From Anaeramoeba ignava BMAN (taxonomy: Eukaryota > Protista > Anaeramoebae), in contig JAPDFW010000042.1 of NCBI GenBank assembly GCA_028826165.1, positions 1 through 55,850 of the forward strand: a stretch of DNA of 55,850 bases, written 5' to 3'. A model generated the notes under the pieces. It did not search any database and was not told the origin of the DNA. It worked only from the letters and a program-made list of their open reading frames with translations. Shown in pieces: positions 1-55,850 of the stretch (the first letter of the stretch is position 1; every line of letters starts with the position of its first letter). Position numbers and translations under genes: made by a program.

Positions 1-1997
1 AAGATGATCCATTTTAGAAAGATATTTTACTTTTTAATAAATCTTCATAAATCAGAATTTTTAAATCCATCATAAGAATTTTGATCCATTAAAAATGAAA
101 ATAATTTTCTGAGCCTAAATTAAAGTATTTAGTAAAAATCATAATTAAAGAATTTGTAATATTTTGTTTTTAAAAAGAATTACTTCATCAAACATATTTT
201 AATGAAAAATCATTTTGTTCCACTTTTATTTGAAATTTCATTTCTTGTTTGTGAATCAATATTGATTTCAAATAAACTTTCGTTTTTCACAAATTTTTCA
301 TAAATATTTTTAGCTAAATTTTCGATATTCTAAAATGAAATTTTTGATTTTGATTTTGATTTTGATTTAATTTAGAATTTGATTTTTAATTTGATTTTGA
401 TTTAATTACTTCCTCTTTAATTTTTTAAATTCATTAACTTCAAGATAAAACATTAAATTTTCTTGATTATATTGTTGAGTTAAATATTCTTTTTAAAAAT
501 TCAACTGCATATGAATTTTTGAAGAACATCTTGTAAAGTAGAAAAATTGATTGAAGATTCTTCATTTATTTTGGTTTAATTTGAGAAATTCCATTTTCTT
601 GAATTTCTTGAAAAGATGGAATTCTAATTGCAAGAACTTGATTGTCGTCTTGAATTTATAACAAAAATTTAAAAATTATTAATTTTAAAATTATTTTAAG
701 AATTAAAATTTATAAGAACATGAAAATACTTTTGAAAGTTTTGGAAGAATCAGAATTTGGATTATCAAAAACAGTGAATTCTTTCAAATGTTCATTTTCA
801 TGAATTGATAATGGACTTGAATTTAGATTTCTATCAATAGTATTGTTCAGTAAATTTGAATCATCAAACCCAATAGCCTATATATAAAATAAAAATATTT
901 ATAAATTTAATATATTTAATAAAATATTTAAATTCAAAAATATTTAATAAAATAAATTTAAAAATATTTAATAAAATATTTATAAATTCAAAATATTTTA
1001 ATAAAATATTTATAAATTCAAAATATTTAATAAAATATTTAATAAAATATTTATAAATTCAAAAATATTTAATAAAAATTTAATAAAATATTTATAAATT
1101 TACAATAACTTTCTGAATCATAACTATCAGACATTTCAGAAACACGATCTTCATTTCCTGTTAAATTTGAATCATTGGGATTATTAGAATCAAAACCATC
1201 AGTAATATTATTATCAGTACTAGAAGTATATTCATGAATACTTCTCTTTTAGATATTGATATTCACTCATTAAAGCTCTATTTTCATTATTTTTCAGCAA
1301 TTTGAAGCCTTAAAAGCTGTTTTTGCGCTCTTGCATTGATAAGTAAGTATTGATTCAGAAATTAAATCTCTTTGTTCTTTTCAAACAAGAGTTTATTGAG
1401 GATTTTGAGCAAATTATTTTTCATTATGAAGAAATTGAATAAGAATTTTGTTCTTTGTTCTCTTTCTTTGTAAAAACCAATTGATTTTTAAGTGAATTTA
1501 ATTGTTGTTGATGTGAATTATTTTTGATTAAAAACTAGTTAAATTTTTGAATAACGTTATTCAATTCTTCAGAAAGTTGATCGTTAATTTGTTTGTTTGA
1601 AAGTGAAATAACTTGTAAAAAGAAACATGAGATTCTAATTTTTGACAGTTGAATGTAAAGTTGAAGTTAAATTTGAATGAAAAATTTGAAATATTATTTG
1701 GAACTGAATTTGAATGAGAAATTGAAATTGAAATTGATTTAAATTTGAATTTAAATTTGAATTTGAAATTGAATTTGAAATTGAAATGGTTGTTTTTGAT
1801 TAATTTTTCTTCAAGTTTTCTTTAATTCTAATCGTAAAAATTTGTTTTATTCGTTGTTTCTTTCAATTTATTTTTGGACTTGTTCGATTTTTAAATCTTG
1901 GATTTGTTGATTGAACTCTAATTATATTTTGTTTTTGTTGTAAAAGTGTGGCAAATTTTCCTTTTAATTTATAAAAATATTGCTTATTTGTTTTCAT
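1..1997 (-). other. Disrupted hypothetical gene (coiled-coil and low-complexity), with introns; 3' end unclear
   Basis: Minus-strand ATG at 1997 (MKTNKQYFYKLKGKFATLLQQKQN...). Codon-like Q/E/K/S-rich stretches follow, with a GT..AG intron at 1103..878 filled with satellite. No ORF of 60 aa or more, so there are many indels. Confidence 0.4.
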
Positions 1998-2272
1998 TTT
2001 GGAAAATAAAAAAGAAAAGAAAAATAAATTTTTTTTTTAATTGAAAAATTAAATTTTTTTTTTGCTTTTTTTTTATTTTTTTTAATTTTAATTTTGATTT
2101 TTTTGTTTCTTTTTAAAAATATTAAAATAATTCTTTTTGTGGATTAATTTTTAATTGAAATGTTTTTTATTTTAATTAAAAGGAAAAAATTTTTTCTTTT
2201 TTTTTTTTTTGTTTTTCTCCTTTTATTCTCCATTTTTCAATTAAAAATTCTTTTTCATTTTTCTTTTTTAAA

Positions 2273-4120
2273 ATGAATGATTGTTTATTTTTGGTTCAAA
2301 TCAAAAACCAAAACTTATAAAAAATAAACCAAATGAAATAAAAACCAATTCAATTTAAATTTGAAAATGAAAATGAAAATGAAAATGAAAAACAAATTAA
2401 ACAAATTTCATCAAGTTTTTCAATAATTTTCCTTTTTAAAAATGGAAAAGCAATAGAATATTTAAGAGATTCAAAACAAAATCCTTCAAAAATCCAAATT
2501 GAAAATATACAAAAAGTAACTGTTGGTGCTCTAAATGAAACTATTTTAACAATAGAAGGAAATGTATTTGCAAAAGGAATGAATATTAATCCAAAAAATC
2601 CATATCAATTTATCAATATTTCATCATTGATTGAAGATACAAATGATAGAATAATTCAAGATATTGTTTCTGGATATAATTCAATTTACTTATTAACTTC
2701 AAATCAAAATGTTTATGGAATTGGTGATAATGAACATGGTCAATTTGGTTTTGATTCTGTAACACTTAGAAAAACAGAAAAACCAGTTTTAATGATGAAA
2801 AATGTTTCTAAAATATTTTCAGGAAATTCTTCAAAATATGTTTTTCTTTTAAATCCAAATCAAGAATTATTTGGATGCGGATATAATTATTCAAGTCAAC
2901 TTGGATTAGGAGAATCAAGAAGAAATGAAAAAAAAATCCAAAAATTAACCAAAATCCAAAATATTCCAAAAGGTAAAATAATTGATATTCAATGTGGAAC
3001 TAATCATTCAATAATGTTGATTGAAGATGAAGAAGAAGATCAAAATCCAAAAAGAAAACTTTATTCATGTGGATCTTCTGAATATAATGGACTTGGTAAA
3101 TATGAAAATACTTATGAATTTACTGAAATCAAATCATCTTTATTTGAGAATGATAATCATATTGTTGATTTTTCTGTTGGAAATGTTCATACTTTGATTT
3201 TAACAAAAAAAGGAAAATTAATAGTATTTGGAAGTAATTTATTTGGTGAATTAGGAACTGGAAATACAAAAGATCAATTAATTCCAATTCAAATTGAACT
3301 TCCTAAATTAAGATTTAATAAAGATATTTCCAATTATCATGTTTCTTGTGGATATTTCAATTCATTTATTTATTATTCTCCTTGTCCTTCTTTTTTCAAT
3401 CTTGAAGAAGATTTGATAAAATTATTCAGAAGAAAAGAATTTTGTGATATTTCATTTAAAACCAAAAATGGAGAAATAATTGAAGCTCATAAATTAATAT
3501 TGAAATATAGATTAAATCAAAATCGAATTGAAAAACTTCAAGAAATTATTTCAAAAAAATCAATTAAAGAATCAAATCAAATATTTGAAATGATTTATTC
3601 AAATAATTCTAAAATAAATCCAATATTATATTCAGAAATCAAAGAAATTATAAATTACAATGAAAAAATTGAAGAAACAATGAAAAGAATTTATTTAAAT
3701 GAAAATGAAAAAGATTTTATAATTGAAAGAAAAGAAAAGAAATATAAATTTCCCAAATTAATATTAATAATGAGAAGTGAATTATATCGAGGAATGTTTT
3801 TATCTGTTACAGAAGATAAATCTAATAAAGTTACAGATTATAGTGAATTAAGTAATGAATCATTTCAAATATTAGAATATTGGATTTATTTAAATCAAAT
3901 CAAAGATGAAATTAAAATTAAACAAGAAATTATTCAAGTGGATGATTTTAATGAATTAAACGAGGAAAATTTTGAAATAATTGAATATTTTGAAAAAGAA
4001 ATTCAAATTACACAAGAAATGATTGATGAAATTAAAATTGGAATTGATTATTTTCAATTAAATCAAACAAATCCAAATTTATTTGATTTATTAATTAATA
4101 AATTTAATAATCAAAATTAA
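2273..4120 (+). CDS. RCC1-repeat propeller + tandem BTB protein, copy 1 (5' end frameshifted)
   Basis: ATG at 2273 in the family context (MNDCLF), several 1-nt homopolymer losses before ORF 2579..4120. RCC1 motifs GDNEHGQFG, GCGYNYSSQLGLG, SVGNVHTLILT. BTB motifs FCDISF..IEAHKLIL and FPKLILIMRSELYRGMF. Confidence 0.85.
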
Positions 4121-4282
4121 AATTCAAATTAAAATTTAAAATTAAATTTAATAATCAAAATTAAAATCAAAATCAAAATTAAAATTAAAATTAAAATTAA
4201 AATTAAAATTAAAATTAAAATTAAAAATTAAAATTAAAATCAAAATCAAAATTAAAATTAAAATTAAAATTAAAATTAAAAA
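4121..4282 (+). repeat. (AAAATT/AAAATC)n intergenic spacer; similar tracts at 6140-6250, 8060-8337, 15925-16272, 18145-18622, 20433-20614
   Basis: Direct hexamer periodicity. Confidence 0.95.
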
Positions 4283-4318
4283 TCCAAAAATATTTTTTTC
4301 ATTTTTTTATTTTCAAAA

Positions 4319-6135
4319 ATGAATGATTGTTTATTTTTTGGTCAAAACCAATCACCAAAACTAATTAAAGATAAACCAGAAAAAATAAAAAAACCAATTC
4401 AATTTAAATTTGAAAATGAAAATGAAAATGAAAATGAAAATGAAAAACAAATTAAACAAATTGAATCATCAAATAGATCAGTAATTTTCCTTTTTAAAAA
4501 TGGAAAAGCAATAGAATATTCATTTAATTCAAATCAAAATCCTTCAAAAATCCAAATTGAAGAAAATATTCAAAAAGTAACTATTTGCTCTCAAAATGAA
4601 GCTATTTTAACAAAAGAAGGAAATGTATTGATTAAAGGAGATAATATTAATCCAAATAATCCAAATGAATTTATCAATATTTCATCATTAATTGAAGATA
4701 CAAATGATAGAATAATTGAAGATATTGTTTCTGGAAACAATTCAATTTACTTATTAACTTCAAATCAAAATGCTTATGGAATTGGTGATAATGAATATGG
4801 TCAACTTGGTTTTGATTCTAAAACACTTTATAAAACAGAAAAACCAATTTTAATGATGAAAAATGTTTCTAAAATATTTTCAGGAAATACTTCAGTTTTC
4901 GTTTTTCTTTTAAATTCAAATCAAGAATTATTTGGATGCGGAAATAATGTATACGGTCAACTTGGATTAGGAAAATCAAGAAAAGAAAAAAAAATCCAAA
5001 AATTAACCAAAATACAAAATATTCCAAAAGGTAAAATAATTGATATTAAATGTGGAATTACTCATTCAGTAATGATGATTGAAAATGAAAATGAAAATGA
5101 AAATGAAAATCCAAAAAGAAAACTTTATTCATGTGGATATTATCAATTTAATGGACTTGGCCAAAGAGATGGAGATACTAATGAATTTACTGAAATCAAA
5201 TCATCTTTATTTGAAAATGATGATATTCTTGATATTTCTGTTGGTTATTATCATACTTTGATTTTAACTTCTAATTCGAAATTAATAGTATTTGGAGGTA
5301 ATTATCATGGTCAATTAGGAACTGGAAATACAAAAGTCATTTAATTCCAATTCAAATTGAACTTCCTAAATTAAGATTCGATGAAGATATTTCTAATTAT
5401 CATGTTTCTTGTGGATTCCACAAATCATTTCTTTATTATTCCCCTTTTTCTTTTTCCAATCTTGAAGAAGATTTGATAAAATTATTTGAAAGAAAAGAAT
5501 TTTGTAATATTTCATTTAAAACCGAAAATGGAGAAATAATTGAAGCTCATAAATTAATATTGAAATATAGATTAAATCAAAATGAAAATGAAATTGAAAA
5601 ACTTCAAGAAATTATTTCAAAAAAATCAATTAAAGAATCAAATCAAATATTTGAAATGATTTATTCAAACAAAAAAATAAATCCAAAATTATATTCTGAA
5701 ATTAAAGAAATTATAAATTACAATGAAAAAATTGAAGAAACAATGAAAAGAATTTATTTAAATGAAAATGAAAATGAAAATGAAAATGAAAAAGATTTTA
5801 TAATTGAAAGAAAAGAAAAACAATATAAATTTCCAAAATTAATATTAATAATGAGAAGTGAATTATATCGAGGAATGTTTTTATCTGTAACTGAAGATAA
5901 ATCAAATAAAGTTACAGATTATAGTGAATTAAGTGAAGAATCATTTCAAATATTTGAATATTGGATTTATTCAAATCAAATTAAAAAAGAAATTAAAATT
6001 ACACAAGAAATCATTAATGAAATTCAAATTGGAATTGATTATTTTCAATTAAATCAAACAAATCCAAATTTATTTGATTTATTAATTAACAAATTTAATA
6101 ATCAAAATTATAAAGAAAAATGTTTAATTTTTTGA
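4319..6135 (+). CDS. RCC1 + BTB-BTB protein, copy 2, ends in CaaX (CLIF); one frameshift near 5335
   Basis: ORFs 4319..5344 and 5473..6135 join if one A is added in 'caaaagtcat' (copy 3 reads 'caaaaagtcat'). Confidence 0.88.
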
Positions 6136-6277
6136 AAGTTAAAATTAAAATCAAAATTAAAATTAAAATTAAAATTAAAATTAAAATTAAAATTAAAATT
6201 AAAAATTAAAATTAAAATTAAAATTAAAATTAAAATTAAAAATTAAAATCATTTTTTCATTTTTTTCCTTTTTAAAA

Positions 6278-8059
6278 ATGAATGATTGTTTATTTTTCGG
6301 TTCAAATCAAAAACCAAAACTTATAAAAAATAAACCAAATAAAATAATAAAACCAATTCAATTTAAATTTGAAAATGAAAATGAAAATGAAAATGAAAAA
6401 CAAATTAAACAAATTTCATCAGGAAATTTTTCAACAATTTTCCTTTTTGAAAATGGAAAAGTAATAGAATATTTAAATGAAAATGATTTAAATCAAAATC
6501 CTTCAAAAATTCAAATTGAAAATATTCAAAAAGTAACTGTTGGTGCTCTAAATGAAACTATTTTAACAATAGAAGGAAATGTATTTGCAAAAGGAATGAA
6601 TATTAATCCAAAAAATCCATATCAATTTATCAATATTTCATCATTAATTGAAGATACAAATGATAGAATAATTGAAGATATTGTTTCTGGATATAATTCA
6701 ATTTACTTATTAACTTCAAATCAAAATGTTTATGGAATTGGTGATAATGAATATGGTCAACTTGGTTTTGATTCTGTAACACTTAGAAAAACAGAAAAAC
6801 CAATTTTAATGATGAAAAATGTTTCTAAAATATTTTCAGGAAATTATTCATATTCCGTTTTTCTTTTGAATTCAAATCAAGAATTATTTGGATCTGGAAA
6901 TAATGAATATGGTAAACTTGGATTAGGAGAATCAAGAATCAAAGAAACGAAAATCCAAAAATTAACCAAAATCCAAAATATTCCAAAAGGTAAAATAATT
7001 GATATTCAAACTGGAAATTATCATTCAGTAATGTTGATTGAAAATGAAGATGAAAATGAAAATCCGAAAAGAAAACTTTATTCATGTGGATATTATCAAT
7101 TTAATGGACTTGGCAAAAATAAAAATACTTATGAATTTACTGAAATCAAATCATCTTTATTTGAAAATGATAATATTGTTGATTTTTCTGTTGGAAATGC
7201 TCATACTTTGATTTTAACTTCTAATTCAAAATTATTCGGATTTGGAGATAATTTTTGTGGTGAAATAGGAACTGTATATGCAAAAAGTCATTTAACTCCA
7301 ATTCAAATTGAACTTCCTAAATTAAGATTTAATGAAGATATTTCTAATTATCATGTTTCTTGTGGAAATTCCAAATCATTTCTTTATTATTCTCCTTTTT
7401 CTTTTTCCAATCTTGAAGAAGATTTGATAAAAATATTTAGAAGAAAAGAATTTTGTGATATTTCATTTAAAACCAAAAATGGAGAAATAATTGAAGCTCA
7501 TAAATTAATATTGAAATATAGATTAAATCAAAATGAAAATCAAATTGAAAAACTTCAAGAAATTATTTCAAATAAATCAATTAAAGAATCAAATCAAATA
7601 TTTGAAATGATTTATTCAAACAACTCCAAAATAAATCCAAAATTATATTTTGAAATTAAAGAAATTATAAATTCCAATGAAAAAATTGAAGAAACAATGA
7701 AAAGAATTTATTTAAATGAAAATGAAAATGAAAATGAAAAAGATTTTATAATTGAAAGAAAAGAAAAACAATATAAATTCCCTAAATTAATATTAATAAT
7801 GAGAAGTGAATTATATCGAGGAATGTTTTTATCTGTAACTGAAGATAAATCTAATAAAGTTACAGATTATAGTGAATTAAGTGAAGAATCATTTCAAATA
7901 TTTGAATATTGGATTTATTCAAATCAAATTAAAGATGAAATTAAAATTACACAAGAAATCATTGATGAATTAGAAACAGGAATTGATTATTTTCAATTAA
8001 ATCAAACATATCCAAATTTATTTGATTTATTAATTAACAAATTTAATAATCAAAATTAA
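6278..8059 (+). CDS. RCC1 + BTB-BTB protein, copy 3
   Basis: Intact 593-aa ORF with the same motifs; ends NNQN*. Confidence 0.92.
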   Translation: MNDCLFFGSNQKPKLIKNKPNKIIKPIQFKFENENENENEKQIKQISSGNFSTIFLFENGKVIEYLNENDLNQNPSKIQIENIQKVTVGALNETILTIEGNVFAKGMNINPKNPYQFINISSLIEDTNDRIIEDIVSGYNSIYLLTSNQNVYGIGDNEYGQLGFDSVTLRKTEKPILMMKNVSKIFSGNYSYSVFLLNSNQELFGSGNNEYGKLGLGESRIKETKIQKLTKIQNIPKGKIIDIQTGNYHSVMLIENEDENENPKRKLYSCGYYQFNGLGKNKNTYEFTEIKSSLFENDNIVDFSVGNAHTLILTSNSKLFGFGDNFCGEIGTVYAKSHLTPIQIELPKLRFNEDISNYHVSCGNSKSFLYYSPFSFSNLEEDLIKIFRRKEFCDISFKTKNGEIIEAHKLILKYRLNQNENQIEKLQEIISNKSIKESNQIFEMIYSNNSKINPKLYFEIKEIINSNEKIEETMKRIYLNENENENEKDFIIERKEKQYKFPKLILIMRSELYRGMFLSVTEDKSNKVTDYSELSEESFQIFEYWIYSNQIKDEIKITQEIIDELETGIDYFQLNQTYPNLFDLLINKFNNQN

Positions 8060-8374
8060 AATTAAAATTAAAATTAAAATTAAAATCAAAATTAAAATTA
8101 ATAATCAAAATCAAAATAAAAATTAAAATAAAAATTAAAAATTAAAATTAAAATTAAAAATTAAAATTCAAATTAAAATTAAAATCAAAATCAAAATTAA
8201 AATCAAAATTAAAATTCAAATTAAAATCAAAATCAAAATTAAAATTAAAATTAAAATTAAAATTAAAATTAAAATCAAAATTAAAATTAAAATTAAAATT
8301 AAAATTAAAATTAAAATTAAAATCAAAAATTAAAATCATTTTTTCATTTTTTTCATTTTTTTTCTTTTTCAAAA

Positions 8375-10189
8375 ATGAATGAAATTATATTTTTTGGTGC
8401 AAATTATTTCCCTAAATTTATCATAAATAAACCAGAAAAAATAGTAAAACCAATTCAATTTAAATTTGAAAATAAAAATGAAAATGAAAATGAAGAATTA
8501 AATGAAAAACAAATTAAACAAATTGAATCATCAAAGATTTCACTAATTTTCCTTTTTAAAAATGGAAAAGCAATAGAATATTTAACTGAAAATGATTCAA
8601 ATCAAAATCCTGTTAAAATCCAAATTGAAGAAAATATTCAAAAAGTAACTGTTGGTTTTGAAAATGAAGCTATTTTAACAATGGAAGGAAATGTATTTGC
8701 CAAAGGAAAAAGAATTATTCCACAAAATCCTTATAAATTTATCAATATTTCATCATTAATTGAAGATATAAATGATAGAATAATTGAAGATATTGTTTCT
8801 GGATACAAATCAATTTACTTATTAACTTCAAATCAAAATGTTTATGGAATTGGTTCTAATTATTCTGGTCAACTTGGCTTAAATTATAAATCACTTAGAA
8901 AAACAGAAAAACCAATTTTAATGATGAAAAATATTTCTAAAATATTTTCAGGAAATACTTCATTTCACGTTTTTCTTTTGAATTCAAATCAAGAATTATT
9001 TGGATGCGGAAGTAACGAATTTGGCCAACTTGGATTAGGAGAATCAATATCAGAAGAAGAAACAAAAATCCAAAAATTAACCAAAATCCAAAATATTCCA
9101 AAAGGTAAAATAATTGATATTAAATGTGGATATTTTCATTCAATAATGTTGATTGAAGATGAAAATCAAAATGAAAATCAAAATCAAAATCCAAAAAGAA
9201 AACTTTATTCATGTGGAAGTAAATACAAGAATGGACTTAATCAGCTTGTTAATGAATTTACTGAAATCAAATCATCTTTATTTGAAAATGATAATATTGT
9301 TGATTTTTCTGTTGGTGATGAACATACTTTGATTTTAACATCCAATTCGAAATTAATAGTATTTGGAAATAACTTTAGTGGTCAATTAGGAACTGGAGAT
9401 ACAAAAGATCAAATAATTCCAATTCAAATTGAACTTCCTGAATTAAGATTTAATGAAGAAATTTCCAATTATCATGTTCTTTGTGGATACGAAAAATCAT
9501 TTCTTTATTATTCCCCTTTTTCTTTTTCCAATCTTGAAGAAGATTTGATAAAAATATTTAGAAGAAAAGAATTTTGTGATATTTCATTTAAAACCAAAAA
9601 TGGAGAAATAATTGAAGCTCATAAATTAATATTGAAATATAGATTAAATCAAAATGAAAATGAAATTGAAAAACTTCAAGAAATTATTTCAAATAAATCA
9701 ATTAAAGAATCAAATCAAATATTTGAAATGATTTATTCAAATAGAATAATAAATTCAAAATTATATTCAGAAATTAAAGAAATTATAAATTCCAATGAAA
9801 AAATTGAAGAAACAATGAAAAGAATTTATTTAAATGAAAATGAAAATGATTTTATTATTGAAAGAAAAGAAAAACAATATAAATTTCCCAAATTAATATT
9901 AATAATGAGAAGTGAATTATATCGAGGAATGTTTTTATCTGTAACAAATGATAATTCTAATAAAGTTACAGATTATAGTGAATTAAGTGAAGAATCATTT
10001 CAAATATTTGAATATTGGATTTATTCAAATCAAATTAAAGATGAAATTAAAATTACACAAGAAATCATTGATGAATTAGAAACAGGAATTGATTATTTTC
10101 AATTAAATCAAACAAATCCAAATTTATTTGATTTATTAATTAACAAATTTAATAATCAAAATTATAAAGAAAAATGTTTAATTTTTTAA
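8375..10189 (+). CDS. RCC1 + BTB-BTB protein, copy 4, with CaaX
   Basis: Intact 604-aa ORF; ends YKEKCLIF*. Confidence 0.92.
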   Translation: MNEIIFFGANYFPKFIINKPEKIVKPIQFKFENKNENENEELNEKQIKQIESSKISLIFLFKNGKAIEYLTENDSNQNPVKIQIEENIQKVTVGFENEAILTMEGNVFAKGKRIIPQNPYKFINISSLIEDINDRIIEDIVSGYKSIYLLTSNQNVYGIGSNYSGQLGLNYKSLRKTEKPILMMKNISKIFSGNTSFHVFLLNSNQELFGCGSNEFGQLGLGESISEEETKIQKLTKIQNIPKGKIIDIKCGYFHSIMLIEDENQNENQNQNPKRKLYSCGSKYKNGLNQLVNEFTEIKSSLFENDNIVDFSVGDEHTLILTSNSKLIVFGNNFSGQLGTGDTKDQIIPIQIELPELRFNEEISNYHVLCGYEKSFLYYSPFSFSNLEEDLIKIFRRKEFCDISFKTKNGEIIEAHKLILKYRLNQNENEIEKLQEIISNKSIKESNQIFEMIYSNRIINSKLYSEIKEIINSNEKIEETMKRIYLNENENDFIIERKEKQYKFPKLILIMRSELYRGMFLSVTNDNSNKVTDYSELSEESFQIFEYWIYSNQIKDEIKITQEIIDELETGIDYFQLNQTNPNLFDLLINKFNNQNYKEKCLIF

Positions 10190-10264
10190 AAGTTAAAATC
10201 TTTTTTATTTTTTCGTTTCTTGATCATTATTAGAAAAAAAAAAGAGATGGAATTTTGAACTTGC

Positions 10265-12094
10265 TCAAAGAAAGAAGCATTCAAGTTCAGAAATTTTCCA
10301 AAATCCATCTCTGCCTGCAAAATAATTTTTTGCATGAGTACTTTTTGATTTGATTCCATATGGAAGATGATATGCATAACCAAAACGAGAAGAATCTCCA
10401 GTTGATAAATCAAAAGCAGTAACTGACAAATCTTCATTACCAAAACAAGGTCCATAGCTTGGATCATAAAGAAGAGCAAAAGATTCACGGAAAGATCTAA
10501 CAAATAGTTTTGTGGGACTGGAATTGTGGATATTCTTCAATGAAAATAAATAAGCTTTGGGATCTTTGATTCCCGCTTTCTCAGGTAACGATGGCCAACC
10601 AACTTCGGTAAAACCTCCAAAAATGAATCCGTCATCACTTTTGATAAGAACTAAAGTCGCCCCTTTATTGTCACAATATTCATGAAAGAGTCTTGCTTGG
10701 GAACCATCTCTTTTGGATGAAAACCCCAATTTCATATTATAGAAAAATTGATCGTTATTCATTAAGGTTTTGAGTGTGTTTCTTAGTTGTTCTGAATTCA
10801 CAATGGATGAACTTTCTACATTTGATTCTATTCGTGCTTTTTCCTTTTTTTCTTCTTCTTTCTTCTTCTGGTTTTCCTCTTGAATCAGTTTTTGTTGGAA
10901 AGGTTTCAAAGATTGGATGTCTCGTTCCTTTTGAAAATTTTGATTTCTGAGAAGTTGCACTTCATATCTCAACCCTGCTGTTTCTTGATCTTTTTGGTTG
11001 ATTTCAATCTTCAAACTCAAGATTCTATCCTTGAGTTTTTGGATTTTGTTTTGGGTTTCCATTTTTTCCATCAAATCAACATTTTCCTTGTTTTTTTGCT
11101 CAAGTTCTGATTGGAGATTTTGAATCTGGTTTTCTAGCATTTCGACTCTTGGGTTTTTCTTGATGATATCATTACTCATTTGCTCAAATCCATTCTTCCA
11201 TCTCTCATCATTCTCATTTTGCGGGATTTGTTGTTGGATCTGATTGGTGGCATTCTTTAACGGTTCTTTTGTGAAAGATTGAGCTTTTCTTGGAGAAGAA
11301 TACAGGAAAGAAAACGGAGGAATATTCTGGAATGATGGGAAATAATCCACATTGGAATCAAAGGAATCAATGGATAATTGGGAGAAAAGTGTGTGAATAA
11401 AAGTTTTCAAAGCATTTTTTTCTTTGGTAATTTTTCCGATCTTTTTCGATTGATTTTCAAACCATTTATGAATAAATTCCAAAAAAATTGATTCAAGTTT
11501 TTCTCCTCGGGAAATCTTCTTTTCAACTAATTTCTGGATTTCTTGCATTTCTAAAAGCAATAAACTTGATGAGTTTTTGAGATCATGGAAATTATCAAGA
11601 AGAAAATTAATACAAATATTTTGGATTTCCACTAAATTATTTTTTCCACTCATTTTCAGAAACTCAAAACAATTTGAATGATTCAAATTTTCAATTATTC
11701 TTTCACGAAGAAAATGAGAAAGAAAACCCAATTGGAATTTATTAGAAGCTGTTAAAAATGGGATTAATTCGTGAATGGATTGTTTGCGTAAGTGGATTTT
11801 GCCTGTATAAATATAATAAAGAATAAATTCTATTGTTTCTTGATTGATTCCTTCAAGAAAAATCTCTGAAATTTGTTGTTGACTGAGAATTGCTTTAAAA
11901 AAGGGACTTCTCACACTCAAAATTATTTTATGTGCTTGTAATTCAATTTGTGTTCCCTTTTCTTGAATAAAAATGGAAAAATCTTTGAAAGTATTTTCTA
12001 AAAGGAAATGTGAAAAATCTTGTAGAAGCAAATCTTTGGATTGTTCTGGAAAAATAAATGAATCTGTAAGTTCTGTTCGTTTTTCGTTATTCAT
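10265..12094 (-). CDS. BTB-BACK-coiled-coil-TLDc protein
   Basis: 609-aa intronless ORF. BTB: DFSIFI..LQAHKIILSVRSPFFKAIL..ILYYIYTG. BACK-like: NCFEFL..ICINFLLDNF. Q/E/K coil. TLDc: SSKRDG..FHEYCDNKGATLVLIKS..FIFGGFT..YGPCFG..ISELECF. Confidence 0.9.
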   Translation of the reverse strand: MNNEKRTELTDSFIFPEQSKDLLLQDFSHFLLENTFKDFSIFIQEKGTQIELQAHKIILSVRSPFFKAILSQQQISEIFLEGINQETIEFILYYIYTGKIHLRKQSIHELIPFLTASNKFQLGFLSHFLRERIIENLNHSNCFEFLKMSGKNNLVEIQNICINFLLDNFHDLKNSSSLLLLEMQEIQKLVEKKISRGEKLESIFLEFIHKWFENQSKKIGKITKEKNALKTFIHTLFSQLSIDSFDSNVDYFPSFQNIPPFSFLYSSPRKAQSFTKEPLKNATNQIQQQIPQNENDERWKNGFEQMSNDIIKKNPRVEMLENQIQNLQSELEQKNKENVDLMEKMETQNKIQKLKDRILSLKIEINQKDQETAGLRYEVQLLRNQNFQKERDIQSLKPFQQKLIQEENQKKKEEEKKEKARIESNVESSSIVNSEQLRNTLKTLMNNDQFFYNMKLGFSSKRDGSQARLFHEYCDNKGATLVLIKSDDGFIFGGFTEVGWPSLPEKAGIKDPKAYLFSLKNIHNSSPTKLFVRSFRESFALLYDPSYGPCFGNEDLSVTAFDLSTGDSSRFGYAYHLPYGIKSKSTHAKNYFAGRDGFWKISELECFFL

Positions 12095-12180
12095 TTCTTT
12101 TTGAAAAGCAAAAAAAATAAATTGAAAAGAAAAATGAAATTAAAAAAAAATATTTTTTCATTTTTTTTTCTTTTTCAAAA
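12095..12180. promoter_or_regulatory. Candidate 86-bp bidirectional core promoter with TCATTT elements on both strands
   Basis: Head-to-head ATGs; 'ttttttcattttttttt' on + and 'aaaaatgaaa' (tttcattttt on -). Confidence 0.5.
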
Positions 12181-13989
12181 ATGAATGAAATTATATTTTT
12201 TGGTTTAAATTATAATCCAAAACTTATTAAAAATGAACCAGATAAAATAACAAAACCAATTCAATTTAAATTTGAAAATGAAAATGAAAATGAAAAACAA
12301 ATTAAACAAATTTCAACAGGAAATTATTCAACAATTTTCCTTTTTAAAAATGGAAAAGCAATAGAATATTCAAAACAAAATCCTGTTAAAATCCAAATTG
12401 AAGAAAATATTCAAAAAGTAACTGTTGGTATTCAAAATGAAGCTATTTTAACAATAGAAGGAAATGTATTTGCAAAAGGAGAAGATATTAATCCAAAAAA
12501 TCCAAATGAATTTATTAATATTTTATCATTAATTAAAGATACAAATGATAGAATAATTAAAGATATTGTTTCTGGAGCTGTTTCAATTTACTTATTAACT
12601 TCAAATCAAAATGCTTATGGAATTGGTTCTAATTATTTTGGTCAACTTGGTTTTGATTATAAAACATTTAAAAAAGCAGAAAAACCAATTTTAATGATGA
12701 AAAATGTTTCTAAAATATTTTCAGGAAATAATTCATATTCTGTTTTTCTTTTAAATTCAAATCAAGAATTATTTGGATGCGGAAATAATGGATCTGGTCA
12801 ACTTGGATTAGGAGAATCAAGAAGAAAAGAAACAAAAATCCAAAAATTAACCAAAATCCAAAATATTCCAAAAGGTAAAATAATTGATATTAAATGTGGA
12901 TCTGTTCATTCAATAATGTTGATTGAAAATGAAATTGAAAATCAAAATCCAAAAAGAAAACTTTATTCATGTGGATATTCTGGATATAATGGACTTGGTA
13001 AAATATATGAAAATACTTATCAATTTACTGAAATCAAATCATCTTTATTTGAAAATAATAATATTGTTGATTTTTCTGTTGGATATGATCATACTTTGAT
13101 TTTAACATCCAATTCAAAACTAATAGTATTTGGAGATAATTATTATGGTCAATTAGGAATTGGAGATACAAATGATCAATCAATTCCAATTCAAATTGAA
13201 CTTCCTAAATTAATATTTAATGAAAATATTTCTAATTATCATATTTCTTGTGGATATTATAGATCATTTCTTTATTATTCTCCTTTTTCTTTTTCCAATC
13301 TTGAAGAAGATTTGATAAAATTATTTGAAAGAAAAGAATTTTGTGATATTTCATTTAAAACCAAAAATGGAGAAATAATTGAAGCTCATAAATTAATATT
13401 GAAATATAGATTAAATCAAAATCAAAATCAAAATGAAATTGAAAAACTTCAAGAAATTATTTCAAAAAAATCAATTAAAGAATCAAATCAAATATTTAAA
13501 ATGATTTATTCAAATAATTCCAAAATAAATCCAAAATTATATTCTGAAATTAAAGAAATTATAAATTCAAATGAAAAAATTGAAGAAACAATGAAAAGAA
13601 TTTATTTAAATGAAAATGAAAAAGATTTTATTATTGAAAGAAAAGAAAAACAATATAAATTTCCAAAATTAATATTAATAATGAGAAGTGAATTATATCG
13701 AGGAATGTTTTTATCTGTAACAAATGATAATTCTAATAAAGTTACAGATTATAGTGAATTAAGTAATAAATCATTTCAAATATTTGAATATTGGATTTAT
13801 TCAAATCAAATTAAAAAAGAAATTGAAATTACACAAGAAATAATTGATGAAATTAAAATTGGAATTGATTATTTTCAATTAAATCAAACAAATCCAAATT
13901 TATTTGATTTATTAATTAAAAAATTTAATAATCAAAATTGGAATCAAAATCAAAATCAAAAAAAGAAAGAAAAATGTTTAATTTTTTAA
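12181..13989 (+). CDS. RCC1 + BTB-BTB protein, copy 5, with CaaX
   Basis: Intact 602-aa ORF; ends KKKEKCLIF*. Confidence 0.92.
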   Translation: MNEIIFFGLNYNPKLIKNEPDKITKPIQFKFENENENEKQIKQISTGNYSTIFLFKNGKAIEYSKQNPVKIQIEENIQKVTVGIQNEAILTIEGNVFAKGEDINPKNPNEFINILSLIKDTNDRIIKDIVSGAVSIYLLTSNQNAYGIGSNYFGQLGFDYKTFKKAEKPILMMKNVSKIFSGNNSYSVFLLNSNQELFGCGNNGSGQLGLGESRRKETKIQKLTKIQNIPKGKIIDIKCGSVHSIMLIENEIENQNPKRKLYSCGYSGYNGLGKIYENTYQFTEIKSSLFENNNIVDFSVGYDHTLILTSNSKLIVFGDNYYGQLGIGDTNDQSIPIQIELPKLIFNENISNYHISCGYYRSFLYYSPFSFSNLEEDLIKLFERKEFCDISFKTKNGEIIEAHKLILKYRLNQNQNQNEIEKLQEIISKKSIKESNQIFKMIYSNNSKINPKLYSEIKEIINSNEKIEETMKRIYLNENEKDFIIERKEKQYKFPKLILIMRSELYRGMFLSVTNDNSNKVTDYSELSNKSFQIFEYWIYSNQIKKEIEITQEIIDEIKIGIDYFQLNQTNPNLFDLLIKKFNNQNWNQNQNQKKKEKCLIF

Positions 13990-14095
13990 AAAAGAAATAA
14001 TTATTGAAATCAAAATCAAAATTAAAATTAAAATCAAAATTAAAATTAAAATCATTTTTTCATTTTTCATTTTTCATTTTTTTTCTTTTTCAAAA

Positions 14096-15916
14096 ATGAA
14101 TGAAATTATATTTTTTGGTTTAAATTATAATCCAATTCTTATCAAAAATGAACCAAATAAAATAACAAAACCAATTCAATTTAAATTTGAAAATGAAAAT
14201 GAAAATGAAAAACAAATTAAACAAATTTCATCAGGCAAATTTTCAACAATTTTCCTTTTTGAAAATGGAAAAGCAATAGAATATTCAAGAGATTCAAAAC
14301 AAAATCCTTCAGAAATCCAAATTGAAGAAAATATTCAAAAAGTAACTGTTGGTGTTCAAAATGAAGCTATTTTAACAATAGAAAGAAATGTATTTGCCAA
14401 AGGAAAAAATATTAATCCAAAAAATCCAAATGAATTTATCAATATTTCATCATTAATTGAAGATACAAATGATAGAATAATTGAAGATATTGTTTCTGGA
14501 TCTCATTCAATTTATTTATTAACTTCAAATCAAAATGCTTATGGAATTGGTTCTAATTATTTTGGTCAACTTGGTTTTGATTATAAAACACTTGATGAAA
14601 CACATAAACCCATTTTAATGATGAAAAATGTTTCTAAAATATTTTCAGGAAATAATTCATATTCTTTTTTTCTTTTAAATTCAAATCAAGAATTATTTGG
14701 ATGCGGACATACTTATTATGGTCAAATTGGATTAGGAAAATCAATATCAGAAGAAAGAAAAATCCAAAAATTAACCAAAATACAAAATATTCCAAAAGGT
14801 AAAATAATTGATATTCAATCTGGATCTGCTCATTCAATAATGTTGATTGAAAATGAAAATGAAAATGAAAATGAAAATCCAAAAAGAAAACTTTATTCAT
14901 GTGGATATTCTAGATATAATGGACTTGGAAAAATATATGAAAATACTTATCAATTTACTGAAATCAAATCATCTTTATTTGAAAATGATAATATTCTTGA
15001 TTTTTCTGTTGGATATTTACATACTTTGATTTTAACAAAAAAAGGAAAATTAATTGCGTTTGGAGGTAATTATTATGGTCAATTAGGAATTGGAAATACA
15101 AAAGATCAAATAATTCCAATTCAAATTAAACTTCCTAAATTAAGATTTAATGAAAATATTTCTAATTATCATGTTTCTTGTGGATATAACAATTCATTTC
15201 TTTATTATTCTCATTCTTCTTTTTCCAATCTTGAAGAAGATTTGATAAAATTATTTAAAAGAAAAGAATTTTGTAATATTTCATTTAAAGCAGAAAATGG
15301 AGAAATAATTGAAGCTCATAAATTAATATTGAAATATAGATTAAATCAAAATCAAAATGAAATTGAAAAACTTCAAGAAATTATTTCAAAAAAATCAATT
15401 AAAGAATCAAATCAAATATTTGAAATGATTTATTCAAATAATTCCAATATAAATCCAAAATTATATTCTGAAATTAAAGAAATTATAAATTCCAATGAAA
15501 AAATTGAAGAAACAATGAAAAGAATTTATTTAAATGAAAATGAAAATGAAAAAGATTTTATTATTGAAAGAAAAGAAAAACAATATAAATTTCCCAAATT
15601 AATATTAATAATGAGAAGTGAATTATATCGAGGAATGTTTTTATCTGTAACTGAAGATACTTCTAATAAAGTTACAGATTATAGTGAATTAAGTAATAAA
15701 TCATTTCAAATATTAGAATATTGGATTTATTCAAATCAAATTAAAGAAGAAATTGAAATTACACAAGAAATAATTGATGAAATTAAAATTGGAATTGATT
15801 ATTTTCAATTAAATCAAACAAATCCAAATTTATTTGATTTATTAATTAACAAATTTAATAATCAAAATCAAAACAATAAGAAAGAAAAAATGTTTAATTT
15901 TTTAAAAAAGAAATAA
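14096..15916 (+). CDS. RCC1 + BTB-BTB protein, copy 6 (CaaX DNA present but out of frame by 1 nt)
   Basis: 606-aa ORF; tail DNA gaaaaaa-tgt-tta-att-ttt-taa. Confidence 0.9.
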   Translation: MNEIIFFGLNYNPILIKNEPNKITKPIQFKFENENENEKQIKQISSGKFSTIFLFENGKAIEYSRDSKQNPSEIQIEENIQKVTVGVQNEAILTIERNVFAKGKNINPKNPNEFINISSLIEDTNDRIIEDIVSGSHSIYLLTSNQNAYGIGSNYFGQLGFDYKTLDETHKPILMMKNVSKIFSGNNSYSFFLLNSNQELFGCGHTYYGQIGLGKSISEERKIQKLTKIQNIPKGKIIDIQSGSAHSIMLIENENENENENPKRKLYSCGYSRYNGLGKIYENTYQFTEIKSSLFENDNILDFSVGYLHTLILTKKGKLIAFGGNYYGQLGIGNTKDQIIPIQIKLPKLRFNENISNYHVSCGYNNSFLYYSHSSFSNLEEDLIKLFKRKEFCNISFKAENGEIIEAHKLILKYRLNQNQNEIEKLQEIISKKSIKESNQIFEMIYSNNSNINPKLYSEIKEIINSNEKIEETMKRIYLNENENEKDFIIERKEKQYKFPKLILIMRSELYRGMFLSVTEDTSNKVTDYSELSNKSFQILEYWIYSNQIKEEIEITQEIIDEIKIGIDYFQLNQTNPNLFDLLINKFNNQNQNNKKEKMFNFLKKK

Positions 15917-16309
15917 TTATTGAAATCAAAATCAAAATTCAAATTAAAATTAAAATTAAAATTAAAATTAAAATCAAAATTAAAATCTAAAATTAAAATC
16001 AAAATTAAAATTAAAATTCAAATTAAAATTAAAATTAAAATTAAAATTAAAATTAAAAATTAAAATTAAAATTTAATAATTAAAATTAAAATCAAAATTA
16101 AAATCAAAATTAAAATTAAAATTAAAATTAAAATTAAAATTAAAATTAAAATTAAAATTAAAATTAAAATTAAAAATTAAAATTAAAATTAAAATTAAAA
16201 TTAAAATTAAAATTAAAATTAAAATTAAAATCAAAATCAAAATTAAAATTAAAATTAAAATTAAAATTAAAAATCCTAAAATCATTTTTTCATTTTTTTC
16301 TTTTCAAAA

Positions 16310-18137
16310 ATGAATGAAATTATATTTTTTGGTGAGAATAATCTTGGTTTAGATTTTCAAAATAAACAAAAAAAAATAAAAAAACCAATTCAATTTAAAT
16401 TTGAAAATGAAAATGAAAATGAAAATGAAAAACAAATTAAACAAATTGAATCAAGTTTTTATTCAACAATTTTCCTTTTTAAAAATGGAAAAGCAATAGA
16501 ATATTCAAAAGATTCAAAACAAAATCCTTCAGAAATCCAAATTGAAGAAAATATTCAAAAAGTAACTGTTGGTTATTCAAATAAAGCTATTTTAACAATA
16601 GAAGGAAATGTATTTGCCAAAGGAACAGAGATCAATCCAGAAAAACCAAATGAATTTATCAATATTTCATCATTAATTGAAGATATAAATGATAGAATAA
16701 TTCAAGATATTGTTTCTGGCGGTTATTCAATTTACTTATTAACTTCAAATCAAAATGCTTATGGAATTGGTTCTAATTATTTTGGTCAACTTGGTTTTGA
16801 TTCTAAAGCACTTGATGAAACACATAAACCCATTTTAATGATGAAAAATGTTTATAAAATATTTTCAGGAAATACTTCATATTCTTTTTTTCTTTTAAAT
16901 TCAAATCAAGAATTATTTGGATGTGGTGATAATCAATATGGTCAAGTTGGATTAGGAGAATCAAGAAAAGAAGAAATAAAAATTCAAAAATTAACCAAAA
17001 TCCAAAATATTCCAAAAGGTAAAATAATTGATATTCAAACAGGAAATTATCATTCAATAATGTTAATTGAAAATAAATGAAAATGAAAACCAAAATCCAA
17101 AAAGAAAACTTTATTCATGTGGATCTTCTGGATATAATGGACTTGGCAAAATATATGAAAATACTTATGAATTTACTGAAATCAAATCATCTTTATTTGA
17201 AAATGATGATATTCTTAAAATTTCTGTTGGAAATACTCATACTTTGATTTTAACTTCTAATTCAAAATTGATTGGATTTGGAGGTAATTTATTTGGACAA
17301 TTAGGAACTGGAAATATAAATAATCAAATAATTCCAATTCAAATTGAATTTCCTAAATTAAGATTTAATGAAAATATTTCTAATTATCATATTTCTTGTG
17401 GATATTGGAACAATTCACTTCTTTATTATTCTCCTTTTTCTTTTTCCAATCTTGAAGAAGATTTGATAAAATTATTTGAAAGAAAAGAATTTTGTGATAT
17501 TTCATTTAAAACCAAAACTGGAGAAATAATTGAAGCTCATAAATTAATATTGAAATATAGATTAAATCAAAATGAAAATGAAATTGAAAAACTTAAAGAA
17601 ATTATTTCAAAAAAATCAATTAAAGAATCTAATCAAATATTTGAAATGATTTATTCAAATAATTCCAATATAAATCCAAAATTATATTCTGAAATTAAAG
17701 AAATTATAAATTCCAATGAAAAAATTGAAGAAACAATGAAAAGAATTTATTTAAATGAAGATGAAAATGAAAAAGATTTTATAATTGAAAGAAAAGAAAA
17801 ACAATATAAATTTCCAAAATTAATATTAATAATGAGAAGTGAATTATATCGAGGAATGTTTTTATCTGTAACAAATGATAATTCTAATAAAGTTACAGAT
17901 TATAGTGAATTAAATAATAAATCATTTCAAATATTAGAATATTGGATTTATTCAAATCAAATTAAAGAAGAAATTGAAATTACACAAGAAATAATTGATG
18001 AAATTAAAATTGGAATTGATTATTTTCAATTTAATGAAACAAATCCAAATTTATTTGATTTATTAATTAACAAATTTAATAATCAAAATCAAAACAATAA
18101 GAAAGAAAAAATGCTTAATTTTTTAAAAAAGAAATAA
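16310..18137 (+). CDS. RCC1 + BTB-BTB protein, copy 7; frameshift near 17073
   Basis: ORFs 16310..17080 and 17067..18137. The break is a 2-nt loss within the GAAAAT microsatellite. Nearly identical to copy 8 over the propeller. Confidence 0.85.
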
Positions 18138-18659
18138 TTATTGAAATCAAAATCAAAATTCAAATTAAAATTAATTTATAAAATTAAAATCAAAATCAAA
18201 ATTCAAATTAAAATTAAAATTAAAATTAAAATTTAAATTAAAATTAAAATTTAAAATTAAAATCAAAATTAAAATTAAAATTAAAATTAAAATTAAAATT
18301 AAAATTAAAATTAAAATTAAAATTAAAATTAAAAATCAAAATCAAAATTAAAATCAAAATTAAAATTAAAATTAAAATCAAAATCAAAATCAAAATCAAA
18401 ATTCAAATTAAAATTAAAATCAAAATTAAAATTAAAATTAAAATCAAAATTAAAATCAAAATTAAAATTAAAATTAAAATTAAAATTAAAATTAAAATTA
18501 AAATTTAATAATTAAAATTAAAATTTAATAATTAAAATTAAAATTAAAATTAAAATTAAAATTTAAAATTAAAATTAAAATTAAAATTAAAATTCAAATT
18601 AAAATTAAAATTAAAATTAAAATTCCAAAATTAATTTTTTCATTTTTTTCTTTTCAAAA

Positions 18660-20432
18660 ATGAATGAAATTATATTTTTTGGTGAGAATAATCTTGGTTT
18701 AGATTTTCAAAATAAACAAAAAAAAATAAAAAAACCAATTCAATTTAAATTTGAAAATGAAAATGAAAATGAAAAACAAATTAAACAAATTGAATCAAGT
18801 TTTTATTCAACAATTTTCCTTTTTAAAAATGGAAAAGCAATAGAATATTCAAGAGATTCAAAACAAAATCCTGTTAAAATTCAAATTGAAGAAAATATTC
18901 AAAAAGTAACTGTTGGTTATTCAAATGAAGCTATTTTAACAATAGAAGGAAATGTATTTGCCAAAGGAACAGAGATCAATCCAGAAAAATCAAATGAATT
19001 TATCAATATTTCATCATTAATTGAAGATATAAATGATAGAATAATTCAAGATATTGTTTCTGGCGGTTATTCAATTTATTTATTAACTTCAAATCAAAAT
19101 GCTTATGGAATTGGTTCTAATTATTTTGGTCAACTTGGTTTTGATTCTAAAGCACTTGATGAAACACATAAACCCATTTTAATGATGAAAAATGTTTCTA
19201 AAATATTTTCAGGAAATACTTCATATTCTTTTTTTCTTTTAAATTCAAATCAAGAATTATTTGGATGTGGTGATAATCAATATGGTCAAGTTGGATTAGG
19301 AGAATTAAGAAAAGAAGAAATAAAAATTCAAAAATTAACCAAAATCCAAAATATTCCAAAAGGTAAAATAATTGATATTCAAACAGGAAACTATCATTCA
19401 ATAATGATGATTGAAAATGAAAATGAAAATGAAAACCAAAATCCAAAAAGAAAACTTTATTCATGTGGATCTTCTGGATATAATGGACTTGGCAAAATAT
19501 ATGAAGATACTTATCAATTTACTGAAATCAAATCATCTTTATTTGAAAATGATGATATTCTTAAAATTTCTGTTGGAAATACTCATACTTTGATTTTAAC
19601 TTCTAATTCAAAATTTATTGTATTTGGAGGTAATTTATTTGGACAATTAGGAACTGGAGATACAAAAGATCAATTAATTCCAATTCAAATTGAATTTCCT
19701 AAATTAAGATTTAATGAAAATATTTCTAATTATCATATTTCTTGTGGATATTGGAACAATTCACTTCTTTATTATTCTCATTCTTCTTTTTCCAATCTTG
19801 AAGAGGATTTGATAAAACTATTTGAAAGAAAAGAATTTTGTGATATTTCATTTAAAACCAAAACTGGAGAAATAATCAAAGCTCATAAATTAATATTGAA
19901 ATATAGATTAAATGAAAATGAAAATGAAATTGAAAAACTTGAAGAAATTATTTCAACTAAATCAATTAAAGAATCAAATCAAATATTTGAAATGATTTAT
20001 TCAAATAATTCTAAAATAAATCCAAAATTATATTCTGAAATTAAAGAAATTATAAATTCAAATGAAAAAATTGAAGAAACAATGAAAAGAATTTATTTAG
20101 ATGAAAATGAAAAAGATTTTATAATTGAAAGAAAAGAAAAACAATATAAATTTCCTAAATTAATATTAATAATGAGAAGTGAATTATATCGAGGAATGTT
20201 TTTATCTGTTACAGAAGATAAATCTAATAAAGTTACAGATTATAGTGAATTAAGTAATAAATCATTTCAAATATTTGAATATTGGATTTATTCAAATCAA
20301 ATTAAAGATGAAATTCAAATTACACAAGAAATAATCGATGAAATTCAAATTGGAATTGATTATTTTCAATTAAATCAAACAAATCCAAATTTATTAGATT
20401 TATTAATTAACAAATTTAATAATCAAAATTAA
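18660..20432 (+). CDS. RCC1 + BTB-BTB protein, copy 8
   Basis: Intact 590-aa ORF; ends NNQN*. Confidence 0.92.
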   Translation: MNEIIFFGENNLGLDFQNKQKKIKKPIQFKFENENENEKQIKQIESSFYSTIFLFKNGKAIEYSRDSKQNPVKIQIEENIQKVTVGYSNEAILTIEGNVFAKGTEINPEKSNEFINISSLIEDINDRIIQDIVSGGYSIYLLTSNQNAYGIGSNYFGQLGFDSKALDETHKPILMMKNVSKIFSGNTSYSFFLLNSNQELFGCGDNQYGQVGLGELRKEEIKIQKLTKIQNIPKGKIIDIQTGNYHSIMMIENENENENQNPKRKLYSCGSSGYNGLGKIYEDTYQFTEIKSSLFENDDILKISVGNTHTLILTSNSKFIVFGGNLFGQLGTGDTKDQLIPIQIEFPKLRFNENISNYHISCGYWNNSLLYYSHSSFSNLEEDLIKLFERKEFCDISFKTKTGEIIKAHKLILKYRLNENENEIEKLEEIISTKSIKESNQIFEMIYSNNSKINPKLYSEIKEIINSNEKIEETMKRIYLDENEKDFIIERKEKQYKFPKLILIMRSELYRGMFLSVTEDKSNKVTDYSELSNKSFQIFEYWIYSNQIKDEIQITQEIIDEIQIGIDYFQLNQTNPNLLDLLINKFNNQN

Positions 20433-20819
20433 AATTAAAATTAAAATCAAAATTAAAATTAAAATCAAAAATAAAATTAAAATTAAAATTAAAATCAAAA
20501 TTAAAATTAAAATTAAAATTAAAATTAAAATTAAAATTAAAATTAAAATTAAAATCAAAATTAAAATTAAAATTAAAATTAAAATCAAAATTAAAATTAA
20601 AATTAAAATTAAAATTATTTTTTTCTTTTTTGCTTTTTTTTTTTGAGAGGCAAATACGGAATATAAAAAAAAAATATATGCGAAAAGAAATGATCATTTT
20701 TTCTTTTTTTTTCTTTTGAAAAAAAACATAAATATTAAAAAGAAACAACTTATTTTCTTACTCCTAATTCAATCTTTGTCAAAAAAAGGAACAAACAAAA
20801 AAAAAGCAAAAAAAGGAAA

Positions 20820-23502
20820 ATGAAAAAAATTCTTTTCTTTTTCTTAATTTTAAATACTTTGTTAACTCAATCAATTCAAACTGATCAAAAACCAATTTTA
20901 ACAGAAATAGAAACATTAACAGAAACAACAAGATATTATTCTACTCCAGATGAAGCTTGGTTTTGGAATTTTATAAGTAATTTTACACTTTGGGGCAACT
21001 TTGGATGGAGTGTTTCAGTTTATGGCAACTTTTTTGTAGGGGGAGCTTATGATGCAAGAAGAGCATTTTTTTTCAGATATAATGGATCAAATTGGAATCA
21101 AGAACAAATTTTCTATGAGCCATCATTTCCAGGTTTTGGATATTCTGTTTCAGTTTATGAAGATGTTATTGTTATTGGTGCTTATGGTTCCAAAGGTGCA
21201 TTTGTTTACAGATATAATGGAGCAATTTGGAATGAAGAACAAATTTTGAATGAATCAATTCCATATTTTGGATATTCTGTTTCAGTTTATGAAGATGTTA
21301 TTGTTATTGGAACTAATGGTGCAAAACAAGCATTTATTTACAGATATAATGGATCAATTTGGAATCTAGAAGAGCATTTCAATAAACCTTCTGTTTCGTA
21401 CTTTGGTTATTCTGTTTCAATTTATGGAAATGTTACTGTTATTGGAACTTATGATGCAAATCAAGTATTTATTTACAGATATAATGGATCAATTTGGAAT
21501 CAAGAAGAAATTTTGAATAAATCCGATTTAAGATTTGGATCTTCTGTTTCAGTTTATGAAGATGTTATTGTTGTTGGAGCTTATGGTGCAAAACAAGCAT
21601 TTATTTACAGATATAATGGATCAATTTGGAATCTAGAACAAATTTTGGATGAACCTTCTGTTTCAAGTTTTGGATATTCTGTTTCAATTTATGAAGATGT
21701 TATTGTTGTTGGAGCTTATTATTCAAATCAAACATTTATTTACAGATATAATGGATCAATTTGGAATCTAGAAGAGCATTTCAATAAACCTTCTGTTTCG
21801 TACTTTGGTTATTCTGTTTCAATTTATAGTAATGTTACTGTTATTGGAGCTTCTGATGCAAATCAAGTATTTGTTTATGAAGCTGATTTAATTCCTCAAG
21901 TTAATATTGTTAATTGTTCATCTTTATTTTCATCATTTGATTGTTATTGGGATAAAATTGAATTTTTCAGAACTTTGAAATATCAAATTAATTATGGATA
22001 TGATTGGATTGATATTGAATCTCCAATTCTTGAAGATGAGAATGTTTATTATCAACAATTTAATTCTTCAAATTTATGTTAATATTACTGGAAATGAATA
22101 TTATTCAATTAAAATTCATGCTTGTGATGTATCTACAATGAAATGTGGTGAATCTTCTTCTTTCATTAATTTAACAACAAAAATTGATTCTGTAAAAGAT
22201 TTCCAATTATTCAATCCTTCAAATTATTCAATTAATGTTACATGGAATTATCCAAATGTTCAAATCAATGAAGGAATTGCTCATCTTGATCATTATAATC
22301 TTTCTTATCTCAATCAATCTGAACCTGATTTAATATCTTTCATTTCAGTTGATAATTCTTCACTTGATTATTTTTTGAATAATTTAGAATCTGAAAATGA
22401 TTATAATATTTCAATTTGTGGATGTAGAACACAAGAATGTGAAGAAGATGATAAAGGAGAAATTGTTGAATCATCAATTTCATTATTTTTTGGAGAAGTT
22501 ACAAATTTAACATGTTCAATTTCATATTCATTAGATATTAATTGTAATTGGAATCAACCAATTAATTGTTCAATTCCATTTTATTATAATTTTACTTATC
22601 AATCAATTTCTCAAAATGATTCAGGAAATTATCAACCAACATCATCAAATCAACAATTTACAGCTCAATTTCCAAATCAAGAATATCAAATCAATATTTC
22701 AGCATGTAATTCAAATGGAAAATGTGGAGATATTTCATCGATTTCAATTACAACTGATAATTTACCAACAGCTCCAACAATTTATGAAACAATTTCCAAA
22801 ATTGAAGAAATTGAATTTAATTTCACAAAATTAACAAATGCAAATAATTATTCAATTTCACTTGATAATGGAACAAATTGGGAAAAATTCACATCTCTTG
22901 ATTTAAGTGGAAATGAAGTAATTGGAATAATAAATGGAATATCAGGAAATATTGAATATAATATTTCAATTCGAGGATGTTCAGATTTGAATTGTGAAAC
23001 ACCATATTTAGGATTACCTAGTTCAATTATTTCAACAAGAGCTAAATTAGGAAATATTACTTCATTAAATTGTAATTCATTAATTAATGGATTTGTTTGT
23101 GATTGGGATTCATTAATTTTATCAAATGGATTAAAAGGATATTCATTTAATTACAATTCAATATCAATTTGTTTATCAACTTTAACAACAAATTATTCAG
23201 TTCTAGGATTAAAAGGAGGAGAATATTATGAAATTTCAGTTTATTCATCAGCTGATTCAAATTGTTTATTTAATGAATATTCAGGAATTAATTCAACAAC
23301 ATCAATTACAATATTATCAACAAATGAATCTAATAATAATTCAAACACAACAGCAATAACTTTAGGTATAATTATTCCTCTTATTATTTTAGGAATTATT
23401 GTTGGAGTTATTTTCTATAAAAAGAAAAAAAGAAAAAAACAATCAAAATCACAAGAAGAAAACAAAAAGGAAAAAGAACTTCAAAATAATTTGGATATTT
23501 AA
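20820..23502 (+). CDS. Type I membrane protein: signal peptide, 7 FG-GAP-like repeats, about 5 FN3-like domains, TM, basic tail (frameshift near 22071)
   Basis: Signal peptide MKKILFFFLILNTLL. Seven FG(Y/W/S)SVS.Y...V.GA repeats of about 45 aa. FN3-like W...Y...Y.I.I.AC patterns. TM ITLGIIIPLIILGIIVGVIFY followed by KKKKRKK. Removing one A joins the two ORFs. Confidence 0.82.
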
Positions 23503-23504
23503 TC

Positions 23505-23900
23505 CAATTTCAAATTCAAAATCAAAATCAAAATCAAAATTAAAATTCAAATTAATATCTAAATCTAAATCTAAATCTAAATCAAAATCTAAATTAAAAT
23601 CAAAATCAAAATCAAAATCAAAATCAAAATCAAAATCAAAATCAAAATCAAAATCAAAATCAAAATCAAAATCAAATTCAAAATTAAAATCAAAATCAAT
23701 TTCAAATTCAAATTCAAAATCAATTTCAAAATCAAAATCAAAATCAAAATCAAAATCAATTTCAAAATCAAATTCAAAATTAAAATTAAAATCAAAATCA
23801 ATTTCAAATTCAAATTCAAATTCAAAATCAAAATCAAAATCAAAATCAAAATCAAAATTAAAATTAAAATCAAAATCAAAATTAAAATTAAAATTCAAAT
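23505..23900 (+). repeat. (AAAATC)n-type microsatellite; also 32040-32700
   Basis: Hexamer periodicity. Confidence 0.95.
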
Positions 23901-23967
23901 TTTCTTTTTTTTTTCATTTTTCATTTTTCATTTTTCATTTTTCATTTCAAACAAAAAAAACCAAAAA

Positions 23968-26900
23968 ATGAAGCAGTTTTTTTTTCCAATTTTAATTTTA
24001 ACATTTCTTTTAATTTCGATTGAAACAACATCACATTTACAATTTTACAATTCACATTTAAAAACAGAAGGAAAAGGAACAAAACAAATAAAGAATGTAG
24101 TAACAAAAACATTCACACAAAAACTAGATCATTTTGATTTACAAAGTCAAGTGAACTTTACACAAAGATATTATGAAAACACTGCATATTTTAATGCAAA
24201 TGATCCCAAAGTGTTTATTTATATTGGTGGAGAAGGTGAACTTTTTCCTGATGATATTGATACTGGTGAAGTTGTAGATCTTGCTCAAAAACATCAAGCT
24301 TTACTTCTTTCTCTCGAACATCGTTATTATGGGTATTTATTACAATTTAAAATTAAAATTAAAATTAAAATTAAAATCAAAATTAAAATTCAAATTAAAA
24401 TTAAAATCAAAATTAAAATTAAAATTAAAATTAAAATTTAAAATTTAAAATTAAATTCAAATTAAAATCAAAATCAAAATCAAAATTATAATCAAAATTA
24501 AAATTAAAATTAAAATTAAAATTAAAATTAAAATTAAAATTAAAATTAAAATTAAAATTAAAATTTAAAATTAAAATTAAAATCAAAATTAAAATTCAAA
24601 ATTAAAATTAAAATTAAAATTAAAATTAAAATTAAAATTAAAATTAAAATTAAAATTAAAATTAAAATTAAAATTAAAATTAAAATTAAAAATTAAAATC
24701 AAAATTAAAATTAAAATTAAAATTAAAATTAAAATTAAAATTAAAATTAAAATTAAAATCAAAATTAAAATTAAAATTGAAATTAAAATTAAAATTTAAA
24801 ATTAAAATTAAAACCAAAATTAAAATCAAAATTAAAATTAAAATTAAAACAAAAATTATAATTAAAATTAAAATCAAAATCATAATTAAAATTAAAATTA
24901 AAATTAAAATTTAAAATTCAAAATTAAAATTAAAATTAAAAATTAAAATCAAAATTAAAAATTAAAATTAAAATTAAAATTAAAATTAAAATTAAAATTA
25001 AAATTAAAATCAAAATTAAAATTATAATAAAAATTAAAATTAAAATTAAAATTAAAAATTAAAATTAAAATTAAAATCAAAATCAAAATTATAATTAAAA
25101 TTAAAATTAAAATCAAAATTAAAATTATAATTAAAATTAAAATTAAAATCAAAATTAAAATTAAAATTAAAATTAAAATTAAAATTAAAATTAAAATTAT
25201 AATTATAATTAAAATTATAATTAAAATTAAAATTAAAATTATAATTAAAATTAAAATTAAAATTAAAATCAAAATCATAATTAAAATTAAAATTAAAATT
25301 AAAATAAAAATTAAAATTAAAATTTAAAATTAAAATTAAAATTAAAATTAAAATCAAAATTAAAATTAAAATTAAAATTATAATTAAAATTATAATTAAA
25401 ATTCAAATCAAAATTAAAATTAAAATTAAATTAAAATTCAAATCAAAATCAAAATCAAAATTAAAATAAACTAGAGAAAGTATTCCTTTTAAAAATGAGA
25501 CTTTAGAAAATTTACAATATTTATCAAGTCAACAAGCATTAGAAGATCTTGCATATTTTATTACAAAATATTCAACAGAAATCAATCCAGCTGTTGAAAA
25601 TGCAAAATGGATTTCTGTTGGTGGTTCTTATGCTGGTGCTTTATCTTCTTGGTTGAGACTTAAATTCCCTCATCTCGTTGTTGGTTCTCTTGCTTCAAGT
25701 GGTCCTGTTTTTGCTAAAGAAGATTTTTATGAATATGACCAAATTGTTGCTGGTTTGTTCTCTTTGATACTCTTTTTTTTCTTTTTATTCTTGATTTTAG
25801 CAATCAAAATCAAAATCAAATTCAAATCAAAATCAAAATCAAAATTAAAATCAAAATTAAAATCAAATCAAATCAAATCAAAATCAAATTCAAAATCAAA
25901 TTCAATCAAATTCAAATGAAATCAAATTCAAAACCAAAATTAAATTCAAATCAAAATCAAATCAAATCAAAATCAAATTCAAAATCAAAATTAAATTCAA
26001 ATTCAAATGAAATCAAATTCAAATGAATTCAAAATCAAATTCAAATTAAATCAAATTAAACCAAAATTAAATTTAAAATTAAAATCAAAATTAAATTCAA
26101 AATTAAATTCAAATCAAATCAAAATCAAATTCAAATCCAAATTAAAATCAAATTCAAAATCAAATTCAAAATCAAAATCAAATCAAATCAAAATCAAATT
26201 AAAATCAAATTCAAAATAAAAATCAAATTCAAATTAAAAATCAAATTCAAAATCAAATTCAAAATCAAATTCAAAATCAAAATCAAAATCAAAATCAAAT
26301 TCAAAATCAAAATCAAAATCAAATCAAATTAAATCAAAATCAAATCAAATTCAAAATCAAAATCAAATCAAATTCAAAATCAAATTAAATTAAATTAAAT
26401 TTAAATTCAAATTCAAATTAAAATTCAAATCAAAATCAAAATCAAATTTTCTTTTAATTTTTTTTAGCAAGTGCTGGAGTTGATTGTGCTAATGCAATAA
26501 GAAATGTTACAGCAGAGATTGCTATTCAATTAAATATTAGTGAAAGCATTAAAGATCAATTTAACTGTTCAGATATTCCCAACAATGTTTCATTTTTCTA
26601 TATTTTAGCAGATACAACAGCATTTTCTATTCAAGTTATTTTCAATTTTTTTTTAAATTTAAATTCAATTTAAAATCAAAAATCAATTTAAAATTAAAAT
26701 CAAAATCAAAATTCAAATTGAAAAATTAAATAGTACACAAATCAACAAAATCAACTTAAAGAAAAATTATGTGAAATTGTGAATGCTGATGATAAAATTG
26801 GATATTATGCAAATCATACAAAATATATATTCAATTACACTAATACAACATCTGTTCAATGGGATATGCTTCAAAATTCATTATCAATTCAAGCTTCTCC

Positions 26901-29900
26901 AGATTATGCTTCTAGATTATGGCTTTATCAATGGTGAATATTCAACTAAACTTAATTTATATATATTTGAATCAAAGAAAAACAAAATTTCAAATTAATT
27001 TTAAATTCAAAACAAAATTAATTCAAAACAAATTTTAAATTGAAATCAAATTTATGAAAACAAAATTAAATTCAAAATCAATTTTAAATTCAAAACAAAT
27101 TTAAATTCAAAACAATTTTAAATTCAAAACAAAATTAATTCAAAACAATTTTAAATTCAAAACAAATTTAAATTCAAAACAAATTTAATTCAAAACAAAT
27201 TTAATTCAAAACAAATTTAAATTCAAAACAAATTTTAAATTGAAATCAAATTTAATTCAAAACAAATTTAAATTCAAAACAAATTTAAATTCAAAACAAA
27301 ATTAATTCAAAACAAATTTAAATTCAAAACAAATTTAAATTCAAAACAATTTTAAATTCAAAACAAATTTAAACTCAAAACAAATTTAAATTCAAATTCA
27401 AAATCAAAATTAAAATCAAAACAAATTTAAATTCAAAACAATTTTAAATTCAAAACAAATTTAATTCAAAACAAATTTATGAAAACAAAATTTAAATTCA
27501 AAACAAATTTAAATCGAAAACAAATTTAAATTCAAAACAAATTTATGAAAACAAATTTAAATTTAAATTCAAATTTAAATTCAAAACAAATTTAAATTCA
27601 AAACAAATTTAAATTGAAAAAAAATTTAAATTCAAAACAATTTTAAATTCAAAACATTTTGAATGTATTTTTCTATTGATATTTTTAAGTTGTCAAGAAT
27701 TTGGATGGTGGCAAACTGCTCCTGCTAAAGATCCTTTACGTTCACCTTTAATTAATCTTCAATATCATCGTTTGGTTTGTGAAACAGCATTTCAAAAGAC
27801 GATGATTCCTGATTGCAATTTTACTAATGAATACTGTAATTTATTTTCAAATCAACAAAAAGTATTTTAATTTAGATTTAAATTTCAATTTGTTTTTCTT
27901 CTTTGTTTGGTAATTAATTTAGATGGTGCAAAAAATCCTGGTTCTTCAAATGTAATTGTTCCTAATGGAAGTCTTGATCCTTGGCATGTGTAAGTTAATT
28001 TATTTTATATATTTAAATCAATATTTAAATCAAATATTTAAATCAAATATTTAAATTAAATATATTCAAATCAATATATTTAAATCAAATATTTAAATTA
28101 ATATATTTAAATCAATATATTTAAATCAATATATTTAAATCAATATATTTAAATCAATATATTTAAATCAATATTTAAATCAAATATTTAAATCAATTAT
28201 TTAAATCAATATATTTAAATCAAAATATTCAAATCAATATTTAAATCAATATTCAAATCAAATATTTTAAATCAAATATTTAAATCAATATTTAAATCAA
28301 TATATTTAAATATAGTTTAAATTAATATATTTAAATCAAATATTTAAAATTAATATATTTAAATCAAATATTTAAATTAATATATTTAAATCAAATATAT
28401 TTAAATTAATATATTTAAATCATATATTTAAATTAATATATTTAAATCATATATTTAAATTAATATATTTAAATCAAATATTTAAATTAATATTTAAATC
28501 ATATATTTTAAATCAAATATTTAAATCAAATATTTAAATCAAATATTTAAATCAATATATTTAAATCAATATATTTAAATCAATATTTAAATCAAATATT
28601 TAAATCAATTATTTTAAATCAATATATTTTAAATCAAAATATTCAAATCAATATTTAAATCAATATTCAAATCAAATATTTAAATCAAATATTTAAATCA
28701 AATATTTAAATCAAATATTTAAATCAATATTTAAATCAATATATTTTAAATATATGATTTAAATTAATATATTTAAATCAATATTTTTAAATCAAATATT
28801 TAAATCAAATATTTAAATTAATAAATTTAAATCAAATATTTAAATCAAATATTTAAATCAAATATTTAAATCAATATATTTAAATCAATATATTTTAAAT
28901 CATATATTTTAAATCAAATATTCAAATCATATATTTAAATCAATATATTTAAATCAATATATTTAAATAAAATATTTTAAATCAATATATTTTAAATCAA
29001 TATATTTAAATCAAATATTTAAATTAATATATTTTAAATCAATATTTTTAAATCAAATATTTAAATCAAATATTTAAATCAAATATTTAAATTAATATAT
29101 TTAAATTAATATATTTTAAATCAATATATTTAAATTAATATATTTAAATTAATATATTTAAATCAATATATTTAAATTAATATATTTAAATCAATATATT
29201 TTAAATCAAATATTCAAATAAAATATTTAAATAAAATATTTAAATTAATATATTTAAATCAAATATTCAAATCATATATTTAAATCAATATATTTAAATC
29301 AATAATATTTAAATCAATATATTTAAATCAATATTTAAATCAAATATTTAAATCAAATATTTAAATCAATATATTTAAATCAAATATTTAAATCAATATA
29401 TTTAAATCAATATATTTAAATCAATATATTTAAATTAAAATATTTAAATCATATATTTAAATTAATATATTTAAATCAAATATTTAAATTAATATATTTA
29501 AATCAAATATTTAAATCAATATATTTAAATTAATATATTTAAATCAATATTTTTAAATCAAATATTTAAATGAAAAAAGGTTATCAATTCTTCAAAATGA
29601 ATCACTAACATTAATAGCAAGATTAATTCAAGGAACATCACATTGTGCGGATTTATTTCCACCATCACCAACTGATCCAGAAGATCTCACATTAGCAAGA
29701 GAAGAAATAGCATTTTTCATCAACAGTTACATAAATCCTTGTCCAAATAACTGTTCAGGACATGGAGAATGTTCTTCTAATCTATGTTTCTGTGATAATG
29801 AATACACTGGAAATGATTGCAGTCAATTTATCAATCAATCAACTTCTGAATCTTCAAGCAATAAATGGAAAGATACTGGAATTACTTTCATTTTTCTGAC

Positions 29901-29991
29901 AATTGTTTTAGCTATTATTGTTATTGCTGGTTTTTTCTATTTCAAATCAAAAATGAAAAAAAGTTATGTTAAACTTGACACGAATGTTTGA
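23968..29991 (+). CDS. Peptidase family S28 (PRCP/DPP7/TSSP-like) with C-terminal EGF-like domain and TM; 7 exons
   Basis: Exons 23968-24332, 25475-25752, 26468-26634, 26734-26933, 27690-27835, 27923-27989, 29580-29991, all GT-AG and frame-consistent. Motifs [34 protein letters not shown] (Ser), [16 protein letters not shown] (Asp), SHCADL (His). Confidence 0.92.
24333..25474 (+). repeat. Intron composed of (AAAATT)n
   Basis: GT..AG boundaries around a hexamer array. Confidence 0.92.
26995..27656 (+). repeat. Intronic minisatellite, about 17-nt unit AAACAAATTTAAATTCA
   Basis: Tandem degenerate units. Confidence 0.9.
28005..29570 (+). repeat. Intronic minisatellite, 12-14-nt unit (TA)TATTTAAATCAA
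   Basis: Tandem degenerate units filling a 1.59-kb intron. Confidence 0.92.
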
Positions 29992-30005
29992 TTCAATTAA
30001 TTTCC

Positions 30006-30160
30006 ATTTTCAAATTTTCCAAATTTCAATTTCAAGTTTTAGGAAATTTTTTCGATTTGAAAATTGATTGATTTTCATTTTCAAATTTTCCAAATTTCAA
30101 TTTCAAATTTTAGGAAATTTTTTCGATTTGAAAATTGATTGATTTTCATTTCCAAATTTC
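30006..30160 (+). repeat. Tandem duplication of about 70 bp downstream of the S28 gene
   Basis: cattttcaaattttccaaatttcaatttcaa.ttttaggaaatttttt(t)cgatttgaaaattgattgatttt occurs twice, plus a partial third copy. Confidence 0.85.
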
Positions 30161-30416
30161 GAAAAATTTTTTCTTTCTTTTTTTTTTGATCTTCAAAAAA
30201 AAAGAAGATCGCAATTTTAATTGATTTTTTTCTTCTTCAAAATTAAATCAAAATTCAAAATTAAATTCTTTCTTGTTTTTTGAAAATTTTTTGAGTGACG
30301 ATTCAATGAAAAAAAAAATTGGAAATTTGAATTTAATCTCCTTTTTATTTTTTTTTCATTTTTTTTCATTTTTTTTTTCATTTTTTTCCTTTTTTTTTTT
30401 AAATTTTTCAAATAAA

Positions 30417-32017
30417 ATGGATTCAATTCAAGAAATACTTAAGACAGTAAAAATGAATAATTCGAATAAAATAAAGCAAGATTTAAAACAATTATTAAAG
30501 AAATATGAAGATTTTAGTTTATATTCAGCTCAACTTCGTAAAAAAATCAATTCAAATCAATTTAATTTAAAAAAATTTAATTTAATATAAAAATTTAATT
30601 TAATATAATTTACAGAAAAAAATGGGCAAGTTATTCCTTGTGTTGCTAGTGGTGGTCCTTTAAAAATTCATCATCAAGGTTCTACTTTACCTATTCCTGT
30701 TCAATTATTTTTTTCTCCAGATTATCCAAAAGTTTCTCCAGTTATTTATATTACAATTCCTCCTGTAAATTTAATTAAAATTAAAATCAAAATTCATTTA
30801 TAAAATCAAAATTAATTTATAAAATTAAAATTAAAATCAAAATTAAAATTAAAATTAAAATTAAAATTAAAATTAAAATTAAAATTAAAATTAAAATTAA
30901 AATTAAAATTAAAAATAGGATATGATTTTTGTTAGTAATGAACATGTTAGAGGTGATGGAAGAGTTCAAGTTCCATCATTAAAAAATTGGACAAATAATT
31001 CCAAACTAATAAATATTTTAAAAGAAATGGTGAAATTATTTTCAAAAACACCACCATTAAAATCAAAAGAATCAAAATCAGAATCAAATTTAAAATCAAA
31101 ATCAAAATCTAAATCTAAATCTAAATCTAAATCAAAATCAAAATCAAAATCAAAATCAAAAATCAAAACCAAAAAGACATATAAAAAAAGAAATTTCAGA
31201 AATTGTTTTTGATAAAAAACAAAATAAAAATCAATTTGAAAAGGAAATTCAAAGGGAAATTGAAAAGGGAAATTTAATTGATCTTGATAATTTAGATGAT
31301 ATTGAAGATTTAATAAATGAAAATGAAAATGAAAATAAAAATGAAAATCAAAATCAAAATCAAAATCAAAATTTAAATCAAAATTTAAATCAAAATCAAA
31401 ATCAAAATCAAAATCCAAACAAAAAAACAATTCCTAAATCAGTTTTAAAGAAAAAATTAAAGAAAAAGATTCTTAAAAATTTAAGTTCTATAGATCAAGA
31501 GATTAATAATTTAAACCGTGAATTAGGTGAATTGGAATCTAAAAAATTTTCTTTACAAAAAGAATTTAATACTATTTCAGAAAAATATGTATAATTTCAA
31601 TTTCAGTTTAAATTTCAATTTCCAAATTAAAATCGGAAAAAAAATTAACATTGAATTGAAAAATAAAATTAATAGGAAAAAAAATTAGAACAAGAAGAAA
31701 AAGCAAAGAAAGTAATAGCAAAAAATGAAAAAAGAATATCGCATTTAATAAAAAAAAAAGAAGAAGAAGAAGCAAATTTTAATATAGATGAAGCAACCAA
31801 ATCAAATGATATTCCATTTGAACAATTACAAGAATTACAAGCAAAACAACAAACAATTGAAGATACAATTTTTTTTCTTGATTATTTTTTAAAAAATGGG
31901 AAAATTGATTTTCAAGATTATTTAAAGCATTTGAGATCAATTTCTCGATCTTTATATTTAAAACAAATGCATGCAAAAAAAATCAAAAAATCAATAGTTG
32001 AAACACAATTAAATTAG
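30417..32017 (+). CDS. VPS23: ESCRT-I subunit Vps23/TSG101
   Basis: Exons 30417-30537, 30616-30764, 30919-31588 (1-nt frameshift near 31161 in a microsatellite), 31676-32017. UEV domain: PIPVQLFFSPDYPKVSPVIYI, HVRGDGRVQVPSLKNW, FSKTPPL. Coiled coil. Steadiness box TIEDTIFFLDYFLKNGKIDFQDYLKHLRSISR. Confidence 0.88.
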
Positions 32018-33006
32018 ATTAGATTTAAATCAAATTCAATTTAAATTTAAATTCAATTTCAAAATCAAAATCAAAATCAAAATCAAAATTTAAATCAAAA
32101 TCAAAATCAAAATTAAAATCAAATTAAAATCAAAATCAAATTCAATTTCAAAATCAATTCAAATTCAAAACCAAAATGAAAATGAATTAAATTCAAAATC
32201 AATTCAAATTCAAAACCAAAATGAAAATGAATTAAATTCAAAATCAAAATCAAAATCAAAATCAAAATCAAAATCAAAATCAATTTCAATTTCAAAATCA
32301 ATATCAATATCAAAATCAAAATCAAAATCAAAATCAGAATCAAATCAAAATCAAAATCAAAATCAAAATCAAAATCAAAATCAAAATCAAAATCAAAATC
32401 AAAATCAAAATCAAAATTAAATTCAAAATCAAAATTAAATTCAAAATCAAAATCAAAATCAAAATCAATTAAATTCAAATTCAAAATCAAAATCAAATTC
32501 AAATTCAAAATCAAATTCAAATTCAAAATCAAATTCAAAATCAAAATCAAAATCAAAATCAAAATTAATTTCAAAATCAATTAAATTCAAATTCAAATTA
32601 AATTCAAAATCAAAATCAAAATTAAAATCAAAATCAAAATCAAAATCAAAATTAAATTCAAAATTAAAATCAAAATAATTAAAATCAAATTTAAAATTAA
32701 AATCATAATTGAATTTAAATTAGATTTAGTTTTAATTTAAAAATTTCCTTTCTTTCTTTCTTTCTTTCTTTTCATTTTGTTTGTTTGAAAACAAAGATTT
32801 TCTTTTTTTCTTTTTTTCTTTTTAAATATAAAAAAAATTCACAAAATTATTTTTCATTTTTTTCTTTCTTTTTTCTTTTATTTTTGTTTATTTCTTTTTT
32901 CTTTTTTGCTTTCTCATTTCTTTTTAAATTTCTTTTTAAATTTCTTTTTAAATTTTAAAACAAAAAAAAAAATTAAAAAAAAAATAATTTTTTTTATAAA
33001 TATAAA

Positions 33007-35558
33007 ATGGATACAATAAAAGAAGTTTGGTCATCAAATCTCGAAGAAGAGATGAGAAAAATATGTGATATTGTTGAAAAATTTCCTTATATTGGAATGG
33101 TAGAAATTCTAACAAATTTAATTTCAATTTTAATTTCAATTTTAATTTCAAAATCAATTTCAAATTTAATTTCAATTTCAATTTCAAATTTTAATTTCAA
33201 TTTTAATTTCAATTTCAATTTTAATTTTAATTTCAATTTCAATTTTAAATTTAATTTCAATTTTAATTTTAATTTTAATTTTAATTTCAATTTTAATTTC
33301 AATTTCAATTTTAATTTTAATTTCAAATTTAATTTCAATTTCAATTTCAATTTTAAATTCAATTTCAATTTTAAATTCAAATTCAATTTTAATTTCAATT
33401 TCAATTTCAATTTCAATTTCAATTTCAAATTCAAATTCAATTTCAATTTTAATTTCAATTTCAATTTCAATTTCAATTTTAATTTCAATTTCAATTTTAA
33501 TTTCAATTTTAATTTTAATTTCAATTTCAATTTTAATTTCAATTTCAATTTCAAATTTAATTCAAATTCAATTTCAATTTCAATTCAATTTCAATTTCAA
33601 TTTTAATTTCAATTTCAATTTCAATTTTAATTTCAATTTCAATTTTAATTTCAATTTTAATTTTAATTTCAATTTTAATTTCAATTTTAATTTCAATTTC
33701 AATTTTAATTTCAATTTTAATTTTAATTTTAAATTCAATTTTAATTTCAATTTCAAATTCAATTTTAATTTCAAATTCAATTTTAATTTCAATTTCAATT
33801 TCAAATTCAATTTTAAATTTTAATTTCAATTTCAATTTTAATTTCAAATTTTAATTTCAAATTCAATTTCAAATTCAAATTCAATTTTAATTTCAAAAGG
33901 ATACTGAATTTCCTGGAGTAACTGTTCAACCTATGGCAAGATTTGCTAATCGAATAGATTATCAATATGGAAAAATAAGATGTAATGTTAATGAACTTAA
34001 AATTATTCAAATTGGTTTAACTTTTACAGATGAAAATGGGAATTTACCTGATGGAATATCAACTTGGCAATTTAACTTTCAATTTGATCTCAAGTAGAAT
34101 TTAATTCAATTTAATTTAATTCCCTTTTCTTAATTACTTTATTTTCCAATTACATTTAAAATTAATATTAAAATTGAAATTAAAATTAAAATTAAAATTA
34201 AAATTAAAATTAAAATTAAAATTAAAATTAAAATTAAAATTAAAATTAAAATTAAAATTAAAATTAATATTAAAATTGAAATTAAAATTAAAATTAAAAT
34301 TAAAATTAAAATTAAAATTAAAATTAAAATTAAAATTAAAATTAAAATTAAAATTAAAATTAAAATTAAAATTAAAATTAAAATTAAAATTGAAATTAAA
34401 ATTAAAATTACATTTAAAATTAAAATTAAAATTGAAATTAAAATTAAAATTAAAATTGAAATTAAAATTAAAATTAAAAATTGAAATTAAAATTAAAAAT
34501 TAAAATCAAAATTAAAAATTAAAATTTAAAAATTTAAAATTTAAAATTAAAATTAAAATTAATATTAATATTAATATTAATATTAAAATTAAAATTGAAA
34601 TTTAAAAATTGAAATTTAAAATTGAAATTTAAAATTAAAATTAAAATTAAAATTAAAATTAAAATTAAAATTAAAATTAAAATTAAAATTAAAATTAAAA
34701 TTAAAATTAAAATCAAAATCAAAATTAAAATCAAAATCAAAATTAAAATTAAAATTAAAATTTAAAATTAAAGAAAGGATCAATATGCACAAGATGGAAT
34801 AAATTTATTACAACATTCAGGAATAGATTTTGAAAAATTCAAAAAGGATGGAATAAATGTATCAGATTTTGCAGAATTACTTACAACAAGTGGAGTTGTT
34901 TTATCAGATTCAGTGACATGGATTTCATATCATAGTTGTTATGATTTTGTTTATTTTTATAAGCTTCTTTCTAATTTAGAACTTCCAAAAAAAGTTGATG
35001 ATTTTCTTGATAATTTACTTTATTATTTTCCTGTTATTTATGATATTAAATTTATTGCTAAAGCAAAAATATCTTATCATGGTGGTTTACAAGATTTGGC
35101 TGATTTATTGAATGTGATTTATTCTATTTAATTTAAAATTAAAATCAAAATTAAAATTAAAATTAAAATTAAAATTAAAATTAAAATTAAAATTAAAATT
35201 AAAATTAAAATTAAAATTAAAATCAAAATCAAAATTAAAATTAAAATCAAAATTAAAATTAAAATTAAAATTAAAATTAAAATTAAAATTAATATTAAAA
35301 ATTAAAATTAAAATTAAAATTAAAATTAAAATCAAAATTAATATTAAAATCGGATAAAAAATAATAAAAAAGGTAAAAAGAACAGGACCACAACATCAAG
35401 CAGGAAGTGATAGTTTATTAACATCTCAAACATTTTTTAAATTCAAAGAACAATATTTTCAAGGATCATCAATTGAAATATATAAAAATAAAATTTATGA
35501 TTTTGTTCCACCTCCAAAACCTGAAGGATACAACAATTCAAATCATTCTTATCTTTAA
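33007..35558 (+). CDS. CAF1: CCR4-NOT deadenylase CAF1/POP2 (CNOT7/8)
   Basis: Exons 33007-33099, 33900-34093, 34774-35113, 35373-35558. Motifs [55 protein letters not shown]; DEDDh residues intact. Confidence 0.95.
33110..33895 (+). repeat. Intronic (AATTTC/AATTTT)n, T-rich orientation
   Basis: Hexamer array in CAF1 intron 1. Confidence 0.92.
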
Positions 35559-35918
35559 AATTTACAAATCAATTTACAAATAAATTTATAAATCAATTTA
35601 TCAATAAATTTACAAATAAATTTACAAATCAATTTACAAATAAATTTACAAATCAATTTACAAATAAATTTACAAATCAATTTACAAATAAATTTACAAA
35701 TAAATTTACAAATCAATTTATCAATCAATTTACAAATAAATTTACAAATCAATTTACAAATCAATTTACAAATAAATTTATCAATCAATTTACAAATAAA
35801 TTTAATAAATAAATTTACAAATAAATTTACAAATAAATTTACAAATAAATTTACAAATAAATTTACAAATCAATTTACAAATAAATTTACAAATCAATTT
35901 ACAAATAAATTTATAAAT
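35558..35918 (+). repeat. 12-nt minisatellite AATTTACAAAT(A/C) immediately after the CAF1 stop
   Basis: Tandem 12-mers. Confidence 0.92.
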
Positions 35919-36250
35919 CTTTTGGATATTAATCAAAAAAAAAAATTCCAAAAAAAAAATTTAATTTAAAATTCAATTTAATAATGAAATTGTTGATCAA
36001 AAAAATTTAAAAGAGAAAAAATTTTTTTTTTCAAATTAAATTTGATTGATTATTTCATTTTTTTTTTCTTTTTTTTTTTCATTTTTGAATTTACATTTCA
36101 AATTGATAATAAAATTCCAAAAAAAAAAATAATTGAATTTCTATTTAAAATCGTTTTTTTTTATAAATCATCAATTAGAAAAAAAAATTTTTTTCATTTT
36201 TTTTTTTTCATTTTTTCATTTTTTTCTTTTATTTTTTTTAAATTTTTAAA

Positions 36251-39200
36251 ATGGGAAATTGTGATAGTAAAGGAAAAGAAGTGTTTGAAAGAAGTAAAAA
36301 GATTGAAAAGAAAATAAAAGATGATCAAGCAGCTTTCGAGAATGAAATAAAATTACTTCTTTTAGGTTTATAATTTGATTTAAAACCAATAAAAATAACA
36401 AAAATAAAATTTTGCTTTCTTTTCATTTTTTCAATTAAAAATTTAAATCAAAAATTTAAATCAAAATTCAAATCAAAAATTTAACTGAAAATAATTTTCT
36501 TTTCTTTTCTTCATTTTGTTTTGTTTTTTTATAATAAAATTAGGTTCTGGTGATTCAGGAAAATCAACTTTTGCAAGACAAATGAAAATTGTTCATTTAA
36601 ATGGTTTTAGTTTAAAAGAAAAGAAAGAATTTGTTGCTCCCATTTATAATAATATTATTCAGAATATGAAATCATTAGTTCTTGCTTCAAAACGTTTAGA
36701 AATTTCACTTTCTCCACAAAATGAAGTAAAACTAAATATTCAAAATCAAAATTCAAATTAAAATTAAAATTCAAATTAAAATTAAAATTAAAAATTAAAA
36801 TCAAAATCAAAATCAAAATTCAAATTAAAATTAAAATTCAAAATTAAAATCATAATTAAATTTAAAATCAAAATCAAAATTAAAATTAAAATTAAAATTA
36901 TAATTAAATTTAAAATTAAAATTATAATTAAATTTAAAATCAAAATCAAAATTAAAATTATTTAAAGGAAAAAATCGAATATTTTGAAAAAATTTCACCT
37001 TATGATTCAACTTTAAATCCAGAAATTGCTAAAAATATTACTTCTCTTTGGGAAGATCAAGGAATTCAATCAACATTTCAACGTTCTTCTGAATTTCAAC
37101 TTAATGATAATTGTTCATAGTAAATAAATATTCAAAATAAATATTCAAAATAAATATTTAAAATAAATATTTCAAAATATTTAAAATAAATATTCAAAAT
37201 ATTTAAAATAAATATTCAAAATATCCAAAATAAATATTCAAAAATACTAAAAATAAATATTCAAAAATATTCCAAATAAATATTCAAAATATTCAAAATA
37301 TTCAAAATAAATATATAAAATATCCAAAATAAATATTCAAAAATAAATATTCAAAATATTCAAAATAAATATTCAAAATATTCAAAATAAATATTCAAAA
37401 TATTCAAAATAAATATTCAAAATATTCAAAATAAATATTCAAAATATTCAAAAATAAATATTCAAAAATAAATATTCAAAAATATTCAAAATAAATATTT
37501 AAAATAAATATTTAAAATAAATATTTAAAATAAATATTCAAAATATCCAAAATATTTATTCAAAATAAATATTCAAAATAAATATTTAAAAATAAATATT
37601 CAAAATAAAATATTCAAATTAAATATTTAAAAATAAATATTCAAAATAAATATTCAAAATAATATATTCAAAATATATTCAAATAATATATCCAAAATAA
37701 ATATTCAAAATAAATATTCAAAAATAAATATTTAAAATATCCAAAATAAATATTTAAAATATATATTTAAAATAAATATTCAAAATAAATATTCAAAAAT
37801 AAATATTCAAAATAAATATTCAAAATAAATATTCAAAATAAATATTCAAAATAAATATTCAAAATAAATATTTCAAATAAATATTTAAAATATTCCAAAT
37901 AAATATTCAAAATAAATATTCAAATAATATATTTAAAATAAATATTTAAAATAAATATTTAAAATAAATATTCAAAATAAAATATTCAAAAATAAAATAT
38001 TCAAAATAAATATTCAAAATAAATATTTAAAATATCCAAAATAAATATTCAAAATAAATATTCAAAATAATATATTTAAAATATCCAAAATAAATATTCC
38101 AAATAAATATTCAAAATAATATATTCAAAATAAAATATCCAAAATAAATATTTCAAATATATAAAATAAATATTTAATAGTTTTTTCTCTCGTTTGGATG
38201 AAATTTCACAAGTTGATTATGTTCCTTCTGTTCAAGATATTTTAAATGTTAGAATTAAAACTACTGGTATTACAGAAACTCAATTTTCAACTAAAGATTT
38301 ATCTTTTATTCTTATTGATGTTGGAGGACAAAGAAATGAAAGAAAGAAATGGTATTAAAAATTTAATTTATTTTCAATTTAACTTTTAAAATTAATTTTG
38401 AAAATTTTTAATTATTTTTTTTTATAATTAGGATTCATTGTTTTGAAGTAAAAAAAAAAGAATTTAAATTTAGATTTATTTTAAAATTAAATTTAAAATT
38501 AAATTTAAAATTAAAATTAAAATAAAAGTTAAAATTAAAATTAAAATTAAAGTTAAAATTAAAATTAAAATTAAAATTAAAATTTAAATCAAAATTAAAA
38601 TTTAAAAATTAAATTTAAAATTAAAATTAAAATTATAATTTAAATTTAAAATTAAATTTAAAATTAAATTTAAAATTAAAATTAAATTTAAAATCGGATA
38701 AAAAATTAAAATTAAAATTAAAATTAAAATTTAAATTAAAAATTAAAATTAAAATCGGATAAAAAATTAATATTAAAAAAAGGGAGTAACTGCATTAATA
38801 TTTTGTGTATCAGCAAGTGAATATGATCAAACATTATTTGAAGATGAAAATCAAAATAGAATGCATGAATCAATATCATTATTTGCAGAAATATGTGAAT
38901 GCCAATGGTTTCAAGCAACATCAATAATATTATTTTTTAATAAAATGGATCTTTTTGAGCAAAAAATTAAAAAAGTTGATTTAAAAGTTTGTTTTAATGA
39001 TTATGAAGGTGGAAAAGATGAAAAAAAAGCAATTGATTTTATTAAAGAAAAATTTTTATCTCTTAATAAAAACAAAGATAGACAAATTTATCCTCATGAA
39101 ACTTGTGCTACAAATACAGATAATATTAGAAAAGTTTTTGAAGGTTTGTTTTTTTAAAATTAAAATTTAAAATCGGATAAAAATTTTTTAATTAATTTCT

Positions 39201-39263
39201 TTATTTAATTTCTTTATTAATTTTTTAGGTGTTAAAGAAACACTTCTTAAAACAGTTCTTTAA
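36251..39263 (+). CDS. Heterotrimeric G protein alpha subunit; 7 exons
   Basis: Exons 36251-36365, 36544-36725, 36968-37119, 38181-38351, 38432-38447, 38783-39143, 39229-39263. Motifs MGNCDS, KLLLLGSGDSGKST, RIKTTGI, DVGGQRNERKKWIHCFE, FFNKMD, TCATNT. Confidence 0.95.
37122..38176 (+). repeat. Intronic minisatellite, about 13-nt unit AAAATAAATATTC
   Basis: Tandem degenerate units in G-alpha intron 3. Confidence 0.92.
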
Positions 39264-39596
39264 TCAAATTTATTCAAAAATTTAATCAAAAATTTAATCA
39301 AAAATTTATTCAAAAATTTATTCAAAAATTTATTCAAAAAATTTATTCAAAAAATTATTCAAAAAATTATTCAAAAAATTATTCAAAAAATTTAATTACA
39401 TTTATTTAAATAATTTAATCAAATTTATTAATTTCAAAAATAAGAAAACATTCTTTTTGTAAGCTCAGTATTTTTTCTTTTGATTTTTTTGTTTTTTTTC
39501 TTTTGATTTTTTTAAAAATAAAAAAAATTTTTTTTTTTCAATTTTTAATTTTTCATTTTTTTCATTTTTTTTTCATTTTAATTTAAAATAAAAAAA

Positions 39597-42533
39597 ATGT
39601 TAAAATATATTACAGGAGGAAATATAAATTCAAATTTAATATTTTCACAAAATTCTAAGTAAAATTAAAAAAATAAAAAATAAAAAAAAAATTAAATTAA
39701 ATTTAAAAATAAAATAGATTGATCTTTGTTTCTATTAATAATCAAATATCAATTATAAATACAAACACTGGAGAAACTGTTTCACAACTTAAAGGACATA
39801 CAGGTTTTATTACTGATATTAAACTTAATCCTTCAAATTCAAATGAAATATTTTCTTCTTCTATTGATGGAACTATTAGAAGATGGAACATTAATGAAGC
39901 CAGTTTAATAAATGTATTCATTTAGAAAATTTTCAGAAGAAAAAATATTCTTAAAGAATATTTGAGGATTAGAAGATTAAAAATCTTTTATTAAGAATAT
40001 TTTTTAAATTTATAATATTTTATAATGTTTTTTAAATTTATAATATTTTTTAATGTTTTTTATAAAAAATAGACTTATTACTTAAACAAACCAATCATTT
40101 CATTCACTCTTAATAAAGCTTTTCCTGATGATTTATTCTTAATTTTATATTCAATCCAAAACCAAAAAGAAAACAAACCAAAAATTCCTCAAAATTCAAT
40201 TCCTGAAAAATTAACGCAATTTGGAAATAATTTAATAGAAGAAATCCAAAATTCAATGGATTTAAAAAATGAAAAGGAAATAAATCAAAGCAATTCTATT
40301 GTTAATATAAATGTTGTTTTATTCAATACAGAAAATTTCAAAATTACAAAAAGTTTACAAAGAAAAAAAATCAATTTTCCAAAATTTCAAGAATCATTTC
40401 GAAAAATCAAATTGGAAATTGATAAACAAGGAAAAATACTTGCATTTTCATTTCTTTTTCAAGTTGAACTGATTGATTTAGAAACAAATTCAAGAGCAAT
40501 TTTAAAACATCGAACACAAATATTATCAATCAATTTCCATCCTTTTATTGTTGGAAAAATAGCAACAGGAAGTAAAAACGGACACATTAGAATTTGGGAA
40601 AATCCGTTCCAAATTCAACAATCAAAAAATCCAACGGAAAATCCAAAAAAATACAAAAATGAATTGGAGGAAAAAAACAAATACCAAAAATTGCATTGGC
40701 ATGCTCACGATGTATCTTCTTTAATGTTCACAGAGGATGGGAAATATTTGTTGTCTGGAGGAGAAGAATCCGTTCTTGTAATTTGGCAATTAGAAACTGG
40801 CAAAAAAAACTTTATTCCAAGAATTGGAACAAGCGGAATAAAATACTTGAATATTTCCCCAAATTCAACTTTTTACTCAGTTGTCAATAATGACAATACA
40901 ATTTGGTTGATTAAAGCAAGAGAAAGTTCTTTGCATTTATCCATCTCCAAATTTAAAGCGCCTTCGCGATTACTAAATCATCAAAAATACAAATTGGCTA
41001 TTGAGCCAAGAAATTATAATTTGGTTTCAAATTTCTCTCAAAATACTCTTCATTTTTATGATATATTTAGTCAAAAACAATCAATGGATCTTCGTGTTTC
41101 CTTTCGCAATATCATTTCACGAGGAACAACTGAAATCAACCCAAATTTTGTGGAATTTTTCTCTTTTAGTTTTGATGGCAATCATTTGGCAACTATTGAT
41201 TTTCAACACAAAAAAAGCGAATCAAAAAATCAACATCAAGAAGTTTATTTGAAATTTTGGGAGTTTCAGAATCATAAATATGTTTTAAACACACAATTTG
41301 ATTCTCCACATTCAGGTGCAATTACATCTATTCTTTTCCATCCCGAAATGTATATTTGTGTAACAACATCAGATGATTCAACTTTTAAAATTTGGAAAAT
41401 CAAAGATGAAAAGGATCAAACCAAAACAAATGTTCTCAATTATTCATGGGTTTGTAGAAGCACTGGTTATTATAATAATAAAACCCCAATCATTGGTTCA
41501 TCTTTTTCTGGAGATGGATCTGTTCTTGGTTTATTGCATCATCGTTTAATCTCTTTATGGAATCCTTTTTCAAATTCTCTTCTTTCTTCTATTGCAATTC
41601 CTCATCCAGATGAAACGTTTATAGAATTTAATTTTGTTATGAAAATCAATCCAAATCATCTTATAGCTTCAACAAGAAATCATGTTTATGTATTTGATTT
41701 ATTATCAACAAGTTTATTGTGGTCAATTTCTTTGGATGTTGAGAAAATATTTTTTGATAATTTTTCAAATAAATTTATTATAGTTACAAAAAATCGATTT
41801 GAAAATGAATTTGAAAATGAAAAACAAAATCAAAATCAAAATCAAAATCAAAATCCAATTTTAAATCAAAATCAAATCCAATATTTAGTCTTATTTAAAT
41901 CTCGAAATCAAAAACCTCACAAATTTTTAAAATTGGAAAATATTGTTGTTGAAAAAATTATTTTTTTCCCTTCAAATCCAAATTCAAATTCAAATTCAAA
42001 TCCAAATTCAAATTCAAATTCAAATTTAAATCCAAATTATAAAAAAGAAAGTTCAAGAATTCTCATTTATGATTCACAAAATAGAATTCATGAATTTGGA
42101 CAAAGATTATCACAAGAAATTTCAAAAGAAGAATTCAAAAAAAATCAAAAAAAGAAACAATTAAATCGATACAAAAAAACATTTTTAAAAAAACAAAAAA
42201 ATGATCAAGAAAATTTTGAAGAAGAAAAAAAACCTTCTTTATTAAATTTCAATCAACAAGAATTTAAATTTGATTTAGAACAAGAAACAATTCCTCCAAT
42301 TTCTCAATGGTCTGATGTCTTTATAAATGATTTATTGAAACCAAAATCAAAAAAAGAATTTAAATCAAAAATCAAAAAGAAATCAAAAAAATAAATTAGA
42401 AACTTCTTCAAATCAAATGGAAATTGAAAATGATAAAAATGATTTAGAAAATGTTGATGTTTCTTTTGATAAAAAACAAATTAAAGAAGATTATTCAAAT
42501 ATTTTAGATATTTTTAAAGAGAATGATTTTTAG
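39597..42533 (+). CDS. WDR75: WD-repeat SSU processome protein WDR75/UTP17 (Nan1)
   Basis: Exons 39597-39658, 39718-39914, 40073-end. Signature LHWHAHDVSSLMFTEDGKYLLSGGEESVLVIWQ..FIPRIG and YLKFWEF..YVLNT..PHSGAIT. The called stop is 42394; a homopolymer frameshift would extend it to a TAG at 42533. Confidence 0.85.
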
Positions 42534-42666
42534 AAAAGAAATCAAAAACAACAAAATCAAAAAATTTTTATTTTTTTCTTTCTTTTTAAAATCATTTAGA
42601 AATAAAGCAATTAAAAAATTAAACATTTTTCTTTCTTTTTAATTTTTGATTTTAATAATTTCTTAT

Positions 42667-44454
42667 TTAAAAAATTAAACATTTTTCTTTCTCTTTTTGA
42701 ATATTAAATTTGTTAATTAATAAATCAAATAAATTTGGATTTGTTTGATTTAATTGAAAATAATCAATTCCAATTTGAATTTCATTAATGATTTCTTGTG
42801 TAATTTGAATTCCTTTTTTGATTTGATTTGAATAAATCCAATATTCAAATATTTGAAATGATTTATTACTTAATTCACTATAATCTGTAACTTTATTAGA
42901 AGTATCTTCAGTTACAGATAAAAACATTCCTCGATATAATTCACTTCTCATTATTAATATTAATTTTGGAAATTTATATTGTTTTTCTTTTCTTTCAATA
43001 ATAAAATCTTTTTCATTTTCATTTTCATTTAAATAAATTCTTTTAATTGTTTCTTCAATTTTTTCATTTGAATTTATAATTTCTTTAATTTCATAATATA
43101 ATATTGGATTTATTATTTTGTTTGAATAAATCATTTCAAATATTTGATTTGATTCTTTAATTGATTTTTTTGAAATAATTTCTTGAAGTTTTTCAATTTC
43201 AATTTGATTTTCATCTTTTAATCTATATTTCAATATTAATTTATGAGCTTCAATTATTTCTCCATTTTTGGTTTTAAATGAAATATCACAAAATTCTTTT
43301 CTTTCAAATAGTTTTATCAAATCTTCTTCAATATTGGAAAAAGAAGGAGGAGAATAATAAAGAAATGATTTAGAAACTCCACAATAAACATGATAATTAG
43401 AAATATCTTCATTAAATCTTAATTCAGGAAGTTTAATTTGAATTGGAATTGATCGATTATTTGTATCTTTAGTTCCTAATTGACCACAATTATTTTCTCC
43501 AAATCCAATTAATTTTGAATTGGAAGTTAAAATCAAAGTATGATTAGTTCCAACAGAAAAATCAAGAATATTATCATTTTCAAATAAAGATGATTTGATT
43601 TCAGTAAATTCTTTTTTTATTTTCGTTCTTCCAAATTCAACAGCTCCATAATTTAGGAATGAATAAAGCTTTCTTTTTGGATTTTGATTTTTATTTTGAT
43701 TTTCAATCAACATTATTGAATGCCAACCTCCACATTGAATATCAATTATTTTGCCTTTTGGAATATTTTGGATTTTTATTGGCTTTTTATTTATTGTTTC
43801 TTCAAAAATGTAGTCTGATAATTTCAATTGATCAATTAAATTAACTTCAAAAAAAAATAATTCTTGATTTGAATTTAAAAGAAAAACATGATATGAAGAA
43901 TTTCCTGAAAATATTTTAGAAACATTTTTCATCATTAAAATTGGTTTTTGTGTTTCTTCAAGTGTTTTAGAATCAAAACCAAGTTGAGCATATTGATTTG
44001 AACCAATTCCATAAGCATTTTGATTTGAAGTTAATAAGTAAATTGAATTAGCTCCAGAAACAATATCTTCAATTATTCTATCATTTTTATCTTCAATTAA
44101 TGATGAAATATTGATAAATTTATTTGGATTATTTGGATTAATATCTTTTCCTTTGGCAAATACATTTCCTTCTATTGTTAAAATAGCTTCATTTTCAAAA
44201 CCAACAGTTACTTTTTGAATATTTTCTTCAATTTGGATTTTTTCAGGATTTTTATTTAAATATTCTATTGCTTTTCCATTTTTAAAAAGGAAAATTGTTG
44301 AAAAATTTGCTGATGAAATTTGTTTAATTTGTTTTTCATTTTCATTTTCATTTTCATTTTCAAATTTAAATTGAATTGGTTTTATTATTTCATTTGGTTC
44401 ATTTTTAATAAGTTTTGGATATTGATTTAAACCAAAAAATATAATTTCATTCAT
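42667..44454 (-). CDS. RCC1 + BTB-BTB protein, copy 9, with CaaX; two blades diverged
   Basis: Intact 595-aa ORF; ends KEKEKCLIF*. Confidence 0.92.
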   Translation of the reverse strand: MNEIIFFGLNQYPKLIKNEPNEIIKPIQFKFENENENENEKQIKQISSANFSTIFLFKNGKAIEYLNKNPEKIQIEENIQKVTVGFENEAILTIEGNVFAKGKDINPNNPNKFINISSLIEDKNDRIIEDIVSGANSIYLLTSNQNAYGIGSNQYAQLGFDSKTLEETQKPILMMKNVSKIFSGNSSYHVFLLNSNQELFFFEVNLIDQLKLSDYIFEETINKKPIKIQNIPKGKIIDIQCGGWHSIMLIENQNKNQNPKRKLYSFLNYGAVEFGRTKIKKEFTEIKSSLFENDNILDFSVGTNHTLILTSNSKLIGFGENNCGQLGTKDTNNRSIPIQIKLPELRFNEDISNYHVYCGVSKSFLYYSPPSFSNIEEDLIKLFERKEFCDISFKTKNGEIIEAHKLILKYRLKDENQIEIEKLQEIISKKSIKESNQIFEMIYSNKIINPILYYEIKEIINSNEKIEETIKRIYLNENENEKDFIIERKEKQYKFPKLILIMRSELYRGMFLSVTEDTSNKVTDYSELSNKSFQIFEYWIYSNQIKKGIQITQEIINEIQIGIDYFQLNQTNPNLFDLLINKFNIQKEKEKCLIF

Positions 44455-44489
44455 TTTTTGAAAAGAAAAAAAATGAAAAAATGAAAAAT

Positions 44490-44738
44490 GAATTTTGAAT
44501 TTTAATTTTAATTTTAATTTTGAATTTTAATTTTAATTTTGATTTTAATTTTGATTTTGATTTTAATTTTGATTTTAATTTTGATTTTGATTTTGATTTT
44601 GATTTTGATTTTGATTTTAATTTTAATTTTGATTTTGATTTTAATTTTAATTTTAAATTTAAATTTTGATTTTAATTTTAATTTTTAATTTTAATTTTAA
44701 TTTTAATTTTAATTTTAATTTTAATTTTAATTTTAATT
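44490..44738 (-). repeat. (AAAATT/AAAATC)n spacer on the minus strand; also 48545-48667
   Basis: Reads TTTTAA/TTTTGA on the + strand. Confidence 0.93.
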
Positions 44739-46541
44739 TTAATTTTGATTATTAAATTTGTTAATTAATAAATCAAATAAATTTGGATTTGTTTGATTTA
44801 ATTGAAAATAACCAATTCCTCTTTGAAGTTCATTAATTATTTGTTGTGTAATTTGAATTCCTTTTTTAATTTGATTTGAATAAATCCAATATTCAAATAT
44901 TTGAAATGATTTATTACTTAATTCACTATAATCTGTAACTTTATTAGATTTATCTTCAGTTACAGATAAAAACATTCCTCGATATAATTCACTTCTCATT
45001 ATTAATATTAATTTTGGAAATTTATATTGTTTTTCTTTTCTTTCAATTATAAAATCTTTTTCATTTTCATTTTCATTTAAATAAATTCTTTTCATTGTTT
45101 CTTCTATTTTTTCATTTGAATTTATAATTTCTTTAATTTCAGAATATAATTTTGGATTTATTTTGGAATTGTTTGAATAAATCATTTCAAATATTTGATT
45201 TGATTCTTTAATTGATTTTTGTGAAATAATTTCTTGAAGTTTTTCAATTTCATTTTGATTTAATCTATATTTTAATATTAATTTATGAGCTTCAATTATT
45301 TCTCCATTTTCTGTTTTAAATGAAATATTGCAAAATTCTTTTCTTCTAAATAGTTTTATCAAATCTTCTTCAAGATTAGAAAAAGGAGGAGAATAATAAA
45401 GGAATGATTTGTAATATCCACAAAGAACATGATAATTGGAAATATCTTCATTAAATCTTAATTTAGGAAGTTCAATTTGAATTGGAATTGATTGATCATT
45501 TGTATCTTTAGTTCCTAATTGACGATACCAATTATCTCCAAATACTATTAATTTTGAATTGGATGTTAAAACCAAAGTATGATTATATCCAACAGAAAAA
45601 TCAAGAATATCATCATTTTCAAATAAAGATGATTTGATTTCAGTAAATTCACAAATACCATGGTAAAGTCCATTATATCGGTAATTCCCACATGAATAAA
45701 GTTTTCTTTTTGGATTTTGATTTTGATTTTGATTTTGATTTTGATTTTGATTTTGATTTTGATTTTGATTTTCATTTTCAATCAACATTATTGAATGAGT
45801 ATCTCCACATTGAATATCAATTATTTTACCTTTTGGAATATTTTGGATTTGTGTTAATTTTTTGTTATTTTGTTCATTTCCTGAATATCCTAATCCAAGT
45901 TGACTAAAATCATTATATCCGCATCCAAATAATTCTTGATTTGAATTTAAAAGAAAAACATATTTTGAATTAATTCCTGAAAATATTTTAGAAACATTTT
46001 TCATCATTAAAATTGGTTTTTGTGTTTCATCAAGTGCTTTAGAATCAAAACCAAGTTGAGCATATTGATTCGAACCAATTCCATAAGCATTTTGATTTGA
46101 AGTTAATAAGTAAATTGAACTGTATCCAGAAACAATATCTTCAATTATTCTATCATTTGTATCTTCAATTAATGATGAAATATTGATAAATTCATTTGGA
46201 TTATTTGGATTAATATATTCTCCTTTGGCAAATACATTTCCTTCTATTGTTAAAATAGCTTCATTTCGAAAACCAACAGTTACTTTTTGAATATTTTCTT
46301 CAATTTGGATTTTTGAAGGATTTTTATTTAAATCATTTTGTTTTAAATATTCTATTGCTTTTCCATTTTTAAAAAGGAAAATTATTGAAAAAAAACTTGT
46401 TGAAATTTGTTTAATTTGTTTTCCATTTTCATTTTCATTTTCATTTTCAAATTTAAATTGAATTGGTTTTGTTATTTGATATTGTTCATTTTTAATAAGT
46501 TTTGGATATTGATTTAAACCAAAAAATATAATTTCATTCAT
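44739..46541 (-). CDS. RCC1 + BTB-BTB protein, copy 10
   Basis: Intact 600-aa ORF; ends NNQN*; long in-frame QN repeat. Confidence 0.92.
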   Translation of the reverse strand: MNEIIFFGLNQYPKLIKNEQYQITKPIQFKFENENENENGKQIKQISTSFFSIIFLFKNGKAIEYLKQNDLNKNPSKIQIEENIQKVTVGFRNEAILTIEGNVFAKGEYINPNNPNEFINISSLIEDTNDRIIEDIVSGYSSIYLLTSNQNAYGIGSNQYAQLGFDSKALDETQKPILMMKNVSKIFSGINSKYVFLLNSNQELFGCGYNDFSQLGLGYSGNEQNNKKLTQIQNIPKGKIIDIQCGDTHSIMLIENENQNQNQNQNQNQNQNQNQNPKRKLYSCGNYRYNGLYHGICEFTEIKSSLFENDDILDFSVGYNHTLVLTSNSKLIVFGDNWYRQLGTKDTNDQSIPIQIELPKLRFNEDISNYHVLCGYYKSFLYYSPPFSNLEEDLIKLFRRKEFCNISFKTENGEIIEAHKLILKYRLNQNEIEKLQEIISQKSIKESNQIFEMIYSNNSKINPKLYSEIKEIINSNEKIEETMKRIYLNENENEKDFIIERKEKQYKFPKLILIMRSELYRGMFLSVTEDKSNKVTDYSELSNKSFQIFEYWIYSNQIKKGIQITQQIINELQRGIGYFQLNQTNPNLFDLLINKFNNQN

Positions 46542-46635
46542 TTTTTGAAAAGAAAAAAATGAAAAAAATGATTTTGGATTTTTGATTTTAATTTTAATTT
46601 TAATTTTAATTTTAATTTTATTAATTATTTCTTAT

Positions 46636-48448
46636 TTAAAAAATTAAACATTTTTCTTTCTTTCTTTTTTTTTGATTTTGATTTTGATTTTGATTTTGAT
46701 TATTAAATTCCCCAGTTAATAAATCTAATAAATTTGGATTTGTTTGATTTAATTGAAAATAACCAATTCCTCTTTGAATTTCATTAATTATTTGTTGTGT
46801 AATTTGAATTCCTTCTTTAATTTGATTTGAATAAATCCAATATTCAAATATTTGAAATGATTTATTACTTAATTCACTATAATCTGTAACTTTATTAGAT
46901 TTATCTTCTGTTACAGATAAAAACATTCCTCGATATAATTCACTTCTCATTATTAACATTAATTTAGGAAATTTATATTGTTTTTCTTTTCTTTCAATTA
47001 TAAAATCTTTTTCATTTTCATTTTCATTTTCATTTAAATAAATTCTTTTCATTGTTTCTTCTATTTTTTCATTTGAATTTATAATTTCTTTAATTTCAGA
47101 ATATAATTTTGAATTTATTTTAAAATTATTTGAATAAATCATTTCAAATATTTGATTTGATTCTTTAATTGATTTTTGTGAAATAATTTCTTGAAGTTTT
47201 TCAATTTCATTTTCATTTTGATTTAATCTATATTTTAATATTAATTTATGAGCTTTGATTATTTCTCCATTTTCTGTTTTAAATGAAATATCACAAAATT
47301 CTTTTCTTTTAAATAGTTTTATCAAATCTTCTTCAAGATTAGAAAAAGAAGGAGGAGAATAATAAAGAAATGAATTATTATATCCACAATAAATATGATA
47401 ATTAGAAATATCTTCATTAAATCTTAATTTAGGAAGTTCAATTTGAATTGGAATATATTTGATGTCTGTATCTCCAGTTCCTAATTGACCAAAATAATTC
47501 TCTCCAAATCCAATTAATTTTGAATTGGAAGTTAAAATCAAAGTATGGTTAGTTCCAACAGAAATTTCAACAATATCATCATCATTTTCAAATAAAGATG
47601 ATTTGATTTCAGTAAATTCATAAGTGTATCCATCTTTGCCAAGTCCATTATATAAAGAAAATCCACATGAATAAAGTTTCCTTTTTGGATTTTGATTTTC
47701 ATCTTGATTTTCAATCAACATTATTGAATGAACAAATCCACATTGAATATCAATTATTTTACCTTTTGGAATATTTTGTATTTTGGTTAATTTTGGGATT
47801 TTTTGTTCATTTCCTGAATATCCTAATCCAAGTTGACAATATCTATTATCACCGCATCCAAATAATTCTTGATTTGAATTTAAAAGAAAAACATGAGAAG
47901 AAGTAATTCCTGAAAATATTTTAGAAACATTTTTCATCATTAAAATTGGTTTTTCTGTTTCTTTAAGTGTTTTAGAATCAAAACCAAGTTGACTTAATTG
48001 ATTTGAACCAATTCCATAAGCATTTTGATTTGAAGTTAATAAGTAAATTGAACTGTCTCCAGAAACAATATCTTCGAATTATTCTATCATTTTTATCTTC
48101 AATTAATGATGAAATATTGATAAATTCATTTGGATTATTTGGATTAATATCTTTTCCTTTGGCAAATACATTTCTTTCTATTGTTAAAAAATGATTACGA
48201 TCAAGAATTTTTTGAATATTTTCAATTTGAAATTTTTGAGGTTTTTTATTTAAATATTCTATTGCTTTTCCATTTTTAAAAAGGAAAATTATTGAATAAC
48301 CTCCTGATGAAATTTGTTTAATTTGTTTTTCATTTTCATTTTCATTTTCATTTTCAAATTTAAATTGAATTGGTTTTGTTATTTTATTTGGTTTATTTTT
48401 AATAAGTTTTGGTTCTTGATTTGAACCAAAAAATATAATTTCATTCAT
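46636..48448 (-). CDS. RCC1 + BTB-BTB protein, copy 11, with CaaX; frameshift near 48075
   Basis: MNEIIFFG start at 48448; 1-nt insertion in 'ataattcgaagat'; ends KKRKKEKCLIF*. Confidence 0.85.
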
Positions 48449-48667
48449 TTTTTGAAAAGTAAAAAAAATGAAAAATGAAAAAAAAGAAGAATTGAAATGG
48501 GAAAAGAAAATTCCGTTCATTTTAAAATTGAAATTGAATTTGAAAATTCATAATGATTTTGATTTTTGATTTTGATTTTGATTTTGATTTTGATTTTGAT
48601 TTTGATTTTGATTTTGATTTTGATTTTAATTTTAATTTTGAATTTGATTTTGATTTTAATTTTAATT

Positions 48668-51600
48668 TTAAAGTTGTTTCCTTTTATTGAAAATATATCG
48701 ATATGCTTCTCCTGTATATTTAATAGTTATTTCTTGCGGAAAATAATCTTTAATAATTCCACTTTCTCCTTCATATTGAAGTAATATTGAAATATTATGA
48801 AGATATCCTTTTAAATTGCTTTTGTTTTTGATTTTTCTATTCTTCCTTTTGCGATGTCTTTCAATTTCTTTGTTTTCAGTTTTTTCCTTAGAAAGATATT
48901 CTGTAATGTATTTCTCAAAAATAATAATCAATTTATCCAAATCAATTTTCTGACAAAATAAATCTAAATTCTTTTCATATTCGGGTGGAATTTTTGATAA
49001 ATAACTCTTATCAATTTTATTAAGAATATTTTCTGAATACATATCAATATTATTGCTAATAAATCTTAAATGTTTAAGTTTTAATGAATGAACTAATGAA
49101 ACATTTTCCAGACCAAGAATATCAATATCAAATTGATTTGCAAATACAAAAAGTGTTTGTTCTGGTAACAATGAATCAACTGTTTGAATGTTTGAACATA
49201 AATGGATAATATTTTCATAAAATAATTTGAAGTTTCTAATTGAGAATTTTTCAATAAGTTCATCAAGAATTTGATTCCATGTTTCTTGTGGAATATCCAT
49301 TTGATTCCATCTTGAATCATTCAAAAATGAAATATCTAATAAAATCAAATCTGTAAATTGGAAATTACTCACAATAATTGAAATGCTATCTTTCTTGAAA
49401 AATGTAACCAATTTTTGTTTCAAAATCATTTCAAATTTCTCAAAATCATTTTCTGGATAATAGAATTGCATATATTCATTAATTTCCTTGAAATCAAAAT
49501 TAAACGTTTCATCAATAGTTCTGTTATTAATATCAGATTTATGGATTTTTATTGGAAATTTAATCATTTTCTCTTTTGGCTTTTTAATATCTTTTTGATT
49601 CAAAAATGTTTCATTGAAAATTTCTTTTAATTTCTGATATTCGTTGCAAATATAATTAACTAAATTATCAATATTTGGAGAATTCTTAGGATATGAAAGA
49701 ACTTTGATAATTGGTGAATCTTCTGAAATTAATTGGATTTTTTGTGATACTTCTTCTTCAATCTGACTTATTTGGGATTCTTTCTTTGTTTCAATAAAGT
49801 TTTTATTCAGCTGAGTAATTTCATCATTATTCATTTCACACAAACAAAGTTTCCAACATTCTTTAAATTCTTTTATCCAATTATCAATGTTTTCTTTCAT
49901 TTCTTGTTTTTCTTCATTAATAATTTTAATGAAATCAGTAATTTTGATTTGATTTGATTCTTGGAAACTGATTTTACTATTGTATTGGGAATTTATCAAA
50001 CTAATAAATTTGAGAAAAGATGGTAATAAATCAATCATTTTGAATTTAATGAAATTATCCAAAAAGAATTGAGTAATTGGATATTTTTGGATGTTTTTAA
50101 TGTTTGAAGGTTTCAAAAATTGAGATAATAATAAATTAGATGATGGAGATATAAATAATAAATCTTTGAATTTAAATGATTCTCCAATTTTTCAATATTA
50201 ATTTGTCTAAGAATTTCTTCATGAGAATTAATATAAATATTTTGTAATAAATCTTCCCATTTCTGGAATTTATTCATTATAGTTCCATTATCAAGTTCAT
50301 TTGTCTTTAAAGTGGAAATTTTTGATAAGAAAAGAATGTAATAGAGTTTCGTATTTGATAATGTTAAATTAAGAAGGTTTGATAAATGTTTCATTTCATT
50401 ATAAATTAAAATGGAAATATCTTCAATAATGTCTTTGCTTGAATCGTAATTTTTTTCAATAATAACCAATGCTTTCAATGAAAAATGAATAATTCTTGCA
50501 ATTTTTGTTGGTATAATAAATTTAGTATCTCTTAAACTGAACATTTGATTTGGTTCTTCATAATCAGAAATTCCAAAAATATTCTCATATAATTTTTCAT
50601 TAGTTAAAAATCCAACATTTATTTCATTGAAAAGTGGAGAAGCAACATGTTTTGTTTTCAAATATTTTTCTGCTGTTTCAACAACTACAACAAATATTTT
50701 TTGGAAATTTTCTTTTATTATATCAACTTTGCCAAGAATATAGCTAATAGTTTCTTTTATTTGATTTTGTTTCTCATTAAGCCTTTTATTTTCGGTAAAT
50801 AAGGAATATATTCTTATAATAGCGAGTTGCTTTTCGTTTTCTTGAATTTCTCCTTTCAAATATTCCAAACAAAATCCATATAAAAATCCTCTTTCATCAA
50901 GAATTTCATTTTGTCTAAAAACTTGTAAAAATTTCTCTTCAAATTCTTCTTTTTAAATGAAGAAATTCTTTTTGATGCAAAAATATCATATTCTTGGAAA
51001 AATTGTTCAAAAACAATTTCTGAAACACCTTTAACTTTGTTCTTTTGATAATCTTCTGGATTTTGAATAATATGATGAATATATTGAATTGAATTGTTAT
51101 ATTCTTGGAAAATATCATTTGTTTGATCAATTTCAGGATATAATTTTGATTGTAAAAATAAGGAATGTGAATAAAAATCATTTTTTGTGTATTGGAAAAG
51201 AGTTTGTAAAAATGTAAAAGCTATCCATTCAATATTTTTTGATGAAAATTTTAAATATTGTTTCAAATTATTGAAAATTGTTTTTCTAAAATCTAAATTG
51301 GATTTTGTAAATATCAATAAGTAATTAAAGAAAATTGTAAATAAATTTTGGAATTTAAATGAATTATTCCCTTTTCCAAAAAAATTAAGTAATCTTTGAT
51401 TTGGTTTGTTAGAATTTAAATTTTCGTTGATATTATTGAAAAAATTAATAATTTGTTTGTCACTTTTTTGGAAAATTGAAAATTTAATCAAAATTTGGAA
51501 ATAAATTTCAAAAAAATTGATTAATTCTTGATCAGAAATATCTTTTGTTTTGTTTTCATCCAAAAAGAAATTTAAGAACTCTTTTTTTGAAATTTCATTT

Positions 51601-54600
51601 TGAATACTTTTGAATTCTTGAGTTTGGGATATTTTTGATAAATTTTTGGTTTTAGTTTGAAATAAAAAGTAAATATTAAACCATTTCTTAAATAATTCTG
51701 GAATATATTGCTTAAAGTTTGTGTAATTTGTTAATTGATTCAAAAAATCATAAATTTTATCAATACAAGTTCCAATAGGTATTAATTCATTTGGAGAATT
51801 ATTCTTATAAAGTGAATTTTTAATAATTTCAAGTTGAGAATCAAAAAATCTATTCAATGAAAATTCTCCAAATTGATTTCTTTTTTGGTTTTGTTTTTGA
51901 TTTTGATTAAATTCATTAACTAATTTGTAAATTGAATAAATTTGTTGAAATATTTCCCAATCAATTTTTTGATAAATTTCTCTTAATGAAAACTTGGTTA
52001 ATGAATTGATTTGTGATTCTTCAAAATGTAAAATAAATTTTTGGAAATCTTGAATATAGTCTTTGAAAAATTCTTTTTCAGATTCATTAAATGAAATTCC
52101 AATCAAATCATTCAAGAAATTTATCAGATATTTTTCAGAAATATTTTTGCGTTTAGAAATTTTTTTTGACCAATTTTCAATTGGTTCATCAACAATATCT
52201 TTCAAAATATCTTTTTTTTCTTGATGATAATCTTCTGTTATAACTTCATAAAAATAATGGAAAAATGGGAATTCGGACTTATTAAATTGATATTTCTGAA
52301 TTTTATGATAAGGTTGAATTTGGATTGATTCAAAAATTTGTTTCCAAAAATTTTCTTCTTCTTTGCTTGTTGTTAAAATTAATTTGAAATTATCATTAAC
52401 CATAATATAACTCAATAAAATTGCAAAAATTGTTTCCAACTTCTTAATTAATTGAGAATAAAGATAAGAATTAAAAGATTCATAACTTTGTTGCATTCTT
52501 AATTTTTGTGTTATTAATTCTTGAATACCCCATTGATAAAAACTTATATTTTCTTTTTTTCCTTTTTCAAACATAAATTTAAGTTTTGGGAAAATTAAAT
52601 CTTTCAAAGTTTTCATTTTTTCTAAGAATGGTTTTGTGTCTTTGATTTTTTCAGGATTAATAAATTGAACAATAGAAGAATTAAAAATTGGTTCAAATAA
52701 TTTTTCCCATTCTTTATCCAAAATATTTTCAAGAAAATTTAAATCTGAATCTTTTGATTCTGAAATGATTGTAAATTTGATTTCAGATGGTAAAATATCA
52801 TCAATATAAAAATATTCCCAATTTTTTTCAAATGCAAAATGGAATTGAGTTTTGGATTGTTGAGTTGATGGAAGATGAACAATGAAAATTATCTTGCACT
52901 TAATTTCTTCATCTTTTTTATCTTTTTTATCCTTTTTTTGTTCTTTTCCTTTTTTAATTAAATTTTCAATCATATATTTTGATTGATGGAATATTGTTTC
53001 AGGAGAAATTGATGTTGGAGTGAAACGAATTATCAAAGCAAAATTTTCATCTTTATAAGGATTCGTCTTCTTTTTTGGTTCTATTCCAAGTTTTTTTTTA
53101 ACTTCTTTTTCAAATTGTGTATCATTTTCAATTTTAGAAAGTTCAATTTCTTTAAATTTAAAATTTTGAATTTGTTCAGATTTGATTGTTTGAGAAATTG
53201 ATGAAGAAGTAAGAACAACTGAATATTGAATTTGTTTTGGGATTAATGTTTTTTGGATTAAATCATTCAAGTTATCGTGATATAAACTTAAATATCTTTG
53301 CCAAATATATTTCAAATATAAAATTTCTTTGGTATTTTTGTTTGTATCTTTTTTGATTGTTTTTAAATAAATTGAAAGAATTGATTCGTAATTGCAAATT
53401 CTCATCCACATATTTACTCCTTCAACTCTTAAATAATCTTCTTTTTCTTTTGGTTCTTTTCCAAAAAGTGTTTGTTGAAGTTTTGTTGCTAAAGAAGGTA
53501 ATAAATCAGGGTGATATGAAACTAATAATTTCTCTTCTGTAATATCTGCAAATTTACAAATGTTTTGGATAATTTCTTTTTGTTTCTGATAAAATCGAAT
53601 AAATTCATTTCTGGTTATAAATTCTTCTGATGTAAGTAAATATTTTTCAAATCTATTCAAAATTGCTGGTGATTCAATATTATAAGCTCTTGATTTATCA
53701 GAAATTACTATTAATCTAAATTTAGGATCAATTTTGATTTTGGAAACGATATTCCCAAATGAAATTTTGGCATAAATATTATCTCCTTCTTTTGAATAAT
53801 TTTGATTTAATAAATCATATAAAGGTTCATATAATTGTTCATTCTTAAATAAGATTACTATTTCTCCATTACGAATTGAATCTTCAATTGATTGTAAATT
53901 ACGAATAATTCGGATTTGCTTTTTGTTTTCAGCAAAATCTGATCCAAAAAATAATTTGTAACCTGTTTTAGTACTTAATTGTTCAATTTCTTTTAAAATA
54001 AACGATAAATTGCATATTTTATCAGTCAAAATCATCATATTTCGAGAATAATTTGGAGTATCATTTTCATCTGCAAAACCAAATTCTTGAAAAATTCTTC
54101 TGTTTATATTTTGGTAAATTAGTTCTCGTGTTGTAATTTTTCTATCAGTAATTAAAGGAACTTTCCTTGGAAATTTGGGAATTAACTCTTCAATAAAATC
54201 AGGTTTTGAATTGAAATTTCTTAATAAAGCATTTAAAATTAATCTAGGATTATTGTATGAAATTCCATGTTTAATATTGCAATATCCAATCATTTTTAAG
54301 AAATAATAAAAATCTCTCAATCCAAAATAAGGTCTTGATTTACTTTTTGGATCTTTTCTTTGTTCTTTCACAATTTTCTCATAAATTTTAGTAAGATAAC
54401 TTGCAAATATTTCAGGAATCATTGAATTCATTCCAACTGATTTTGTGCATAAAATTTGTTGAGCTGTTGCGCCTAATTGTGTTGTGGATTCTCTTCTAAG
54501 AAGAATTCCTCGATTTGTATTACTTGGATCTAAAACCAATTAGAAATTGCAATAACTGAAACTCCTCCATTTTCTTTAATTATATCTTGAATTTTTGTTA

Positions 54601-55850
54601 TCTTGATTAATTCTTGAAATTTCTTTTCTGATTCTTCAAGTTGAGAATGAAGTGCTTTTTAATGGCAAATCTGGACTTAATTCTGCAAGTGCAACTTCAT
54701 CAAGAATAACAAGTCCTAAATCATTTTCCTTTTGTTTTTGATTTTGCAATTTTAAAAACATCTTCAATTCCTTTAGTTGTTGTTATTGGTGAACATTGAA
54801 GGAAAAGATTCTCTAAGTGTTCTAAGTTCAAGTTTTTGCAAAAGTTATTTATTTCATGAGGAGGTTTCAAAGATTCCATTATAACTTCAACAGAAATTGA
54901 TTTTGATGTTCCTTTTTTTGATTATAATAATAAATTGAATAAAAATTAAATTAATATATTTCTAAAAAAAAGAAGAAAATATGTTATTTTACCTGGTTTT
55001 CCAATAATAAATAATGGAATTTGTGCATAAACACAAACAAAAATCAATAAACAATTCTCTTTTAAATATAAGTTTTTTGCAATCATTTTTTTTGAAAAAT
55101 CATAATCTAATGATTCAATTAATTTTTTTTGTGAATTATAAATTACGTTTTGGCAGTTTCCAAATAAATTATCATTTCTTTCAAAAATTGCTTCAAAATA
55201 TTGATCTTTGCTTGTTGCTTGTCGACTTGCATAACAAATAAATAAAGATAAGTAAATTGCTTTCTGAAAAAGATTTTTTTCTTTTTCTTTTTCTTTTTCT
55301 TTTTCTGATAATAAAAATCTTCCAGCTTTAGATTCAACAAGCCATTGAAATACTCGAAGAATTCTTGAAACATCTCGAAGTGAAATTAAAGCTGCTAAAT
55401 TCCTTTTGAAATCATCATTTGTTTGATTTGAATATCCATCTTGACGGATATAACTATGAGATTTGGAAATATATTCTTTGAATGATGATCTAATTGCTTG
55501 ATATCTTATGAATTTTTTATCATTGTTGTTTAAAATTGAGTAAAAAGTATTATCAACCATTTTGGAAATGTATACTTGTTCTTGTTTTGATTTTAATGAT
55601 TCAAAACTAAGAACACTATTTTCTAATGAATTTGGAATTTTATGAACTCGATAAACAGCATTTCTAATTTCTTCTTGTTCTTTATTCTTTTTATCTCCAT
55701 AATCAAAAAGTAATCCACAAACCTCTTCTTCTTTATTTTGATCTTCATTATTTTGATTTTCATTATTTTGATTTTCATTATTTTGATTTTCAAAGTGGAA
55801 ATTTTGATTTTCTTTCTCTATATGGATGTGGTAACTTACGCAATAATTTA
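48668..55850 (-). CDS. RNF213-like: RNF213/mysterin-like giant AAA+ ATPase (5' part outside window; several frameshifts)
   Basis: Colinear RNF213-type motifs: VYRVHKIP, ISLRDVSR, IAKNLYLKEN..IPLFIIGKPGTSKS (Walker A, split by intron 54992..54912), FQCSP, VILDEVALAE (Walker B), ISNWVLDPSNTNRG, FGLRDFY, FGSDF, LYEPLYDLLNQNY, FRLIVI, ILNRFEK. Confidence 0.88.

Follow-up and report, generated by a model that had tools for sequence, protein, structure and literature searches.

A CaaX tail, a putative membrane anchor, on a minority of paralogues in a very large RCC1-BTB-BTB family of Anaeramoeba ignava

A large gene family with an optional tail

The window (the whole 55,850-nt stretch of Anaeramoeba ignava DNA analysed here) contains 11 copies of a gene whose product joins an RCC1-like propeller to two BTB domains. 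We consider it likely that these copies belong to a young family of adaptors in which a basic CaaX anchor is carried by about 13-15% of members and has been spread by array recombination, the rest being soluble. The tailed genes can be read as RCBTB architecture combined with a RhoBTB3- or FBXL2-style anchor: real, probably functional and unusual in scale.

The searched genome comprises 42.8 Mb in 147 contigs, in which the window is contig C44, and the paralogues listed are annotated A. ignava proteins. A 23-nt anchor from the 3' end of the gene has 1,256 matches in this genome (control, 1), giving a family of about 1,250 copies. The CLIF-stop cassette DNA has 167 matches against 8 for the reversed control, so the cassettes in the window are not due to chance. 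The DNA of the short NNQN-stop end has at most 828 matches, an upper bound only, since the one mismatch allowed also admits NNQNQ. The main text of the genome paper makes no mention of BTB, RCC1, prenylation or ubiquitin (PMC11550330).

Tail states in the gene array

The features of the window are as follows.

2273..4120, plus strand: copy 1, RCC1-BTB-BTB, tail-less (NNQN-stop); reading frame interrupted close to the 5' end in this assembly, approximate start
4319..6135, plus strand: copy 2, in-frame YKEKCLIF-stop; body frameshift near 5340
6121..6135, plus strand: CaaX cassette of copy 2, stop TGA
6278..8059, plus strand: copy 3, intact, tail-less; spacer without cassette DNA
8375..10189, plus strand: copy 4, intact, YKEKCLIF-stop; cassette 10175-10189
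12181..13989, plus strand: copy 5, intact, 602 aa, tail KKKEKCLIF-stop; cassette 13975-13989
13990..14020, plus strand: untranslated remnant duplicating the gene's own 3' end (K-E-I-I..), abutting the CaaX stop of copy 5
14096..15916, plus strand: copy 6, intact ORF ending MFNFLKKK; cassette out of frame at 15891-15905
15870..15890, plus strand: linker N-N-K-K-E-K with a six-A run (copy 6); probable junction of a 26-nt deletion
16310..18137, plus strand: copy 7, chimera, out-of-frame cassette with tgc at 18112-18126; 2-nt deletion near 17075
18660..20432, plus strand: copy 8, intact, tail-less (NNQN-stop at 20432); tree sister of copy 7, support 100
42667..44454, minus strand: copy ending KEKEKCLIF-stop; cassette 42667-42681
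42611..42650, minus strand: spare untranslated second KKKEKCLIF-stop cassette in the 3' flank of the copy at 42667; cassette 42611-42625
44739..46541, minus strand: intact tail-less copy (NNQN-stop at 44739); its tree sister is the CaaX copy at 46636, support 99
46636..48448, minus strand: copy ending KKRKKEKCLIF-stop; cassette 46636-46650; body frame-broken, start approximate

A preliminary description of this DNA had assigned a lysine-rich CLIF-stop to five copies, an NNQN-stop to four and an out-of-frame cassette to two, and all 11 endings and their positions are confirmed. The NNQN stops lie at 4120, 8059 and 20432 on the plus strand and at 44739 on the minus strand, and no cassette DNA is present in the 200-390 nt spacers of these four copies. 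The out-of-frame cassettes of copies 6 (tgt) and 7 (tgc) are read as ..KKEKMFNFLKKK and ..KKEKMLNFLKKK, respectively, before the stop, and the tgc of copy 7 is, as had been noticed, synonymous in the CLIF frame only. The spare cassette at 42611-42625 is an addition to that description. The remnant of the gene's own 3' end behind copy 5 also occurs 3' of copies 6 and 7 and of the copy at 46636 (21/24 nt match). The bodies of four of the 11 copies (1, 2, 7 and the copy at 46636) are frame-broken in this assembly.

Copy 7 is a crossover product, with a body like copy 8 (95-100% over the first 1,350 nt) and a last ~300 nt like copy 6 (99% near the end), so that the frameshifted tails of copies 6 and 7 represent one event. 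This event had been described as an extra A; the cassette is indeed out of frame by one base, but a +1 A insertion is disfavoured. The six-A linker of copies 6 and 7 occurs at only six loci genome-wide (copies 6 and 7, two in C2 and two in C35), and none of the six has a five-A form that could be the parent. At the C35 loci the linker runs on in frame as KKEK-IQIEK-KKEK-CLIF, which is longer than in copies 6 and 7, and at the C2 loci it leads into a KRKPFLEKE tail. The lack of a five-A parent together with the longer in-frame C35 tail makes a 26-nt deletion a better account than a +1 slip, and the tail of copies 6 and 7 probably arose by such a deletion between two KEK repeats of a C35-type tail.

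There is some chance, though a modest one, that the extra A is instead a nanopore homopolymer error and that copies 6 and 7 are both ordinary in-frame CaaX genes. The assembly was built from nanopore reads and polished with Racon, Nanopolish and Pilon (PMC11550330), short reads are hard to place in a family of about 1,250 copies and 41 of 85 sampled genes, tailed or not, have frame-broken bodies; yet the identical six-A linker is correctly in frame at all four of the other loci. The contigs of four sequencing runs contain no row with an A left out at 18104-18110 and do contain indel rows elsewhere, which proves nothing, as no piece bridges the site and paralogues swamp the depth; an assembly error here keeps its modest probability for the same reasons. 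Frame-broken bodies are about equally frequent in CaaX copies (7/16) and in others (32/67), and the context of the indels is too noisy for pseudogenes to be separated from assembly errors.

Domain architecture and putative adaptor role

In copy 5 the RCC1 propeller spans residues ~1-368 and the tandem BTB residues ~372-586, directly followed by the tail. The propeller is identified by Pfam RCC1/RLD, a confident AF2 propeller and PDB matches to UVR8, HERC and RPGR, and the BTB domains by two Pfam BTB stretches behind it. The BTB part of the whole-protein AF2 model is unreliable, and the tandem-BTB model (pLDDT 95.6) rests on a deeper alignment; its closest shapes are RhoBTB3 (TM 0.69), LZTR1, BTBD7 and ABTB1. 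Pfam and this shape bear out the earlier assignment of an RCC1 plus tandem-BTB architecture, as in known CUL3 adaptors, and the family members are probably cullin-3 substrate adaptors that would bind CUL3. The genome has about nine cullin loci, a CUL3 orthologue possibly among them, and the adaptor role itself is inferred.

Unlikely, by comparison, is a real anchor on proteins that act as membrane scaffolds or small-GTPase regulators (an RCC1-like GEF or binder with a self-dimerising BTB) and not as ligase adaptors. Legionella LegG1/PieG, which combines RCC1 repeats with a CaaX, acts on Ran (PMC7157520), and non-CUL3 BTB dimers are among the closest PDB structures by shape. The combination of a conserved BTB part and a variable propeller (0.18 vs 0.64 bits) fits an adaptor, however, and the best PDB matches of the profile include KBTBD4, SPOP and KBTBD2, in a genome with about nine cullin loci.

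RCBTB1 has an RCC1-like domain and two BTB domains and is a CUL3 substrate adaptor (PMC4974088). The A. ignava proteins resemble RCBTB1 and RCBTB2 in having an RCC1 propeller followed by a tandem BTB, a likeness of domain order and not of orthology, and differ in number, with a couple of animal genes against ~1,250 in A. ignava. We know of no CaaX described for RCBTB1 or RCBTB2.

RhoBTB3, a tandem-BTB CUL3 adaptor, is the sole RhoBTB protein with a CAAX (PMC4931677). It shares its tandem-BTB shape with the A. ignava family, in which only some paralogues carry a CaaX, and differs in having an N-terminal GTPase in place of the RCC1 propeller; an N-terminal Rho-like GTPase domain is absent from the RCC1-BTB-BTB copies. 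Separate Anaeramoeba Ras-BTB-BTB-CaaX proteins are closer to RhoBTB3 than these copies are.

FBXL2 and FBXO10 are geranylgeranylated SCF adaptors (PMC9988375, PMC11573457), and the A. ignava family may share with them the restriction of a cullin-RING adaptor to a membrane compartment by its lipid anchor. They differ in being F-box proteins of CUL1, encoded by single genes with a constant tail, and FBXL2 uses GGTase-III.

Among bacterial effectors, LegG1/PieG has prenylation-tethered RCC1 repeats, and in strain Paris a frameshift has removed the CaaX of the Legionella ubiquitin-ligase adaptor AnkB (PMC5506055), a natural counterpart of the frameshifted tails described here; neither has a BTB or a large paralogue family. 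The Entamoeba BspA-like LRR family, several members of which have a CAAX (PMC2843621), is likewise an expanded protist repeat-protein family with the motif on a subset only, but its LRR proteins have no ligase-adaptor module. No description of a prenylated RCC1-BTB family was found in the open-access literature.

Conservation of the CaaX and the prenylation machinery

CaaX tails are present in 27 of 120 annotated paralogues (CLIF in 21, CFIF in 3 and CSIF in 3), and none of the 120 has the IF end without the Cys. When the Cys codon was left free in a genome search, it was TGY at 67/67 matches, with seven TGC (synonymous) and no replacements, although G-to-A changes are expected to be favoured in this 80% AT genome. 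The linkers before the CaaX have diverged widely in sequence and in length, with 15 different lengths among the 27 tails, with no change in the C, I and F residues or in the stop. Nineteen of 21 cassettes read in DNA are in frame, whereas a frame-changing unit is present in 25 of 42 stretches of ~60 nt in a non-coding satellite comparison; both the cassette counts and the 67 Cys sites overstate independence, because the sites are related by duplication and conversion. This is the pattern expected of purifying selection, and the CaaX looks selected, with the reservation that recent spread by conversion can mimic such a pattern. The earlier proposal that the CLIF frame is the selected one agrees with the invariant TGY, with the C-[LSF]-I-F form of all 27 tails and with the restriction of change at the Cys to synonymous sites.

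It is improbable that the cassette is carried along as a neutral passenger, having arisen in a young rearrangement and spread through gene conversion while unprenylated or without effect. Its scatter on the gene tree, the decaying relic behind it and its several routes of loss (see below) would fit such a passenger, as would the frame-broken state of nearly half of all copies. The divergence of the linkers around a constant C, I, F and stop, with only synonymous change at the Cys, argues against it, as do the CLIF or CFIF ends of distant Ras- and ankyrin-BTB-BTB proteins of A. ignava.

The CLIF-stop of the five window copies and the C-[LSF]-I-F ends of the 27 paralogues agree with the GGTase-I substrate pattern of a Cys four residues from the free C-terminus followed by two aliphatic residues. 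The X residue is Phe in 27/27 tails, in agreement with the Leu/Ile/Phe rule for GGTase-I; X=Phe in a CaaX directs geranylgeranylation (PMC9141697), and this modification is the one to which the tails would point. The label 'polybasic' used earlier is generous for copies 2 and 4 and the copy at 42667 (net +2 over the 10 residues before the Cys). Over the same 10 residues the net charge of the 27 tails is 0 to +6 (mean +2.5), and the basic patch is weak in several of them (net 0 to +2 in 13/27).

The genome has the enzymes that the anchor presupposes, including genes for the beta subunits of GGTase-I, FTase and RabGGTase (typed by best PDB hit), alpha-subunit repeats (PPTA), ICMT and Rce1-like proteins. 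As the FTase and GGTase-I beta genes contain introns, each exon was searched separately, and the joined model was omitted. In the proposed mechanism GGTase-I would geranylgeranylate the Cys of in-frame tails and Rce1 and ICMT would finish the end, placing tailed adaptors on the cytosolic face of membranes and leaving the tail-less majority soluble. That the family supplies both tethered and soluble members, as first suggested, is plausible.

Distribution, origin and loss of the tail

A positional tally of 91 copies, sampled on contigs C1-C11 only, comprises 66 short tails, 13 CaaX tails and one intact cassette behind an in-frame TAA, the remaining long tails being four related basic KRKPFLEKE tails and seven others. 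On this tally ~13-15% of copies (about one in seven, or roughly 160-200 genes) are CaaX-tailed, and the window is richer in tails than average.

A DNA tree of 83 copies, on which the preliminary description had proposed that tail states be mapped, carries 16 changes of tail state, compared with 17.2 ± 1.3 for shuffled labels. The states are thus scattered without phylogenetic signal; they are equally random on trees built from the 5' part or from the 3' part, and sisters with good support are often unlike in tail state. A CaaX clade is ruled out by all three trees. Crossover and conversion within tandem arrays give rise to such scatter, as to the chimeric copy 7, and unequal crossover or conversion could fit the 3' end of one copy to the body of any other.

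Immediately 3' of the CaaX stop, a relic of the gene's own QEII.. codons (threshold, at least 19/24 nt matching) is present in 9/21 cassettes and behind 0/70 short stops, and at L030 the duplicate is complete over the last ~33 codons. This duplicate suggests one founding rearrangement: the cassette was most likely gained once, in an event that would have left the last ~33 codons behind the new stop. The duplicate may also offer a loop-out route back to the tail-less end. Tails would decay, possibly by this route, by CAA-to-TAA change in the NQ repeat, as observed at L019:5759, and by short deletions and other frameshifts, as in copies 6 and 7 and P0019.

In a tree of the BTB module, the young family falls within a clade (SH-aLRT 99) that includes 14 divergent RCC1-BTB proteins, all of them without CaaX, and a CaaX is present in 0/41 RCC1-type representatives. 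These outgroups are single representatives of 50% clusters in a quick tree, and tailed members could hide among them. Judged by them, the tail-less state looks ancestral; trees within the family cannot tell gain from loss.

It had been proposed that slippage at the gene-spacer junction toggles localisation, copies passing reversibly between prenylated and soluble states in the manner of a contingency locus. The linker is built of A-runs and CAAAAT repeats, and some cassettes are blocked, those of copies 6 and 7 and P0019 by being out of frame and those of L019:5759 and probably ~5 further loci by an in-frame TAA ahead of them, but blocked cassettes are a small minority; the common OFF state, that of the NNQN-stop copies and the 66 short tails of the tally, holds no cassette to switch on and looks ancestral, the six-A haplotype has a longer C35 parent and no five-A parent, copies 6 and 7 are a single event and no indel variant is listed at 18104-18110 in the contigs of the four runs (no bridging piece), so this toggle is rejected as very improbable. 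Tail states are most probably fixed per locus, with no reversible switch. The switch would have been the surprising part of the family, and it does not hold up.

The known prenylated cullin adaptors (RhoBTB3, FBXL2 and FBXO10) are rare and encoded singly. In the one protist A. ignava, roughly 160-200 genes seem to bear an anchor of this kind, which is exchangeable between ~1,250 variable adaptors, and if the tails are prenylated the family would be a test case for the recombination of subcellular address with substrate specificity in a very large adaptor family. A. ignava is noted for a membrane-bound symbiosome. It could be speculated, at rather long odds, that the family is a diversified repertoire for intracellular recognition, in which hypervariable propellers are recombined onto a chassis that is either geranylgeranylated or soluble; the ~15% with a tether would patrol the symbiosome or phagosome membrane as a ubiquitin-ligase arm, telling symbionts to be kept apart from food or invaders.

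CaaX ends in the wider BTB-BTB superfamily

Inheritance of the tail from Ras-BTB-BTB-CLIF proteins is unsupported, as the BTB-module tree does not place them as sister to the family; transfer of the short tail alone from these proteins may have occurred. Derivation from the DNA of a neighbour's N-terminal MNDCLFFG was also rejected: the resemblance is short, and Asp precedes the Cys in 1/27 tails.

The N-terminus joined to the tandem-BTB module varies in A. ignava and A. flamelloides and may be Ras-like, ankyrin, Sel1 or RCC1. CaaX ends are present in 13 of 149 superfamily representatives, compared with ~2 expected from Cys frequency, and include 5/7 Ras-type and 5/58 ankyrin-type representatives. 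In both species of Anaeramoeba the CaaX is optional on these Ras- and ankyrin-type relatives, which makes an optional lipid anchor a recurring feature of the Anaeramoeba superfamily and not of the RCC1 type only. Several distantly related Ras- and ankyrin-BTB-BTB proteins of A. ignava share the CLIF or CFIF end, and all 20 near relatives checked are Anaeramoeba proteins.

C-terminal tails and propeller variability

Variation falls mainly at recurring positions of the RCC1 repeats, for which the mean is 0.64 bits, vs 0.18 in the BTB part (alignment A1; intact copy 5, 12181-13989), with 21 columns of the alignment exceeding 2.5 bits. This pattern of variation is like that of a diversified binding face with a fixed chassis beneath.

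The family carries a second recurring tail, the basic KKKRKPFLEKE.., found at the sampled loci L015:2029, L024:5852, L027:2009 and L027:7850. This tail resembles a nuclear localisation signal in its residues, and its DNA is apparently related to that of the CaaX cassette, read in a different frame. Further tail modules, present at L028:4126, P0038, L032:6832 and P0101, comprise a last helix duplicated in frame, a tail of acidic character, and a long linker built of repeats that nonetheless terminates in CFIF. A cassette variant that may belong to this family, on another contig of the same genome (G000:C35:677003-677025), reads CLIL*; CLIL is a canonical GGTase-I end. Some family copies start with the N-terminal variant MNDCLFFG, whose DNA is similar to that of the KNDCLIF tail over ~18 nt, which is probably a coincidence of AT-rich sequence.

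CaaX processing and related BTB-BTB proteins

The A. ignava genome has five Rce1-like matches, while no A. ignava gene is given in the row for the family of CAAX prenyl protease 1 (Ste24) in supplement 6 of PMC11550330.

Ras-like GTPase-BTB-BTB-CaaX proteins, which show a compact, RhoBTB-like architecture, were found in both Anaeramoeba species (P0155, P0157, P0162, P0192 and P0223). In the gene model of P0011, on a 70,520-nt contig, an RCC1-BTB copy runs as far as ..KKKEK and is there joined to a Rac-like domain; this fusion may be an annotation artefact in which a CLIF end is spliced out.

Neighbouring genes

The window also contains the following genes:

10265-12094, - strand: BTB + TLDc protein, interrupting the array between copy 4 and copy 5
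20820-23502: FG-GAP propeller + FN3 + transmembrane protein, two ORFs
48668-55560, - strand: large multi-ORF gene without a Pfam match

The two ORFs at 20820-23502 probably represent a single frameshifted surface-protein gene.
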